A stretch of 43,754 nucleotides of DNA, taken from the IMG/VR virus record IMGVR_UViG_3300029478_000005. One strand, 5' to 3'. This stretch comes from a virus. The notes beneath the pieces were generated by a model. That model did not search any database. It was given only the letters and a program-made list of their open reading frames with translations, and had not been told where the DNA came from. Positions 1 to 43,754 of the stretch are shown here, piece after piece; the first letter of the stretch is position 1, and each line of letters opens with the position of its first letter. The position numbers and the translations under genes are program-made.

Positions 1-89
1 CGCGCCCTGCTCGCCTGTAGCATGTTCGGAGTTTTCCGAGATGGCTTTCTCCATCGTGTACTCAACGGCAGCTTTTACAAGCCCAGCAA
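1..89. repeat. Terminal overlap, identical to 43666-43754 (circular closure)
   Basis: Compared base by base: cgcgccctgctcgcctgtagcatgttcgg...tacaagcccagcaa at both ends. The first 22 nt lie inside the 27-bp tandem repeat. Confidence 0.95.
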
Positions 90-354
90 TGCCGATTTCT
101 GCTTTCACAGCAATCTTTCTGCCGCAGCGCTTGCTATCTTCGTTGCTTTTTTTATCGCTCACATCATCCAAATCCACCTCACAGTAGCGACTCATGTCGC
201 GGGGGACGTAGTATCCAAATACATCCAGCGGGTACTCGCAGGCGTGGAAGCCTTTCTTGCACAGTTCGGCAGTGGGTTCCTCGTAGGTCTTGCCGATTTC
301 ATACTGAAAATCATGGCATTTCAGATCTTTGTCAAAGCCTTTATACATTTTCAT
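1..354 (-). CDS. 5' part (aa 1-118) of a 236-aa repeat protein that crosses the linear break (continues at 43665->43309)
   Basis: ATG at 354-352, open to position 1, in frame with ORF 43309..43719 after removing the 89-bp overlap. Translation MKMYKGFDKDLKCHDFQYEIGKTYEEPTAELCKKGFHACEYPLDVFGYY... is a recurrent Firmicutes-phage N-terminal domain of unknown function (from memory). Confidence 0.8.
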   Translation of the reverse strand, partial: MKMYKGFDKDLKCHDFQYEIGKTYEEPTAELCKKGFHACEYPLDVFGYYVPRDMSRYCEVDLDDVSDKKSNEDSKRCGRKIAVKAEIGIAGLVKAAVEYTMEKAISENSEHATGEQGA

Positions 355-520
355 GAATGTTTTCCTCCTGCTTGAGAATTAGCCCGCACAGGGCGTTGAG
401 CGTCAGCGTAGAGCCGACGATGGCGGGGATGTTGAGAGAACCGAGCGCGGCCAGCAGCAGCACAAGGTCAGCGGTGATTGCCAGCTTGACGGCGGCGCGT
501 TTCAGTGATACAATGTTCAT
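341..520 (-). CDS. Small hydrophobic membrane protein (59 aa)
   Basis: MNIVSLKRAAVKLAITADLVLLLAALGSLNIPAIVGSTL... AAGGA RBS before the ATG at 520. The ORF-track start at 565 looks like an upstream extension. Confidence 0.6.
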   Translation of the reverse strand: MNIVSLKRAAVKLAITADLVLLLAALGSLNIPAIVGSTLTLNALCGLILKQEENIHENV

Positions 521-544
521 GTAATATTTTTCCTTTCTGTTCTT

Positions 545-583
545 GCCGCGTCGGTGCGCCAACACCGATGCGGCGCTTTTTTT
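545..583 (+). terminator. Intrinsic-terminator-like hairpin oriented on + inside the minus-strand early operon
   Basis: 12-bp stem GCCGCGTCGGTG/CACCGATGCGGC (one G-U), 6-nt loop, then GC+T7 on the + strand. Only an A-run precedes it on the minus strand. Confidence 0.45.
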
Positions 584-586
584 GTT

Positions 587-784
587 TCAGCATATAAGGC
601 TTGCGATTTGTTCGCAGGTCATGTTGCGAATGCTGCCATAGTGCATCCAGACCCAGCCGCGGGAGCGGCCAAGAATCTTTGCGACCTTCGAGGGGCCGAA
701 AAGCATCTCGCCGGGGTAGAGCTCGGCAGCGCGGGCACGGACGGTGACAAGGGTGTCACGGTATAGGGGCTTTTCACGGGGCAT
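587..784 (-). CDS. Small basic DNA-binding-like protein (65 aa; Xis/regulator-like)
   Basis: AAGGAG RBS. HTH-like segment SKVAKILGRSRGWVW. Early-operon position. Confidence 0.5.
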   Translation of the reverse strand: MPREKPLYRDTLVTVRARAAELYPGEMLFGPSKVAKILGRSRGWVWMHYGSIRNMTCEQIASLIC

Positions 785-790
785 GGCGGG

Positions 791-1120
791 TTACTCCTTT
801 CTGCTGTAGTTGCTGTTATAGGCGTTTTTGAGGTCGTTGACCGTGTAGCGATTGAACGGCCCGGCAATGCCCAAAGTTGATTTTGCCCAGTTGTAGTTGT
901 ATTCCAAATCTGTTTGGCTTCGTTGGAGTTCCGTTGCCAAATTATTTTGAAGATTTGGATTCAGCTCGTAAAAATCACACAATGAAAAGGGATCAGGTGA
1001 TTCGGCGCGATCTGGATTGTTCAACCGCTTCAAAGCGGACTTTGCTACCACTGCGGCAAGCAGGCTTGACAGGCCGGTAAGCGCGAAGGTCACCGTAAAA
1101 ACGGTTGCGATAGTGGACAT
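791..1120 (-). CDS. N-terminally membrane-anchored early protein carrying a portal-like segment (109 aa)
   Basis: TM helix MSTIATVFTVTFALTGLSSLLAAVV. The ATG lies 3 nt after the cro-like stop. Residues ~52-93 resemble portal residues ~405-447, including the identical run WAKSTLGI. Confidence 0.65.
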   Translation of the reverse strand: MSTIATVFTVTFALTGLSSLLAAVVAKSALKRLNNPDRAESPDPFSLCDFYELNPNLQNNLATELQRSQTDLEYNYNWAKSTLGIAGPFNRYTVNDLKNAYNSNYSRKE

Positions 1121-1123
1121 CGG

Positions 1124-1321
1124 TTACTCTTTTCTTAAAAGTTCGTCTACGGTGCAGTTGTAGAGCTTGGCGAGGGCGGGCAGCTTGCCGATTGCGGGGT
1201 TGGTGACGCCAGTCTCCCAAAAATAAACCGTTGCGTCAGAAACGCCCATTGCGTCCATGACCTGCTTGACCGTGAGGCCAGCTTTCTCGCGCAGGCGCTT
1301 GTACTGCGTGTATTTCTGCAT
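1124..1321 (-). CDS. Cro-like XRE-family HTH regulator (65 aa), first gene of the early operon
   Basis: LREKAGLTVKQVMDAMGVSDATVYFWETG...LAKLYNCTVDELL is a typical XRE HTH. GGAGGTG RBS. Divergent from the CI-like gene. Confidence 0.85.
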   Translation of the reverse strand: MQKYTQYKRLREKAGLTVKQVMDAMGVSDATVYFWETGVTNPAIGKLPALAKLYNCTVDELLRKE

Positions 1322-1349
1322 ATTGTCACCTCCAAATACTAAGTTTCAC

Positions 1350-1378
1350 TTGACAACTTAGTAAAGAAAAGCTATTAT
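1350..1378 (+). promoter_or_regulatory. Sigma70-type promoter for the CI-like gene
   Basis: TTGACA (1350-1355), 17-nt spacer, TATTAT (1373-1378). Confidence 0.6.
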
Positions 1379-1450
1379 TGAATTGCGACAAACAATAATT
1401 TTTTAAGGCTCTCGTCTTATTCGTGGGCTTAGCTTTGCTTTACTAAACTT

Positions 1451-1479
1451 ATTGTACACTAAGTTTAGCTTAATGTCAA
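1451..1479 (-). promoter_or_regulatory. Sigma70-type early promoter for the cro-like operon
   Basis: On the minus strand: TTGACA (1479-1474), 17-nt spacer, TACAAT (1456-1451). Confidence 0.65.
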
Positions 1480-1537
1480 GTTCAACTTAGCGAATTGAGA
1501 CATAGGGCAAAATATGCGCGAAAGGATATATTTTGCT

Positions 1538-1912
1538 ATGGCTTATTTAACAAAAGAGCAATCTGAACGTGCTATGAACATAGCGACAAGAATTGACATG
1601 ATAATTGCAAAAATTGGCATGACAAAAGCAGAATTTGCAGAGAATTCGGGTGTTTCCACTGCCACGTTGTCCCAGTGGAGAAAAGGCACATACTATCCGA
1701 GCAAATCAAAATTGGACAGCGCGGCTAAATGCCTAGACGTGAGTCCAGATTATCTGGAATTTGGGCTTAATGGGATAACAGAAAACCCCACCAGCGTTTC
1801 CGCTGATGGGGTGGATGAACTTGATAATGAGGCGCTGGACATCATTCATCGGTTGCCGCCGGCAAAACGGGCGGCGGGTCTGGCGATGCTGCGAGGGCTT
1901 TTAAATAATTAA
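1538..1912 (+). CDS. CI-like XRE-family repressor (124 aa)
   Basis: HTH MTKAEFAENSGVSTATLSQWRKG...; AAAGGA RBS before ATG 1538 (the ORF track starts at 1514). Followed by the integrase on the same strand. Confidence 0.8.
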   Translation: MAYLTKEQSERAMNIATRIDMIIAKIGMTKAEFAENSGVSTATLSQWRKGTYYPSKSKLDSAAKCLDVSPDYLEFGLNGITENPTSVSADGVDELDNEALDIIHRLPPAKRAAGLAMLRGLLNN

Positions 1913-1979
1913 CATATGCTGCCTTATCTGGCAGTTGGTGAAGCATGGCGATAAATTCCTGATCGCTGATTTCTTGCAT
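1842..1979 (-). CDS. Candidate 45-aa ORF antisense to the 3' end of the CI-like gene
   Basis: Not in the ORF track (<60 aa). AAAGGAGAA RBS 7 nt before ATG 1979. Own promoter upstream. MQEISDQEFIAMLHQLPDKAAYVNYLKALAASPDPPPVLPAATDE. Confidence 0.35.
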   Translation of the reverse strand: MQEISDQEFIAMLHQLPDKAAYVNYLKALAASPDPPPVLPAATDE

Positions 1980-2005
1980 GGTCGTTCTCCTTTTTTTATG
2001 TAGCC

Positions 2006-2049
2006 GTTGTTTATAAAACAACTATATACTACTTACGGTTGTAATGCAA
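2006..2049 (-). promoter_or_regulatory. Minus-strand promoter plus palindromic operator upstream of the 45-aa ORF
   Basis: Minus strand: TTGCAT (2049-2044), 17 nt, TATAGT (2026-2021). Palindrome GTTGTTT-ATA-AAACAAC at 2006-2022 over the predicted start site. Confidence 0.5.
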
Positions 2050-2266
2050 GTAGTAAATTGCACAAAAACGTGCGGGAGCGTTTTACAATCCGGTTTTTGG
2101 GACGCTTCCGGCGGCCATGCTTTGGCGGCAGCTGCGGGCGAATGATAACGGACATTGTGGAAACCTCCCTTATAATGTGGTTTTTATTTACAGTATAGGG
2201 GAGAGCCAGTACGAAAAAGCGCGAAACGGCGCGGGGATTTAGCAGATTGAACAAAGGCGGTGCAGA

Positions 2267-3016
2267 ATGCCCAAACCATTGGTATACTGGCAACTGGATG
2301 TACAGAATGACTACGTGCATACAAGTCCGTCATGCCCTGATATTGTAAATGCAAAAAATGTTAGGTGCGGGACGGTTGAGGACGCACAGAAAACGGGACA
2401 CAATAGAGCCTGTCCATGTTGTGGTGTAGTCGAAAAGTCAAAAAAAGATATGGTTGAAAAATCAACCGCCTATATATGGGTTTTCTTAACCGTTATTATA
2501 ATGGGAAATTTACTCTGGATAGTTGGCACTTCCAGCAATCAAGATAATTACAACAAAGGATATGATGCCGGTTATGATGCAGGATATAAAGATGGGCAAA
2601 AAACTTTAGGTAAACCAGAAGATACGAGCAAGCCAGTTCCAACTATAAAACCGACGCCGATTGCTACACCAAACGGCGCGAAAACTTACGGGAGTTTTAA
2701 AGTAACAGCAACAGCCAATATGATTTATAATAATCACGTTGGCAACGATTGGGAGTATTATTTTGAGGCGGGCGATAAACAATTACCAGCAACGGTAAAT
2801 TGCCGCGTTGGCGATGATGTAACGCTGTATGCAGAAATAACAGAAGATGACAGTGTGCCGGATGTTGGCTTGTGGGACGGATATGTTACAATCGAAGATG
2901 GAGATTTTGAGGACGGATTTACCGTAACAGAAGATGTTTATGTGTATGAAACAAGCGGAAGGTATTCTGGAAATGAAGCAAAGTTTGAAGTAACATGGGA
3001 TTTTGAGCCACAATAA
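2267..3016 (+). CDS. Membrane protein: N-terminal Cys-rich Zn-finger-like domain, one TM helix, extracytoplasmic beta-rich domain (249 aa); lysogeny-module moron
   Basis: HTSPSCPDI...GHNRACPCC motif, TM AYIWVFLTVIIMGNLLWIV, YDAGYDAGY linker. AT-rich relative to its flanks. Sits between repressor and integrase. Confidence 0.6.
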   Translation: MPKPLVYWQLDVQNDYVHTSPSCPDIVNAKNVRCGTVEDAQKTGHNRACPCCGVVEKSKKDMVEKSTAYIWVFLTVIIMGNLLWIVGTSSNQDNYNKGYDAGYDAGYKDGQKTLGKPEDTSKPVPTIKPTPIATPNGAKTYGSFKVTATANMIYNNHVGNDWEYYFEAGDKQLPATVNCRVGDDVTLYAEITEDDSVPDVGLWDGYVTIEDGDFEDGFTVTEDVYVYETSGRYSGNEAKFEVTWDFEPQ

Positions 3017-3114
3017 AAAAGCCCCTGCCGGTGGGTCGAGCACCGACAAGGGCAAAGGGTGTCAGCTTTTGGCTGGCATCTTTTAGTATATAGCGATTTT
3101 AGGAGGGTGTCAAC

Positions 3115-4230
3115 ATGGCAAGAGCAAAAGCGCGGGCTGATGGGCTGATTGAACGAACAAAAACCTATGACGGCAAGCGGGTACACTTTTACGGAAAGAC
3201 CGCGAAAGAGGTCGCCGCGAAGATTGACGAATACGAACGCCAGCGGGAAGCGGTGAAAGAGAACGGCCCGCTGTTTGAGGATGTGGCCGGTGAATGGTGG
3301 GAGACCCATTCAAAAAATATCAAGACCGGCGCGGAAAGAGCCTACAAGGGCAGCTACAAGGCCGCGCTGGAAGAGTTCAGCGGGTACAGAATGAAAGAGA
3401 TAACCCCTGCTGCGGTGTCGCTGTGGGGCGAGAAATTCAAGGCCGCAGGCTATGCAGGGAAGACGGCAAGCAACGCCCGGAGCGTGTTGTCTTGTGTATT
3501 CAAGTTTTGGTGCGTCCGGGATGGCGAAACATACAACCCGGTGACAGTTACCGATCTGCCGCGCGGCATGAAAAAAGCAGAGCGCGAACCGCCGACAGAG
3601 GAACAGCTACAAATCGTCAAGGCACACCCGGAGGGGTTCGGGCTGTGTGCCTGGCTGTTCATGTACACCGGCTGCCGACTGGGTGAGGTGCTGGCGCTGC
3701 AATGGCGGGATGTGGATTTTGAAAAAAACAGAATCAGCATATCCAAAGAAGTGGCGTGGATAAACAATCAGCCGGTTGTGCAAGCGCCAAAAACCGCAAA
3801 CGGAGTGCGCGCTGTGCCGCTGCTGTCGCCGCTGCGGGGCGTGCTAGAGCCGTTACGCGGGGCAGATAGTGAGTATATACTCGGAGGGGAAAGGCCGCTG
3901 ACAGGCTGCGCATACAAGCGCAGATGGGCATATTACTGCAAGGATGTGGGCATGGCGCACTATGTGCTGCACACACGAAGAAATAAGCACAGAGACAAAG
4001 AGTACACAACGACGATTAAGGACTGGATTGCCGACGTAACGGCGCACCAGTTCCGGCACGAGTACGCCTCGATGCTGTATGAAGCAGGAATAGGCGAGCT
4101 GGAAGCACAACGCCTTATGGGGCACGCTGACATTACGACGACACGGCGGGTATATACACACATACGGGAACGCCAGCTAGATACAGCAGGAGAGGCACTA
4201 GAAAAATTTATAAGCGATAAAACGATATAA
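3115..4230 (+). CDS. int: Tyrosine recombinase / phage integrase (371 aa)
   Basis: C-terminal catalytic signature TAHQFRHEYAS...LMGHADITTTRRVYTH (R..H-x-x-R..H..Y). AGGAGGG RBS. Adjacent attP. Confidence 0.92.
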   Translation: MARAKARADGLIERTKTYDGKRVHFYGKTAKEVAAKIDEYERQREAVKENGPLFEDVAGEWWETHSKNIKTGAERAYKGSYKAALEEFSGYRMKEITPAAVSLWGEKFKAAGYAGKTASNARSVLSCVFKFWCVRDGETYNPVTVTDLPRGMKKAEREPPTEEQLQIVKAHPEGFGLCAWLFMYTGCRLGEVLALQWRDVDFEKNRISISKEVAWINNQPVVQAPKTANGVRAVPLLSPLRGVLEPLRGADSEYILGGERPLTGCAYKRRWAYYCKDVGMAHYVLHTRRNKHRDKEYTTTIKDWIADVTAHQFRHEYASMLYEAGIGELEAQRLMGHADITTTRRVYTHIRERQLDTAGEALEKFISDKTI

Positions 4231-4234
4231 TTGA

Positions 4235-4268
4235 AGCCCGGTTGCATGGTGCAATCGGGCTGCTTTTT
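4235..4268 (+). terminator. Intrinsic terminator after int
   Basis: 12-bp stem AGCCCGGTTGCA/TGCAATCGGGCT (one G-U), then GCTTTTT. Confidence 0.75.
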
Positions 4269-4323
4269 ACGACACTTTTACGACATCTTGAAAAAATAAA
4301 AGCGTTTACGACGGTTTTACGAC
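4265..4323 (+). repeat. attP arm-type direct repeats, TTT(T)ACGAC x4
   Basis: Copies at 4265, 4276, 4305 and 4315, between int and the core. Confidence 0.7.
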
Positions 4324-4369
4324 GCGAAAAACAACATGCTTGAACGTGTAGAGACATTGCAAAACGTAG

Positions 4370-4414
4370 AAAAAGAGCGTATCTACGTTCATGACTCGTA
4401 GATACGCTCTTTTT
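4370..4414. terminator. Bidirectional intrinsic terminator
   Basis: Perfect 14-bp stem AGAGCGTATCTACG/CGTAGATACGCTCT flanked by AAAA (4370-4373) and TTTT (4411-4414). Confidence 0.75.
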
Positions 4415-4418
4415 GGAA

Positions 4419-4446
4419 TGGTGCGGCTAACAGGACTTGAACCTGT
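4419..4446 (-). other. attP core: 3' end of a tRNA gene (T-arm + acceptor 3' strand + CCA)
   Basis: Minus strand reads ACAGGTTCAAGTCCTGTTAGCCGCACCA: T stem-loop ACAGG-TTCAAGT-CCTGT, then TAGCCGC-A-CCA. It lies next to int and between the arm repeats. Confidence 0.75.
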
Positions 4447-4771
4447 TTATATGTTCGATGTATCGTTGATAATGCGGTTTTATACGACACAAATACGACG
4501 CTTGGTCGGGGTCGCGGTCATCGTTGTCGATGGCGAGCTGCAAACGCTGCGTAAAGCTGTCGGCGAAGTGCTGGGCGGCGTAGTCGAAAATGTCTGCCGG
4601 GTCTTGATGGAAGGCCCACGAAACATCAATACCGCCGTTGGCATTGTCGCAGGATTCCTGCCAGCCGTGGCCGTTTGTGGTGATGTAGGGCTTGCGGGGG
4701 TCAAGCTCTGACCAGTTGGCAGAACAGCGGGCAAAATCGTTGCAGTCGTTGAGATAGGCGTAGTAAGTCAT
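4427..4771 (-). CDS. Acidic protein of unknown function (114 aa); last gene of the accessory operon
   Basis: Strong AGGAGG RBS. MTYYAYLNDCNDFARCSANWSELD...AIDNDDRDPDQ. The last 6 codons and the stop lie inside the tRNA-identical attP core. Confidence 0.65.
   Translation of the reverse strand: MTYYAYLNDCNDFARCSANWSELDPRKPYITTNGHGWQESCDNANGGIDVSWAFHQDPADIFDYAAQHFADSFTQRLQLAIDNDDRDPDQASYLCRIKPHYQRYIEHINRFKSC
4482..4498 (+). repeat. attP arm-type repeats on the other side of the core (ATACGAC x2)
   Basis: ATACGAC at 4482 and 4492. Related to the TTTACGAC repeats. Confidence 0.5.
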
Positions 4772-4827
4772 GTTTTAAACCTCCTATTTTTAATATATTT
4801 TTATTGCAGCACGGTGCGGGCCGCTAT

Positions 4828-5010
4828 TCAATCATAGATTTCATTAAACCAGAGAGAGCCGAAGCGGTAGGAAATCACGTAGGACGGATGCAGGCGAGCG
4901 CTGTCGGAGGTTGAGACTAGGCGGGCGCTCAACATGGTGGTACGGCATCCGGCTGCAAAGGATGCCGTCAGGGCGGCGGCGATGATGGCGGCGAAAATTG
5001 CTTTCTTCAT
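4828..5010 (-). CDS. Small lipoprotein (60 aa precursor)
   Basis: Signal peptide with lipobox MKKAIFAAIIAAALTASFAAG|C. GGGAGG RBS before ATG 5010 (the ORF-track start at 5034 is upstream). Confidence 0.7.
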   Translation of the reverse strand: MKKAIFAAIIAAALTASFAAGCRTTMLSARLVSTSDSARLHPSYVISYRFGSLWFNEIYD

Positions 5011-5012
5011 GG

Positions 5013-5420
5013 TTAAGCCTCCCCAGCTGTCCACGCGGCAGCCAGTGCCCGGCGGAGCACCGGCGATGAGTTCACGGTATCAGCATCAAGAGCGAGAGCG
5101 GCGAGGGCTTCGCCGACGCTGCCGGTATAGTGGCACTCGTGATTAGCAATCTCTGTTTGGAATGCGTCAACGGCAAAATCGTAATCATTGATAGCTGCGG
5201 AAAGTTCTGCATCAAATCGGGAGAACATCTCAGACAGCTTCTTGGAATCGTTGCATCGGTAGTACATGCCGCCAAATCCGTGATAGATGGCGCTTGTGTC
5301 GTCCGGGGAAAGCCCAAGGCGGCGCATGCCGTCATCAAATTGCTTATTGCTGAAAGCAAAAAAGCACGGAAAAGCGTTAAGCTCGGACTGCTGGCGATTT
5401 TTTAACTCGGTGTAGGTCAT
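5013..5420 (-). CDS. Hypothetical protein (135 aa), family recalled from conjugative-element leading regions
   Basis: GAGGAG RBS before ATG 5420. MTYTELKNRQQSELNAFPCFFAFSNKQFDDGMRRLGL... The 371-aa ORF-track version is a Pro/Arg-rich upstream extension. Confidence 0.6.
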   Translation of the reverse strand: MTYTELKNRQQSELNAFPCFFAFSNKQFDDGMRRLGLSPDDTSAIYHGFGGMYYRCNDSKKLSEMFSRFDAELSAAINDYDFAVDAFQTEIANHECHYTGSVGEALAALALDADTVNSSPVLRRALAAAWTAGEA

Positions 5421-5718
5421 TGTTGCAATCTCCTCTTTATATTTTGGAATATGGGACGGGGCCTGTTTTTGTGGTGATAAACCGAACGGGAACTGTACCG
5501 AACACGTCCGGCGGCGGGTACAATCTGTTTTGCGGGGAGGTGTACCGGCTCCCGCTGGACTTATGCCAGCGCCCCGGCGGGCTGGCTGCCATTGTTGGCG
5601 ATGGGTGCGCGTTGTAAATTTGTGCCGTGCTTGCTGTTGTGTTGGTACCCAAGCCCGCCCACTCCTTGCAGGGTGGCCGGGCTTGCACCGGCGGCGCGTT
5701 ATGCGTCTGCCTTGCGGG

Positions 5719-6162
5719 TCAATCAAGGCAAGTTTCGCGCTTGATTTTGTACTGCGCTTTGATCTTGTCATAGGCGCGGAGCGTGACCATGTAGGTGCCC
5801 TGTTCTGCGTCGTAGGTAATGCCGCGCCCGTGGAGCGGGGGCAGTCCGTCACGCAGGGGGCGCAGAAAGTAGTGCTTGCCATAGTAGGCAAGATCGGCGG
5901 CGTAGTCGCAGCCCGTGGGGGCCTGCTGCATTTCGTAGCAGTAGGAATACTCGCCGGGGGCGGTGGCCTGCACGGCGGGGGTCTTGGCAGCCTCCAATGC
6001 GTCATAATCGGGGGCGTAGCCGTAAACCTCGCCGGTGCTGGGGTCATAGCGGGAAACGGAAAAATCCGGGATGAAAAGCGCCGTGTTTGTGCCGATCTGC
6101 TGGGAGTAGCCACCGGGAACCGGGGCAAAGGTGCCGGGAATTTTGCGTTCTGTTGCTGCCAT
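5719..6162 (-). CDS. Hypothetical protein (147 aa)
   Basis: AGGAGG RBS. No recognisable motif. Confidence 0.6.
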   Translation of the reverse strand: MAATERKIPGTFAPVPGGYSQQIGTNTALFIPDFSVSRYDPSTGEVYGYAPDYDALEAAKTPAVQATAPGEYSYCYEMQQAPTGCDYAADLAYYGKHYFLRPLRDGLPPLHGRGITYDAEQGTYMVTLRAYDKIKAQYKIKRETCLD

Positions 6163-6239
6163 TGTGAAAGCCTCCTGTTTTGTTGTGGTTGTTTCCGGGT
6201 ATGGGATAGGGTCGCTTTACTGTGCGGCCCTGCAAGGTA

Positions 6240-6773
6240 TCAGGCGGGGATTGTTTCGCGGCTGCGGGTCTGGTAGCTGGTGCCGTTGTACTTCTGGTAG
6301 ATCTCTTCATAAGAGGCGCGGCGGTTGCGGCGGCTGCTGTCGCCTACCGGGTGCCAGTAGTACTTGCTGCGATTCTTACTCCAACGGAACCCGAGAGCCT
6401 CGAGCTGCTTATTATAACGGTGGTTGCAGTCTGCCCAAATCCAAGAACCCACAACATCAAATTGCAGGCCGGGCATCTTTGCCAGCTCGGCGGCCATCTT
6501 GGCGGCCTCTGCATCTTGCGCGGCCTTGGCGGCATTCTCTGCCGCTCTGGTCTGCTCGTACTGCTGGCGGCCTTGCTTGGCCTGCTCACTGCAGAAGCGG
6601 GGCAGCGTGGGCTTCAGCTCGTCCCACTCGGCGTTGATCTCCTGCATGTCGGAGACGCTGCCGCCGTGGTCGGGGTGGTGCTTGCTGGCAAGGTCTCTAT
6701 ACATTGCGGTGCCTTCGGTGATGGTGCAGGGGCGGGGGTTGAACCATTTGTAAGTTTTATATGTGGTAGTCAT
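6240..6773 (-). CDS. J-domain (DnaJ-like, HPD motif) protein with C-terminal WIW...GFRWSK domain (177 aa)
   Basis: YRDLASKHHPDHGGSVSDMQEINAEW contains the HPD tripeptide of J domains. AGGAGG RBS. First gene after the consensus promoter. Confidence 0.7.
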   Translation of the reverse strand: MTTTYKTYKWFNPRPCTITEGTAMYRDLASKHHPDHGGSVSDMQEINAEWDELKPTLPRFCSEQAKQGRQQYEQTRAAENAAKAAQDAEAAKMAAELAKMPGLQFDVVGSWIWADCNHRYNKQLEALGFRWSKNRSKYYWHPVGDSSRRNRRASYEEIYQKYNGTSYQTRSRETIPA

Positions 6774-6826
6774 GTTGTTTCCTCCTGTGGGGCCGCTGGG
6801 CGGCTGTTCTTTGTTTCGATGGCTTT

Positions 6827-6855
6827 ATTATACATGATTCATGCAATGCTGTCAA
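6827..6855 (-). promoter_or_regulatory. Perfect consensus sigma70 promoter for the minus-strand accessory operon
   Basis: Minus strand: TTGACA (6855-6850), 17 nt, TATAAT (6832-6827). Confidence 0.75.
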
Positions 6856-6927
6856 CATGTTTCATGCACATTTGGAGACATGTACAAACATGAAACATGC
6901 AGATTGTGCAAGTTGTACATGTTGCAT
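6855..6927. promoter_or_regulatory. CATG-rich operator array between divergent promoters
   Basis: CATGTTTCATG (6856-6866) is the reverse complement of CATGAAACATG (6889-6899). CATGTACA (6879-6886) pairs with TGTACATG (6914-6921). At least six ACATG half-sites. Confidence 0.6.
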
Positions 6928-6950
6928 GACTGGGCAGGATGTGCTACAAT
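6922..6950 (+). promoter_or_regulatory. Sigma70-type promoter for the RHH gene
   Basis: TTGCAT (6922-6927), 17 nt, TACAAT (6945-6950). Confidence 0.6.
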
Positions 6951-6980
6951 GGAAATACTACATAAAAGGAGGCACGAAAA

Positions 6981-7181
6981 ATGTCTACGGACGCGAAAAG
7001 AGCAGCCAATGCGCGGTATTTGGCCAAGTTCAAGGCAATTTCTGTACGGCTTAATCAGGAGGACGCGGAAACTATCCAGCGGGCAGCGGATGCAGCGGGG
7101 GAGAGCCTGAGCGGCTATATAGCCAGCGCGGCAAAATCACGCGCAAAACTTGAAAATCACGATAAACCGAAAAGCCCTTGA
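6981..7181 (+). CDS. Ribbon-helix-helix (CopG/Arc-like) DNA-binding protein (66 aa)
   Basis: AISVRLNQEDAETIQRAADAAGESLSGYI is a typical RHH strand-helix-helix pattern. AAGGAGG RBS. Confidence 0.65.
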   Translation: MSTDAKRAANARYLAKFKAISVRLNQEDAETIQRAADAAGESLSGYIASAAKSRAKLENHDKPKSP

Positions 7182-7215
7182 CAAAATCGCACTTAAGTAG
7201 TAAAATGTGTATAAT
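7178..7215 (+). promoter_or_regulatory. Late-operon promoter
   Basis: TTGACA (7178-7183), 17 nt, TAAAAT (7201-7206). A second -10-like TATAAT at 7210-7215. Overlaps the RHH stop codon. Confidence 0.65.
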
Positions 7216-7257
7216 GAGCGAACCACGCGAGGAAGCGAGCTTCCGCGGCGGGGCTCA
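7215..7257 (+). promoter_or_regulatory. 5' leader hairpin of the late transcript
   Basis: TGAGC/GCTCA base, CC-CGCG/CG-CG-GG middle, GGAAG-CGAG-CTTCC tip. Embedded in the 11-bp inverted repeat TGTATAATGAG (7208-7218) / CTCATTATACA (7258-7268). Confidence 0.5.
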
Positions 7258-7302
7258 CTCATTATACAGTTTTAACGTATCAACGCGAAAATTAGGTTTC
7301 GG

Positions 7303-7333
7303 GCGTCCAGCTTTACCGCTGGGCGCTTTTTTT
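7303..7333 (+). terminator. Promoter-proximal intrinsic terminator ahead of terS
   Basis: 9-bp stem GCGTCCAGC/GCTGGGCGC (one G-U), loop TTTACC, T7 run. Ends 25 nt before ATG 7359. Confidence 0.75.
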
Positions 7334-7358
7334 GTTGCTATAAAAGGAGGGCGGCAAC

Positions 7359-7925
7359 ATGGCAGAAAAGAAGGCGGCGCAGGCCGTCCAGCTTGGAGAA
7401 GTGACCCGCAAGGCAATTGCAGGAGTCGAAAAGGCCAGGCAAGCAGCAGAACGCGGTGAACTCGTAGATAAGCGCGGCAACAGGATGAACCCGGCCAGCA
7501 TTGCGAATCTGCGGCCAGGTACAGCAATAAAGGATATGGAACCGGAACGTAGGCGGGAAATTCAGCAGGCAGGGCAGAAGGCAAGCGTTGAAGCTCAGAA
7601 GAAGCGCCGAACGATTAAGGAAATATATAGAGACCTGCTACAGCAGCCGGACAGTGTGGAAGGGCTGGAAGATGAGGAACTAGCCCAAACTGTACAAGAG
7701 ATGGCGCGAGAGAGGGGAAGGCCTGTCACGTTGTACGAATCAATCGCTGTCGCGATGGCGGCCAAAGCGAAGGCCGGAGACGTCAAAGCGGCGGTGTTTG
7801 TGCGAGATTCTGCGGGCGATAAACCGGCTGATCAGATGGAAATTACAGCCGAAGCAATGACCGACGCAGATAGAGAATTGATGCAGAACATCCAGAAGCG
7901 ACTGCAAAAGAACGATAATACGTGA
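7359..7925 (+). CDS. terS: Terminase small subunit (188 aa)
   Basis: AAGGAGGG RBS. The segment AKAGDVKAAVFVRDSAGDKPADQ matches the conserved TerS motif seen in Firmicutes phages (from memory). Sits upstream of terL. Confidence 0.7.
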   Translation: MAEKKAAQAVQLGEVTRKAIAGVEKARQAAERGELVDKRGNRMNPASIANLRPGTAIKDMEPERRREIQQAGQKASVEAQKKRRTIKEIYRDLLQQPDSVEGLEDEELAQTVQEMARERGRPVTLYESIAVAMAAKAKAGDVKAAVFVRDSAGDKPADQMEITAEAMTDADRELMQNIQKRLQKNDNT

Positions 7926-7933
7926 TTTCGTGG

Positions 7934-7957
7934 TTCGCTAAATAAGTATTTAGCGAA
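7934..7957. promoter_or_regulatory. Perfect 10-11 bp hairpin/palindrome just after the terS stop
   Basis: TTCGCTAAATA-AG-TATTTAGCGAA. Confidence 0.5.
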
Positions 7958-8068
7958 ATAGAAACCAGCAGCAGGCGGAAACCGGGGGCTGGCTGTAGAT
8001 GAAGAAGGCCCGGGCGATGGTATTTTTTTTAGGCGGTCTGCCGGAGAGGGCAGGCGGCAGCAGGGCAG

Positions 8069-8346
8069 GGGGGTACCCCCTATGAAGGGGAGGGCGGGGC
8101 TCATAGGTAGCGCGGCCCGGTACGAATATGCCCATTCCCCCAGCGAACATAAAAATAAATTCTCTCCCATGCCACAAATATCCATGCAAAATGAAAGAAA
8201 ACACGGGATTGTATAACAAGCAAGAAACAAGAGTACATCCCCCTATGAGGGAACTATACCCTACATAGCAAAGGTTCCCTAAAAAAATAAAAATTTGAAA
8301 TTTTGAGTATCCCGGTGCGGAGACAGTACCCCCTACTGTTTATGGG
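8069..8346 (+). repeat. Three dispersed GTAC..CCCCCTA(T/C) motifs plus GGGGGTACCCCC palindrome (candidate packaging/protein-binding sites)
   Basis: TACCCCCTA at 8074-8082 and 8327-8335; ATCCCCCTA at 8237-8245. Palindrome 8069-8080. Hairpin CCTATGA(8079-8085)/TCATAGG(8101-8107) with a G-rich 15-nt loop. Confidence 0.45.
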
Positions 8347-8386
8347 ACTAGGGCCGTCCGCTTCAAGACCCAGCGGCCACAATAAA

Positions 8387-8414
8387 GCGTTCTGCTACGG
8401 CAGGGCGCTTTTTT
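8387..8414 (+). terminator. Intrinsic terminator inside the terS-terL gap
   Basis: 9-bp stem GCGTTCTGC/GCAGGGCGC (two G-U), loop TACG, T6. The core CTGCTACGGCAGGG is shared with the terminator at 12868. Confidence 0.7.
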
Positions 8415-8610
8415 ATTTGCTGCATAGCCAGCCGCAAACTTGGCCTGACAAGTCAATACGGCAAGGGCGCTGCGCTCCGCAAGCTACGGCGTGGCAAAGG
8501 TGCAAGACCTATGTGCAGTACAGAGGGCAGGGTCGCAACCTGTCTGTGTGAGCGTGCGCGGTATACCTCACAAATGATGACAATGGTCGTGCAAACGGCA
8601 AGCCGCACAT

Positions 8611-8668
8611 GCCCTTGTAGCTCAATGGCAAGAGCCTTGGTGTGCCGGTTCAAGTCCGGCTGAGGGCA
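8611..8668 (+). ncRNA. tRNA-like element lacking the anticodon arm (58 nt)
   Basis: Acceptor GCCCTTG/TGAGGGC; U8; D arm GCTC-AATGGCAA-GAGC (A14, G18G19, A21); T arm GCCGG-TTCAAGT-CCGGC; discriminator A. Only 8 nt (CTTGGTGT, 8636-8643) sit where the anticodon arm and variable loop belong. No encoded CCA. Confidence 0.6.
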
Positions 8669-8996
8669 AATGCTGGGTCATTCCCACCGGTGAAAGCCCG
8701 GCGCAGGCAAAATGCGATAAATCAACCTGAACGCTGTAAGCAAAGCGGCAAGCCGATCAGGAGCGCGGCGCGATGGCAGATCGCAACGGGACTTCGAGAG
8801 CCTGAAAAAGTCTGCCCCACATCTGCTTGCGCGGACGCTGTTACTGACACCGTTGCGCGTTGTGGCCCCCTTTAATCAAAGCAGAAACCGCGACCAGCGG
8901 ACGGGATATAAATAACGCTGGATTACGTTGCAGGTGTGCAGCTGCAACGGGTGAGACCGGCATAGCAGAGACCGGTAGGGCGGGTATGGGGAATTT

Positions 8997-10508
8997 TTGA
9001 GGAACTGGGGTGATGTGTTGACGCTGGAAGAAATGCGGGAACTTGAGCGCGAGGCGTGCAGGAAAGACCCGGTATATTTTTGCGAAACATATTGCCACAT
9101 TGAGGACAAGGACGCAGACGAGCTGATACAACCGTTTACGCTGTGGGACGGGCAGAAAAAAGCACTGGTCGTGTTTGCCGAGAACCGGCTTGTTTGCGTG
9201 CTGAAAGCACGTCAGTTGGGCTTTACATGGCTGGCGCTGGCAGAGGTGGCGCGGCTTGTGGCGCTGAACACAGGCCGTACTGCGATTGGCTTGAGCCGGT
9301 CAGAGGACGAGGCCAAAGAGCTTGTGCGCCGCCTTGCGGTGATACTGCGGTACATGCCGGGGCTTATCCGAGAGGTGGACACGCCGGGCGGCAGCGTTGC
9401 AGGCTGGACAGGGCCGGTATTCTACAAAAGCACAATGCAGGTGGTTGTGATGTGGCCGGACGGCCCAGAGAGCGTGTTTAAGGCGTTTCCGTCAAGCCCT
9501 GCGGCAGGCCGTTCGTTTACCGCTGACTTGATCGTAATTGACGAATGGGCGTTCCAGCAGTACGCAGAGGAAATCTGGCAGGCTGCATACCCGGTTATCA
9601 ACAGACCGTTCGGCGGGCGGGTTATCGGGCTGTCAACCATCAAACTTGGCACGCTGTTTGAGGAAATCTACACAAACCCCGGCAACGGTTTTGCAAAGCT
9701 GTTTTTGCCGTGGAGCACAGACCCACGCCGCAGTCAGAAGTGGTACGCACAGACTGTTGCTGCGCTGGGCGAGGATAAAACGATGCAGGAGTACCCTGCA
9801 ACCGAAGAAGAAGCGCTCTCTGCCCCCGGAGGGCGCTTTTTTAGTGAGCTTGACAAAGATACCCACTTGGTCGATGCACCGCCTACAGGGCCGCTAAGGC
9901 GCTATGTGACGATTGACTATGGTCTTGATATGCTGGCTGCGCTTTGGATTGCTGTTGACACGCAGGGCCATGCAACGGTGTACCGGGTGGACGGCGGGCC
10001 GAACAAGACGATAGGTGAAGCGGCAGATTTGATTTTGCGCGATTCTGCCGAGGAAGAGATAGACATGTATCTTGCACCGCCTGACCTGTGGAACCGAAGT
10101 CAGGAGAGCGGCAAGAGCCGCGCACAGCTGTTCAGCGAGGCGGGATTGCCGTTGGTGCAGAGTTCCCGAGACTTCCCGGCAGGATGCGCGGCCATGAAAC
10201 AATGGCTGCGCAAGGACGAAAAGAGCGGGAAAGGGTATCTGACGTTCTACAAGCCGGGCGAGTTATGGACGTGCCTGACGAAGATACAGAAGGATGATAA
10301 AAACCCTGATGTGTATGCGAAGAACCCTCACGGCCTGACGCATTACCCGGACGCATTACGCTATTTTTGCGTTTGGTGGACAAGCCCGGCGAAAAAACCT
10401 GTGAATATACGAAAAAGGCCGTGGACGGCGGACATGTACGAGGATTACAAGAACGCCAGCCAGAAAGACCGCAAAATGCTGATTGAGAAATGGGGGAACC
10501 CTGCATGA
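8997..10508 (+). CDS. terL: Terminase large subunit (about 500 aa; exact start uncertain: TTG 8997, GTG 9015 or ATG 9033)
   Basis: Walker-A-like LKARQLGFTW, Walker B DLIVIDEWAF, C-terminal nuclease-type region, correct size and position. Confidence 0.88.
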   Translation: MRNWGDVLTLEEMRELEREACRKDPVYFCETYCHIEDKDADELIQPFTLWDGQKKALVVFAENRLVCVLKARQLGFTWLALAEVARLVALNTGRTAIGLSRSEDEAKELVRRLAVILRYMPGLIREVDTPGGSVAGWTGPVFYKSTMQVVVMWPDGPESVFKAFPSSPAAGRSFTADLIVIDEWAFQQYAEEIWQAAYPVINRPFGGRVIGLSTIKLGTLFEEIYTNPGNGFAKLFLPWSTDPRRSQKWYAQTVAALGEDKTMQEYPATEEEALSAPGGRFFSELDKDTHLVDAPPTGPLRRYVTIDYGLDMLAALWIAVDTQGHATVYRVDGGPNKTIGEAADLILRDSAEEEIDMYLAPPDLWNRSQESGKSRAQLFSEAGLPLVQSSRDFPAGCAAMKQWLRKDEKSGKGYLTFYKPGELWTCLTKIQKDDKNPDVYAKNPHGLTHYPDALRYFCVWWTSPAKKPVNIRKRPWTADMYEDYKNASQKDRKMLIEKWGNPA

Positions 10509-10675
10509 GATGCCCGACTTGCGGCGTGGAGTGCCGCGTGGATTCCAGCACAGAAGTGCTAAAATTTATCTGCCGAAGCAAGCAATGCCCGCGATTTGGT
10601 CAGGTTGTGGGGGAGCTGGCACCGGGAAAAGCGGTGCAGAGGGTGAGTTACCCGGTGAATGACGGCGGGCAATAA
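10505..10675 (+). CDS. Small zinc-ribbon protein (56 aa)
   Basis: ATGA overlap with the terL stop. MRCPTCGVEC...FICRSKQCPRFG gives two CxxC-type pairs. Confidence 0.5.
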   Translation: MRCPTCGVECRVDSSTEVLKFICRSKQCPRFGQVVGELAPGKAVQRVSYPVNDGGQ

Positions 10676-10683
10676 GATTTGCT

Positions 10684-10740
10684 TTGCCCTCATCCGGCCC
10701 TGCGGGGCCACCTTCCCCCTCGGGGGAAGGCAGGGGAATT
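10684..10740 (+). repeat. Structured intergenic repeat, copy 1 (two hairpins)
   Basis: GCCCTCATCC + GGCCC-TGCG-GGGCC + A + CCTTCCCC-CTCG-GGGGAAGG. Its 33 nt TTTGCCCTCATCCGGCCCTGCGGGGCCACCTTC (starting 10683, one base left of this feature) are identical to copy 2. Confidence 0.8.
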
Positions 10741-10752
10741 ACGATAGAAGAA

Positions 10753-10783
10753 GCGTCTACCCGAAAGGGTAGGCGCTTTTTTT
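10753..10783 (+). terminator. Intrinsic terminator after the terL unit
   Basis: 10-bp stem GCGTCTACCC/GGGTAGGCGC (one G-U), GAAA loop, T7. Confidence 0.8.
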
Positions 10784-10823
10784 ATACAAATTTAGCCGGC
10801 GGGCGTTGTACGCGGAGGAACCT

Positions 10824-11642
10824 ATGGACGAGTTTGAAAACGGCGTGACCGCTGGCGTAGCCGACCAGATTGACGACAACCCGACAGAAAATGTGGAAAC
10901 TGTGGAAAGTGAAGTGGAAAGTGCCGCCCAAAACACGGAAACTGCCACAGAACCGGAAATCCCTAACAATGTATGGGCCATTGCCCGCCAGCGCAGCGAG
11001 CGAGAGGCACAGCAGCGTGTGGACAGACAATTTGCACAGAGATTTGCCGGGTACAAAAACCCCGAGACCGGCGCGCCGGTCAAGTCGATGCAGGACTATT
11101 TCGCCGCACTGGACGCCCAGAACAAGCTTGACCGTCAGCGTGCAATCGAGCAGGCCACGGCGAACCAGACAGCGGAACAGAGAGCCGCGTTGCAGCGCCT
11201 TATCGACAACGACCCGGAGAAGGCACAGCTGAAAGCCGAGATGGAGGAGCTGAAAGCCGCCAGAGTCAACGACGAGGCGCAGGCAGCGTTCAATGCTGAC
11301 TTTGCCGCGCTGCAAAAAATTGAGCCGAGCCTGAAAACCACCGCAGACCTTGCCAAGCTTGAAAATTTTGACAAGATGGTCGAGCTTGTGCAGAAAAACG
11401 GGCTGGACATGGTGACCGCCTACAAGGCGCTGAACTATGGCAAGGCTATACAGAGCGGCACGGAGGCAGGACGGCAGGCGGCCATCAATGCGGCAAAAAG
11501 CAAAGGACACCTGGCCGCGCACGGCGGTGCCAATATGCCGGGCAAGGAAAAGACCATGAGCAGCGGGATGCTTGCGAAAGCGCATGAGTATTTCCCGGAC
11601 AAGAGCGATGAGGAGCTGCAGAAGCTCTACAACTCGATTTGA
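10824..11642 (+). CDS. Scaffolding protein (272 aa)
   Basis: Acidic N-terminus, long A/Q/E-rich helical region, immediately upstream of the capsid gene. GGAGGA RBS before ATG 10824. Confidence 0.6.
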   Translation: MDEFENGVTAGVADQIDDNPTENVETVESEVESAAQNTETATEPEIPNNVWAIARQRSEREAQQRVDRQFAQRFAGYKNPETGAPVKSMQDYFAALDAQNKLDRQRAIEQATANQTAEQRAALQRLIDNDPEKAQLKAEMEELKAARVNDEAQAAFNADFAALQKIEPSLKTTADLAKLENFDKMVELVQKNGLDMVTAYKALNYGKAIQSGTEAGRQAAINAAKSKGHLAAHGGANMPGKEKTMSSGMLAKAHEYFPDKSDEELQKLYNSI

Positions 11643-11666
11643 TTTTTTGTGTAAAGGAGACTGACT

Positions 11667-12668
11667 ATGGCAGTTATTTTTAGCAAGGCAAGCGGCCTTG
11701 CCAATGATTTTTGGAATGAGTGGGCTGACCTGCTCACCATGAAAATGAAGGACACCGACAACGAAAAGAACAACGATGACGAGCTTGTCAATGCGCTGTT
11801 CAATGTCAAGAAGTCCAAGCGTTTCGGCGAGAAGATCGCAGGCATGTCTACCTTCTCCAACTTTGATCTGGTCGATGAGGGCGCGTCCAGCCCGCTGGAT
11901 GATTTCGGCGAGGTGGAGCCCAAACTGATCCAGCATTCGGAGTTCAAGAAGGCGTTCCGCATCACCAAGACGATGATCGAGGACAACCAGTTCGATATGG
12001 GCGCTGCCCGCTCTGCAGCCTATGTGCGTAGCTTTAAGCGCAGTCGTGCTGTGCTTGCCTCCAACGCACTGACCAGCGCTGCCGCGACCTTTACTTACGG
12101 CACAAAGACCGGGCTGGATTCCACAACTGCAGACGGCAAGGCCCTGTTTGCCAAAGACCATACCGGCAAGACCGGCGTTTCCGCGCAGAGCAATGTGTTT
12201 ACCAATGCGCTGGGCACCGATGACACGATGCTGAACAAGCTGGCGAATGTCGGCTTCAACTTCATGAATGCCTCCGGCAACCACATGGGCTATGTGTTCG
12301 ACACCATCATCCTGCCTGCCAACCGCCCAGAGATGATCGTGCTGGCAAAGAAGATCGCCAACAGTGACCAGCAGGTCGGCAGCAACTTCAACGATGTGAA
12401 CGTCAACAAGGGCATGTGGAAGCTGATCGTTGACCATCATTGGCAGGCTGCTGAAGAGACAAACCCCTATATCATCATGAGTTCTCAGGCCAACAAAGAC
12501 CTGCTGGGCAACGTGTTTTATGACCGTACCGCGATGGAGGTCTTCCAGAATGTGGACACGATGACGCAGGATCTGATCACTTCCTGCCGTGGCCGTTTCA
12601 GCGTCGGTTTCGGAGATTGGCGGCATGTGATCCTTGGCGGCGCTGCCGCCGGCACGACACTGACCTGA
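11667..12668 (+). CDS. Major capsid protein (333 aa, HK97-fold type inferred)
   Basis: AAGGAG RBS, size, position after the scaffold, and a strong terminator downstream typical of a highly expressed gene. Confidence 0.7.
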   Translation: MAVIFSKASGLANDFWNEWADLLTMKMKDTDNEKNNDDELVNALFNVKKSKRFGEKIAGMSTFSNFDLVDEGASSPLDDFGEVEPKLIQHSEFKKAFRITKTMIEDNQFDMGAARSAAYVRSFKRSRAVLASNALTSAAATFTYGTKTGLDSTTADGKALFAKDHTGKTGVSAQSNVFTNALGTDDTMLNKLANVGFNFMNASGNHMGYVFDTIILPANRPEMIVLAKKIANSDQQVGSNFNDVNVNKGMWKLIVDHHWQAAEETNPYIIMSSQANKDLLGNVFYDRTAMEVFQNVDTMTQDLITSCRGRFSVGFGDWRHVILGGAAAGTTLT

Positions 12669-12679
12669 GGCGGTGCAGC

Positions 12680-12862
12680 ATGGTTCCTAAAGGATTAAAA
12701 ATCGGGGACACCTTTGAGGACGGCAAGCGGCTGTATGTTGTGGAGGCCGTGAACGGGGACGGGACGTATTATTCCCGGGCAGTAGAGAACTCCTCCAGAC
12801 CTGCGGCCACCTCCCACGCAAGCGATGAGAGCAAGGGAAAACGGCGAACCAAGAAGCAGTAA
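12680..12862 (+). CDS. Small protein (60 aa), possible head decoration/accessory
   Basis: MVPKGLKIGDTFEDGKRLYVVEAVNGDGTYYSRAV... SH3-like beta pattern with a basic tail. ATG 12680 (the ORF-track start at 12617 overlaps the capsid gene). Confidence 0.45.
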   Translation: MVPKGLKIGDTFEDGKRLYVVEAVNGDGTYYSRAVENSSRPAATSHASDESKGKRRTKKQ

Positions 12863-12867
12863 TTTTA

Positions 12868-12897
12868 GCGGCTCTGCTACGGCAGGGCCGCTTTTTT
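12868..12897 (+). terminator. Intrinsic terminator after the capsid unit
   Basis: 10-bp stem GCGGCTCTGC/GCAGGGCCGC (one G-U), loop TACG, T6. Confidence 0.8.
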
Positions 12898-12936
12898 ATC
12901 ACATTTGCGGGGGCATGACCCCACAGGAGTGACGAT

Positions 12937-14820
12937 ATGAAGAAAGACGATAAGCAGACAAAAGACCTTGAAAAATGGCAGGGCAAGCTATCCAACGCGA
13001 AAGCTGCATACAGTGACACCCTGGAAAAGATGCGCAAGCGCGAGGCCATGTACTACGGCAGCCACGAGATACAGGGTGCCAAAAAAGACGCCACGAATGT
13101 GCGCAATATTATCTATGAGCTGATTGAAAGTCAGGTGGATTCCAGCTACCCGATGCCGAAGGTCACAGCCATCCATGCGGAAGACCAGGACTTGGCGCGA
13201 AAGGCCGAAAACATGCTGCGCAATCAGGCACGGCGGATGCGGTTTATTGAACTGAATGACAGAAGCGAACGCACAGTGCCGGTGCAGGGCGCGGACTTTT
13301 TCCATGTGGAGTGGAACCCGGTTGCAGGGTATCACTGCACGCTGGGCGATGTTGAAGTAGAGATGCGTCACCCACGGCAGGTCATTCCGCAGCCGGGTGT
13401 GTACCGCATTGAGGATATGGATTATATCTTTGTGCAGGTCTCAAAGAGCAAGGATTCGCTGGAAGCGCGGTACGGCATTACCATTGAGACCGACACAGAG
13501 GACGCGCCGGACGCACGCGGGGGCGATGACAGCACCCACACAGGCGTTGTGACGCAGAACATTGTCTATTACAAGCACGACAAGGGCACAGTAGGTATGT
13601 TTAGCTGGGTAGGGTGTCAGGTGCTTGAAGATTTCCCCGATTATTATGCGCGCACGGCAGAGGTCTGCACGAAATGCGGACGACGGCGCGTGGGGGATGT
13701 CTGTGTTTGCGGTAGCAAGAAGTTCAAAGAACAGCCGGTGCAGACACTTACGCTGACACAGGATGTACTTCTTAGCAGCGGCGAGGTGCTGCCTGCACAG
13801 GTGCCGGGCGAGGATGTGCCCATTGTGAACCCGGACGGCAGTGTGCAGCGTGACAACGAGAGCGGCGAGGTCATTATGATGCCGGGCGAGATGCAGGCCA
13901 ACGAGATACCGGCCTACAAACCGCACGGGTTCCCGATTGTGGAGCGGATAAACATTGCGGCATCGGACAAGTTTTTGGGCGTGTCGGATGTAGATATTAT
14001 CGCTGACCAGCAGCAGGCTATCAACAAATACGGCACGAAGATTCAGGAAAAGCTGCTGAAAGGCGGCAGTTGGGTAGTGCTGCCGGAGGGCGTAAATGCA
14101 GAGCTGAACGATAACGAGCTGAAAATTTTGCGCGTAGACAACCCGAGCCAGAAAGCCATGATCGATGTTATCAATGTGCAGCCCAATGTGCAGAACGACC
14201 AGAACATGCTGGAAATGAATTACACTTGGGCGAAATCCACTTTGGGCATTACGGACGCATTCCAGGGCAAGTACGATTCTTCCGCTACATCGGGCAGTGC
14301 GAAGCAGTTCAGCGCGAACCAGAGCGCAGGCCGTTTGCAGAGCAAGCGCGAGATGAAGAACAACGCCTATGCGAAGCTGTACCGCATGATGTTTGAGTTT
14401 TTGCTGGCGTATGCCGATGAGCCGTACCCGATGACCGAGACCGACACGGACGGCGAACAGCAGTTCGGGCATTTTGACAGGATGGAGTTTTTGAAGCGGG
14501 ACGCAGCCGGGGAATTGTACTGGAACGATGAATTTATCATTGAAGTAGACCCGGCATCGAACCTTGCAAGCAACCGCGAGCGGCTGTGGGATATGGTCGA
14601 TGTGAAGTATCAGGCGGGCGGTTTTGGCAACATTAACGAGCCTGCAAGTCAGTACCGGCTGTGGACTTTCCTGAAAGAGACCGGATTCCCGTATGCAGCC
14701 ACAATGCAGAAATCCATCAAAGAGGAGATGGACAAACAGGAAGCTATGCAGCAGGGGGTGATTGCAAATGACATGGCAGGAAATCAAGTTGGCAACCTTG
14801 CAGAAAATGTTCAGCTCTGA
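12937..14820 (+). CDS. Portal protein (627 aa)
   Basis: Size; motif NIIYELIESQVDSSYPMPKV and the acidic C-terminus are recalled from portal families. AGGAGTG RBS. Confidence 0.7.
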   Translation: MKKDDKQTKDLEKWQGKLSNAKAAYSDTLEKMRKREAMYYGSHEIQGAKKDATNVRNIIYELIESQVDSSYPMPKVTAIHAEDQDLARKAENMLRNQARRMRFIELNDRSERTVPVQGADFFHVEWNPVAGYHCTLGDVEVEMRHPRQVIPQPGVYRIEDMDYIFVQVSKSKDSLEARYGITIETDTEDAPDARGGDDSTHTGVVTQNIVYYKHDKGTVGMFSWVGCQVLEDFPDYYARTAEVCTKCGRRRVGDVCVCGSKKFKEQPVQTLTLTQDVLLSSGEVLPAQVPGEDVPIVNPDGSVQRDNESGEVIMMPGEMQANEIPAYKPHGFPIVERINIAASDKFLGVSDVDIIADQQQAINKYGTKIQEKLLKGGSWVVLPEGVNAELNDNELKILRVDNPSQKAMIDVINVQPNVQNDQNMLEMNYTWAKSTLGITDAFQGKYDSSATSGSAKQFSANQSAGRLQSKREMKNNAYAKLYRMMFEFLLAYADEPYPMTETDTDGEQQFGHFDRMEFLKRDAAGELYWNDEFIIEVDPASNLASNRERLWDMVDVKYQAGGFGNINEPASQYRLWTFLKETGFPYAATMQKSIKEEMDKQEAMQQGVIANDMAGNQVGNLAENVQL

Positions 14821-15373
14821 CGGGACAACGATTGATGCGAACGATGATGCCATAAGCGAGTATTTGAACGCGATGCCGCAGGCAGCCAACGAAGCGCTAC
14901 AGATGCTTGCGACAGCAGGGCGGTATATCCGCAAAAGCACGACCATTGAAAAGAGCAAGGGCGAAACCTTTGCACTGGATATGACCAGCGAGCTAAAGGA
15001 CTTTTACCGGATCGGCACGTTGGAAGTTTACAGCCTTGACGATAACGGTGTGCCGACAAAGTACAACGGCGCTGCGTTTATGGCCGGGAAGTACATGAAA
15101 TTCCCCGAAGATGCCGAGGGCATTTTTGAGATTTTTTATGATGCAAAGCCGACAGCAATCACGCTAAACACGCCGGACGATACAAAAATCAACCTGCCGG
15201 ACGATGCTGTTGTGTTGCTGCCCCTGTATATGGCAAGCCAGCTGTACAAGGACGATGATATTGCGGTGAGCACCTATTACCGCAACGAGTTTGAGGTTGC
15301 CTTTGAGCGGCTGAAAAACCCGGACAGAATGCCGACACAGGAGAGCTGGGGCAACAATACAGGGTGGTGGTAA
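14768..15373 (+). CDS. Head-tail adaptor/connector-like protein (201 aa)
   Basis: Follows the portal with an overlap. The VVLLPLYMASQLYKDDD...RNEFE pattern resembles adaptor families. Confidence 0.45.
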   Translation: MTWQEIKLATLQKMFSSDGTTIDANDDAISEYLNAMPQAANEALQMLATAGRYIRKSTTIEKSKGETFALDMTSELKDFYRIGTLEVYSLDDNGVPTKYNGAAFMAGKYMKFPEDAEGIFEIFYDAKPTAITLNTPDDTKINLPDDAVVLLPLYMASQLYKDDDIAVSTYYRNEFEVAFERLKNPDRMPTQESWGNNTGWW

Positions 15374-15376
15374 GAG

Positions 15377-17227
15377 ATGGCTTTTGCGATACCTGAAATC
15401 CCGAGCCGGAGTGTTATTAAGCTGACGCAGTTTTACGGCGTGGATTTCACCTCAAACCCGTTCAATGTGAGCGTGACGCAAAGCCCCTATGCGGAGAACA
15501 TGATACGCAGTGAACCCGGCAAGGTGCGCAAGCGCATGGGCTATGAGACCATGTACAAATTTACCGGGAGAATCAACGGGCACTATGCGAGAAAGAAAGA
15601 CAAATATGACCTGATACACGCCGGGACCGGGCTGTATGTCATGAAGGACACACCACAGCTTTTGTACAGCGAAATGAACGATGCGAAAAGCTATGCGTGG
15701 CAGTTTGGCGACAACCTTTACATTGTGGACGGCAAAAAGTTTCTTGTCTATGACGGCACTACCGCGAAGCCGGTGGAGGATGCCGCTTATATCCCGACAG
15801 TGACGATTGCAAAAGCCCCGAACGGCGGCGGCAAGCAGTATGATGCGCTGAACCTATTGCAGCCGAAATTCAAAGAAAAGTTCCTTGCGGACGGAACGAG
15901 CAAAGAATATCATTTAAGTTTTTCTGGGCTGGACGATGCCAATGTGACGGTGCGCCAGCTGCAGAAGGACGGCACATGGAAAGAAATCAGCGGTTTTACC
16001 TGCAACGCAGAAAAAGGCATTGTGAGCTTTACTACCGCACCGGAAAAAAGCCCTGTTACCGGTGAGGACAACATTGAAATCGAAGCACGGCGCACTGTAA
16101 AGGGATACAGAGACAGAATCAACAAGTGCTGCATCGGCGCGCGGTTTGGTGTAAACGGCGATGTAGACCGTTTGTTTTTGAGCGGGAACCCGGATTACAT
16201 CAACTACGACTGGTACAGCCAGAAGGACGACCCGACTTACTTCCCCGATACGGGGTACAGCGTGCTTGGCACGAACAAGAGCGCGGTTGTGGGGTATACC
16301 ATCATTGAAAACCGATTGGCTGCCCACAAGGACGACTACGAGCCGGACAGAAATATTATCCTGCGCAGCGGAAACTTAGTGGACAGCGAAGCGGCTTTCC
16401 CGATTTACAACACGATGAAAGGCCCCGGCGCGATTGCGAGAGACAGTTTTGCCTACCTGCAGAATGAACCGGTGTTTTTGACGAGCGCCGGTATCTATGC
16501 CATTGCGGCCAGCGACATCAACGCGGAGCGTTACAGTCAGGATAGAAGCTACTACCTAAACGGCAGGCTTTTGGACGAAAGCAATTTGAGCGGCGCTTGC
16601 GCCTGCGTGTACAACGACATGTATTGGCTGTGCGTGAACGGACATGCCTATGTGCTGGACGGGCTGCAAAACCTTGGCTTGACAAAGAGTGAGCCGTATT
16701 CAAACCGGCAGTATGTTGGATTTTACTGCACAAACGTTCCGGCGCGGCTGCTGTTTGTAAAAGATGGGGCGCTGTGGTTTGGCACGAATGACGGCAGAGT
16801 GTGCCGGTTTTTTACAGACGAGACGAACTACCTTAGCTACAGTGACGATGGAAAGGCCATTGCGGCAAGCTGGCAGACGCCGTATGTAAGCGGCAGTAAC
16901 TTTTACAAGACCAAGACATTCAAGCATCTGGCAGTGCAGTTGGTAAACTCTGCATCGGCGGGCGTGCGGATTTCTGCCATTGTAAAGGGCGAGTGGAAAA
17001 CCATCAAGGAATTTCTGAACGGTGTGAGCTACTTTAGCTATTCACGCCTTTCGTACTCACATTTGTGCTATTCCAACGATACAAGCCCGAAGACATTCCA
17101 CTCAAAGCTGCGCATCAAGCGAGTGGACAAATGCAGTTTCCGATTTGAGAATGACATGCTGCATGAATCCTTTGGCATTGTGCAGGCCAGTATCGAGTAT
17201 GTAGAGGGCGGCAACTATAAGGGGTGA
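15377..17227 (+). CDS. Large tail structural protein (616 aa; nozzle/tubular-type, putative)
   Basis: Position between adaptor and fibres. Beta-rich sequence. No tube, sheath or tape-measure genes anywhere. Confidence 0.45.
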   Translation: MAFAIPEIPSRSVIKLTQFYGVDFTSNPFNVSVTQSPYAENMIRSEPGKVRKRMGYETMYKFTGRINGHYARKKDKYDLIHAGTGLYVMKDTPQLLYSEMNDAKSYAWQFGDNLYIVDGKKFLVYDGTTAKPVEDAAYIPTVTIAKAPNGGGKQYDALNLLQPKFKEKFLADGTSKEYHLSFSGLDDANVTVRQLQKDGTWKEISGFTCNAEKGIVSFTTAPEKSPVTGEDNIEIEARRTVKGYRDRINKCCIGARFGVNGDVDRLFLSGNPDYINYDWYSQKDDPTYFPDTGYSVLGTNKSAVVGYTIIENRLAAHKDDYEPDRNIILRSGNLVDSEAAFPIYNTMKGPGAIARDSFAYLQNEPVFLTSAGIYAIAASDINAERYSQDRSYYLNGRLLDESNLSGACACVYNDMYWLCVNGHAYVLDGLQNLGLTKSEPYSNRQYVGFYCTNVPARLLFVKDGALWFGTNDGRVCRFFTDETNYLSYSDDGKAIAASWQTPYVSGSNFYKTKTFKHLAVQLVNSASAGVRISAIVKGEWKTIKEFLNGVSYFSYSRLSYSHLCYSNDTSPKTFHSKLRIKRVDKCSFRFENDMLHESFGIVQASIEYVEGGNYKG

Positions 17228-17231
17228 TACC

Positions 17232-18275
17232 ATGAGAAAAATCACAGAGACCGACCTTGCCGGAAAAGGGAACCTTGGCAGGCCGGATATACCGGGCGTA
17301 TCGACAACAGAGATGCAGCGCATTTTAGACGAGCTTTCCCGCGAGGTCATTGTGCCTGCCTTTAACGAGCTTTCCGAGCAGGTGGAAACTGCCGTAAACG
17401 AACGATACACCAAAGAGGAAGCCGACAGAAAGCTGAATGAAAAGGTGTTTGAAATCGGTGCCGGTGACATGGCAAAGTCGGTGTACGACCCGGGCAACAA
17501 CGGTGTGAATGTGACTGTGCAGCCGTGGAACTGCGTAAAGTCCGGCACGGTTTATTATCTGTCCGGTTCCGGTACTACAGGCAGATGTAAGATTCCTGAA
17601 GCATGGACAAGCGGGGACACTTTCTCTGTCAATGGAAATGTGGTGCCTGCCTACTGCGGGGCTGATACTGTGGACGGAGATACAATCGTTGCCGGGAGAT
17701 GGGTGCTGTTTACCTATGACGGTACACAGCTAAATTTTAGCGGCGGCGGTGGATTGGGTTTAAGCAAGCTGGCGCAGGCCACCGCTGCTGCTGACAATGT
17801 GCTGGCGGGCAAAAGCTTTTATGCTGTGGATAAGACGCTTAAAGAAGGGTCTATGCCGAATCGGGGCGCAGTGGACACAACTATAAACCCGGGAAGTTCT
17901 TACGCAGTCCCCGCAGGATACCACAACGGCGAAGGCCGCGTAAAGGCGGCAACATGGACAAAAGACAAATATTTATATCTGGTTATACAGTATCAGGGCG
18001 GCTACGGAAACCCTATTCCGGAGTATGCGGCAACAGTGGTTGCACAAGGCATACCGGAGCCCGGTTTTCTAGCGCATTATAGTGGCGCTGGAAATGGCAA
18101 TGCAGTTACAAATGTATGCAATGCCAATATGCTGAATATTGGAGCCTATGCCGGAAACGGCACGGCACAGATAACACCACTAACCTACCTATATGACATT
18201 TTCCACAAAACGAATCATGATCCGGGTGTTGTTTATACATTAGGCGCCGGAGTTTATTGTTACCGTATGAGATGA
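17232..18275 (+). CDS. Tail fibre/receptor-binding protein (347 aa)
   Basis: N-terminal motif GRPDIPGVSTTEMQRILDELS, common in Firmicutes phage fibre proteins (from memory). Gly-rich beta C-terminus. Confidence 0.5.
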   Translation: MRKITETDLAGKGNLGRPDIPGVSTTEMQRILDELSREVIVPAFNELSEQVETAVNERYTKEEADRKLNEKVFEIGAGDMAKSVYDPGNNGVNVTVQPWNCVKSGTVYYLSGSGTTGRCKIPEAWTSGDTFSVNGNVVPAYCGADTVDGDTIVAGRWVLFTYDGTQLNFSGGGGLGLSKLAQATAAADNVLAGKSFYAVDKTLKEGSMPNRGAVDTTINPGSSYAVPAGYHNGEGRVKAATWTKDKYLYLVIQYQGGYGNPIPEYAATVVAQGIPEPGFLAHYSGAGNGNAVTNVCNANMLNIGAYAGNGTAQITPLTYLYDIFHKTNHDPGVVYTLGAGVYCYRMR

Positions 18276-18285
18276 GGGCTAAAGC

Positions 18286-20787
18286 ATGGCAGAGAACACA
18301 ATTATTCATGAAATCAGCCTTGTCGGGTACAAAGCTGCTTCCGCCGGCGGCATGCTGGATTTGGGCACATGGGGCAGCTACGGCATTGAAAAGCTGCACC
18401 TTACACTGGATGCGGCATGGCAGGATTTGACCATTACGGCGTTTTTCAATGTAAAAGGCAAGGTTGTGGCAAAGAAGGTCGTGGGGAAGGACGGCTATGC
18501 AGATGTGCCGTGGGAAGCCACAAAGGAAAGCACTTTTGCCGGGCGCATTGTGTTCGAGGGCAGCATGAACGGCCAGCGGCGTATTACCACAGACCTGAAC
18601 TACAAGGTCTCGAACCACAGCGAGATAACGGACATCGACCCTGTTCCGACAGATGACCGCTGGAACCAATTTGTGACCCAGAACAAAGAGTACCGCGACG
18701 GTGCGTATGAAGCAGCCACAAAAGCTGAAGCGCGAGCAGAGGACGCAGAGGCGGCCAGCGAAGATGCGCAGGCCGCCATGCGTGCCGCGAAGGCCAGTGA
18801 AGACGCAGCTGCGGCCAGCAAAATTGCAGCAAAAAACAGTGAGGACAAGGCAAAAGCCAGTGCGGATGCGGCAGCGGTAAGCGAGGGCAACGCCAACGCC
18901 AGCGAGAGAGCGGCAGCGAGCAGTGCGGCGGCAGCTGCAACAAGTGAGGGCAACGCCGCAGAAAGTGCTAAGAATGCCGCCAGTGCGGCGAAGAAAGCGG
19001 CGGACGAGAGTGTAGCTGCAAACATCGCTACTATCGAGAAGATGCAGACTGATGTTGCAAATAAGCAGGCCGCTGCTGCCGCCAGTGAGAAGGCCGCTGC
19101 GGCAAGTGCTGTTGCCGCTGCAGGCAGTGCCGCACAGGCGGAAGCGCAGAAAACGGCGGCGGCAAAGTCCGCCAGTGATGCACAGGCTTACATGCAAACA
19201 GCAAGCGGCGCGGCAACGGCTGCTAATGCAAGCGCGGAAAACGCGGCGGGGTCAAAAGCTGCGGCGGGAAATTCTGCAAGCGCTGCGGCGGGAAGTGAAC
19301 AGGCAGCAGGGGCATCGGAAGTGAAAGCAGCTGAAAGTAAACGTGCTGCAAAGGCGAGTGAACAGGCCGCGGCAAAATCCGCACAGGCAGCACTGGAAAG
19401 TAAAACCGCTGCGGCAACCAGCGAGGTAAACGCTGCTGCAAGTGCGAAGAAGGCACAGGACGTTTCTGACAGCCTGCCCGCGGATTACACGACGGCAGTA
19501 AATGATATTGGCACGCTGAAAAACCAGATGCAGCGTGCCTACCCAGATGACAGCACCATTGGTGAAAATCCGTGGAGCAGCAAGCACATCGTAGACATGC
19601 TCTGTCCGCCGCTGGAAGAAAGCAGCAACCCTGTTGTGTGCTACCCTGTGGCGGAATATCCACTTGGCGTAAAGGCAAAGTGGGAGCCCACGCAGGAGGG
19701 GAGTGTGGAGCCGTCGCCTGAGAACATCCGGCCTATTAAGGGACGTGACAGCGTGACAGTTAATCGGGCGGATGGATTACGGGCGTGGGGAATGCTGACG
19801 CTGGACGGGACGGAGCATTGGATTGCGAGCGACAACGTTGTTGAAGGAATGCGTTCATATTTTGTTCCAAATGCTGTGGTTGTAACGAATACGCCGATTG
19901 CGACAAGGTCAACCGAAGTATGTACTCATTACAGAATCATGGAGTACAATGCCGGAGTCGAATCTGCTCTTTTAAGTGCTGAACCGTATGCGTACATAGT
20001 TACGAACCGTTTTGATTCTGTGGAAGAATTAAAAGCCTACCTTGCCGCCCAGCACGCCGCAGGCACGCCTGTACAAATTGCTTATAAGTTGAAAAAGCCA
20101 GCTGTTGTGCCAGATACGAATGGTATCTTTTTTTCGGAGCAACCGGCTCAAGGGGGAATGGGCGACCCATCGCCTGACAACATTCGGCCAATTTTGATAA
20201 ATAACACAGTGCAAGTAGGCCAAACCAACACCCTGACCCTGCCTGAAACCGTGTATGGCGGTGAGGTGGACGCGGTGACGGGAGATGGAAAAGAGACGTG
20301 GAAAACGCTGACGCTGGACGGGACGGAAGAGTGGGGCATAGAACAAACCAATACTCCTGGCAAATTTGGTTTCACATTTCAAGTGCCTGAAATAGCCACT
20401 CCCACGAGCCCCAATATTACTGGTAGTATTGTATGCAATCAATATCCGACAGTTTCGGCAAATGATACATACCAATGCAAAAACGGAATATCAGTTGAAG
20501 CAGACAACAACCACTATTTCAGAATTTACAATGATACATACGCGGGAGGAACAACAGACGAGTGGAAGTCTCACCTTGCCAACCAGTACGCCGCAGGAAC
20601 ACCTGTGCAAGTTTGCTACAAGCTGGTGGAGCCCATCCCCTTTACGGCCACCGGCGCACAGCCCATCCCCGCGCTTGCGGGTGTGAACACCGTGCTGACC
20701 GATGCCGACAGCGCGACTGTGACGGGACGCGCAGACCCCATTAAACGCATTACCGATTTGGAAGATGCTGTTGCATCTCAAACATGA
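18286..20787 (+). CDS. Tail fibre with Ala/Ser/Glu-rich coiled-coil shaft and duplicated distal domain (833 aa)
   Basis: About 240 aa of A-x-x-S-x-x-A periodic sequence, then two homologous modules (PSPENIRPI...TLDGTEHW...AAGTPVQIAYKL and PSPDNIRPI...TLDGTEEW...AAGTPVQVCYKL). Confidence 0.65.
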   Translation: MAENTIIHEISLVGYKAASAGGMLDLGTWGSYGIEKLHLTLDAAWQDLTITAFFNVKGKVVAKKVVGKDGYADVPWEATKESTFAGRIVFEGSMNGQRRITTDLNYKVSNHSEITDIDPVPTDDRWNQFVTQNKEYRDGAYEAATKAEARAEDAEAASEDAQAAMRAAKASEDAAAASKIAAKNSEDKAKASADAAAVSEGNANASERAAASSAAAAATSEGNAAESAKNAASAAKKAADESVAANIATIEKMQTDVANKQAAAAASEKAAAASAVAAAGSAAQAEAQKTAAAKSASDAQAYMQTASGAATAANASAENAAGSKAAAGNSASAAAGSEQAAGASEVKAAESKRAAKASEQAAAKSAQAALESKTAAATSEVNAAASAKKAQDVSDSLPADYTTAVNDIGTLKNQMQRAYPDDSTIGENPWSSKHIVDMLCPPLEESSNPVVCYPVAEYPLGVKAKWEPTQEGSVEPSPENIRPIKGRDSVTVNRADGLRAWGMLTLDGTEHWIASDNVVEGMRSYFVPNAVVVTNTPIATRSTEVCTHYRIMEYNAGVESALLSAEPYAYIVTNRFDSVEELKAYLAAQHAAGTPVQIAYKLKKPAVVPDTNGIFFSEQPAQGGMGDPSPDNIRPILINNTVQVGQTNTLTLPETVYGGEVDAVTGDGKETWKTLTLDGTEEWGIEQTNTPGKFGFTFQVPEIATPTSPNITGSIVCNQYPTVSANDTYQCKNGISVEADNNHYFRIYNDTYAGGTTDEWKSHLANQYAAGTPVQVCYKLVEPIPFTATGAQPIPALAGVNTVLTDADSATVTGRADPIKRITDLEDAVASQT

Positions 20788-20801
20788 AAGGAGAAATCAC
20801 A

Positions 20802-21068
20802 ATGGCTATTAAGAGTAAAGCACGGCACGATTTGACCCTGCGCAGTATCAAGCGAGAGATTGCAGCAGGGCGCGATGTTGCCTTTTGGCTGGACAAGGCG
20901 TACACGCACTACGACAACGGCCTGCTGACCGAAGATGACATTGCCGAGGTAGAGACGCTGGCGCAAGAATACTACGATGCGGTGGATGCGAGAGAGAGCG
21001 CAGACGAGGTTACGGAGACGCCGGATGTGCCGGAGGTTGACGGCGCTGAAAATACCACCGACGAATGA
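20802..21068 (+). CDS. Small acidic protein (88 aa), XkdX-like position after the fibre
   Basis: AAGGAG RBS before ATG 20802. W..KAYTHYDNGLLTEDDI motif. Confidence 0.4.
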   Translation: MAIKSKARHDLTLRSIKREIAAGRDVAFWLDKAYTHYDNGLLTEDDIAEVETLAQEYYDAVDARESADEVTETPDVPEVDGAENTTDE

Positions 21069-22330
21069 TAGGAAGTGATACCATGATTTTTAACTGGAGA
21101 AATCTCGTGAAGTACCCGTACAGCTGCTACGGTTACACGCGCGGCGGTGGCAAGACTTGGCACGGCGGCATTGACGTTTGCGGGTTGGATGACGACAAAA
21201 TCCGCATGCCCGGCTACAACGGCAAGAGCATTGCAGGAACCGTTGTTACAGCCCGCATCGTGACGAACAAGAGCAATAAGACATGGGAATGGGGCTATTA
21301 TATCTGCGTGAAGCTGGACGCAAACCAGACCCCGGATGCAGTGAATTACCTGTATTTTTGCCACTGCTCCAAGTTGCTTGCGAGCGTAGGGCAGAAAGTA
21401 AAGACCGGCGATGTGCTGGCGGTTGTCGGACAGACTGGCAACGCCGCAGGCACATGGACGCACTGCCACTTTGAAGTGCGAGCCACTGCCACGAGCAAGG
21501 GCCTTGACCCGACTGCGTATGCAGGCATACCCAACAAGGCGGGCACATACGGCGACCAGCCTGCGCAGACAAGTGGCGAAGAAGTGCTGATTGATGTGTC
21601 CCACCATCAGGGTGCTATTGACTGGGCAAAGGTTCAATACCGTGCCATTGTTCGCATCGGTTATCGCGGCTACGGCACTGGAAAACTGATGAAGGACGAG
21701 CAGTACGATGCCAACCTTGCAGGGGCGAAAGCAAACGGAAAGCTGTTTGGCTTTTACTTCTTCTCGCAGGCCATCACGGTGGAAGAAGCCCGCGAGGAAG
21801 CAGACTTCTGCGCAAGCCTTGCCCCGTCAGGCTATCCATTGTTCTTCGACAGCGAATGGGGACACACAACCAAGACCGGCGTTTACGATGGCCGCGCCGA
21901 CAACCTGACGAAAGACCAGCGCACGGCAATTGCAATGGCGTTCTGTGAGGGAGCCAAAGCGCACGGATTCACGGCTGGCATTTATACTTTTACAGCCTTT
22001 GCAACCGCAAACATCGACTACGCCTACCTGTGTGAAGATTACATCGGCTGGCTGGCCGACACGCGCACGAACTACGACAAGACGCTGCCGCGATACATCC
22101 ACCAGTACAGCCAGACCGCAGAGGGCGGCGTGCCGGGTATCACTGGCGTGGTTGATTTGAACCATCTGGTCAAAGCCATGCCGGAGAAGGACAAGCCCAC
22201 CGATAACACCGGAGAGCTACAAGTGATTACCGTCGGGCCGGTGTCGCAGGGGGACGCGGATGCGGTGTATCTGTTGTGCAAGCAGCGCGGATTGACGGAT
22301 GCAGGGCTGTACAAATCTGAATGGGTCTGA
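21065..22330 (+). CDS. Bifunctional endolysin: M23 peptidase + GH25 muramidase (421 aa; alternative start 21083)
   Basis: M23: WHGGIDV...HCHFEV. GH25: IDVSHHQGAIDWAKV...GFYFFSQA. Followed by holins. Confidence 0.88.
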   Translation: MIGSDTMIFNWRNLVKYPYSCYGYTRGGGKTWHGGIDVCGLDDDKIRMPGYNGKSIAGTVVTARIVTNKSNKTWEWGYYICVKLDANQTPDAVNYLYFCHCSKLLASVGQKVKTGDVLAVVGQTGNAAGTWTHCHFEVRATATSKGLDPTAYAGIPNKAGTYGDQPAQTSGEEVLIDVSHHQGAIDWAKVQYRAIVRIGYRGYGTGKLMKDEQYDANLAGAKANGKLFGFYFFSQAITVEEAREEADFCASLAPSGYPLFFDSEWGHTTKTGVYDGRADNLTKDQRTAIAMAFCEGAKAHGFTAGIYTFTAFATANIDYAYLCEDYIGWLADTRTNYDKTLPRYIHQYSQTAEGGVPGITGVVDLNHLVKAMPEKDKPTDNTGELQVITVGPVSQGDADAVYLLCKQRGLTDAGLYKSEWV

Positions 22331-22351
22331 CGCCCGGAACGGAAGTGAAAA

Positions 22352-22603
22352 ATGACAGATTGGGATATTGTCAAGGACACTGTTGTGCTTGTTGGACTGA
22401 TTGTCACTGTCACAACACCGCTTTTAAAACTAAATACCAGTATCACGCAGTTGAAGGCGCTACTGGACAGTGTGGTAAAGCAGGTGCAGGATAACGACAG
22501 GAGCAACAGCGCGAGCCATAAACGGTTGTGGGAGCACAACGAAGAGCAAGATGAAACGCTGCAACGGCATGAGCAGCGTTTGCACGATTTGGACGGAAAG
22601 TGA
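22352..22603 (+). CDS. Holin-like protein, one TM + coiled coil (83 aa; BhlA/UviB-like architecture)
   Basis: TM VVLVGLIVTVTTPLL followed by a charged helical tail. Lysis-cassette position. Confidence 0.5.
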   Translation: MTDWDIVKDTVVLVGLIVTVTTPLLKLNTSITQLKALLDSVVKQVQDNDRSNSASHKRLWEHNEEQDETLQRHEQRLHDLDGK

Positions 22604-22614
22604 GGTACAGCTCT

Positions 22615-22797
22615 ATGGGTGATTTTATCAAAAACATTGCAGCGCTTTTCAAGGTAAAAACCATTGTGACGCTGGTTGTCGTTGCAGTGTTTGCGGCATT
22701 GGCGCTGCGGGAGAAATTACAGCCTGACACGGTCATGACCATTGTGACGATGGTCGTGGCCTTTTATTTTGGCACGCAGAGTGAGCGGAAGGGGTGA
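22615..22797 (+). CDS. Holin, two TM helices (60 aa)
   Basis: IVTLVVVAVFAALAL and VMTIVTMVVAFYF, with a charged C-terminus. Confidence 0.6.
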   Translation: MGDFIKNIAALFKVKTIVTLVVVAVFAALALREKLQPDTVMTIVTMVVAFYFGTQSERKG

Positions 22798-22801
22798 CAC
22801 T

Positions 22802-23683
22802 ATGAACTATGGCGGAGGACTGCCGAATACCATCAAAAAAACGTATCCGGCACCAATTATCAAAAAAAACAATGGGCAAGGCGCTGCGGGAGCAATGGGC
22901 CCACTGTACAACAATTTTGCAAAAGTGACCGGTGGCGGAACGCCGTTGCCGGTCCCAGCAAAAAGGAACACGACACCCAGCACCGGTGCTGGCGGCGGGT
23001 ATGTCGGCGGTGGTAGTTCTGGTGGCGGGAGCGCGGCGGCAAGCTACAGCGCACCGGCACAGAGCAACAACTACATGAACAGCTATATTAGCCAGATGCA
23101 GAGCGCGATGCAGGCCGCACAGCAGGCGGCGGCAGAAGCACAGAGCAGGGCAGAAGAGCAGATGCGCGCCGCGCAGGAGGCACAGCGCAGAGCGCGTGAG
23201 GAAGCCTACCAGCGCAGTGCTGCACAGCAGAAAGCCAACTATGAGTACGGGCAGGGCGAGTTGAACCGCGCCACGGAAAACGCCCTGCAGCAGGCGTATA
23301 TCAACAAGATGATGAGCGAGCGCAACCTTGCCCAACAGCTTGCGGCGCAGGGCCTGAACGGCGGTGCAAGCGAGACCACGACAGCCGGTATGCTGAACAA
23401 CTACAACAACAGCCGCAACGCGCTGGAAACCGAGCGGCAGAACCAGCTGGCAAGCCTTGAGAACACCTATCAGAACAACATGGCACAGCTGGAAAACCAG
23501 CGTGCCAGCGGCGATGCAGCGGATTTGAGCCAGTATCAGACGAACCTTGCGAACCTGACAGCAAACAATACGAACAATCTTGTCAGCCTGATGCAGGGTT
23601 ACGCAAACATGGCAGCCAACATGCCGCAGCTTCGCCAGAGATTCAACACGACCACCGGGCAGTGGGAGTACAGTTACGAGTAA
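22802..23683 (+). CDS. Gly-rich then Q/N/A-rich coiled-coil protein (293 aa), unknown; possibly virion-internal
   Basis: Low-complexity sequence. Composition resembles the N-terminus of the giant protein downstream. Confidence 0.45.
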   Translation: MNYGGGLPNTIKKTYPAPIIKKNNGQGAAGAMGPLYNNFAKVTGGGTPLPVPAKRNTTPSTGAGGGYVGGGSSGGGSAAASYSAPAQSNNYMNSYISQMQSAMQAAQQAAAEAQSRAEEQMRAAQEAQRRAREEAYQRSAAQQKANYEYGQGELNRATENALQQAYINKMMSERNLAQQLAAQGLNGGASETTTAGMLNNYNNSRNALETERQNQLASLENTYQNNMAQLENQRASGDAADLSQYQTNLANLTANNTNNLVSLMQGYANMAANMPQLRQRFNTTTGQWEYSYE

Positions 23684-23716
23684 TGTATTCAGGGTGAGTG
23701 AGCAGCTGGATCAAGT

Positions 23717-23836
23717 TTGCCCTCATCCGGCCCTGCGGGGCCACCTTCAGTCTACGCGCTAAGAGCCGCCTGCGGCGGTTGCGCTACGACACGCGCCTGC
23801 GGGCGCAGCCCCACAGGGGAAGGCTTTAGGGAATTT
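23717..23836 (+). repeat. Structured intergenic repeat, copy 2, with a 67-nt nested insertion
   Basis: Same left part as copy 1. Insertion 23749-23815 sits between CCTTC and GGGGAAGG and itself carries GCGCC-TGCG-GGCGC and CCGCC-TGC-GGCGG hairpins. Confidence 0.75.
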
Positions 23837-23850
23837 GGAGGTCTTGAGCT

Positions 23851-26800
23851 ATGGCGAAAGTGAATGGTCGTGAAGATGCGCTGCTGAATGCGTATTTGAA
23901 CCGATACCAGACGGCGCAGGCCAGCAATGTAAGCACTGGCCGCAGCACAACGAGGAAAGCACAGCAGCAGGGCAGTGCCATCATGAACGCCACTGACAAG
24001 ACGCTGCCTGTGCTGCATAACAGCTACACCGAGACGCTGAACAACATTGTGCAGGGTGCAAGCCTTGAAAACAGCCTGAACAACGATATCTTGAACCGGC
24101 AGATGAAACTGGCGCAGGCAAAGTTTGACGCGGCAAACGATTTGTACAAGCAGCAGCAAAAGGCGCAGCAGTATGCGGCGAAGAAAGCGGCGAAGGCTGC
24201 AAAATCCAGAGGGAAATCTTCCGGCAAGGGCGGCAGTACCACCGGCACGGGAAGCGACACGGAAAGTGCGGCATCGCTGGATGCGCTGTTTGGAGAAGAC
24301 AGTGCGGCAAGTACCGCCGACACGGCGAGAAATAAAGGCGGCAACTACGACCCAAAGCGTACAAATGCAGAGCGCAATGCCAGTGCCCGCGCCCGGTATG
24401 ACGACAGCAAACAGGAAAAATCCGACATCAAATACCGCGCTCAGCAGAAAGCAGAGCGAACTGCGCAGCTGCTTAAAGACAAGCAAACTGCCGCAAATGC
24501 CGGAGCCAATAAAGACAAGCCCATCGGGAACAGCTACGCAGAGCGCCAGAGCGCCGCACAGCCCGCCAAGAGCCGCGCTGTGACGCGGGGCGGAAAAGTT
24601 AGCGGCAGCAGTTACGCCGCCGCAGGAAGTGCCCCCAGCGCGGCAGAGACGCAGGCTGCAAAGGACAAGCGCAACGACTACAAGAGCCGACAGGAGGACA
24701 TTGCCGCTGCGCTGAAAAAGCTGCAAAGCGATGCTAATTACCGCGCCGAACTGGCTGCCCCGGGACGCAAGCTGACGAGCGCCGAAGTGGCGGCGGTAAA
24801 CCAGTACGAAAAAAGCACGAAGAACACAGGCTTCAGCGGCTTGAAGCGGGTGTTTGAGACTGCCGCAAACAAAGAGAGCCTGAGCCAAGAGGACTACGCA
24901 AAAAAGACGGCTGCCATGAATGCCGAGCTGAACCAGAACAGTGCTTTGCGCGGAAAAGCGCAGATGAACGGAGCCGGGCAGACTGCGCAAGCATTTACAG
25001 CCGGGTTGTATGACAGTGTGCCGTTTTTGACAAAGAGCGTGGATAAGCTGACGGACATTGCGAATGAGACCGGCGCCGAGCTGCCGCAGCTTAGCAATGC
25101 AATCGAGGGCGCAAAGAGCTATGACCCGCTGGCGGCGGCAGCAGGCACGCTTGTCGGCAAAGGGATGCAGTACAAACTGTTTAACACTGCTATGGCGGGC
25201 ACACCGCTTGCGCAGACTATGGGCAAGGCGGGCAATGCCGTTGTGGGGCAGGCACAGAAAATCCCTGTGTTGGGGGATATTTTTGGCGCGGGGGCCGGGG
25301 ATGCGCTGGGACGAATTTTGACCGACACGACAGCAGACCTTGCGCTGGACACTCTGCCGAGCCTTGTGAGCGATGTGAGCGAGGGAAAGAGCGCCGGAGA
25401 GATCGCGGGCAACACTGCGAAAAACATTGTAGCAAATGTGGCAATGAACGCGCTGCCGGAAGTCGGCGGGACGTTGCTCAACAGCCTGAAAGGCACGGCA
25501 GTGGATGCTGCACAGGACGCCTTGAAACAAGCTGACAATGCCGTGCAGGATGTGCAGAGTGTCGCATCGGCAAGAAACATTGTGCAGCCGGAAACCAACG
25601 GCACAACCGGGCTTGCCGCACAGATACAGCAGATGAACACGCCAGACGCAGCCAACCGCAGCGCATTGAATACGCTGGATGAACTGCGCGGACAGGTCAA
25701 CTTGAACGGCGCGCAGGAAAAAGAGGCTGAGCAGCTGCGCCGCGCCGTGTTGCAGCGCCAGCAGGAGATTGGCGATGAAGCTAAACTTGCGCTGAAAAAT
25801 ACGGACAGTTTGCCGATTGACGCCACGACTGATACAGGATATAATAATATAAATAACATTGGAGGTGTGACAAATGAAGCAGTACAAGGACGCAACCAAT
25901 ATGACGGAACAAGAAGCGAAGGAATACTGCAAGGAAGCAGTGATGGAACACCCCAATCTGGCCAACGACTTGCAGTGGGAGCTGAATCAGGGGAGTACCT
26001 ACCGGCAAATCGCGTATTGGTGGCAGAACACCTAAACCAGCGCCCCAGTGTATATAATGACAGCACCCGAGCTATTGCCGAGCAGGCAGGCGCGGGTGCT
26101 TTTGATTTCCGCAATTCGGATGACGCGCCGGAAACCTTTGCACAAGCCCTTGCAACGGCAAAAGCCAACAATGTAAATGGGGCTGCGGTTGATGGGCACA
26201 CCGCAGAGGAAATTTCCAACATTGTAAACAATGGCGGCAAAACATTTTTGGTGCCTGATGGCACCGCCGGCGGCGCAGTAGAAGCGAATGGTAATCTTAC
26301 TTGCGTTTTTAAAGATGCGGCCAATAACAGCACACCCGGTGCAGGTAGTTCCATTGCGCTTGCCGCCGTAAATAACGGCGCCACAAAAGGCGACTGCTAT
26401 GGGCGGGCGCTAGTCAACATGTACAGCAAGGCGGGGCTTGAACCTGTTGCTCGGATACCTTATGCTTATGGCTATAATGACGCTATGGACGCCCAAGTGC
26501 GCAAGCAGATTGCCGATGGGATTATCAACAAGGAACCTGATGTATACGCGCTAAAGTTGCGCGATGGATACGACTTTGAAAAGGCTGCTGCTGAATTTAA
26601 CACAGCGCATAGATACACACAAGCCGAATTGGACGCTTTGCCGGTATACGATGACTACGATGAAATGCTTGCTTACCGTGACAGCTTGCTGAAAGCGCCT
26701 TCGGCTGATGCCGGGGACGCTGCATTTTTGCATCCGACTGAGGCCGCGAGTGAGACTGTGCCGGGTTTGAACATTGTGGAGAATGCGCAGAGCGTGGCAA

Positions 26801-29800
26801 AGCTGAACGGTAGTGAGAGCGTGCCTGCACATGCTGTTGGCGCGGAAAGTACGCAGTATGACCGCCGCGAAGTTGTGAATCAGGACTACGCGAACCAGCG
26901 TGCGATGGGCGGCAAAATTGATGCGGACGAGGCCGCAGCAGCAGGTATTGGGCAACAGACTCATACCGTATACAGCAGGGCAGAAGGTAAGGATACTGCC
27001 AAACAGGATTTTGATTTGTTGGTACAGCAGAACGGCGATATTTTGAGCGCCGGGCGCACGGTTGCGGATGAATTAGCCCGAAAATCAGCTGACGGAAATT
27101 TTGATGCCAGCGACGTATATCGCGGTTATTATGCTGCCGACCAGCTGCAAAACATGATGAACAGCTACGAAAAAGGCAGCGCAGATGCACAGTTGGTGCA
27201 GGCGCAAATCGAAAACCTGAACCGCGCTGTCAGCGCCGGGCAGAGTAAAAATGCCCAAGCATTGAGCGCAGGGCGCTGGGCGCAAATTGACGAGTACACT
27301 CCCATTCGCAAGTTTGAACAAATCACGCAAAGAAAAGTAAATGATTTTGCGAAAACGCGAGACGGCAAGCAACTGGAATCTTTGGCATCAGATGTTGTAG
27401 AAATGGCGAAGTCCGGGCCGCAAGACGAAGAATTTACCGCTTTTTTGAAGGCACAGGGCGTTGATGTGGGAGATAATCCACTAAACGCACAGATAAATGA
27501 CCTTGCCAAACGCATTAAGAGAATGGCAGATACGAAAGGCATCAAGGCCACCGATGAGCAAGCAAAATCTGCGGCTGCCAACATTCTTGCCGGAGGCAAT
27601 GCAGACGATGTGTTTAATGCAATGGCGCGTAAAACTCTCGGCATTGAGAATTTAAGCCAGGAAGATTACGACTATGTAAAAAACGCATTTGCCGAAATGG
27701 CCGATATGCCTGACAGCAAAGCACGCTACGAAAAGGAAATGGATGCATATAAACGGCTTACCAAATACATGCCTGCCAAAACATTTGGCGACAAAATGGA
27801 AAGCATCCGCTATCTGTCCATGCTGGGAAATACCAGAACCCACGCAAGAAACGTGCTTGGCAACGTATCGATGGGCGTTGTAACCCGCGCCAAAGACAAT
27901 GTTTCCGGCGTGATGCAGCTTGCTTTGCCGAAAGACCAACGTACAAAAGCCGTCGGAACAACCCTTACAGCCGATGGCCGCAAGATGGTAGACCTTGCCA
28001 AAGAGTACGGGCAGAACAAAATGTATTCTGTTTTGTACAATGACGGTAAGTTCAATGCGGAAAGCGGGCTGCGTGCCGCGCAGGATACGTTTACAAGTAA
28101 GCCCGGGAAAGTAATCCAAAAGGCGGCTGACATCAACAGTGCATTGCTGGAAAAAGAGGATAATATTTTCCTTACTTCGGCGTTTGGCAATGCAATGGCA
28201 AGCCAGCTGAAAGCGCGTGGCTATGACAGCAGTGTTTTTACTGCAACCGACGCCAAGAGCAAGCAGGCACTTGTGGATGCTGCTGCAACAGCTTTACGCG
28301 ATGCAAAGGAAGCCACGTTCCACGAAGATAACTTTCTTTCCACTGCACTGAAAAATTATCAGAATGATATTAAAGGACACGGAGTCGGTGGGAAAATACT
28401 ATGGGCGGTTGGCGAAGGCGTTTTACCGTTCAAGAAAACCCCGCTGAACATTGCCAAAAATGCAATGGAATACAATATTGTAGGTGGCACAGTAGAAGCT
28501 GCTTATCGCTATGCCACAGGTGCAAGCAGCGCAGATGTAATTGACGCTGCTGCCAAAGGTCTGACTGGCACGGCATTGATGGGCATTGGCGGTATCCTTG
28601 CTTATAATGGACTGCTGAACGGCAGTAGGAGTGGAGATGATCGCGCCGATGCGTTTAATGAGATGACCGGCAAGCAGGAATATTCCATCAACATTCCCGG
28701 TAAAGGAACGTACACCATTGATTGGGCAAGCCCCGCAAGCGTACCGCTTTTGATGGGCGCCGAGATTGCCAATGAATGGCAGAACGGTGGCCTTAGTGTT
28801 ACAAAATTTCTTGACGCTGCGCGAAAAATTGGGAACCCGATTCTGGATACCACAATGCTGCAAGGGCTGAATGATACGCTGGACAGCGTGAGCTATGCAG
28901 ATTCCGACGATAAATTAGCAACGCTTCTCGGCGGGACGCTGAGCAGTTATGCACAGCAGTATGTTCCAACCGCGTTTGGTCAAATTGCCAGAACCATTGA
29001 CCCTATGCGCCGTTCCACTTATGGCGGCGGAGATAGCAAGACCGAAAGGAATACAAACTACGCAATCCGAAAAGCGGAGAACAAAATCCCCGGCTTGAGC
29101 ATGAATAACGAGCCGTACATTGACCAGTGGGGGCGTGAGGAAGCGAGTCTTGACGGGACGGACGATTCAGCGGAAGGGATGTTCCTGCGCGGTGCGTACA
29201 ACATGCTTAGCCCCGGTTATGTGAGCGCCGAGAACATTACCCCGGTTGACGAGTACCTGCAGGGGCTGTACGGCAGTACGAACGACAGCCATGTTTACCC
29301 GGAGAAGGCCAGCAGTAAAATCACCGTTGACAGCGATGACTACTACATGACCCCGGAGGAAAAGACCGAGTATGCCAAGACAAGCGGGCAAACAGCCTAT
29401 AACCTGATTGACGAGCTGCGGCAGAACAGTATGTTTTTGCAGTTGCCGGAAGACCAGCAGAGTGCGCTTGTGCAGGATGCCTACAAGGTAGCCAAGACCG
29501 CAGGCGGTGTGGCCGCTGTGGGTGACAGCGTGAGCGGTGTGAACGCGAAGGAGTACGAGGCATACCGGGACGGCGGTGCGGAAGGATTCAGCCAGTATGT
29601 GCTGATGAAGAACGCCACTGACCTTGCGCGTGATGAAAAGCGGGATACGAGCGGCAATGACGATGCGGCACTGAACACCGTGGAGACATGGAACACGCTC
29701 TATTCGCAGTTCGGTGATGATGCAGTAAGCAACTTTGTAGACAGCACCGACGATGACAGCACTGTGCACAACATCAGCGACCTTGCCGGAGACAAGGCTG

Positions 29801-30210
29801 TCACCGCCTACATGCAGGCTTATAGTGCTGTGGCAAAGACACTGGACGATGGGCAGACCCCGGACAAGTTTACAGTCGGTTACGGTATGCAGAAATACGG
29901 CCTGAGCGGAGACGACTTTGCAAGGGCGTATCTGGCAGCGTACTACAAGAAGGACAAGAACGGCAAGTACCCGGAAAAGGGCGGCACGTATGCCGATAAG
30001 GCCGGTGCAGAGATTTACCAGAGCTACGGCGCAGATGCGCTGCGCGACTGGGTAAACTACCGCGCTACCATTCCCGACACGAACGGCAACGGCAAAGTCG
30101 ATAAAGGCGAGGCTGTAGCGCGTTTGAAGGAAATGAACCTGACAAACGAGATGCGGCGCGCGTATCTGGCGAAAACTAACAAGCAGTGGGGCAAGAAAAA
30201 CCCGTTTTGA
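23851..30210 (+). CDS. Giant 2119-aa multidomain protein (polyvalent / ejected-virion-protein-like)
   Basis: GGAGG RBS and a single uninterrupted ORF. K/A/Q-rich N-terminus; Gly-rich hydrophobic segment; GNAT-like segment (aa ~778-873); conserved LSMLGNTRTHARNVLGN region; C-terminal EF-hand-like loop DTNGNGKVDKGE. Confidence 0.6.
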   Translation: MAKVNGREDALLNAYLNRYQTAQASNVSTGRSTTRKAQQQGSAIMNATDKTLPVLHNSYTETLNNIVQGASLENSLNNDILNRQMKLAQAKFDAANDLYKQQQKAQQYAAKKAAKAAKSRGKSSGKGGSTTGTGSDTESAASLDALFGEDSAASTADTARNKGGNYDPKRTNAERNASARARYDDSKQEKSDIKYRAQQKAERTAQLLKDKQTAANAGANKDKPIGNSYAERQSAAQPAKSRAVTRGGKVSGSSYAAAGSAPSAAETQAAKDKRNDYKSRQEDIAAALKKLQSDANYRAELAAPGRKLTSAEVAAVNQYEKSTKNTGFSGLKRVFETAANKESLSQEDYAKKTAAMNAELNQNSALRGKAQMNGAGQTAQAFTAGLYDSVPFLTKSVDKLTDIANETGAELPQLSNAIEGAKSYDPLAAAAGTLVGKGMQYKLFNTAMAGTPLAQTMGKAGNAVVGQAQKIPVLGDIFGAGAGDALGRILTDTTADLALDTLPSLVSDVSEGKSAGEIAGNTAKNIVANVAMNALPEVGGTLLNSLKGTAVDAAQDALKQADNAVQDVQSVASARNIVQPETNGTTGLAAQIQQMNTPDAANRSALNTLDELRGQVNLNGAQEKEAEQLRRAVLQRQQEIGDEAKLALKNTDSLPIDATTDTGYNNINNIGGVTNEAVQGRNQYDGTRSEGILQGSSDGTPQSGQRLAVGAESGEYLPANRVLVAEHLNQRPSVYNDSTRAIAEQAGAGAFDFRNSDDAPETFAQALATAKANNVNGAAVDGHTAEEISNIVNNGGKTFLVPDGTAGGAVEANGNLTCVFKDAANNSTPGAGSSIALAAVNNGATKGDCYGRALVNMYSKAGLEPVARIPYAYGYNDAMDAQVRKQIADGIINKEPDVYALKLRDGYDFEKAAAEFNTAHRYTQAELDALPVYDDYDEMLAYRDSLLKAPSADAGDAAFLHPTEAASETVPGLNIVENAQSVAKLNGSESVPAHAVGAESTQYDRREVVNQDYANQRAMGGKIDADEAAAAGIGQQTHTVYSRAEGKDTAKQDFDLLVQQNGDILSAGRTVADELARKSADGNFDASDVYRGYYAADQLQNMMNSYEKGSADAQLVQAQIENLNRAVSAGQSKNAQALSAGRWAQIDEYTPIRKFEQITQRKVNDFAKTRDGKQLESLASDVVEMAKSGPQDEEFTAFLKAQGVDVGDNPLNAQINDLAKRIKRMADTKGIKATDEQAKSAAANILAGGNADDVFNAMARKTLGIENLSQEDYDYVKNAFAEMADMPDSKARYEKEMDAYKRLTKYMPAKTFGDKMESIRYLSMLGNTRTHARNVLGNVSMGVVTRAKDNVSGVMQLALPKDQRTKAVGTTLTADGRKMVDLAKEYGQNKMYSVLYNDGKFNAESGLRAAQDTFTSKPGKVIQKAADINSALLEKEDNIFLTSAFGNAMASQLKARGYDSSVFTATDAKSKQALVDAAATALRDAKEATFHEDNFLSTALKNYQNDIKGHGVGGKILWAVGEGVLPFKKTPLNIAKNAMEYNIVGGTVEAAYRYATGASSADVIDAAAKGLTGTALMGIGGILAYNGLLNGSRSGDDRADAFNEMTGKQEYSINIPGKGTYTIDWASPASVPLLMGAEIANEWQNGGLSVTKFLDAARKIGNPILDTTMLQGLNDTLDSVSYADSDDKLATLLGGTLSSYAQQYVPTAFGQIARTIDPMRRSTYGGGDSKTERNTNYAIRKAENKIPGLSMNNEPYIDQWGREEASLDGTDDSAEGMFLRGAYNMLSPGYVSAENITPVDEYLQGLYGSTNDSHVYPEKASSKITVDSDDYYMTPEEKTEYAKTSGQTAYNLIDELRQNSMFLQLPEDQQSALVQDAYKVAKTAGGVAAVGDSVSGVNAKEYEAYRDGGAEGFSQYVLMKNATDLARDEKRDTSGNDDAALNTVETWNTLYSQFGDDAVSNFVDSTDDDSTVHNISDLAGDKAVTAYMQAYSAVAKTLDDGQTPDKFTVGYGMQKYGLSGDDFARAYLAAYYKKDKNGKYPEKGGTYADKAGAEIYQSYGADALRDWVNYRATIPDTNGNGKVDKGEAVARLKEMNLTNEMRRAYLAKTNKQWGKKNPF

Positions 30211-30218
30211 GGTGCTGT

Positions 30219-30407
30219 ATGAAGTTTGATTTTTGCATGAACCGGGCGGAGTATGACGAGCTTGTATTTAGCCTGACGGACGATGAGCGGGAAGTGCTGG
30301 ATATGCGGCGGCACGGGCGGCGCAATGCTGAGATCGCAGCCGAGATGAACTGCTGTGAGAGGACGGTAAACCGGCATGTGAGAAGCATTAAGAATAAGAT
30401 GCGGTGA
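30219..30407 (+). CDS. GerE/LuxR-type (sigma-70 region-4-like) HTH protein (62 aa)
   Basis: LTDDEREVLDMRRHGRRNAEIAAEMNCCERTVNRHVRSIKNKM. GAGGTG RBS. Confidence 0.7.
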   Translation: MKFDFCMNRAEYDELVFSLTDDEREVLDMRRHGRRNAEIAAEMNCCERTVNRHVRSIKNKMR

Positions 30408-30428
30408 GAGGGCTGTACAGGATAAGCC

Positions 30429-30475
30429 GCCCCTCATCCGCCGCTGCGGCGGCACCTTCCCCCGAGGGGGAAGGC
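30429..30475 (+). repeat. Structured intergenic repeat, copy 3
   Basis: CCCTCATCC + GCCGC-TGCG-GCGGC + A + CCTTCCCC-CGAG-GGGGAAGG. Hairpin 1 differs from copies 1 and 2 by two compensatory base-pair swaps. Confidence 0.8.
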
Positions 30476-30484
30476 AAAAGTATA

Positions 30485-30522
30485 GCGGGCAGTCACTTTT
30501 TGAGCGGCTGCCCGCTTTTTTT
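30485..30522 (+). terminator. Intrinsic terminator
   Basis: 8-bp stem GCGGGCAG/CTGCCCGC, 15-nt loop, T7. Confidence 0.7.
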
Positions 30523-30618
30523 GTTTTGGCGCAAAATTGACGTGATACTGTCGTGGGAATGGCCTACGGCGCGGGATGGATTGTAGTACAATGGAACCAG
30601 AAAGACGAGGTGAGCGGG

Positions 30619-30975
30619 ATGTACTGGAACAACTACGGTATGCAGACCCCATACAGTAACCCCTATGGGCAGACGATGCAGCAGGCGTTACAGCCGTGCA
30701 GCATCACGAAGGTGAGCGGCGAGAACGGCGCAAAGGCATTTGGAATGGCACCGAATTCCAGCGCACTGCTGCTGGACGAGACCGCGCCGCTGGTGTGGCT
30801 GAAAACAACAGATGGGGCAGGGTATCCCACTTTGACACCCTACACCATTACCCCGTACCAGGCCGCGCCGCCGGTGGACGTAAACAGCCTGGAAAACCGT
30901 GTGAAACGATTGGAGGAGATGCTCAATGACAAATCCGATTCTACAGGCAATGGGGAAAAGCGCAATGCCAAATAG
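30619..30975 (+). CDS. Hypothetical protein with Y/Q/P-rich N-terminus (118 aa)
   Basis: GAGGTG RBS before ATG 30619. MYWNNYGMQTPYSNPYGQTMQQ... Confidence 0.5.
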   Translation: MYWNNYGMQTPYSNPYGQTMQQALQPCSITKVSGENGAKAFGMAPNSSALLLDETAPLVWLKTTDGAGYPTLTPYTITPYQAAPPVDVNSLENRVKRLEEMLNDKSDSTGNGEKRNAK

Positions 30976-31138
30976 CCCGATGAACGTGGTGCAGCAGTTT
31001 ATGCAGTTCAAACAGCAGATGCAGGGGAAAGACCCGCAGAAAATCGTGGAGCAGATGCTTGCTGATGGGCAAATGAGCCAGCAGCAGTTTGAGCAGCTGA
31101 AACAGCAGGCGGAACAGTTCAAGGGCATATTTTACTGA
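30926..31138 (+). CDS. Small Q-rich helical protein (70 aa)
   Basis: GGAGGAG RBS. 50-nt overlap with the previous gene. Confidence 0.5.
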   Translation: MTNPILQAMGKSAMPNSPMNVVQQFMQFKQQMQGKDPQKIVEQMLADGQMSQQQFEQLKQQAEQFKGIFY

Positions 31139-31194
31139 TATAAGCCGGGTCGACACGGTTTATAAATACAAATCTTACGAAAGGATTGGATACT

Positions 31195-31821
31195 ATGGAC
31201 AATGGGTACTCTTTGAGCGACCTGCGCGCGGCGACTGGTGACGGCAACGGCTTCGGTGGAAACGGCGCATGGTGGATCGTGATTTTGTTCCTGTTCTGCT
31301 TCATGGGCGGCGGCTTCTGGGGCAACCGGCAGGGCGAGTTCGGCCAGTATGCCACCGCTGCCAGCCAGCAGGAAATTTTGTTCGGCCAGCACTTTGGGCA
31401 GCTCAACGACCGTTTGACCAATCTGGGCAACGGCGTCTGCAATCTCGGCTTCGAGATGCAGGGCGGCATTGGTCAGCTTGGCAAGGAAGTGGCGCTGGGC
31501 CAGAGCAATCTGAACCAGACCGTAATGCAGACCGGCAACAATATCCAGCAGCAGATTGCAAGTTGCTGCTGCGAGAACCGGCTTGCGACGGCAAACCTGT
31601 CCGCACAGATGGACCGCCAGACCTGCGACATCACGAATGCAATCCGCGCCGAAGGCGAGCAGACCCGCGCGCTGATGCAGGCCAACGAGATTCAGCAGCT
31701 GCGCGACAAGGTAAACGCCTTGCAGATGGACAACCGCATGTACGGCGTGGTGCGTTACCCCAACGGCTACACCTACACGGCAGGCCCTAGCCCGTTCTGT
31801 GGCTGCGGCGGCTGCGCATAA
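31195..31821 (+). CDS. Membrane protein: Gly-rich/hydrophobic N-terminus, coiled coil, Cys clusters (208 aa)
   Basis: GNGFGGNGAWWIVILFLFCFMGGGFWG (YjcZ-like flavour), CCCENR, C-terminal FCGCGGCA. Confidence 0.5.
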   Translation: MDNGYSLSDLRAATGDGNGFGGNGAWWIVILFLFCFMGGGFWGNRQGEFGQYATAASQQEILFGQHFGQLNDRLTNLGNGVCNLGFEMQGGIGQLGKEVALGQSNLNQTVMQTGNNIQQQIASCCCENRLATANLSAQMDRQTCDITNAIRAEGEQTRALMQANEIQQLRDKVNALQMDNRMYGVVRYPNGYTYTAGPSPFCGCGGCA

Positions 31822-31830
31822 TCGCTGTAA

Positions 31831-31870
31831 CAGCGCAAGCCCGCACGGCAAGCGCTGTGCGGGCTTTTTT
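31831..31870 (+). terminator. Intrinsic terminator
   Basis: Stem AGCCCGCAC/GTGCGGGCT extended by CAGCGC/GCGCTG, followed by T6. Confidence 0.7.
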
Positions 31871-31890
31871 GAGGAAAGGAGTAAAGTTTT

Positions 31891-32331
31891 ATGGCTTGCA
31901 ATGAAAGGCTGAAAAATCCCCATTTTAAGAGCGCACAGAACGCCTACAACAACACGGCACAGACGATGGCCGCGACTGCAACTCCCGTCAATGTACTGGG
32001 CATCCTGAACACAGATACCGGGTGCAGCATCGACACGAACGCGGGCGGATTTATCATCCGACACAGTGGGTTATACCGCATCAGCTATGACGTGACGTTT
32101 ACGGCGGGCGCTGCCGGCACGGAAGTGCTGCAAGGCCTGAAAGACACGGCAGCGCTGCCCTGCATGACGGCAAGCGCGACGGTGGCCGCGAACGAGGTTT
32201 CCACTTTCCATGCGGAAACTGTCGTGTACATCCCTGTATGCTGCGGCAGCACGCCGACGATCAGCGCCGTGCTGAGCGGCGTGGCCGGAACCGTGACCCA
32301 CGTCTGCGCCAGCGTTGTGAAGCTGGCATGA
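31891..32331 (+). CDS. C1q/TNF-like (BclA C-terminal-domain-like) jelly-roll protein (146 aa), putative
   Basis: GGFIIRHSGLYRISYDVTF pattern (F.I...G.Y.I.Y.V). AAGGAG RBS. Confidence 0.45.
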   Translation: MACNERLKNPHFKSAQNAYNNTAQTMAATATPVNVLGILNTDTGCSIDTNAGGFIIRHSGLYRISYDVTFTAGAAGTEVLQGLKDTAALPCMTASATVAANEVSTFHAETVVYIPVCCGSTPTISAVLSGVAGTVTHVCASVVKLA

Positions 32332-32341
32332 GGTGCGCGAG

Positions 32342-32812
32342 ATGGAGAAGATCAAGGCGTACAAGGAGAAGCTGGAACACGAGATTGACGAGTTTGTGGA
32401 AAACTATCCCGTGAATGAGCGCACCGTCGCGGCACTGACCTCGATGCTGGAATGCTGGGAGCATGTTAAAGAGTGCGCTAAGTGCAGCGGCAGCGGGGAT
32501 GAAGAGCTTACCAAAGAAGATGCCATGAGCTGGATGTACAACATGAAGAACGAGGACGGCAGCTTTGGGGCACACTGGGATTTGGAACAGACGCGGCCCT
32601 ATATGGAGCCGCGCGGTGTGACCTGCGAGCTTTGGAAGTGGGCCGCTGTGATGAACATGATGTACAGCGACTACTGCAAGGCGGCACGCAAGAACAGCGT
32701 GGACAGACCGGAGTTTTACGCAGACCTTGCGGCGGCGTTTTTGGATGACAAGGACGCGCCGGAGGATAAGGCCGGGCGGTATTACCACAATATTGCGGCA
32801 GTGCAGGAATAA
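32342..32812 (+). CDS. Hypothetical protein (156 aa), recurrent Firmicutes phage/plasmid family
   Basis: GAGGTG RBS. NMKNEDGSFGAHWDLEQT...MNMMYSDY motif. Confidence 0.5.
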   Translation: MEKIKAYKEKLEHEIDEFVENYPVNERTVAALTSMLECWEHVKECAKCSGSGDEELTKEDAMSWMYNMKNEDGSFGAHWDLEQTRPYMEPRGVTCELWKWAAVMNMMYSDYCKAARKNSVDRPEFYADLAAAFLDDKDAPEDKAGRYYHNIAAVQE

Positions 32813-32860
32813 AAAATCAGCCCGCAGCTGACGAGGATTTCTCGACAGTTGCGGGCTTTG
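32811..32860. terminator. Convergent-operon terminator (strong for the minus strand, weak for +)
   Basis: 12-bp stem AGCCCGCAGCTG/CAGTTGCGGGCT. The T6 run is on the minus-strand side. Confidence 0.7.
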
Positions 32861-32865
32861 CTGTG

Positions 32866-33312
32866 TCAGGGGAGAATATCAAGTTCCCAGCCGGAGGGAA
32901 GCTCTAAGAGAAACAGGCCGGTGCGTTCCTGGGCGCGTACCCAGAAATCGGAACGGTTCAGTTCTTTTGCTGTATCGCGGCGTGATTTACCCTCAAAGTA
33001 AATGGCGATCAGGACAGATTGCTGGTCGGAGTTTAGGGGTTTCATAGCTTCGTTTCGCTTGGAATAGGCCGTGTTCATCTCGGCGCGGGCACGGCAGTAC
33101 CGGGCATAGGCTTTGTCGTACCGCTCTGCCAGGCGGGCCACCGGGTCAGAGCGGGTGTTGCCTTTGGGCATACCATCGGCAGGGTGAGCCGACATGGCGG
33201 CGTTGGATTCATAGAATTTATCGCGGGCCTCGATGAAGGCTTTCTGATAGACGGCGTATTTTTCCATCCATTTTTGACGCTGGGTGTTGCCGCAGGGTAC
33301 ATTATTTTCCAT
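32866..33312 (-). CDS. Sigma-70 region-4-like late-gene regulator (ArpU/RinA-like position), 148 aa
   Basis: LNSDQQSVLIAIYFEGKSRRDTAKELNRSDFWV. Last gene of the early operon. Confidence 0.5.
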   Translation of the reverse strand: MENNVPCGNTQRQKWMEKYAVYQKAFIEARDKFYESNAAMSAHPADGMPKGNTRSDPVARLAERYDKAYARYCRARAEMNTAYSKRNEAMKPLNSDQQSVLIAIYFEGKSRRDTAKELNRSDFWVRAQERTGLFLLELPSGWELDILP

Positions 33313-33661
33313 TGCTGATTCCCTCCATCCAGTAATCTTCTTTGCACTGCTCGCATGGTTTCCCGTTCTTTACGCATTTGCTTTTATACGATTTATCAAT
33401 CTTTTTAGGGCATATATTTATAATACCGTTTTTCATTGGGGCATCTGAAAAATACCTTTCCAAAACATCTTGCCTTGTACGCGGCCACTTTTCCGCCCAA
33501 TCAATTAGCTTTTGCGTTCGCTCTATAACTTTTATCGTGTCATAGTTGCATAAAGAACAGCCCAGACTTTTACCATCACTGTTTAGCGGACATGCTGCGC
33601 AAATGCCATTGTACATATTGCAAAGCTGAGCACGGTATATTTCGTATTGAAAAGCGTCCAT
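33302..33661 (-). CDS. Cys-rich protein, paralogue 3 of 3 (119 aa)
   Basis: C..C..C N-terminal cluster, W..KWPRTRQDVLERYF, ICP, C-terminal CEQCKEDYW. Confidence 0.65.
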   Translation of the reverse strand: MDAFQYEIYRAQLCNMYNGICAACPLNSDGKSLGCSLCNYDTIKVIERTQKLIDWAEKWPRTRQDVLERYFSDAPMKNGIINICPKKIDKSYKSKCVKNGKPCEQCKEDYWMEGISNGK

Positions 33662-33702
33662 GTGACACCTCCTTTTCCAAACTGCGAAAGGGTTGGCTGG
33701 CG

Positions 33703-34119
33703 TTACTTTTTATCGCCATCCTCCTGATAATATTCTTTGCTTTTTTCCCTGACAAGTTTACACCATTCATCCCAGCCATCTGAAATCCATAAATTTCCAT
33801 CTTTTATTGCAGCTTTATGCTCTTCTAGGGTGGCTCTTTTTATGAGCTTGAGCTTTTTGAAATTGAAGGTTTCATATTTGCCATTTCCAAAATCAACTGT
33901 ATAGTTGTTGTCTTCAAGCGGGGAATCTTCATCATCATAGCTAATGTATAAAACCCTTCCTGCCTGGTCATAATAATCAGAAAACGAATCAGAGACACGG
34001 ACAGTATCTCCAAAATCGAAACAACGGTTCTCAATATCTGCAAGATATTGTGATGGGCTCATTTTAGAAAATTCAGAAAGTCTTGGGTCATTCGCAATGC
34101 TTGATTCTTCTCGTTCCAT
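33703..34119 (-). CDS. Acidic hypothetical protein (138 aa)
   Basis: AAAGGAG RBS. AT-rich gene. Confidence 0.55.
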   Translation of the reverse strand: MEREESSIANDPRLSEFSKMSPSQYLADIENRCFDFGDTVRVSDSFSDYYDQAGRVLYISYDDEDSPLEDNNYTVDFGNGKYETFNFKKLKLIKRATLEEHKAAIKDGNLWISDGWDEWCKLVREKSKEYYQEDGDKK

Positions 34120-34267
34120 TTTTGCTCCTTTCTTCCAGCTTCATGCAGCGCGGCAGCGTGCAAATATCGCCATTCTTCCACTCGCACGTCGCGCAAAGAT
34201 GTTTGCGGGCGTATTCATCAACTAGTTGCTGTTTTGTAATGGGGCCACCTCCGGGGGTAGAAGTCAT
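34088..34267 (-). CDS. Small Cys-containing ORF (59 aa), not in the ORF track
   Basis: AAGGAGG RBS 8 nt before ATG 34267. ATGA overlap with the upstream stop. ...HLCATCEWKNGDICTLPRC... Confidence 0.4.
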   Translation of the reverse strand: MTSTPGGGPITKQQLVDEYARKHLCATCEWKNGDICTLPRCMKLEERSKNGTRRIKHCE

Positions 34268-34464
34268 TTTAGAAGCCTCCTTATGATTCTATAACATGCA
34301 ATGCCGATGCGAGTTACGACCAGCAACGGCCAGAAAACAAGGACAATAACGTTGTCTGCGCCGTCTACGGTGTCCATTCGGTCTGTGTGGTTTATGTACA
34401 GGACGGCGAGCAGGCCGCACAGGTCGTAAACACAGACGGCGGCGATAACAAGGATAATGGTCAT
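34264..34464 (-). CDS. Small membrane protein (66 aa)
   Basis: MTIILVIAAVCVYDLCGLLAVLYI...VLVFWPLLVV. GGAGGTG RBS. ATGA overlap. Confidence 0.6.
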   Translation of the reverse strand: MTIILVIAAVCVYDLCGLLAVLYINHTDRMDTVDGADNVIVLVFWPLLVVTRIGIACYRIIRRLLK

Positions 34465-35270
34465 GGGGTCACCTCCGGGGGTTTGTAGAGCGGCAGTTCT
34501 GTCCATGCGAGGACTTTTGCGTTAGTTCCGTTCGTAGGCTCACCGCCCCAATGGCCATTGAAAAATTGTCCACGATCCATTGTGCGGTACATGCGGTTGT
34601 AGTTACCATAACGGAAGTATTCGTAGTAGCACAGGTATTCTCCGTTTTCTTTAGGAGGATCATTCTGTGCATCGTGCCAAACGGTTGCTTTAGACTCCGC
34701 TTTGTATGGTTTAACCTGATATACAGCAGAAAGAGCATCAAGAACCCGCGCGCCAACTGGCGTATTTGATTTAAAAGGCAAATGCTCGCTAATGCACCTC
34801 TGTCTGATTGCTTTTAACGCATCGCCGCGCAAAATCAAATCATTGTTGTCATATTCTCCATTTATCATTTTATCTTTTGCCTTTTGGATAGCTTCAGCAA
34901 TCTTATCTCCATCAAGACAATGCTTTTCATCTGTGTTCACCATCCTTGCGCCACAGCTTGGGCAATACTCATAAGCGTTTTCTTCTGGCGTACCATCATA
35001 TAGAATAACCCTTTTCTTACAAGCAGAGCAGAACCAAACAATGGAATCGCCGTAGTAATCGTCCTCGTTTTCCCATTTTGCCGTAGGCCGCAGGGATTCC
35101 GGGTCTATGGTGGGGCAGTCATCCGCAACACCTTTTACAGCTTTGCACAGTTCCTGCATTTTGAAGCATCGGTTAATTTGGCGTCCTTCCGCTGCGCCCA
35201 TTGCCTTGTTCCATTCACCGTATGCGTGTTCGGCAACCTCTACAATTTTATCTGCATCAATCAGTCTCAT
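34461..35270 (-). CDS. Hypothetical protein with central zinc ribbon (269 aa)
   Basis: MRLIDADKI... N-terminus common in gut phages. FCSACKK...YCPSCGARM. Confidence 0.55.
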   Translation of the reverse strand: MRLIDADKIVEVAEHAYGEWNKAMGAAEGRQINRCFKMQELCKAVKGVADDCPTIDPESLRPTAKWENEDDYYGDSIVWFCSACKKRVILYDGTPEENAYEYCPSCGARMVNTDEKHCLDGDKIAEAIQKAKDKMINGEYDNNDLILRGDALKAIRQRCISEHLPFKSNTPVGARVLDALSAVYQVKPYKAESKATVWHDAQNDPPKENGEYLCYYEYFRYGNYNRMYRTMDRGQFFNGHWGGEPTNGTNAKVLAWTELPLYKPPEVTP

Positions 35271-35859
35271 TTTCTTTCCCCTCTCTTTCTTCTACATACG
35301 CCATACTCTGGCGCAAATTGAGCGATTTCGAATTGAGAATACAAGCCGGGGCGACGGAATAACCGCAGCGCGCACTGTCACTGTTAAAATTCCCCGCAGT
35401 GCTCACGACGCGAACGCTGCAAGCGTGACCCAAGACGGAATCCTTGTAACTGCACCACCACGGCGTTGCCGTCCAAATCAATCTGTCGTAGTGCGGGATG
35501 TAATCACGGTACTTGCGGTACTCATCGCAAGTGAGGATAAAAACAAAGTCCAGTGCAGTGCCGTAAGCTCTGTCGCCGTTGTCTGCGACAAGGTCAACGG
35601 TATGCAACAGCAGGTTGTCTCCGAGTTCGTCGGCAAGGGAATTGTTCAGCACCTCACGAATCAAGCTCGTGCGGTAGTTGTTCAAGTTGCCTTTTTCATC
35701 GGCATGTCGCTCATACTTGTAGAACTTTATATTTTTTGCCCACGGTTCAGCCATAATAGCCAGCACGCCGCCGTCAGGGTGGTTCGGGTCAAGACATACC
35801 CATTCGAAACCTTTGAACATGAAGTGTTCGCCGGTGTGCATGGTTGTGATGTTAGTCAT
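35257..35859 (-). CDS. DUF6273-like protein (200 aa), putative
   Basis: F.GFEWVCLD...NNYRTSLIREVLN...WWC...APACIL pattern recalled for this family. Confidence 0.45.
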   Translation of the reverse strand: MTNITTMHTGEHFMFKGFEWVCLDPNHPDGGVLAIMAEPWAKNIKFYKYERHADEKGNLNNYRTSLIREVLNNSLADELGDNLLLHTVDLVADNGDRAYGTALDFVFILTCDEYRKYRDYIPHYDRLIWTATPWWCSYKDSVLGHACSVRVVSTAGNFNSDSARCGYSVAPACILNSKSLNLRQSMAYVEEREGKENETD

Positions 35860-36211
35860 TGTCGGTTACCTCCGCAAGCCAGTATTCACGGCGGCATTTG
35901 GCGCAATCATTCTGGTCGCACCCTGTAAAATCCGTTCCTAGAATAGTTATACAGTAGAATTGGGGACACAAAGAAATCACGCCATCACGAACTTTTGCTC
36001 TTGGGAATATCTTCAAGAACTCGCTCTGACGGGTCTTGATGGGGTTGCTGTCGCTCCACTCGGCAACCGCGTCATACATTTGGGCAAATTCTTCCGGCTT
36101 AATATCGAGCAGATTGCACGAACACATTGCGACAAACCGGCATCCCTTGCAGTTTTTCCGGGTGCTTTTGCACATACGGCTAAATTCTCTTACAAAATCT
36201 TGTGGCTTCAT
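35852..36211 (-). CDS. Cys-rich protein, paralogue 2 of 3 (119 aa)
   Basis: CKSTRKNCKGC..., W..SNPIKTRQSEFLKIFP, LCP, CAKCRREYW. Confidence 0.65.
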   Translation of the reverse strand: MKPQDFVREFSRMCKSTRKNCKGCRFVAMCSCNLLDIKPEEFAQMYDAVAEWSDSNPIKTRQSEFLKIFPRAKVRDGVISLCPQFYCITILGTDFTGCDQNDCAKCRREYWLAEVTDND

Positions 36212-36585
36212 TACTTTTCCTCGCTTTCGTCAATGGGCGTGAGCCAAAATTTTCTTTTACAATCATCACAACTGTAAAAAAAGCATGTGTGGTATTTTAG
36301 CTTAATATCTTTGTCTATCAGACACGGCTGGATTTGGAGTACAGATTCGGAGGTAAATGCGGACGGGAATTGCTTCAAAAACTCGCTCTGGCGGGTCTTG
36401 ACGGGGTGGTCTTTTGCCCATTGTTCAACAATCTGAACCATCTTTTGAACGCTTTCAATGTTATAGCAGCTCATTATGGTAGCCGTGTTTACATCGCAGG
36501 CATGACCTATTAGAGGGCAGTCCTTACAATCTTCTTGCGCTTCACATAATCTGTTTATTTGTTTGATAAATTTAACTGCATCCAT
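36211..36585 (-). CDS. Cys-rich protein, paralogue 1 of 3 (124 aa)
   Basis: AAGGAG RBS before ATG 36585. CEAQEDCKDCP..., W..DHPVKTRQSEFLKQFP, QPC, CDDCKRKFW. Confidence 0.65.
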   Translation of the reverse strand: MDAVKFIKQINRLCEAQEDCKDCPLIGHACDVNTATIMSCYNIESVQKMVQIVEQWAKDHPVKTRQSEFLKQFPSAFTSESVLQIQPCLIDKDIKLKYHTCFFYSCDDCKRKFWLTPIDESEEK

Positions 36586-36596
36586 AGTCTCACTCC

Positions 36597-36932
36597 TTAC
36601 CAATCTGCGTTTATAACGGCGAAACTGCCGTTTTCTATGGCGCAATCGACCAGCCACGCAATGCTTGCCCAGTTGTATAGTTCGTGTACTTCGGCAAACT
36701 CAGCAAGCCGTTTCGCCTGTTCAGTGGTGAGCGTCATGTCTTTTCCGTAAAAATCGCGTTCTGGTTCTTTCTTACGGATTTCATAAGGCACATAATAGCC
36801 GATTTTTTCGAGATACTCGTTCCAAAAACGCCCGCAAGAATCTACCTGGTCTAGGATTGTGCCTCTGATTGGCTTACCGCAGTGCGGACATTTTTCCATA
36901 TGGCAGCGGCAGACTGTAATATCAAGTCCCAT
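36597..36932 (-). CDS. Hypothetical protein with CPHCG motif (111 aa)
   Basis: AAGGAG RBS 8 nt before ATG 36932. TAATG overlap with the upstream stop. Confidence 0.55.
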   Translation of the reverse strand: MGLDITVCRCHMEKCPHCGKPIRGTILDQVDSCGRFWNEYLEKIGYYVPYEIRKKEPERDFYGKDMTLTTEQAKRLAEFAEVHELYNWASIAWLVDCAIENGSFAVINADW

Positions 36933-37219
36933 TACAAACACTCCTTATCTAGTCCGCGGGCTACATACTGCCCATATGTCAGGCCCAGGGCGGCGGCTTC
37001 GCGGACGCATTGCTCAATGGGTTTTATGGTTTTCTTCAGGGCGGGATGCGTGGCGGGTTTCTTGCTTTTTTTCAAAACACCGGCATCCCTGCGGCGCTGG
37101 TAGGATGCCTGCGCACTTTTGATATTGCGCTTGTGGATGCAGGAATCGCAATAGCGCTTTGTAGGCTGTACGTCCCACATGATTTTCCCGCAGGTCTTGC
37201 AGAATTTTGTTGTGGTCAT
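36932..37219 (-). CDS. Zinc-ribbon protein with basic tail (95 aa)
   Basis: FCKTCGK...YCDSC. Confidence 0.55.
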   Translation of the reverse strand: MTTTKFCKTCGKIMWDVQPTKRYCDSCIHKRNIKSAQASYQRRRDAGVLKKSKKPATHPALKKTIKPIEQCVREAAALGLTYGQYVARGLDKECL

Positions 37220-37545
37220 AGCGGCTCCTTTGTTTTGGGTGCTTCAATGCCGATGCTTTGCAGCGTTACCTGCGCCCAGAGGTCGGCAAGCTGGTCATTG
37301 CGGTACTCGTTGTATTTATCAGCAACGGGGCCGGTCATTGCATCCTGAATCCGTTTCAGCGTGCGGGGAGAAAGACCGACCTGATAGCACGCCAGCAGGC
37401 ATAGATAGGTGGCGCGGGTAGCAATGTCGTTGCGCTCCTTCATGACAGCCTCCTGCGCACGGCACTGGATGCCCTGAATTTTAGCTTCTGCATAGGCGTC
37501 TATGGCTTTTTGCATGGCCGGGGTGGGATGAAGTCTGGCTTTCAT
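37216..37545 (-). CDS. Hypothetical protein (109 aa)
   Basis: Coupled to its neighbours. No recognisable motif. Confidence 0.5.
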   Translation of the reverse strand: MKARLHPTPAMQKAIDAYAEAKIQGIQCRAQEAVMKERNDIATRATYLCLLACYQVGLSPRTLKRIQDAMTGPVADKYNEYRNDQLADLWAQVTLQSIGIEAPKTKEPL

Positions 37546-37548
37546 AGT

Positions 37549-37962
37549 TTACACTTCCTTGCTTGCCGAAATACGGCTTTCCCAGCGTTTGCGCTTTTGC
37601 TGCATGATTTGCTCGATTTCATCTGGGTAGTAGTTTTTTTCTTCAAAAACCTCCATACAGAGCTTTACGTCTGCCAGTTCTTCAAGCAAATCCTGTAAGC
37701 ATTCTTCTTCCGATTTTGGCGTCGGATTCTCATCGCGGAGCTTACGGGCAAATTTCAAGGCTGCCTGCGCAAGCTCTGCGCTTTCTTCTGCCAACTGTTC
37801 CAATACGGCGGGAGTCCCGATTGTAGAGCTTATGTACAGATTCCCGGATGTAATCTTTTTACAGCCGCCCGGATGGTCTGCGTTACCGCCTTTCAGATTG
37901 CAGCATGGACTGCTATAGTCGCAGCAGCAGCCGCAGTCAGGGCATTTACGTTCAGTTGTCAT
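37549..37962 (-). CDS. MazG-like NTP pyrophosphohydrolase with Cys-rich N-terminal extension (137 aa)
   Basis: LAEESAELAQAALKFARK...LLEELADVKLCMEV (EExxE...E..AD pattern). N-terminal CPDCGCCCDYSSPCCN...GGC. Confidence 0.6.
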   Translation of the reverse strand: MTTERKCPDCGCCCDYSSPCCNLKGGNADHPGGCKKITSGNLYISSTIGTPAVLEQLAEESAELAQAALKFARKLRDENPTPKSEEECLQDLLEELADVKLCMEVFEEKNYYPDEIEQIMQQKRKRWESRISASKEV

Positions 37963-38350
37963 CTACTTCATCCTCCAATTCTTCAATAAAAATTTCGGTG
38001 CGGGGGTTGGATTTGTCGTACATAACGCGGGAGCCGTCCACGCTGGCAATGATGGTGTTGTTGTCGTCTGCGAGGATTTTGGCGGCGACAAGGGTGTCAT
38101 GGGCAGCCTCCATCAAGTTCGTTAGGTCTACTTTGCGGCGTGTCGGCATATAGAATACCGTGGCGACGCGGTAGCGGCCCGACAGCGGGGCTTTCGGCTT
38201 TGGGGTGAGATACCACATAGCGGCCTGTTCGTACTTCTTGTATTGCTTGCTGGGGGCGATGAACGGCTTGCCTGTACGGTGGTTTGTAAGTATCTGCTGG
38301 GAGTTCTTCTTGGTGATAGGGGGCAGGGAGATTATGTATTTTTGGATCAC
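37952..38350 (-). CDS. rusA: RusA-family Holliday junction resolvase (132 aa; GTG start)
   Basis: PPITKKNS...RRKVDLTNLMEAAHDTLVAAKILADDN is the typical RusA catalytic Asp pattern. Confidence 0.8.
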   Translation of the reverse strand: MIQKYIISLPPITKKNSQQILTNHRTGKPFIAPSKQYKKYEQAAMWYLTPKPKAPLSGRYRVATVFYMPTRRKVDLTNLMEAAHDTLVAAKILADDNNTIIASVDGSRVMYDKSNPRTEIFIEELEDEVDDN

Positions 38351-38532
38351 CGTACAATCTCCTTTACTTTCGCGTAATACTTCTCGCTATACCAGATTTC
38401 CGGCAGGCGGGGATTTTGGGTGTAGCCTGCGGTGCGCAGGGCGGCTTCGGCGTTCCAACGTGTGGAATACAGGCGCTTGGAGTGGGTGAGGTCTCCAGTA
38501 GAGCGGGAATAGGTGATGATTTCATACTTCAT
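38347..38532 (-). CDS. Small hypothetical protein (61 aa)
   Basis: MKYEIITYSRSTGDL... The ORF-track start at 38646 overlaps another small ORF. Confidence 0.45.
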   Translation of the reverse strand: MKYEIITYSRSTGDLTHSKRLYSTRWNAEAALRTAGYTQNPRLPEIWYSEKYYAKVKEIVR

Positions 38533-38680
38533 CGGTGTGCAGGGCCTCTTGCAGGTGCTTTTGCGCACTGTCCATAATATCTGCGGCCTTTTCAAGTTTC
38601 TCTTTAGCGACGCTGCGCAGGTTGGTTGCATAGGCAAGCTCGGCAAACGCGAGCTTGAGCAGAAAATCTTTATCAGTCAT
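38522..38680 (-). CDS. Small helical ORF (52 aa), not in the ORF track
   Basis: The ATG is embedded in the dnaB stop region (ATGACTGA). MTDKDFLLKLAFAELAYATNLRSVAKEKLEKAADIMDSAQKHLQEALHTDEV. Confidence 0.4.
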   Translation of the reverse strand: MTDKDFLLKLAFAELAYATNLRSVAKEKLEKAADIMDSAQKHLQEALHTDEV

Positions 38681-39851
38681 AGTCCGTCATCTCCATAAAA
38701 CGTTGATAGGTTCCGTCAAAGGCGATGTGCAAATCACCTGTAATGCCGCGCTTGTTCTTGGCAAGGGAGAAATAGTATTCAGTTTCGCCTTTGCCCAAAA
38801 GGATGATTGCATCTGCGTCCTGCTCTATCTGGCCGGATTCTTTGAGGTCCTGTACCTTTGGTGCGTCCACGCCGCCGCGGTTTATCTGGGCAAGCGCCAC
38901 CACAAGGCGGCCTGTTGTCTGGGCGAGGGTGTGCAGCTGCATTGAAATGTTTGTGACCACCTCATACCGGCTGTTGCCCCTGCCGGGAATCAATTGTAGA
39001 TAATCCACGATGATGACATCCGCCTGCTTGGCGGCTGCGGTAGCCGATACCCATGCGACATTTTGACCGCCTGCATTTATGAGCCATAGCGGCAGGCTGC
39101 TGATAGTTGCGCACGCCTTGGCGTATTCTTCATCCTGCGGGGCGCGGCGCTTAAAGACGATCTCCTCCATCGGGATAAGGGCAAAGCAGGAAATGAGCTT
39201 ATCAAACAAGCCGACCTGGTCTGTCTCATAGGAGAAGAAGCAGACCTTTTTGCCGTCTTTGGCAAATTGCAACGCCATCTGCAAACCGAGCGCGGTCTTG
39301 CCTGCACTGGGTCTGCCGCCTACAACGACCATCTGCCCGGGGCGGATAGAACAGCGCCTATCCAGCGCGCCAAGCCCTGTCTTGATGCTGTGGTCTGTCT
39401 TGTCGTTCTGCTCCATGAGCCACTTGCCTGCGACCTCTGCAACGGTCATGCAGCGGCTGTCAACGCTGTCCTCTGTGAGAACGTCAGAGAGGGCCGCAGA
39501 CAGGCCGCGCATGTCATCGACACTCTTTCCGGCTTCTGCAATTTGAAGGCCAATTCGGGCGGCTCTGCGGCGCTGAGAAGCATCCTTGACAGCGGCAACG
39601 AATTTGCGGTAACCGCTGATAGAGGGAAGTGATGCAGCGCATACTGCGGCTGTCTCGCGGTTCTTCATGAGCACATAGTCATCCTGTGCAAAGTACCCGC
39701 GCGTCGTGTACATTGATTTGATCTCGGCAAATGTTGCGGCGCAGGCACCGTCCGCAAAATCGCTTTCGCTTATGTGGTCGATGCAGTAGAGGATGCTGTC
39801 CGGCGCGTAGACCATTGCGCCGATAACGCATTGTTCCGGTGTGGGGCTCAA
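38673..39851 (-). CDS. dnaB: DnaB-family replicative helicase (about 390 aa)
   Basis: Walker A GGRPSAGKTALGLQ, Walker B VIIVDYLQL, N-terminal DnaB-like helical domain. Confidence 0.9.
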   Translation of the reverse strand: MSPTPEQCVIGAMVYAPDSILYCIDHISESDFADGACAATFAEIKSMYTTRGYFAQDDYVLMKNRETAAVCAASLPSISGYRKFVAAVKDASQRRRAARIGLQIAEAGKSVDDMRGLSAALSDVLTEDSVDSRCMTVAEVAGKWLMEQNDKTDHSIKTGLGALDRRCSIRPGQMVVVGGRPSAGKTALGLQMALQFAKDGKKVCFFSYETDQVGLFDKLISCFALIPMEEIVFKRRAPQDEEYAKACATISSLPLWLINAGGQNVAWVSATAAAKQADVIIVDYLQLIPGRGNSRYEVVTNISMQLHTLAQTTGRLVVALAQINRGGVDAPKVQDLKESGQIEQDADAIILLGKGETEYYFSLAKNKRGITGDLHIAFDGTYQRFMEMTDYD

Positions 39852-40504
39852 TCAATCCACTTCCTTTCCGGCGGGGCCGTCTGCTGGCGGCTGCGCTCCC
39901 ATGTACGCACTGCGGCTTTCCAGTCTTTCATTTGGTTCTTGCCTACCTTCCAGCCCTTGCTTGTGTAGAAGTCGCAGAATTCAGTGCCATCAATGCCGTT
40001 ATGGCGCTCCTTACAATAGGCGTTGACTTCTTCAGGCGTAGGGGGAACAAACCGCTTTGAAACGGGCACTCCCTCGTCCCCCTGTGGGGGATTATAGGGG
40101 GTATTCTTAACTTCTTTATTCTTCTTTATATAAGGGTCTGTGCCCTCACTGTGCCCTCTCTGTGCCCTCTGTTTGCCCTCGTCTGTGCCCGTGCATTGAT
40201 AGTCGTTGTAGTTTTTTACCGTGAATACGCTAAATTTTCCACACGGCAACTGTGCCACTTCCTGTGTCTCTTTTAGGTGGTTTATTGCAGTGCGAACCTG
40301 TTTGACTGTTAATCCGGTGTCGGTTGCAATTTGACGGATAGAGGAAACTGCCTGACCGGGTTCTAGTTGGACTCCTTTGTAGTAGCACGGCTCATAGCAA
40401 GCCAGAAACAGCAAGTGCAGAAACACGCATTTTGTGGAGGTATCGGTATACCAGCCCCACTTCATCATGCGGCGGTACAGCTTTATGTAACCCTCGTTTG
40501 CCAT
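39848..40504 (-). CDS. Replisome organiser / DnaD-like replication initiation protein (218 aa)
   Basis: N-terminal GYIKLYRRMMKWGWY...SIRQIATDTGLTVKQVRTAINHL winged-helix. Sits upstream of the helicase. Confidence 0.7.
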   Translation of the reverse strand: MANEGYIKLYRRMMKWGWYTDTSTKCVFLHLLFLACYEPCYYKGVQLEPGQAVSSIRQIATDTGLTVKQVRTAINHLKETQEVAQLPCGKFSVFTVKNYNDYQCTGTDEGKQRAQRGHSEGTDPYIKKNKEVKNTPYNPPQGDEGVPVSKRFVPPTPEEVNAYCKERHNGIDGTEFCDFYTSKGWKVGKNQMKDWKAAVRTWERSRQQTAPPERKWID

Positions 40505-40507
40505 TTT

Positions 40508-40741
40508 TCAACACTCCATGTAATACTCTGCGACACGGCAAAGCCGACCATAGCGGTTGCGGCGGGTGACCATGCGGGAGGCTACCGGGTAGCCTTTCCG
40601 TTTAAGGTCGGTGATGCGGGAGGCAAGGCGGCTGCACCCGAAATCTTCCAGCGCGTCCAGGGCGGTAAGTGTGCCGCCGGATTCCAGCACGGCTAAAATC
40701 CGGTCTATCTGGGAGGGGATGCGTTCTTTCTCGTCATTCAT
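40508..40741 (-). CDS. Winged-helix DNA-binding protein (77 aa)
   Basis: ILAVLESGGTLTALDALEDFGCSRLASRITDLKRKGYPV. Confidence 0.6.
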   Translation of the reverse strand: MNDEKERIPSQIDRILAVLESGGTLTALDALEDFGCSRLASRITDLKRKGYPVASRMVTRRNRYGRLCRVAEYYMEC

Positions 40742-40750
40742 GGCAACACC

Positions 40751-41191
40751 TCAGAACGGCAAATCACCGTCATCCTCAATGAGGGCGTAGTCTGCATCGG
40801 GTTCACCCTGCGTGCGCTGTGAGGGGCCTGCGGGGCGCTGTGCGGCGTTCTGCGGGGCGGGGCTGGTACTTTCCTTACTGCCGCAGAAACTCACGTTTTG
40901 GGCCACGATTTCAACGGCTGTGCGGTTCTGGTCATTCTTGTCCTGATACTGCCGGGTCTGCAAGCGCCCATCAATGGCAATGAGGGAGCCTTTGGGGAAG
41001 TATTTGCAGATGAACTCTGCGGTTTTTCCCCATGCAGTAACGTCAAGCCAGTTTGTCTGGCTCTGGCCGCTGGCATCCTTATAGCCTGAATCGTTGGCGA
41101 TGCGGAAAGAGCAGACGGACTTGCCGCTGTTCGTGGTTTTGAGTTCCGGGTCTTTGACCATGCGGCCAATAATAGCAACAACATTCAACAT
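40751..41191 (-). CDS. ssb: Single-stranded DNA-binding protein (146 aa)
   Basis: OB-fold N-terminus MLNVVAIIGRMVKDPELKTT...WLDVTAWGKTAE and acidic tail DDGDLPF. Confidence 0.93.
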   Translation of the reverse strand: MLNVVAIIGRMVKDPELKTTNSGKSVCSFRIANDSGYKDASGQSQTNWLDVTAWGKTAEFICKYFPKGSLIAIDGRLQTRQYQDKNDQNRTAVEIVAQNVSFCGSKESTSPAPQNAAQRPAGPSQRTQGEPDADYALIEDDGDLPF

Positions 41192-41194
41192 AGG

Positions 41195-41518
41195 TTAGTC
41201 CTCCAAGTAGTTAATATAGAAGAGGCGGCGAAAGTCGTCGTGATTCCAATGGTAATAGGCTTCTGCAAGCAGTTGGCCTTGTTTGTGGTAGTGGTCTTGC
41301 AGGTCGCCGCTTGAATGAATGGCGGCGTGGCAGGCGGGGCAGACGTTAATCCAGAGGCCCAGCGCCTTGCTGGCCTTGCGGCGGCTTCCGCCGTAGATTT
41401 CATGCCGGGCGGTGTCTCCAAAGCGGTGGCAGTGATAGCAGCGGAACGACTCATGCACGAACAGCGACGGTGCATAGCCGTTCTTGTCCAGCTTTACACC
41501 GAATTCATTGCGGGTCAT
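41195..41518 (-). CDS. HNH-type zinc-finger nuclease-like protein (107 aa)
   Basis: CYHCHRFGDTARHEIYGGSRRKAS...CPACHAAIH. Confidence 0.55.
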   Translation of the reverse strand: MTRNEFGVKLDKNGYAPSLFVHESFRCYHCHRFGDTARHEIYGGSRRKASKALGLWINVCPACHAAIHSSGDLQDHYHKQGQLLAEAYYHWNHDDFRRLFYINYLED

Positions 41519-42047
41519 CTTCTGTCAGTCCTTTCAGTTTTGCGATTTCTTCCGGGGTCATGGTGGGGATACCCTGCTGCTGGCATTCCTGCACGATCAG
41601 TTCAATGAGGCGGTGCATCTGGGCACTGTCGAACACGGACGAGCCGTACCAGCATTGCAGGTTGCAGAAGGTTCCCTGCGGGGTGGGCATGTCATCGATC
41701 TTGCGAACCTGCCAGCCATCGCCCTTGCTCTCCCAGCCGTTTTTGAACGCTTTTGCGGCATCGGCGCGGAGGGTGACAAGGGCGGAGCTGCCGCCGATGC
41801 CGCGTATCAAATCGCGGTAGATGTCCAGCACAGGACGGTTGATTTTTGCGGCAAGCTGGTTCATGAGCGCCCAGGCGTAAGCGTTGGCCGAGAGACTTCG
41901 CTTTTGTGAGGCCGTGCCGATGACGGCAGCAAGGGGCTTGCCATCGTCAATGACGGCGCGGGCTTTATCGCAGTCTGTGGGGGAACATTCCAGCGTGATT
42001 GTGTTTCCGATAACAACGGCTGCCTTTATGGAAATTTGTTGCTTCAT
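41505..42047 (-). CDS. NinB/Orf-like recombination mediator (180 aa), putative
   Basis: KRSLSANAYAWALMNQLAAKI resembles the RSL.QN..W motif of lambda NinB. Adjacent to the SSAP and SSB. Confidence 0.5.
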   Translation of the reverse strand: MKQQISIKAAVVIGNTITLECSPTDCDKARAVIDDGKPLAAVIGTASQKRSLSANAYAWALMNQLAAKINRPVLDIYRDLIRGIGGSSALVTLRADAAKAFKNGWESKGDGWQVRKIDDMPTPQGTFCNLQCWYGSSVFDSAQMHRLIELIVQECQQQGIPTMTPEEIAKLKGLTEDDPQ

Positions 42048-42751
42048 TTTCTGTGTTCAAACTCCTTTGCAACGCTGCGCCAATCATCATCGGTGAAGTC
42101 CTTAAACAACTTGCCAATAAAGGTCTTTGCTTCTGTCTGGACTGCCTTTTTGTCCTTACCAGTGCGCTGTGCATATCCTGCCAGCGCAGTTGTTGCCATG
42201 TCCTTTACGACCTGTGCGGTAACTTCTGGCGATACTGTGACCGGCTGCGGCTCTTCTTCATAACGTTCCTTAAATTCGTCGGCTTCGCTGTCTGAGTAGA
42301 TGCCGTCAAATGCCAGCTTACAGATTTTAAGAACAACGCGGTCAAACAAACGCTTATAGGCCATTGCGTAGGGGTAAGCATTTTTACAGTTCTGCGTAGA
42401 CGCTTCGCCGACCTCATATAAGCCTTGTGCCTTATTTGCATAGGTAAAAACAAGAGAATTTCCGTAGCCAGATTTGTCGACAGACACACAATCCGGGTTA
42501 AACTTATCCTTTTCCGGCATGTTATCGTTAATCTTCAAGCAGGCGTTGTGGCTGATAATCAAGCCGGTGTACATCATTTTGCCGGTTTTGGTCTCGTTCA
42601 TTAAAATCCAGAAATCAGACTCTTTTAGGTACGGTCTATCGTTGATGGCCTTTAATGCTTTGTCGCGGCTTGCAATGTATTTTGCGCTTTGGATAACGGG
42701 GACCTCTTGACGGGATTTAAGCGAATACTCCGTTTTTTTTTCGTTAAACAT
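42044..42751 (-). CDS. Single-strand annealing protein (Rad52/ERF-like), putative (235 aa)
   Basis: NAYPYAMAYKRLFDRVVLKICKL...GIYSDSEADEF. Recombination-module context. The ORF-track start at 42802 is an extension. Confidence 0.5.
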   Translation of the reverse strand: MFNEKKTEYSLKSRQEVPVIQSAKYIASRDKALKAINDRPYLKESDFWILMNETKTGKMMYTGLIISHNACLKINDNMPEKDKFNPDCVSVDKSGYGNSLVFTYANKAQGLYEVGEASTQNCKNAYPYAMAYKRLFDRVVLKICKLAFDGIYSDSEADEFKERYEEEPQPVTVSPEVTAQVVKDMATTALAGYAQRTGKDKKAVQTEAKTFIGKLFKDFTDDDWRSVAKEFEHRK

Positions 42752-43083
42752 CAGATTGCTTCTCCTTTCTTGTCCTCTGTCGTTAGGTGGATGCGGTAGC
42801 ATCTGGCGGGCGGCAGGGCCGTGTCCGGCTTGCGGGTTTTGAGGTCGTAGAAGTAGACAGGAATGCCGTCTGCCAGAAAATAGGTGCTGTTCAGGCCGTA
42901 TTCATGTTTTGCGAAAAGAGGTACAAATGCGCCGATGCTCTCGGAATAGATGCGGCGGGCAGCTTGCACGGCGTTGAAATAGCAAGCGCTGATGCCATTC
43001 CCAGTTGGGATGAACTCGGTAAGATGCCGGCCCTTCAAAAGTGCGTGCGCCTGTTTCAGGGCGCTGATGTCGTCAATGGTCAT
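42751..43083 (-). CDS. Hypothetical protein (110 aa)
   Basis: GGAGGA RBS before ATG 43083. Confidence 0.5.
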   Translation of the reverse strand: MTIDDISALKQAHALLKGRHLTEFIPTGNGISACYFNAVQAARRIYSESIGAFVPLFAKHEYGLNSTYFLADGIPVYFYDLKTRKPDTALPPARCYRIHLTTEDKKGEAI

Positions 43084-43084
43084 T

Positions 43085-43312
43085 TTAGTAGTCCTCCATA
43101 CAGCGGCAATCTTCCCATGGGTCGTCCTCTTGGACATCCTCCCCGGGAAAGTCGTCGGGGTTATAACACATATCACAGCCGATGATTTCGGTACCGAATT
43201 TCACGGGGATAAAGTAGATAGTTTCGCATTTCTCTCCGCAGACAGGGCAGCGGGGGCGGCGGAGTTCATCAGGCGGGAAGGGATTATCTTGATGGCCCCA
43301 GAAGCTGGTCAT
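43085..43312 (-). CDS. Zinc-ribbon protein with acidic C-terminus (75 aa)
   Basis: CPVCGEKC...GCDMC. Confidence 0.55.
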   Translation of the reverse strand: MTSFWGHQDNPFPPDELRRPRCPVCGEKCETIYFIPVKFGTEIIGCDMCYNPDDFPGEDVQEDDPWEDCRCMEDY

Positions 43313-43754
43313 TCGACGGCCTCCACAAGGTTGCCGTTTTTCAGCTTATACCAGATGTCAGGCTTGATGTTTTCACCGTCAACTTTAAAGCACTGCACAT
43401 CTTTACGATGCCAGTTAAATTCCTTGTCTATTTCCCATTCTGCAATCACAATCCAGCATCCTAAAGCGCCTTTAGCTTTACTATCAATGCCGAGCGCAGC
43501 AGCAACGCTTTCCTTGCCTGTAGCAGATGCCGCGCCCTGCTCGCCTGTAGCAGATGCCGCGCCCTGCTCGCCTGTAGCAGATGCCGCGCCCTGCGTGCCT
43601 GTAGCAGATGCCGCGCCCCGCGTGCCTGTAGCAGATGCCGCGCCCTGCGTGCCTGTAGCAGATGCCGCGCCCTGCTCGCCTGTAGCATGTTCGGAGTTTT
43701 CCGAGATGGCTTTCTCCATCGTGTACTCAACGGCAGCTTTTACAAGCCCAGCAA
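43309..43754 (-). CDS. 3' part of the wrap-around 236-aa repeat protein
   Basis: In frame with 354->1. The Met at 43719 is internal. Six and a half GAASATG(E/T)(Q/R) nonapeptides, then the conserved C-terminus WIVIAEWE...VDGENIKPDIWYKLKNG. Confidence 0.8.
   Translation of the reverse strand, partial: AGLVKAAVEYTMEKAISENSEHATGEQGAASATGTQGAASATGTRGAASATGTQGAASATGEQGAASATGEQGAASATGKESVAAALGIDSKAKGALGCWIVIAEWEIDKEFNWHRKDVQCFKVDGENIKPDIWYKLKNGNLVEAVE
43516..43687. repeat. 27-bp tandem repeat, 6.4 copies (coding)
   Basis: Unit GCCTGTAGCAGATGCCGCGCCCTGCTC starts at 43516, 43543, 43570, 43597, 43624 and 43651, with a partial copy at 43678. Variation is confined to the last 6 nt of the unit. Confidence 0.95.
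43666..43754. repeat. Terminal overlap, identical to 1-89
   Basis: Same 89 nt as the window start. Confidence 0.95.

What the first reader, a model, noticed from the sequence alone, without database searches (positions are those of the whole stretch)
7178..7333. Late promoter -> 5' hairpin -> terminator, plus at least five further terminators inside the late gene series: predicted processive antitermination
A near-consensus promoter (TTGACA-17-TAAAAT) fires into a ~43-nt imperfect hairpin (7215-7257). A strong terminator (7303-7333) then ends 25 nt before the terS ATG.

Canonical terminators also interrupt the same-strand late genes at 8387, 10753, 12868, 30485 and 31831.

This resembles lambda PR'-qut-tR' (Q protein, 6S RNA) or HK022 put RNA, but no Q-like protein is recognisable. 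Candidate factors are the RHH protein (6981-7181), the sigma-like protein (32866-33312), or the leader RNA acting in cis.

The 11-bp inverted repeat TGTATAATGAG/CTCATTATACA overlaps the -10 region, so a DNA operator is an alternative reading.
Basis: partly seen in the sequence, partly recalled or inferred. Interest (0 to 1): 0.62.

Follow-up and report, generated by a model that had tools for sequence, protein, structure and literature searches.

The report
Terminator-gated late-gene leader of gut phage
A temperate gut-bacterial phage puts a strong, always-on-looking promoter, a conserved folded RNA leader and an efficient stop signal directly in front of its packaging and virion genes, so those genes can probably be read only when a phage factor makes RNA polymerase ignore stop signals, a lambda-Q-like logic not yet shown for phages of this kind.

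Summary

**What is there**
- The promoter TTGACA-17-TAAAAT lies at 7178-7206.
- A 61-nt hairpin follows at 7208-7268.
- A strong terminator at 7301-7333 ends 25 nt before the terS start.
- All five further terminators exist, and there are two more. The late strand has 10 strong sites, against 0.3 expected by chance.
- No promoter fits behind four of the terminators.

**Conservation**
- The unit is kept in all 28 relatives chosen by terS, and in about 50 metagenome contigs.
- The inner hairpin and the top of the terminator covary. The arms never vary.

**New points**
- The 5' arm holds a second TATAAT, 3 nt after the real -10. This tandem hexamer recurs in two distant relative groups.
- Nine spacer bases after the -35 are invariant.
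- The last early gene encodes a sigma-region-4, Ltr/DUF1492-like protein. It co-occurs with the leader.

**Reading**
Together this looks like a Q/AlpA-type antitermination unit, but no Q homologue is present. The RHH protein is an unlikely factor. The DNA-operator and riboswitch-type readings are disfavoured.

This scan had already noted the same leader family in other genomes (for example e1-2907730).

The parts
6981..7181 (+). Ribbon-helix-helix gene (66 aa). Its stop codon TGA lies inside the -35 TTGACA. It has its own promoter and CATG-rich operators upstream.
   Evidence: Pfam TacA1/RHH_1. Its beta-strand residues vary among relatives, while its tail ENHDKPKNT is kept because it overlaps promoter-upstream DNA.
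7133..7191 (+). Three same-strand direct repeats AAAATCRCR at 7133, 7153 and 7183, spaced 20 and 30 bp. This is a candidate binding array for the late regulator.
   Evidence: 3 of the window's 7 matches fall within 59 bp. Copies 2 and 3 are conserved in most relatives.
7178..7206 (+). Sigma-A-type late promoter TTGACA-17-TAAAAT. The spacer bases 7184-7192 (AAATCGCAC) are invariant, and the next 8 bases vary freely.
7210..7215 (+). Second, perfect -10-like hexamer TATAAT, 3 nt after the first (about -3 to +3 of the predicted start at 7213). It is a candidate sigma-dependent pause element or an alternative -10.
   Evidence: Read. It is invariant in all relatives. The same 9-bp offset is seen in L150 (TATAAT-TGG-TACAGT) and L158 (TAAACT-TGG-TATAGT).
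7208..7268 (+). 61-nt leader hairpin. The 11-bp outer stem never varies. The inner stems covary.
7269..7300 (+). Linker with a GUUUU run right after the hairpin. It is dispensable in one relative (L237).
7301..7333 (+). Intrinsic terminator with a 10-bp stem and a U7 run, ending 25 nt before terS.
   Evidence: It is conserved, with compensatory changes at the stem top.
7359..7925 (+). terS-like first late gene (188 aa), with a GGAGG Shine-Dalgarno sequence at 7346-7350.
   Evidence: PHROG 2412 only. Assigned by its position before terL. Homologues are 51-97% identical.
8387..8414 (+). Internal terminator in the terS-terL non-coding gap.
   Evidence: Kept in close relatives.
10753..10783 (+). 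Internal terminator after terL. The start of the next gene is about 40 nt away.
12868..12897 (+). Internal terminator after the major capsid gene. The portal ATG is 40 nt away.
22731..22765 (+).
30485..30522 (+). Internal terminator. It may bound a separate late cassette.
31839..31870 (+). Internal terminator. The next ATG is 20 nt away.
32866..33312 (-). Last gene of the early operon (148 aa): a long helical hairpin, a DGMPKG loop and a sigma-region-4 HTH. It is the candidate late regulator or antiterminator.
   Evidence: Pfam Sigma70_r4, weak. AF2 pLDDT 88. Foldseek: ECF sigma region 4 in the PDB; DUF1492 and Sigma70_r4 phage proteins at TM 0.7-0.78. The recognition helix is invariant in 20 homologues. 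Co-occurs with the leader.

Best explanation
The stretch 7133-7333 is the control unit of the phage's late operon, and it works as a terminator gate.

**Proposed steps**
1. Host sigma-A RNA polymerase starts at a near-consensus promoter, at about 7213.
2. It makes a structured leader of about 120 nt.
3. Left alone, it stops at the strong terminator 25 nt before terS. The product is a short RNA, like lambda 6S RNA.
4. Late genes are read only when polymerase has been made terminator-resistant at this promoter.
5. It then also passes the further strong terminators that have no promoters behind them.

**Most likely route**
The route resembles Q or AlpA. A DNA-bound factor would sit on the invariant AAAATCGCAC block in the spacer, and possibly on its phased upstream repeat. 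It would load onto polymerase held by sigma at the second TATAAT at the start site. The best candidate factor is the Ltr/DUF1492-like sigma-region-4 protein encoded by the last early gene (32866-33312).

**The hairpin**
The hairpin is a selected RNA structure of the leader. Its exact role is open: 5' stabiliser, first weak stop for read-through from the RHH gene, or part of the loading signal.

**Shown and inferred**
- Shown: the sequence elements, their conservation, the covariation, the absence of internal promoters, and the co-occurrence with the protein.
- Inferred: the start site, termination, pausing, factor binding and processivity.
For: **Promoter**
- It scores 11/12 with 17-bp spacing.
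- The hexamers and 9 spacer bases are invariant, while 8 spacer bases vary. This holds in sets chosen independently of them.

**Second hexamer**
- A second TATAAT lies at a 9-bp offset. The same offset recurs in distant relatives with otherwise different sequence.
- AlpA's pause element lies at -1 to +5. Q and AlpA binding elements lie within the promoter (PMC9371919; PMC6606751).

**Terminators**
- The leader terminator is universal in the family and in L150 and L158.
- The late strand has 10 strong sites against 0.32 expected.
- Their positions are kept in relatives.
- Only 20-40 nt separate four terminators from the next start codon.
- No + strand promoter match lies behind them.

**No attenuator**
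The leader pairs with the terminator 5' arm at -11.9 kcal/mol, against -12.0 +/- 2.2 for shuffled leaders.

**Hairpin**
Covariation is seen at 8 pairs, with 0 of 500 shuffles reaching the observed values.

**Candidate protein**
- It has a sigma-region-4 fold. 21Q also contains a sigma-R4-like HTH.
- Its recognition helix is invariant.
- It is present in 5 of 5 complete relatives that have the leader. It is absent from 4 of 4 distant relatives without it. A diverged homologue, with a different helix, is present in L158, which has a diverged leader.
Against: - No transcript data were available. The start site, termination and read-through are unobserved.
- No homologue of Q-lambda, Q21, Q82, AlpA, N or a NusG paralogue was found.
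- The protein's closest relatives (the Ltr superfamily) are described as activators, not antiterminators (PMC3753634).
- The second hexamer sits 2-4 nt further upstream than known pause elements. It could instead be an alternative -10.
- The co-occurrence is confounded by kinship.
- The terminator is also needed simply to end the RHH transcript.
- Terminators after capsid genes are common dosage devices.
- If transcription starts at 7213, only 6 of the 11 outer base pairs can form in this RNA. The invariance of the full 3' arm is therefore not explained.
Confidence: 0.5

Rival explanations
1. Ordinary Ltr-type activation with leaky terminators. The sigma-region-4 protein binds the AAAATCRC repeats and boosts initiation at 7178. 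Polymerase is not modified. The terminators are partial and only set the relative amounts of terS, terL, capsid and downstream proteins.
For: - The protein's fold matches the DUF1492 and Sigma70_r4 Ltr families.
- Ltr proteins bind direct repeats upstream of terS promoters and are required for terS expression (PMC3753634).
- Phased direct repeats are present.
- A terminator after the capsid gene is a common layout.
Against: - The promoter is already near consensus, so it should not need an activator.
- One repeat lies inside the spacer. That is a Q/AlpA-like position, not an activator position.
- At least four strong terminators (dG -15 to -21, U6-7) in series lie before the portal gene. Without modification they would leave very little transcript.
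- The gate sits before the first late gene, where dosage tuning makes little sense.
Confidence: 0.23
2. A cis-acting antiterminator RNA, as in HK022 put or the conAn2 RNA. The hairpin itself binds the transcribing polymerase and makes it terminator-resistant, with no protein or only a processivity helper.
For: - The hairpin lies directly after the start site and is conserved with covariation.
- No recognisable antiterminator protein was found.
- conAn shows that RNA-based systems exist in Gram-positive mobile elements (PMC8191782).
Against: - There is one stem-loop, not the two of put.
- Relative L150 keeps the promoter, tandem hexamer and terminator without any hairpin. In L158 the homologous hairpin carries a U-run and looks like a terminator.
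- A constitutive promoter with a constitutive RNA antiterminator would leave late genes ungated in lysogens.
- No Rfam match was found.
Confidence: 0.1
3. A small-RNA gene that is also the RHH terminator. The unit's main product is the stable RNA of about 120 nt, with a job of its own (regulatory or anti-defence). The terminator chiefly ends the RHH and sRNA transcripts, and late genes depend on low basal read-through.
For: - A consensus promoter plus a strong terminator is the signature of an sRNA gene.
- The whole leader is more conserved than the flanking genes.
- Lambda and Stx phages make 6S/StxS-type RNAs from the equivalent unit (my own knowledge).
Against: - The 33-nt linker is missing in L237, and the inner hairpin sequence varies freely. 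The only invariant single-stranded candidates for base-pairing are short.
- It does not explain how terS and the virion genes are expressed.
- It is compatible with antitermination rather than opposed to it.
Confidence: 0.1
4. A DNA-level element. The two 11-bp arms would be operator half-sites or a cruciform, bound by a repressor (RHH, CI or another) that shuts the late promoter.
For: - The arms never vary and show no compensatory change. The three variants seen are uncompensated.
- The arms abut the -10.
Against: - The half-sites are 50 bp apart centre to centre.
- The sequence between them covaries as a hairpin.
- The RHH DNA-reading residues differ between relatives while the arms do not.
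- The arm sequence occurs nowhere else in the genome.
- The invariance of the 5' arm is explained by its TG-TATAAT-GAG sigma-binding character. The same 11-mer arms recur in an unrelated IS family.
Confidence: 0.07

Closest known systems
Lambdoid Q units (Q-lambda, Q21, Q82 with PR', QBE, sigma-dependent pause element, tR', 6S RNA) and AlpA/PalpB of Pseudomonas aeruginosa
   Same: - A constitutive-type sigma-70/A promoter.
- A conserved block inside the promoter spacer, where the QBE or ABE lies.
- A -10-like hexamer at the start site.
- An intrinsic terminator about 100 nt downstream, directly before the late genes.
- Further terminators in the operon.
- 21Q and AlpA use a sigma-R4-like HTH, and the candidate protein here also has one.
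   Different: - No sequence or fold match to any Q or AlpA.
- The regulator gene is not next to the promoter.
- The -10-like hexamer lies about 2-4 nt further upstream than in AlpA (-1 to +5) or lambda (+1 to +6).
- A conserved leader hairpin is present, which Q systems do not need.
- The host is a Gram-positive gut anaerobe.
Ltr superfamily of late regulators of Gram-positive phages (RinA, ArpU, LtrA Sigma70_r4, LtrB DUF1492, LtrC) with the terS promoter region
   Same: - A small protein with a C-terminal sigma-R4-like DNA-binding domain.
- It is encoded at the end of the early operon.
- Direct repeats lie at the terS promoter.
- A terminator lies in the region.
- Full-length fold match to DUF1492 and Sigma70_r4 phage proteins (TM 0.7-0.78).
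   Different: - It does not reach any Pfam or NCBI-type family threshold.
- The gene is about 25 kb from terS.
- The promoter here is near consensus.
- The terminator lies after, not before, the promoter.
- Published work treats Ltr proteins as activators.
HK022 put RNAs; the conAn bipartite system; LoaP with its leader hairpin; EAR RNA
   Same: A structured RNA right after the promoter of a long operon that contains terminators, in a mobile element.
   Different: - A single hairpin rather than the two stems of put.
- Far smaller than conAn2.
- No NusG paralogue or ConAn1-like protein was seen.
- The hairpin is missing in a relative that keeps the rest of the unit.
Hairpin with a -10 hexamer in its 5' arm, near the left end of a DDE_5 insertion sequence of Lachnospiraceae and Selenomonadaceae (seen here, L067-L085)
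   Same: Identical 11-nt arms TGTATAATGAG/CTCATTATACA, a loop of about 40 nt, and a position ahead of the element's main gene.
   Different: The inner sequence and flanks are unrelated, and the genetic context is different. This is probably convergence on a strong sigma-binding sequence paired with its complement.

Membership tests
Q/AlpA-type promoter-loaded antitermination unit | A factor-binding DNA element embedded in the late promoter (between -35 and -10) | tested here: inconclusive
   AAATCGCAC (7184-7192) is invariant while the rest of the spacer varies. It is one of three phased AAAATCRCR repeats. Binding was not tested.
Q/AlpA-type promoter-loaded antitermination unit | A -10-like sigma-dependent pause element in the initially transcribed region | tested here: inconclusive
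   A perfect TATAAT lies at 7210-7215, about -3 to +3 of the predicted start. It is conserved, also in L150 and L158. Known elements lie at -1 to +5 (AlpA) or +1 to +6 (lambda, my own knowledge). The start site and pause were not observed.
Q/AlpA-type promoter-loaded antitermination unit | An intrinsic terminator between the promoter and the late genes | tested here: met
   7301-7333, dG -16.7 to -19, U7 run, universal in relatives.
Q/AlpA-type promoter-loaded antitermination unit | A protein of the Q-lambda, Q21, Q82 or AlpA families | tested here: not met
   No Pfam hit, and only a weak PHROG hit (phrog_79, E 0.003). No PDB sequence or Foldseek match to Q or AlpA.
Q/AlpA-type promoter-loaded antitermination unit | Factor-dependent, processive read-through of terminators | not testable with these tools
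No experiment was possible.
HK022 put RNA | Two adjacent stem-loops (about 70 nt) just after the promoter, acting in cis without a protein | tested here: not met
   One hairpin only. No Rfam match. The hairpin is absent in L150.
Ltr superfamily late regulators | A C-terminal sigma-R4-like DNA-binding domain in a protein of about 100-150 aa, encoded late in the early operon | tested here: met
   AF2 model. ECF sigma region 4 at TMt about 0.8. DUF1492 and Sigma70_r4 phage proteins at TM 0.7-0.78. It is the last gene of the minus-strand early operon.
Ltr superfamily late regulators | Match to a family model (RinA, ArpU, DUF1492, Sigma70_r4) above threshold | tested here: not met
   Only Sigma70_r4 and r4_2, at 19-21 bits, below the cut-offs of 24-26.
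Ltr superfamily late regulators | Binds direct repeats upstream of the terS promoter and is required for terS expression | not testable with these tools
   Repeats are present. Binding and requirement are untested.
Terminator/antiterminator attenuator (riboswitch-like) | A conserved alternative pairing that competes with the terminator stem | tested here: not met
   The best leader pairing with the terminator 5' arm is -11.9 kcal/mol, against -12.0 +/- 2.2 for shuffled leaders. The hairpin lies 33 nt from the terminator.
Intrinsic (factor-independent) terminator | A GC-rich hairpin immediately followed by a U-run | tested here: met
   All listed sites, enriched about 30-fold over shuffles.

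The most novel reading that the evidence does not exclude
The small sigma-region-4 'late activators' of Gram-positive phages (the Ltr, DUF1492 and Sigma70_r4-like proteins), or at least this branch of them, are not activators. They would be Q/AlpA-like antiterminators. They would load onto sigma-A polymerase paused at a tandem -10 hexamer of a constitutive late promoter, and then carry it through a terminator gate and a terminator-studded late operon.
Probability: 0.3. Interest if true: 0.8.

Novelty: new variant of a known kind. Interest (0 to 1): 0.6.

Why it matters
How temperate phages of Gram-positive gut bacteria switch on packaging, virion and lysis genes is known only as "an Ltr-type activator is needed".

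A conserved unit with four parts would move the lambda Q logic into a very large, uncultured phage group:
- a consensus promoter;
- a tandem -10 hexamer;
- a terminator;
- a terminator-studded operon with no internal promoters.

It would also give a concrete, cheap test. The unit is 200 bp and the candidate protein is 148 aa, so both fit in a reporter or an in vitro transcription assay.

It bears on prophage induction and on phage-mediated gene transfer in the gut. It also adds an uncatalogued conserved leader RNA to the phage RNA repertoire.

Tried and rejected
- **Rfam.** Gathering and E-value scans give no family for the leader. The best hit is trpB at 27.5 bits, against a cut-off of 59.
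- **Phage GenBank collection.** No DNA match.
- **Riboswitch-like attenuator.** Rejected: no competing pairing.
- **Leader peptide.** The ATG at 7215 opens a frame, but 1-nt indels in relatives (L043, L037, L040) break it.
- **Minus-strand promoter using the 3' arm as its -10.** The only -35-like hexamers lie 11 nt away and are not conserved (read).
- **Promoter between the terminator and terS.** TGCTATAAA at 7336-7344 would give a leader without a Shine-Dalgarno sequence, and it is not conserved.
- **RHH as reader of the invariant elements.** Rejected on sequence variation.
- **Q, N or NusG-type factors.** None found by Pfam or PHROG in the ORFs that were scanned.
- **More distant relatives through terS.** Only the same family came back.
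- **More distant relatives through terL.** Two further groups share the core layout. The others are heterogeneous.
- **Arms pattern in bacterial genomes.** It mostly hit an unrelated IS family, judged to be convergence.

Full report
**Context**

The window is a complete, circularly assembled IMG/VR phage genome of 43.7 kb. It is temperate.
- An integrase lies at 3115-4230 and a CI-like HTH gene at 1514-1912.
- A minus-strand early and replication operon carries SSB, DnaB and RusA. It ends with a 148-aa protein at 32866-33312.
- The plus-strand late series runs as follows: RHH gene 6981-7181, terS-like 7359-7925, a 1-kb non-coding gap, terL 8997-10508, a scaffold-like gene, the major capsid gene 11667-12668, portal 12937-14820, an SU10-type adaptor, and so on.
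- Rfam finds a tRNA-like element and a D12-methyl RNA in the terS-terL gap. It finds a twister-sister ribozyme on the minus strand. It finds nothing for the leader.

**The observation**

The promoter TTGACA-17-TAAAAT (7178-7206) scores 11/12.

It is a 61-nt hairpin at 7208-7268 with dG -29.7 kcal/mol, and its outer stem is the repeat.

The terminator at 7301-7333 has a 10-bp stem and a U7 run. It ends 25 nt before the terS ATG.

It adds 22731 and an intragenic site at 9813. With dG <= -15, the late strand has 10 sites against 0.32 +/- 0.5 in dinucleotide shuffles.

Only 20-40 nt separate the terminators at 7333, 10783, 12897 and 31870 from the next start codon. The consensus scan finds no plus-strand promoter behind them. 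The genes for capsid, portal and everything downstream must therefore be reached by reading through strong terminators.

**Conservation**

Thirty-one IMG/VR contigs encode a terS that is 51-97% identical. All 28 with enough upstream DNA keep four things: the exact 11-nt arms, the promoter with the block TTGACAAAATCGCAC, an 8-nt variable stretch before TAAAAT, and the terminator.

A promoter-pattern scan of metagenomes added about 25 new leader variants. Only three single, uncompensated changes in the arms were seen.

On 56 aligned leaders, the outer stem never varies. The inner stems and the terminator top show compensatory changes at 8 pairs. None of 500 shuffles, and no slid register, reaches the observed values.

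One relative (L237) lacks the 33-nt linker. One-nucleotide indels rule out a leader peptide.

Internal terminators keep their positions in close relatives: in the gap, after terL and after the capsid gene.

**New anatomy**

- *A second hexamer.* The 5' arm reads TG-TATAAT-GAG. This is a second, perfect -10-like hexamer, 3 nt after TAAAAT. It lies at about -3 to +3 of the predicted start.
- *The hexamer recurs in distant relatives.* Two distant groups of relatives (terL 64-66% identical) have different sequences but the same layout. The RHH gene ends at the promoter. A sigma-A-type promoter follows. A second hexamer sits at the same 9-bp offset (TATAAT-TGG-TACAGT in L150, TAAACT-TGG-TATAGT in L158). 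Then come one or two terminators, then the late genes.
- *The hairpin is not universal.* L150 has no leader hairpin. In L158 the homologous hairpin carries a U-run. The conserved core is therefore the promoter, the tandem hexamer and the terminator. The long hairpin is specific to this family.
- *An invariant spacer block.* The nine spacer bases after the -35 are invariant. They are the third of three same-strand repeats AAAATCRCR, spaced 20 and 30 bp apart.
- *No attenuator.* The leader has no better-than-chance complementarity to the terminator's 5' arm.

**Candidate factors**

*RHH protein.* It falls into several types whose beta-strand (DNA-reading) residues differ, for example SVRLN, MIRPT, TVRMQ and ELRPL. 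The leader stays the same. Its conserved tail only reflects overlap with promoter-upstream DNA.

*The 148-aa protein.*
- It models confidently (pLDDT 88) as a long helical hairpin, a loop with an invariant DGMP(K/H)G motif, and a sigma-region-4 domain.
- In the PDB, only ECF sigma region 4 matches. No Q or AlpA match appears.
- Among viral models, its whole length matches DUF1492, Sigma70_r4 and "transcriptional activator" proteins of gut phages at TM 0.7-0.78. These correspond to the LtrA and LtrB families, which are required for terS expression (PMC3753634).
- Its recognition helix is invariant across homologues down to 50% identity.
- It is present in 5 of 5 complete relatives with the leader. 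It is absent from 4 of 4 distant relatives without it. L158, which has a diverged leader, carries a diverged homologue with a different recognition helix.

**Comparison with known systems**

Q proteins and AlpA need three things: a binding element inside the promoter, a -10-like pause element at the start of the transcript (AlpA: -1 to +5), and a downstream terminator. 21Q and AlpA read DNA with a sigma-R4-like HTH (PMC6606751, PMC9371919).

The cis anatomy here fits that scheme closely, but no defining protein family is present. I therefore say it "works like" a Q unit. I do not file it as a member.

The put, conAn and LoaP systems resemble it only in having a leader RNA.

**Weighing**

Read-through of 7333 is close to unavoidable, because there is no room for a promoter before terS. 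Whether the read-through is factor-made and processive is an inference from two things: the strength and number of the terminators, and the promoter anatomy.

I put 0.5 on promoter-loaded processive antitermination. The alternatives:

| Reading | Confidence |
|---|---|
| Plain Ltr activation with leaky terminators | 0.23 |
| RNA-only mechanism (put-like) | 0.10 |
| sRNA-centred reading | 0.10 |
| DNA operator | 0.07 |

*Unexplained.* If transcription starts at 7213, only 6 of the 11 outer pairs can form. Yet the whole 3' arm is invariant. The full hairpin would form in read-through RNA from the RHH promoter. This suggests an insulating role for such transcripts.

The same 11-nt arms, with an unrelated interior, occur near the left end of a DDE_5 insertion sequence in several Firmicutes. 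This points to convergence on a strong sigma-binding sequence paired with its complement.

**Earlier notes of this scan**

The scan has noted the same leader family in other genomes: e1-2907730 (followed up), e1-3689174, e1-3470377, e1-3470690 and e1-3133960. It has noted similar promoter-terminator gates in many other phages. My tests agree with those notes. They add the tandem-hexamer conservation in distant relatives, the covariation counts, the exclusion of RHH, and the fold assignment of the candidate protein.

Noticed in passing
L067:3337-3401 (also L068-L085): The same 11-nt hairpin arms TGTATAATGAG/CTCATTATACA, with an unrelated interior, lie about 50 nt inside the left end of a multi-copy DDE_5 transposase insertion sequence. 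It occurs in Lachnospiraceae, Acetatifactor, Oscillospiraceae and Selenomonadaceae genomes, often at contig ends. The 3' part of that hairpin can alternatively pair with a downstream segment that is followed by a U-run.
   Followed up: partly
window 10687-10732, 23720-23765, 30431-30476: A three-copy intergenic repeat CCCTCATCC followed by a 5-bp hairpin. Compensatory changes (GGCCC/GGGCC versus GCCGC/GCGGC) are seen between copies. Two copies continue into a second hairpin and sit just before terminators of the late strand.
   Followed up: no
window 9813-9842: A terminator-like hairpin with a U6 run lies inside the terL reading frame (codons ALSAPGGRFF). It is kept at the same place (+816) in most of the close relatives checked (7 of 11 loci).
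   Followed up: partly
window 8926-8988 and 8611-8668: A D12-methyl RNA (72.9 bits) lies directly before terL, not before a methyltransferase gene. A 58-nt tRNA-like element without an anticodon arm lies 260 nt upstream of it. ARAGORN calls no tRNA.
   Followed up: no
window 8684-8791: A weak Rfam match to group-II-D1D4-4 (23.7 bits, E 0.01, below threshold) lies in the terS-terL non-coding gap.
   Followed up: no
window 5642-5722 (minus strand): A full-length twister-sister ribozyme match (59.9 bits) lies inside the minus-strand accessory unit that is driven by the perfect consensus promoter at 6855-6827.
   Followed up: no
L153:1411-1515: A distant relative has TTGACT-17-TGGTAAACT. Three nt later comes a hairpin with perfect 11-bp arms (CTTTAAGATGA/TCATCTTTAAG), then a terminator, all in a convergent intergenic gap. 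This is a similar small promoter-hairpin-terminator unit in another place.
   Followed up: no
L158:1855-1877: In this distant relative the late-promoter spacer holds an 8-bp-period direct repeat (GACAGTGA GACAGCGA). Its homologue of the 148-aa protein has a different recognition helix (RSTVYRLHDRA).
   Followed up: partly
The host assignment is therefore unsettled.
   Followed up: no

Follow-up and report, generated by a model that had tools for sequence, protein, structure and literature searches.

The window, by which we mean the whole stretch of viral DNA analysed (43,754 nucleotides, IMG/VR record IMGVR_UViG_3300029478_000005), is a temperate phage or prophage. The features relevant here are the following, where A58 denotes the 58-nt element that is the subject of this report.

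3115-4230: tyrosine integrase gene
4419-4446, minus strand: att-type tRNA 3' fragment (T arm, 3' acceptor strand and CCA), adjoining the integrase gene
7359-7925: ORF upstream of A58, matching only a family of unknown function and not verifiably terS
8384-8419, plus strand: intrinsic-terminator-like hairpin (8384-8411) and T-run, from a terminator scan, bordering a variable island of tRNA and tRNA-like units on its 5' side
8421-8610, plus strand: conserved non-coding spacer, "up1", blocks of which recur in relatives at 92-98% identity
8611-8668, plus strand: A58, a tRNA-like gene with no anticodon arm (evidence: sequence, Rfam tRNA match, 83 copies with compensatory changes, pi and class-wide covariation)
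8673-8725, plus strand: core of the "E" motif (CTGGGTC...CCACCGGTGAAAGCCCGGCGCAGG...), beginning 4 nt past the A58 discriminator
8926-8988, plus strand: D12-methyl RNA motif (RF02950; 72.9 bits, gathering score 57), with its 3' end 8 nt short of the terL ORF
8997-10508, plus strand: terL, large terminase subunit (PHROG 2, E = 1e-24; weak match to Pfam Terminase_6N)

The terL gene is the first of the late/structural block, with capsid, portal and structural genes next. The ~1 kb between the end of the upstream ORF at 7925 and terL holds no credible ORF, and the untranslated leader (~600 nt) has the order terminator, tRNA-shaped slot, E motif, D12-methyl motif, terL. An earlier note on this DNA placed A58 between terS and terL; the downstream half of that statement holds, but the upstream ORF cannot be called terS from its family match and the terminator lies between it and A58. 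The up1 spacer has no Rfam match, a scan of positions 7300-9200 found no sigma-70-like promoter, and a match to group-II-intron D1-D4 at 8684-8791 was taken as spurious (23.7 bits against a gathering score of 49). The fragment at 4419-4446 is distinct from A58, as the earlier note held: it comprises a T arm, 3' acceptor strand and CCA on the minus strand beside the integrase gene, whereas A58 has both acceptor strands and lies 4.4 kb away from that gene.

A58 is single-copy within the window. On the plus strand its parts are as follows.

8611-8617: acceptor stem, 5' strand (GCCCTTG)
8618-8619: U8A9 (TA)
8620-8623 and 8632-8635: D stem (GCTC and GAGC), enclosing the D loop at 8624-8631 (AATGGCAA)
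8636-8643: D-to-T linker (CTTGGTGT)
8644-8648 and 8656-8660: T stem (GCCGG and CCGGC), enclosing the T loop at 8649-8655 (TTCAAGT)
8661-8667: acceptor stem, 3' strand (TGAGGGC), followed by the discriminator A at 8668

The 7-bp acceptor stem (GCCCUUG/UGAGGGC) has five Watson-Crick pairs plus U6.G67 and G7.U66. The D arm has a 4-bp stem and carries A14, A15, G18G19 and A21 in its loop, the T arm has a 5-bp stem and the loop UUCAAGU, and the Levitt pair 15:48 is A15:U48. The D and T stems are 8 nt apart, and the anticodon arm (5-bp stem, 7-nt loop) is absent. The base at -1 is U; the discriminator is followed by AATG (trailer AAUG), and CCA is not encoded. The anatomy in the earlier note (7-bp acceptor stem, U8, D arm, 8-nt linker, T arm, no CCA) is thus exact as read from the sequence.

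The Rfam tRNA model (RF00005) matches A58 end to end at exactly these coordinates with 40.9 bits (gathering score 29 bits; E = 2.2e-05 over the whole 43.7-kb window), and in the alignment 4 nt stand in place of 18 anticodon-arm model positions, with no other part replaced. No tmRNA, YrlA or other Rfam family matched at this spot, even at E <= 10, so that of the three models against which a check had been proposed (tRNA, tmRNA and YrlA) the first matches above its gathering score and the other two do not match. ARAGORN, which had been expected to fail or to call a pseudogene here, made no call, and it reported zero tRNA or tmRNA in the entire window. The tRNA-like fold has a free energy of -22.6 kcal/mol against an MFE of -24.2 (a gap of 1.6). 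The mirrored fold on the opposite strand is weaker (-19.6 kcal/mol) because both G.U pairs turn into A.C; the G.U pairs are compatible with the plus strand only.

Since blastn of positions 8250-9000 against GenBank phages gave no match, relatives were sought through terL, which yielded 80 IMG/VR loci with identities of 46-99%. In close relatives the same leader is occupied by a variable tRNA-gene island, its members called by ARAGORN as Ser-GCU, Thr-UGU, Trp and Asp, with Gln in a sister group. Most close relatives keep the terminator at the island's 5' border, and a tRNA begins right after the T-run in L003 and L006; the D12-methyl motif is likewise upstream of terL. The E motif could be located in ~40 close relatives, and in all of these a tRNA-shaped unit stands upstream of it; the distance is ~3-15 nt in nearly all, the exception being L005 with its insert of ~55 nt.

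A58 itself is present in 15 of the 80 terL loci and, by a dedicated scan, in 80 IMG/VR contigs. The copies compared number 83, in related gut phages and prophages; 81 of the 83 are followed by E. A58 is the sole unit in seven of the slot loci, as in the window. Elsewhere the slot holds a 69-nt unit that encodes CCA and has a 4-bp mini-stem plus the loop GCUCGAG; an aberrant unit of 84-86 nt that ARAGORN mislabels as His-AUG; a degenerate unit (L004 and L058); a genuine tRNA-Thr (L003, L006 and L009); or tRNA-Trp (L024, and L005, where it is the last unit, ~55 nt before E). The canonical tRNAs of these relatives encode CCA, unlike A58. The slot is interchangeable between A58 and real tRNAs, and it is polymorphic in cassettes among phages whose terL genes are 99% identical. 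One A58 copy, L285, lies in a Gemmiger MAG with the D12-methyl arrangement of the window, and this MAG together with that of L261 (below) indicates that the host is probably Gemmiger/Oscillospiraceae.

The earlier note reasoned that normal full-length tRNAs at this locus in related phages, or a fold unsupported by covariation, would speak against its reading. Normal tRNAs (Thr, Trp) do occur there, but they are unrelated cassettes and not undeleted orthologues of A58, and covariation supports the fold, as described next. IMG/VR was also scanned for a full-length tRNA that could be the parent of A58, sharing its 5' half and T loop; this gave 0 matches.

Sixty-three of the 83 A58 copies are identical, and pi within the 58 nt is 0.016. 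Around it pi rises to 0.26-0.27 over the 120 upstream nucleotides and to 0.30 across the 4-nt spacer, falls to 0.056 within the E core and is 0.29 past E. The drop over the 58 nt is sharp, and the borders of the conservation island are therefore the exact borders of the tRNA shape. Acceptor-stem variants change U6.G67 to U-A and G7.U66 to G-C, with one A4.G69 mismatch, seen once; T-stem variants change G49-C65 to G.U and C51-G63 to U.G, the latter also with the full double change to U-A; and the remaining variants are single changes in the D loop, linker and discriminator. Six of the seven types of stem substitution preserve pairing, and acceptor pairing is kept in 11 of 12 variants. The loops and linker are conserved as strongly as the stems. 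A possible pairing of linker UUGGUG with CACCGG in E was rejected, as UG/AG and CACC/CUCC occur in all four combinations with no covariation.

A relative, L261 in an Oscillospiraceae MAG, retains the D arm, D loop and a near-identical linker (CUCGGAGU). Its acceptor stem, GAGGGCG/CGCCCUC, is wholly unlike that of A58 and fully paired, and its T stem is compensated. L261 is located between a hairpin and a RecT-like gene, upstream of the latter, and is not near terL. The pattern of variation among all these copies marks A58 as under purifying selection.

A58 proved to belong to a wider class of armless units. A class pattern in which the D arm TAGCTYARNNGGNNARAGC is followed, after a gap of 3-14 nt, by the T-arm core, with the acceptor stem and three T-stem pairs left free, matched 116 IMG/VR stretches and at least 120 in GTDB genomes. 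Together with the A58-specific scan (the A58 copies), the class-pattern scan of viral contigs gave 196 armless matches in viral-contig loci, 170 of which have 7/7 acceptor pairs, where chance predicts ~0.1%. An alignment of 108 distinct armless sequences (the window element and 107 others) has 98.9% of cells paired, with A58 gap-free in the stems. It scores 0.73 for covariation, compared with 0.15 when shuffled and 0.10-0.13 with slid partners, and all seven acceptor pairs and two of the free T-stem pairs vary on both sides; the alignment took only matches with at least 6/7 acceptor pairs, so its acceptor figures are partly selected and the unbiased tests are the count of 170 out of 196 and the two free T-stem pairs. 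The Levitt pair is G15:C48 in 92 rows and A15:U48 in 14, with 2 exceptions (106/108 consistent), and the A15:U48 rows come from at least five lineages, the window's included. This 15:48 covariation therefore argues for a genuine L-shaped core. Rfam scores class members as weak tRNAs (30-48 bits). D-to-T linkers, for which the class definition allows 4-14 nt, are mostly 8 nt (40 rows) or 9 nt (23 rows), and the form C-UU-GGGUC recurs.

Further phage tRNA-like units have longer spacers; those of 16-19 nt mostly form perfect 3-5-bp stems capped by tetraloops (e.g. GCGA, GUAA), and those of 20-21 nt often yield 6-nt anticodon loops. The armless consensus gave no single-piece match across the D-T junction in complete E. 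coli genomes. The "tRNA-OTHER" of Psychrobacter phage Psymv2 was rejected as an armless unit, its match being 79 nt long, in two pieces, and looking like a full-length tRNA. The Bacteroidota matches found in passing are Y-RNA-like tRNA mimics near RNA-repair genes.

The earlier note included a dead tRNA gene among its possible roles and also remarked that the precise absence of the anticodon arm does not look like ordinary decay. Of the roles that it proposed, the dead gene is the least likely. According to this explanation the arm was deleted from a tRNA that is now drifting, and the conserved look reflects only the close kinship of the phages. It is true that tRNA cassettes turn over in the island, that every A58 copy comes from one phage group in human gut samples, and that D-to-T spacers form a continuum (8-14 nt and 16-21 nt). 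Drift is nevertheless improbable given pi of 0.016 beside 0.26-0.30 in the adjacent bases, the compensatory stem changes (six of seven substitution types in A58 and the wholly re-paired acceptor of L261), the lack of any full-length parent in IMG/VR, the dominance of 8-9-nt linkers with their recurring form, and the class-wide covariation, with intact acceptor stems in 170 of 196 matches. We consider it scarcely credible that the element is a DNA-level site, for packaging, recombination or attachment, that merely resembles a tRNA. Its nearness to terL in the window and in several unrelated phages would suit such a site, as would the position of lactococcal copies near a prophage end, but the many G.U pairs would be A.C on the other strand, covariation keeps RNA helices and a tertiary pair rather than sequence, and this phage has its real att-type tRNA fragment at 4419-4446, away from A58. 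A58 is a genuine, selected plus-strand RNA gene with the "top half plus elbow" of a tRNA, in which the D arm docks onto the T loop of an acceptor/T minihelix.

Roughly one-third of class members are in dense tRNA arrays, 1-10 nt from real tRNAs. The others are solitary and in the same orientation as their neighbours; many precede a terL gene (of five different PHROG families in all) by 0.3-2.6 kb, and some are near portal, endolysin or ParB-methylase genes. Among cultured phages, Vibrio phage K476 has an armless unit with an encoded CCA between tRNA-Met and tRNA-Arg, annotated as a 60-nt "tRNA", and lactococcal P335-type phages (P335, TP712, bIL309 and others) have an unannotated armless match, which was read in sequence in P335 and, in the L. 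lactis MG1363 prophage TP712, is located close to the prophage end at about 41947-42006 of AY766464. Three phage contigs of Pseudomonadales have a Pseudomonadales-1 sRNA motif with an armless unit 43-51 nt after it. One acceptor stem, GCTCCCT/AGGGAGC-A, is found both in gut phages and in a marine Vibrio phage. We found no description in the literature of armless tRNA-like genes as a phage feature, although coverage was incomplete and an earlier mention is possible; none was found for D12-methyl or Pseudomonadales-1 either, only the t-element analogy. To judge from these scans, armless units are common in many phages and have gone unrecognised, and they are probably retained for a job other than decoding.

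The 82 other distinct armless units have U at -1 in 49% of cases (every A58 context has it) and encode CCA in 11%, against 31% of the canonical tRNAs in the same loci. Their discriminators are A in 39, C in 17, G in 15 and U in 11, and their acceptor stems are highly diverse. This diversity counts against the idea of an aminoacylatable carrier, in which CCA would be added to the RNA and an anticodon-blind synthetase would charge it, for non-ribosomal donation of the amino acid or to titrate the synthetase. Several synthetases (Ala, Ser, Leu, His) do charge substrates that have no anticodon, which favours such a carrier, as do the intact acceptor stem, discriminator A and elbow of A58 and the CCA encoded by some class members. 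A58, however, has C3-G70 in place of G3:U70, no G-1 and no long variable arm, and no aminoacyl-transferase gene was seen near it; a carrier role is very unlikely.

Our preferred reading, which we hold tentatively, is that A58 is a module for RNA processing, cleaved by RNase P and RNase Z, by analogy with t-elements or mascRNA. Read-through or late transcripts would fold the tRNA shape of A58. Host RNase P would then cut at 8610/8611, after the U at -1, leaving an upstream RNA that ends in the terminator hairpin, and RNase Z would cut after the discriminator A8668, because no CCA is encoded, and so create the 5' end of the E/D12-methyl/terL leader. A small RNA of ~58-61 nt, able to receive CCA, would be released. 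An acceptor/T minihelix is enough of a substrate for RNase P, RNase Z and the CCA-adding enzyme. Since RNase P and RNase Z need only the acceptor, T and D/elbow determinants, the anticodon arm would have been dispensable and lost. What the data show is the fold with its conservation and covariation, its strand and position, and its exchangeability with real tRNAs; that the unit is transcribed, that each cut is made and that the phage gains from it are inferred.

Such a module would explain why decoding is dispensable, why the slot can be filled by any tRNA-shaped cassette, why a unit lies upstream of E wherever E was located, and why an armless unit follows the Pseudomonadales-1 motif in three contigs. 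The constancy of the slot upstream of E speaks for it, and the U at -1 looks like an RNase P-type leader. The 45 nt upstream of class units are, moreover, unusually structured (mean z -1.3 against -0.3 in controls), which also counts in favour. The flanks downstream are no more structured than controls, and this counts against it, as does the location of L261 ahead of a RecT-like gene rather than terL. Array members next to real tRNAs likewise argue against a processing module, as extra punctuation would be unnecessary there. A role for E as a 5'-stabiliser hairpin is an unproven idea: the motif forms small hairpins only, with little covariation, and the class has no unusual downstream structure.

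Several of these observations are better suited to a trans-acting, non-decoding tRNA mimic, which we regard as possible but doubtful. Here a ~60-nt RNA, processed like a tRNA, would bind a factor that recognises the acceptor end or elbow, and with no anticodon loop it would be uncleavable at that point and barred from decoding. Its targets could be defence enzymes that attack tRNAs, such as anticodon nucleases and toxins that modify the acceptor end, or a host regulator that binds tRNA. The class is widespread and conserved over unrelated phages and hosts, with one acceptor stem common to gut phages and a marine Vibrio phage, and its members occur inside tRNA arrays, where punctuation is redundant and where the K476 copy encodes CCA like its neighbours. 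The 15:48 pair is kept with only 2 exceptions in 108, implying a true L-shaped core. Conservation of the A58 loops and linker to the degree of its stems, in a slot that swaps cassettes between phages with near-identical terL, is more typical of accessory or counter-defence cargo than of a processing module. Anticodon stems capped by GNRA-type tetraloops point to selection for a tRNA shape without an anticodon; this suggests selection against decoding as such and not mere dispensability. The existence of tRNA-mimicking Y RNAs beside RNA-repair genes provides a precedent. On the other side, the mimic has no known partner, no defence or anti-defence gene is linked to A58 in the window, and a stoichiometric decoy requires high expression; in this phage group, furthermore, the unit has a fixed leader position 4 nt from a conserved motif and is swappable with ordinary tRNAs. 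In its broadest form the proposal is that many phage lineages encode unrecognised non-decoding tRNA mimics, from armless to tetraloop-capped. Working in trans and themselves uncleavable, these would most plausibly inhibit competitively, or soak up, immune effectors that target tRNAs or other host factors that bind them; this is conceivable, and we would not expect it with any confidence.

Phage tRNA genes are now read mainly as a codon supply or as an escape from tRNA-cleaving defences, and a conserved non-decoding tRNA fits neither. If A58 is a processing module, then bacterial viruses shape their late-gene mRNAs by the tRNA-punctuation logic of mitochondria and MALAT1. If it acts in trans, it would represent a new RNA class in the phage-host arms race, and a true family of mimics would be an RNA-based counter-defence class parallel to phage tRNA arrays. 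Armless units currently escape annotation pipelines or come out of them as "tRNA" or "tRNA-OTHER". Tractable systems include the P335-type prophages of Lactococcus lactis as well as Vibrio phage K476.

Among known systems, t-elements are degenerate tRNA shapes, some with no anticodon arm, that lie within precursor mRNAs; RNase P and/or RNase Z presumably cleave them, giving rise to mRNA ends (PMC5499578). Those of plant mitochondria (e.g. at Arabidopsis nad6) resemble A58 as acceptor/T-arm mimics with a T loop. A58 has a tRNA-like shape that is not a full cloverleaf, and its position, intergenic and co-oriented within the non-coding leader that runs from the terminator to terL, may make it part of a longer transcript. 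T-elements, however, are organellar, eukaryotic and usually poorly conserved, whereas A58 has a canonical D arm and elbow, is very strongly conserved and phage-borne, and belongs to a class found also in tRNA arrays. The mascRNA and MEN-beta units of MALAT1 and NEAT1 are tRNA-like units of ~60 nt downstream of another RNA, as is proposed for A58; there RNase P makes the upstream 3' end, and cleavage by RNase Z together with CCA addition sets free a small, non-decoding RNA. The Pseudomonadales-1 motif with its armless unit has the same layout as MALAT1/mascRNA. The mascRNA differs in being vertebrate and nuclear and in keeping a shortened anticodon stem-loop, and it has no sequence relationship to A58.

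The tRNA-like domain of tmRNA is, like A58, an acceptor/T-arm module that has no anticodon arm; it is processed by tRNA enzymes, as is proposed for A58. It differs in its G3:U70 alanine identity, reduced D region and long pseudoknotted mRNA-like insert with a tag-peptide reading frame, none of which A58 has; A58 has C3-G70, and neither ARAGORN nor Rfam (at E <= 10) called it a tmRNA. Y RNAs of the YrlA type are also non-decoding mimics of the tRNA elbow, acceptor and T arm, and YrlA is tied to RNA damage and repair conflicts. Their module shows a circular permutation, running from the T arm through a capped acceptor hairpin to the D arm, and is attached to a Ro-binding stem, whereas A58 has the normal tRNA order, open acceptor ends, no Ro-binding stem and no Rfam YrlA match. 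Canonical phage tRNAs share with A58 the tRNA island of the late-operon leader, the acceptor/D/T architecture and an Rfam family matched above threshold, although A58 has no anticodon arm and no encoded CCA, cannot decode and is invisible to ARAGORN. A58 is neither tmRNA nor YrlA but a relative of tRNA that lacks its defining anticodon arm.

The 58-nt tRNA-like unit that we call A58, which has no anticodon arm, lies in the late-operon leader, and two conserved elements follow it in the window.

8673-8725 (+), conserved 'E' motif, sequence CTGGGTCnnnCCCACCGGTGAAAGCCCGGCGCAGG...
8926-8988 (+), D12-methyl RNA motif (RF02950), 72.9 bits, with the terL ORF beginning 8 nt beyond its end

In about 40 relatives the 'E' motif lies 3' of the tRNA-shaped slot, and 81 of the 83 A58 copies have it on their 3' side; its nucleotide diversity (pi) is 0.056, and its predicted structure consists of three small hairpins, in which a few compensatory changes are seen. 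An Rfam search with this motif returned no fitting family, the sole match being a sub-threshold one to group II D1-D4 at 8684-8791. The D12-methyl motif, which takes its name from DNA methyltransferase genes, heads the terminase/late operon in the window and its relatives.

Relatives carry several other kinds of unit in or near the slot (L plus a number denotes a compared locus).

L002:2600-2668, L017:2408-2476, L020:2264-2332 and others, second non-canonical slot unit, 69 nt plus an encoded CCA
L014:2561-2646, L012:2586-2669, L021 and L030-L032, third type of slot unit, 84-86 nt long, tRNA-like but aberrant in its middle region
L020:1920-1967, L029:882-929, degenerate 48-nt armless unit (D-to-T linker in place of the anticodon arm), similar to the local tRNA-Trp
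L004:~2442-2509, L058:~2577-2639, degenerate slot unit whose acceptor stem is 5-6 bp long and which has a 3-bp mini-hairpin

The acceptor, D arm and T arm of the 69-nt unit are all normal, its 'anticodon' stem has just 4 bp, with one compensatory change, and the loop reads GCUCGAG; ARAGORN made no call for it. The 84-86-nt unit, which has no encoded CCA, is named tRNA-His(AUG) by ARAGORN; AUG is not an anticodon used for His. Several relatives with differing cassette types have, 5' of their unit, a short hairpin and TTTTATAT or TTTTATTT, and the window's own leader 5' of A58 ends in ...GCACAT.

Two further RNA-related features of the window lie on the opposite strand.

4419-4446 (-), 3' part of a tRNA gene, ACAGG TTCAAGT CCTGT TAGCCGC A CCA
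5642-5722 (-), full-length match to the twister-sister ribozyme (RF02681), 59.9 bits vs a gathering score of 34

About 190 nt separate the tRNA fragment from the integrase gene upstream of it; the fragment is likely the attP core. The ribozyme match is placed in the phage early region.

Among phage tRNA-like genes in IMG/VR (L398-L517), many keep an anticodon stem of 3-5 bp capped by a tetraloop (GCGA, GUAA, UUUA and others). In many more the anticodon loop is 6 nt long; ARAGORN lists these as 'tRNA-???' and gives them two-base anticodons.

Armless units also occur in cultured phages.

L397:1501-1563, Vibrio phage K476 (OZ195911.1, 157-kb genome), armless unit flanked by tRNA-Met and tRNA-Arg, its CCA encoded
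L518:199-258, Lactococcus phage P335, unannotated match to the armless consensus
L520:~2994-3053, TP712, unannotated match close to the prophage end, following the lysin/moron genes

The K476 unit is annotated as a 60-nt tRNA. An acceptor stem identical to its own (GCTCCCT/AGGGAGC-A) is carried by L086 and other members of a large cluster of human-gut phages. Inspection of the P335 sequence gave GGTTCTT..AAGAACC-A with a 12-nt linker, and BLAST found further unannotated matches in the lactococcal P335-type phages bIL309, 63301 and 98202. Phages of this type offer tractable experimental systems for armless units.

Chromosomal matches in Bacteroidota were rejected as armless tRNAs: their modules are tandem and circularly permuted, running T arm, capped acceptor hairpin, D arm, and then repeating.

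L200:4980-5170 (-), L307:1439-1500 (-), and about 90 more loci within L199-L316 among the matches listed, permuted modules

At L200, the one locus where the gene neighbourhood was read, the RNA sits within a non-coding region of about 1.1 kb and is neighboured by RlaP (RNA-repair), SPFH/Band-7, WYL and AAA genes. Rfam gave weak tRNA matches to these modules and nothing else, but they are similar to YrlA Y RNAs.

In three phage contigs an armless unit lies 43-51 nt downstream of a Pseudomonadales-1 RNA motif (RF03046, 90-119 bits).

L115, Pseudomonadales-1 9671-9824 (-), armless unit 9559-9620 (-)
L116, Pseudomonadales-1 5415-5581, armless unit 5312-5371
L160, Pseudomonadales-1 5810-5964, armless unit 5697-5758

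This order is similar to that of MALAT1 and mascRNA.

Follow-up and report, generated by a model that had tools for sequence, protein, structure and literature searches.

The late strand of a podovirus-like temperate phage, whose host belongs to the gut Clostridia, ends in a cassette of small genes, designated A to F, which is shared as a unit by hundreds of gut viruses with differing body plans and hosts. The phage is IMG/VR virus record IMGVR_UViG_3300029478_000005, and the whole stretch of DNA that was analysed, 43,754 nucleotides in length, is referred to here as the window. Gene A probably encodes the regulator of the cassette. No described system matches the cassette, and a module that is so widely conserved and brings a presumed regulator and operator along probably serves an undescribed general step of the gut phage life cycle. 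Genes that end a late operon, or that lie between the lysis genes and attR, tend to be dismissed as hypothetical miscellany, and here they form a single unit. An earlier sequence-only reading of this region, which had proposed an independently regulated cluster with spore-surface-like features, is partly supported. Here, we describe the genes, the presumed switch, the protein products and their distribution, and weigh the functions that the cassette may have.

Genes and transcriptional boundaries

The open reading frames A to F, the overlap of B and C, the CCC and FCGCGGCA motifs and three hairpin/T-run terminators all lie where the sequence-only reading had placed them (Table 1). A GGAGG-type ribosome-binding site can be read ahead of each of the six starts, and homologues exist for all six proteins, which makes the frames more than chance. 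In the PHROGs collection, B matches phrog_21718 (2.9e-11), C phrog_22984 (1.1e-18) and D phrog_16490 (7.9e-15), three families that are placed in the category of unknown function and not among structural proteins. These entries, like the Pfam family DUF7841 to which F belongs, describe single proteins without a function.

Table 1. Genes and presumed control elements of the cassette in the window.
Feature	Position	Strand	Remarks
A	30219..30407	+	62 aa; starts 8 nt past the stop of the 2119-aa gene
GC-rich hairpin element (REP-like)	30437..30474	+	CCTTCCCCCGAGGGGGAAGG; hairpin by folding
Terminator T1	30484..30528	+	Hairpin 30484-30516 plus U-run; 11-bp GC-rich stem, then UUUUUUUGUUUU; ends the late operon
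Direct repeats TTGGCGC, TTGACGT, CTGTCGT, ATGGCCT	30526..30565	+	About four, 11-nt spacing; -35-box-like; presumed operator of A
-10-like box TACAAT	30587..30592	+	Presumed cassette promoter, without a good -35 at 17 nt
B	30619..30975	+	118 aa
C	30926..31138	+	70 aa; 50-nt overlap with B
D	31195..31821	+	208 aa
Terminator T2	31837..31872	+	Hairpin 31837-31866 plus U-run, in the D-E spacer; z = -3.2
E	31891..32331	+	146 aa
F	32342..32812	+	156 aa
Terminator T3	32819..32857	.	Bidirectional; z = -4.9; separates the late/cassette strand from the convergent early operon

The repeat that had been noticed after A is present and is the GC-rich hairpin element. A second copy is found in the window at 10711-10730, and 50-nt matches of about 90% identity occur in unrelated faecal contigs. 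The 126-nt spacer between A and B, which contains T1, folds as a whole at -66.5 kcal/mol (z = -5.3), and T1 is kept in relatives. A hairpin with a T-run is present in the D-E spacer of 51 of 100 distinct loci, with stem sequences that differ. The proposal that the cassette is regulated independently of the late operon is supported by this arrangement, in which a terminator is followed by operator-like phased repeats and a -10 box before B, with a further hairpin and T-run between D and E.

The presumed regulator and its presumed operator

Protein A is little more than a stand-alone GerE/LuxR, sigma-70-region-4-type helix-turn-helix (HTH), encoded by the last cistron of the late operon. Its assignment as a GerE-type HTH was borne out by Pfam GerE (PF00196; 47.8 bits, 1.1e-12, residues 18-62, cut-off 23.5). 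It also scores above the cut-off of Sigma70_r4_2 (30.2 bits vs 25.7, 3.5e-7) and matches PHROG sigma-factor families. In other lineages, a small sigma-region-4-like frame occupies the equivalent position, and a gap of about 10 nt always separates A from the last late or lysis gene before it.

The -35 hexamer is the element that region 4 of sigma-70 recognises. A resembles both this region and the GerE/LuxR HTH, as a bare HTH encoded before a promoter that has a -10 box, no -35 and -35-like repeats upstream. The repeats of the window are degenerate, agreeing at 5-7 of 7 positions, and 30526-30565 holds the sole matches to TTGNCGT-N4-TTGNCGT with one mismatch within the window. A simple promoter scan did not call the TACAAT box; in many lineages, a box of this kind (TACAAT, TATAAT or TATGAT) is found 25-35 nt upstream of B, and the distance from the final repeat to TACAAT is 21-22 nt both in the window and in a second carrier (L088). 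Phased repeats upstream of B in separate lineages include TTGGCG (three copies), TGACGG (four), TGACCA (three), TGACGA (five), TTGGCAGAT (three) and TTACC (two). Such repeats were found in 15 of 64 cases as compared with 7.2% of control windows (p = 4e-5), a crude test in which the lineages are not fully independent. Across lineages, the sequence of the repeat co-varies with the recognition helix of A. Because -35-like phased repeats that co-vary with this helix precede a promoter without a -35, A is probably the cassette's own regulator, as judged from sequence. The missing -35 is the one feature that points to activation by A and not repression.

Small late-gene activators of phages are exemplified by phi29 p4 and Mu Mor/C. 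LuxR-type regulators usually bind inverted repeats as dimers, whereas the presumed sites of A are three to five direct repeats with 11-nt spacing. The targets of GerE are spore-coat genes in the mother cell, whereas A has no link to sporulation. An identity of A as GerE proper, that is, the spore-coat regulator of a sporulating host, was rejected because phages of Bacteroidota that do not sporulate carry D and DUF7841, and archaea-assigned viruses carry D.

Cassette proteins and their distribution

D alone in the cassette has a segment of transmembrane grade. The description of D as a membrane protein with a CCC motif (residues 124-126) and an FCGCGGCA tail holds, and a single-pass topology is predicted from its only strongly hydrophobic stretch, AWWIVILFLFCFMGGGF (Kyte-Doolittle 2.07), which is flanked by Gly runs. 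The family conserves an N-terminal peptide, YSLSDLxAxTG, also written (Y/M)SLSD(L/I)AAVTG, a long helical stalk with the invariant CCC, and the tail VVRYPxGYxYxAGxSPFCGC. The AlphaFold model of D, of low confidence (pLDDT 59), contains a helix at 25-36 and another at 59-182 (about 120 residues). The N-terminus had been called YjcZ-like; no Pfam or NCBIfam match was found at E <= 1, and the likeness is one of composition only. Neither Pfam nor PHROG returned a holin or spanin family for D, and Pfam Collagen_mid matched weakly (E = 0.0065). At 50% identity and E <= 1e-3, the D family falls into 925 clusters, and at 90% identity into 2666; the identical D protein is found in 323 blocks of public assemblies.

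The Y/Q/P-rich N-terminus ascribed to B is present and disordered. It accompanies a small conserved domain (VNGENGA...APNS...D...W...DGAGY in the alignment), a short coiled coil and a charged tail, and no relative of B was found in PDB or Pfam searches. C is a Q-rich helical protein with weak similarity to SHOCT, and its overlap with B recurs in other lineages over 8-65 nt. F begins with a helical hairpin, followed by a DUF7841 domain (PF25223; 81.5 bits, 7.2e-23, cut-off 25.2) with the conserved motifs NxDGTxGxHW..EQT and MNMMYSDY. Structure prediction, which had been suggested as a check, was run on D and F and was informative in part: the model of D is of low confidence, and F gave a confident helical model (pLDDT 88) for which a structure search of the PDB found no fold match. 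In BFVD, the F model matches only DUF7841 proteins, crAss-like ones among them.

The suggestion that E is a jelly-roll protein like C1q or the C-terminal domain of BclA gained support, and E probably belongs to the C1q/TNF/BclA-CTD fold class, as its sequence profile matches solved members of the C1q/TNF-like jelly rolls at E values of 2e-4 to 0.3. The profile matches in the PDB are cerebellin, a C1q protein (2e-4), BclA (0.002), PRD1 P5 (0.025) and the TNF ligand TNFSF18, with an 'exosporium protein' (7r1m) at E = 0.37. Pfam BclA_C (PF18573) matches E at 29.8 bits (6.3e-7), below the cut-off of 38, and 11 of 21 E-family members match it, so that the likeness to this family is one of superfamily rank only. 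E has the same domain size as these jelly rolls but differs from BclA and PRD1 P5 in being a bare domain without a collagen-like or coiled-coil shaft and in carrying a conserved CC(C) motif. As a BclA-type exosporium glycoprotein, E was rejected, since it has no collagen-like GXX run, no exosporium-targeting N-terminus and no signal peptide.

The question of whether the genes travel together has a clear answer. One collinear order, (A)-B-C-D-E-(F), was found in 129 of 129 related loci with enough flanking DNA; of the 62 IMG/VR loci whose flanks are long enough, all contain B, C and D and 59 contain E. The carriers have apparently unrelated virion modules, from the podovirus-like window phage to SPP1-like siphovirus prophages; their tail and virion genes are different, and a homologue of the giant gene of the window was not found by tblastn. 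In these prophages, a holin and a GerE-HTH gene are followed by the cassette and then directly by host genes or an integrase. The hosts of the window lineage are Clostridia, and gene order is kept across Clostridia phages. Outside Clostridia, demonstrable homology is limited to D and DUF7841, and the proteins that take the places of B and E are not similar to them by profile. D and the DUF7841 domain of F sit together in Bacteroidota phages, including the crAss-like phages, which are among the most abundant human-gut viruses. D is also found in virulent C. perfringens phages and, by itself, in viruses assigned to Methanomassiliicoccales (methanogenic archaea), where the homologue was annotated as phrog_16490 by the depositors. 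In the phages of C. perfringens and B. uniformis, the cassette is surrounded by early and recombination genes. In the crAss-like phage cr53_1, TAG codons are present in frame in the D-like gene and the next two genes, and the lysis and virion genes nearby have them too.

In several lineages, the gene directly upstream of B encodes a conserved protein of 126 aa that has Cys, His and Asp as invariant residues and for which no Pfam or PDB peptidase match was found. An HExxH peptidase is encoded downstream of the cassette in other lineages. A literature search did not find these families described as a linked, regulated cassette, nor a paper naming DUF7841.

Candidate functions of the cassette

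Tentatively, we favour a self-contained accessory cassette with its own switch that would build a membrane-anchored complex for the terminal lytic phase. A would be made alongside the late proteins, bind the phased repeats and recruit RNA polymerase to the promoter that lacks a -35, so that the cassette would be turned on after the late genes, or 'very late'. This late timing is drawn from the position of A in the late operon and from the TAG codons that the D-like gene of cr53_1 has in common with lysis and virion genes. T2 is presumably leaky, which would make B, C and D more abundant than E and F. D would be anchored in the cytoplasmic membrane with its predicted helical stalk and Cys-rich tail on the cytoplasmic side. 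By hydropathy, neither a signal peptide nor a hydrophobic segment was found in B, C, E or F, so these proteins should be cytoplasmic; there, B, C, F and the C1q-like E, which by analogy would be a trimer, could join D in a stalk-and-knob complex at the membrane. The complex might act in egress or in the control of lysis, as the membrane is disrupted or shortly afterwards. We assign this role, and no conversion of the lysogen or spore surface, with low confidence; the cytoplasmic model fails if the stalk of D lies outside the cell.

Type II coiled-coil membrane proteins are known from phage lysis and replication, among them the i-spanin Rz, T4 holin T, PBSX XhlA and phi29 p16.7. D resembles these proteins in its one N-terminal transmembrane helix, its long Cys-containing helical domain and its nearby lysis genes, but is not similar to any of these in sequence or by profile. 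A spanin role is inapplicable because the hosts of the window lineage have no outer membrane. The phage also has separate holin and XhlA-like candidates: a two-TM 60-aa holin candidate and an XhlA-like frame follow the endolysin in the window, and relatives carry Phage_holin_5_2. As an ordinary endolysin and holin candidates are already present in these phages, no lysis function is missing, which counts against a lysis role. Also counting against the favoured explanation are the early and recombination-gene setting in the C. perfringens and B. uniformis phages and the position adjoining attR in siphoviruses, a classic site of lysogenic conversion.

A broader form of the membrane-complex reading, possible though less probable, is that the cassette represents an undescribed 'very late' module of gut tailed viruses, outside the textbook phage modules, with a sigma-region-4-like activator and a membrane-anchored Cys/Tyr/Gly-rich assembly. 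It would be common to phages of Clostridia and Bacteroidota, including crAss-like phages, with the D component also in viruses assigned to methanogenic archaea. The D stalk, the C1q-like knob and the low-complexity partners might form a matrix at lysis, perhaps cross-linked by oxidation, that protects or retains progeny, or they might provide a new mode of egress control.

Alternatively, D as shaft, E as knob and B might form an accessory virion appendage, an optional fibre or decoration added late, for example for adhesion in the gut, in which the hydrophobic segment of D would serve for membrane insertion or anchoring. Many viral fibres carry C1q/TNF-like knobs on shafts of coiled coil or collagen, and the match of E to the PRD1 spike P5 fits such a role, as do the late strand, the adjoining structural and lysis genes and the TAG-recoded class shared with virion genes. 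Depositors have also named D homologues of crAss-like and Bacteroides phages 'spike protein/glycoprotein' or 'outer capsid protein/viral fiber'. However, a set of ordinary virion genes is at odds with the portability of the cassette among phages whose virion modules appear unrelated, which have no evident attachment partner in common; D has a TM-grade segment with flanking Gly runs, a terminator and a presumed operator set the cassette apart from the structural genes, the C. perfringens and B. uniformis copies lie among early and recombination genes, and PHROGs does not class B, C or D as structural. We consider an appendage unlikely.

Superinfection exclusion or another membrane-level defence, in which a D complex would stop incoming phage DNA in lysogens or infected cells, is improbable as well. 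A membrane protein in a portable accessory module, a predicted transcription unit of its own, a temperate phage with an integrase and a CI-like repressor, and, in siphovirus prophages, a location between the lysis genes and attR that often houses genes for exclusion and conversion are all in keeping with it. The defence role suggested by the sequence-only reading did not, however, find a system match in PADLOC (PADLOC-DB 2.0), where D gave only a ZorA coiled-coil match (E = 0.002, 14 bits) and A generic HTH matches. Exclusion genes are usually single, narrow in distribution and expressed early or from the prophage, whereas the cassette has five or six genes and a late presumed regulator and is conserved across phyla despite the differing entry routes into Gram-positive, Gram-negative and archaeal cells.

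Morons and conversion cassettes are found at the ends of late operons, as with lambda bor/lom and the toxin genes adjoining attR in streptococcal prophages. The cassette is like them in its terminator insulation, presumed promoter, site downstream of lysis genes and portability, and in siphovirus relatives it likewise adjoins attR. It differs in that its five or six genes, at least two of which cross phyla, keep their order despite very large divergence, in its occurrence in virulent phages and in a presumed regulator that is itself a late lytic gene. The latter, together with the TAG codons that crAss-like copies share with lysis and virion genes, makes the proposed lysogenic conversion doubtful.

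Conversion of the cell or spore surface in particular, by proteins like those of the spore coat or exosporium under a GerE-like regulator, is very unlikely, as is a spore-surface module of any kind. The stand-alone GerE-type HTH, the Tyr-, Cys- and Gly-rich composition, the Clostridia hosts and the BclA_C, 7r1m and Collagen_mid matches of E and D are compatible with it. Against it are the occurrence of D and DUF7841 in phages of non-sporulating Bacteroidota, including crAss-like phages, and of D in virulent C. perfringens phages and archaea-assigned viruses, along with the absence of export signals from B, C, E and F, of collagen repeats and an exosporium-targeting N-terminus from E, whose BclA_C score is under the cut-off, and of any YjcZ-family match.

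A released membrane-active product, bacteriocin-like or signalling, with D as a precursor whose double-glycine-type leader is cut by a dedicated peptidase, is highly improbable: the conserved N-terminal motif of D resembles the double-glycine leader consensus LSxxELxxIxGG, its hydrophobic segment is rich in Gly and Trp, and the 126-aa and HExxH proteins of other lineages could supply the protease, but no peptidase gene adjoins the cassette in the window, the 126-aa protein matches no peptidase, the second Gly of the motif is mostly absent with variable spacing to the next GG, D is much larger than known leader-dependent peptides, and an NCBIfam search gave no bacteriocin-leader match.

Versions of the cassette are available in cultured phages, namely 17DYC and HMD-PC1 of C. 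perfringens and one B. uniformis phage. Pairs of A and its phased repeats would supply orthogonal small activator/operator pairs for Clostridia.

A six-gene cassette that is conserved, portable and insulated as a unit of its own

The window holds the genome of a temperate, podovirus-like phage; no tRNA genes were found in it, and its late strand carries a cassette of six small genes, here called A to F in their order, with the terminators T1 (3' of A), T2 (between D and E) and T3 (3' of F). The six open reading frames agree with the sequence-only reading in size and order, in the B/C overlap and in the CCC motif and tail of D, and the terminators T1 to T3 are real, with negative folding z values (see table). 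An Rfam search of 30000-33000 at E <= 1 gave no credible match for the structured A-B spacer. The repeat noticed 3' of A proves to be a GC-rich hairpin element. Faecal contigs that are otherwise unrelated, including one of bacterial appearance, contain matches to it at about 90% identity; the element looks like an intergenic repeat of REP type belonging to the host lineage, and it might aid host identification.

Features of the phage genome, the cassette and related loci (window coordinates unless a locus is named)
Feature	Coordinates	Remarks
CI-type repressor	1514-1912	
Tyrosine integrase	3115-4230	
Terminase	8997	late strand, first in listed order
Major head protein	11667	late strand, after terminase
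Portal	12937	late strand, after major head protein
Tail-fibre-like genes		late strand, between portal and lysin
M23+GH25 lysin	21065-22330	late strand
XhlA-like ORF, 83 aa		3' of lysin
Holin candidate, 60 aa		3' of lysin; two TM
Q/N/A-rich ORF, 304 aa	22769-23683	after lysis genes, before giant gene
Giant ORF, 2119 aa	23851-30210	8 nt before A; no Pfam match
A, 62 aa	30219-30407	
GC-rich hairpin element (CCTTCCCCCGAGGGGGAAGG, flanking CCCCTCATCCG...)	30437-30474	second copy 10711-10730
T1	30484-30516	hairpin + U-run; whole A-B spacer z = -5.3
7-mers TTGGCGC, TTGACGT, CTGTCGT, ATGGCCT	30526-30565	between T1 and B; exact 11-nt spacing
TACAAT box	30587-30592	
B, 118 aa	30619-30975	
C, 70 aa	30926-31138	50-nt overlap with B
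D, 208 aa	31195-31821	CCC motif, FCGCGGCA tail
T2	31837-31866	z = -3.2
E, 146 aa	31891-32331	
F, 156 aa	32342-32812	
T3	32819-32857	bidirectional; z = -4.9
148-aa protein	32866-33312	- strand; first gene of convergent operon
HExxH metallopeptidase	L082 7840-8154; L135 9472-9867; L120 7755-8210; L175 8434-8898	
In-frame TAG genes	L174 (crAss-like cr53_1) 2551-9667	RT, holin, spanin-like, D-like, virion genes

The gene-neighbourhood check called for in that reading shows that the genes travel together strongly, with zero permutations of the order A-B-C-D-E-F over 129 loci. The exact D protein is present in 323 blocks of public assemblies, and its neighbours are the same genes in each of the eight places listed. 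All 62 IMG/VR loci with enough flanking sequence contain B, C and D; 59 of them have E and 43 have F, and a small HMM for A picked it up in only 16. The order is kept in species-representative genomes at D identities down to 25%, and an AT-rich lineage (contigs of 56-164 kb, D 33-34% identical) retains B-C-D-E-F. Hosts were taken from long contigs (Dysosmobacter, 202 kb; Acutalibacter; Blautia), cultured phages and record annotations; where a contig of phage size had been binned as 'Bacteroidaceae' or the like, its MAG-derived host label was not trusted.

The cassette is portable between phages. In SPP1-like siphovirus prophages the endolysin, holin and GerE-HTH genes come first and the cassette closes the series, bordering on host genes or the integrase. 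Among close relatives the lysin type is swapped (21065-22330 versus the related loci L001-L007), with Peptidase_M23+GH25 in the window, L006 and L008 and Amidase_2+Glucosaminidase in the other relatives, and the genes 3' of it, cassette included, are unchanged. The occurrence in SPP1-like prophages and the lack of effect of the lysin swap argue against ordinary virion genes, and we regard an optional virion fibre as an improbable explanation of the cassette. Among relatives the giant gene ranges from 1807 to 2119 aa and has two versions, one about 72% identical and the other about 95-100% identical; it is absent from the siphovirus carriers.

The HTH protein A and phased upstream repeats

Behind the final late or lysis gene, A always stands as the last cistron, and T1 comes next; the protein matches Pfam GerE above cut-off and also sigma-70 region 4. 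Between T1 and B stand four phased 7-mers, and the TACAAT box, which has no acceptable -35 element, lies 21 nt past the last of them. The same layout is found in other lineages with a repeat of their own: TTGGCG x3 in L088, TGACGG x4 in L077, TGACCA x3 in L093, TGACGA x5 in L102, TTGGCAGAT x3 in L110 and TTACC x2 in the C. perfringens phage. The HTH protein and these operator-like repeats co-vary, the recognition helix of A being ERTVNRHV with TTGGCG / TGACGT, VRTVERRI with TGACGG, ARTVHRII with TTGGCAGAT and QATITRTV with TGACGA. Counted conservatively, 15 of the 64 collapsed upstream regions hold at least three phased GC-containing copies, compared with 7.2% of control windows drawn from the same loci (p = 4e-5).

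Judged from sequence, A would bind the -35-like repeats along one face of the helix and drive the -35-less promoter, making the cassette a delayed, 'very late' unit. The earlier suggestion that it is regulated apart from the late operon appears well founded, given T1, the phased operator-like repeats and the TACAAT box ahead of B. Between D and E, 51 of the 100 distinct loci have a hairpin with a T-run, the stems differing in sequence; this recurrence suggests that E and F are attenuated with respect to B, C and D as a conserved trait.

The 148-aa protein of the convergent operon has sub-threshold Pfam matches to sigma-70 region 4, and among PHROGs it weakly matches families labelled 'transcriptional activator' and 'Q-like antiterminator'; it may be the main late activator of the phage, separate from A. 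Just past the integrase gene (4269-4286, - strand) is a two-copy, 11-nt-spaced TTGNCGT match, ATGTCGTAAAAGTGTCGT, with 2 mismatches; such matches number 10 in the window versus 4.6 expected, and this one could be chance.

The cassette proteins and their reach beyond Clostridia

The component families are already catalogued as unknown: B, C and D are members of three PHROG families of unknown function, and F is a DUF7841 protein by Pfam. PDB sequence and profile searches with B, C, D and F returned nothing significant, NCBIfam and PADLOC searches of the cassette proteins gave no informative match, and holin and spanin families were unmatched. An exclusion or defence module, one of the roles considered at the outset, is unlikely; no PADLOC defence model is matched. 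The YjcZ likeness proposed for D is unsupported, no YjcZ family model being matched by the cassette proteins.

D is a membrane protein with a long helical stalk, and it alone among the cassette proteins has a membrane-grade hydrophobic segment. Its AlphaFold model, of low confidence (pLDDT 59) and judged too poor as a structure-search query, shows a short helix at the N-terminus, a TM helix spanning 25-36 and an unbroken helix spanning 59-182. The D family numbers 925 clusters at 50% identity (E <= 1e-3). An alignment of family members shows the CCC triplet, one C-terminal Pro and two more Cys to be invariant. D is a mosaic with alternative C-terminal halves, CCCENRLATANL...TCDIT... versus CCCTTQRAID...FAALEKSQLE... 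(e.g. L049 6001-6594, L052 6001-6600); the L049 protein fuses a window-type N-terminal half to the other C-terminal half, and the VVRYP...PFCGC end is retained with both. Double-glycine-type leaders have the consensus LSxxELxxIxGG. The N-terminus of D (31195-31260) carries a conserved peptide, (Y/M)SLSD(L/I)AAVTG, that is double-glycine-leader-like, the second Gly usually being absent.

E is C1q-like and, by its family profile, a probable C1q/TNF-type jelly roll; in the PDB that profile matched cerebellin (C1q), BclA, PRD1 P5 and a TNF ligand, and BclA_C is matched by 11 of 21 members of the family. Of its former description as 'C1q/BclA-CTD-like', the jelly-roll class is likely to hold; the BclA_C match of E itself is below the Pfam cut-off, and a BclA-type glycoprotein is ruled out because collagen repeats are absent.

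The model of F is confident (pLDDT 88). Foldseek against the PDB found no neighbour for it (best E = 1.6), and its BFVD matches are DUF7841 proteins only, many from crAss-like phages. Foldseek also gave weak matches with sigma-factor chains, at a TM of about 0.2, which we discounted as noise. Such matches may be the reason why depositors named crAss-like DUF7841 proteins 'RNA polymerase sigma factor/ubiquitin-like'.

D homologues are found 3' of holin, lysin and spanin genes in Prevotella/Phocaeicola-type phage contigs, with the hallmarks of a Gly-flanked TM, QLAxCCCENR and a PVPAY...CGCGC tail, and also in the cultured B. uniformis phage C3_41T2LP and many crAss-like phages. In these Bacteroidota and crAss-like genomes a DUF7841 gene (Pfam 1.3e-24) lies within a few genes of D. 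When B and E were compared, profile against profile, with the proteins holding their positions in Bacteroidota cassettes, no similarity was detected, so homology across phyla is claimed for D and DUF7841 only. Virulent C. perfringens siphophages carry D between an antirepressor gene and recombination genes, phages phiCP39O/phiCP26F are absent among the D matches, and D also occurs in viruses that depositors assign to Methanomassiliicoccales. In-frame recoded stop codons are reported to be concentrated in late genes. In cr53_1, in-frame TAG (0-9 per gene; stops are TAA or TGA) is found in the D-like gene and the next two genes and likewise in the holin, spanin-like and virion genes nearby; the DUF7841 gene gp67 has zero.

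Given the distribution of D and DUF7841 beyond Clostridia and the lack of export signals in B, C, E and F, a spore-surface role, as put forward in the sequence-only reading, is very unlikely; conversion of the spore or cell surface is a poor prospect. That the cassette yields a processed, released, membrane-active product is scarcely credible.

A tentative model and cassette variants

We tentatively favor a late, A-activated cassette in which A would switch on the genes late and D would be the anchor, on the cytoplasmic side of the membrane, of a stalk-and-knob complex that also includes E, B, C and F. The complex would act during the terminal phase of infection, and this functional part is held much more weakly than the whole. 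In the searchable literature, 'DUF7841' is absent, nothing useful was found on BclA_C with phage or C1q-like with crAss, and neither the cassette nor its regulation is described; no known system fits the cassette.

Cassette composition varies among lineages. In eight loci (L130, L134, L140, L143, L150, L159, L162 and L165), a conserved protein of ~126 aa directly 5' of B replaces the HTH gene; it has invariant Cys18, His98 and Asp109 (GDCxVRA...H..A/V...D.WDSG) and looks like a small papain-like peptidase, yet neither Pfam nor the PDB gave a match for it. In L030 (7160-7729) and L172 (8419-8946) the E position is followed by an additional helical protein of 175-189 aa (...HDQFAEYYDFLNLHGFKRCHEYH...), which is ferritin-like by eye and has no Pfam match. 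AT-rich and Bacteroidota lineages close the cassette with a small HExxH metallopeptidase, which matches Peptidase_M78 weakly and is annotated PolyVal by one depositor; no such gene is present in the window.
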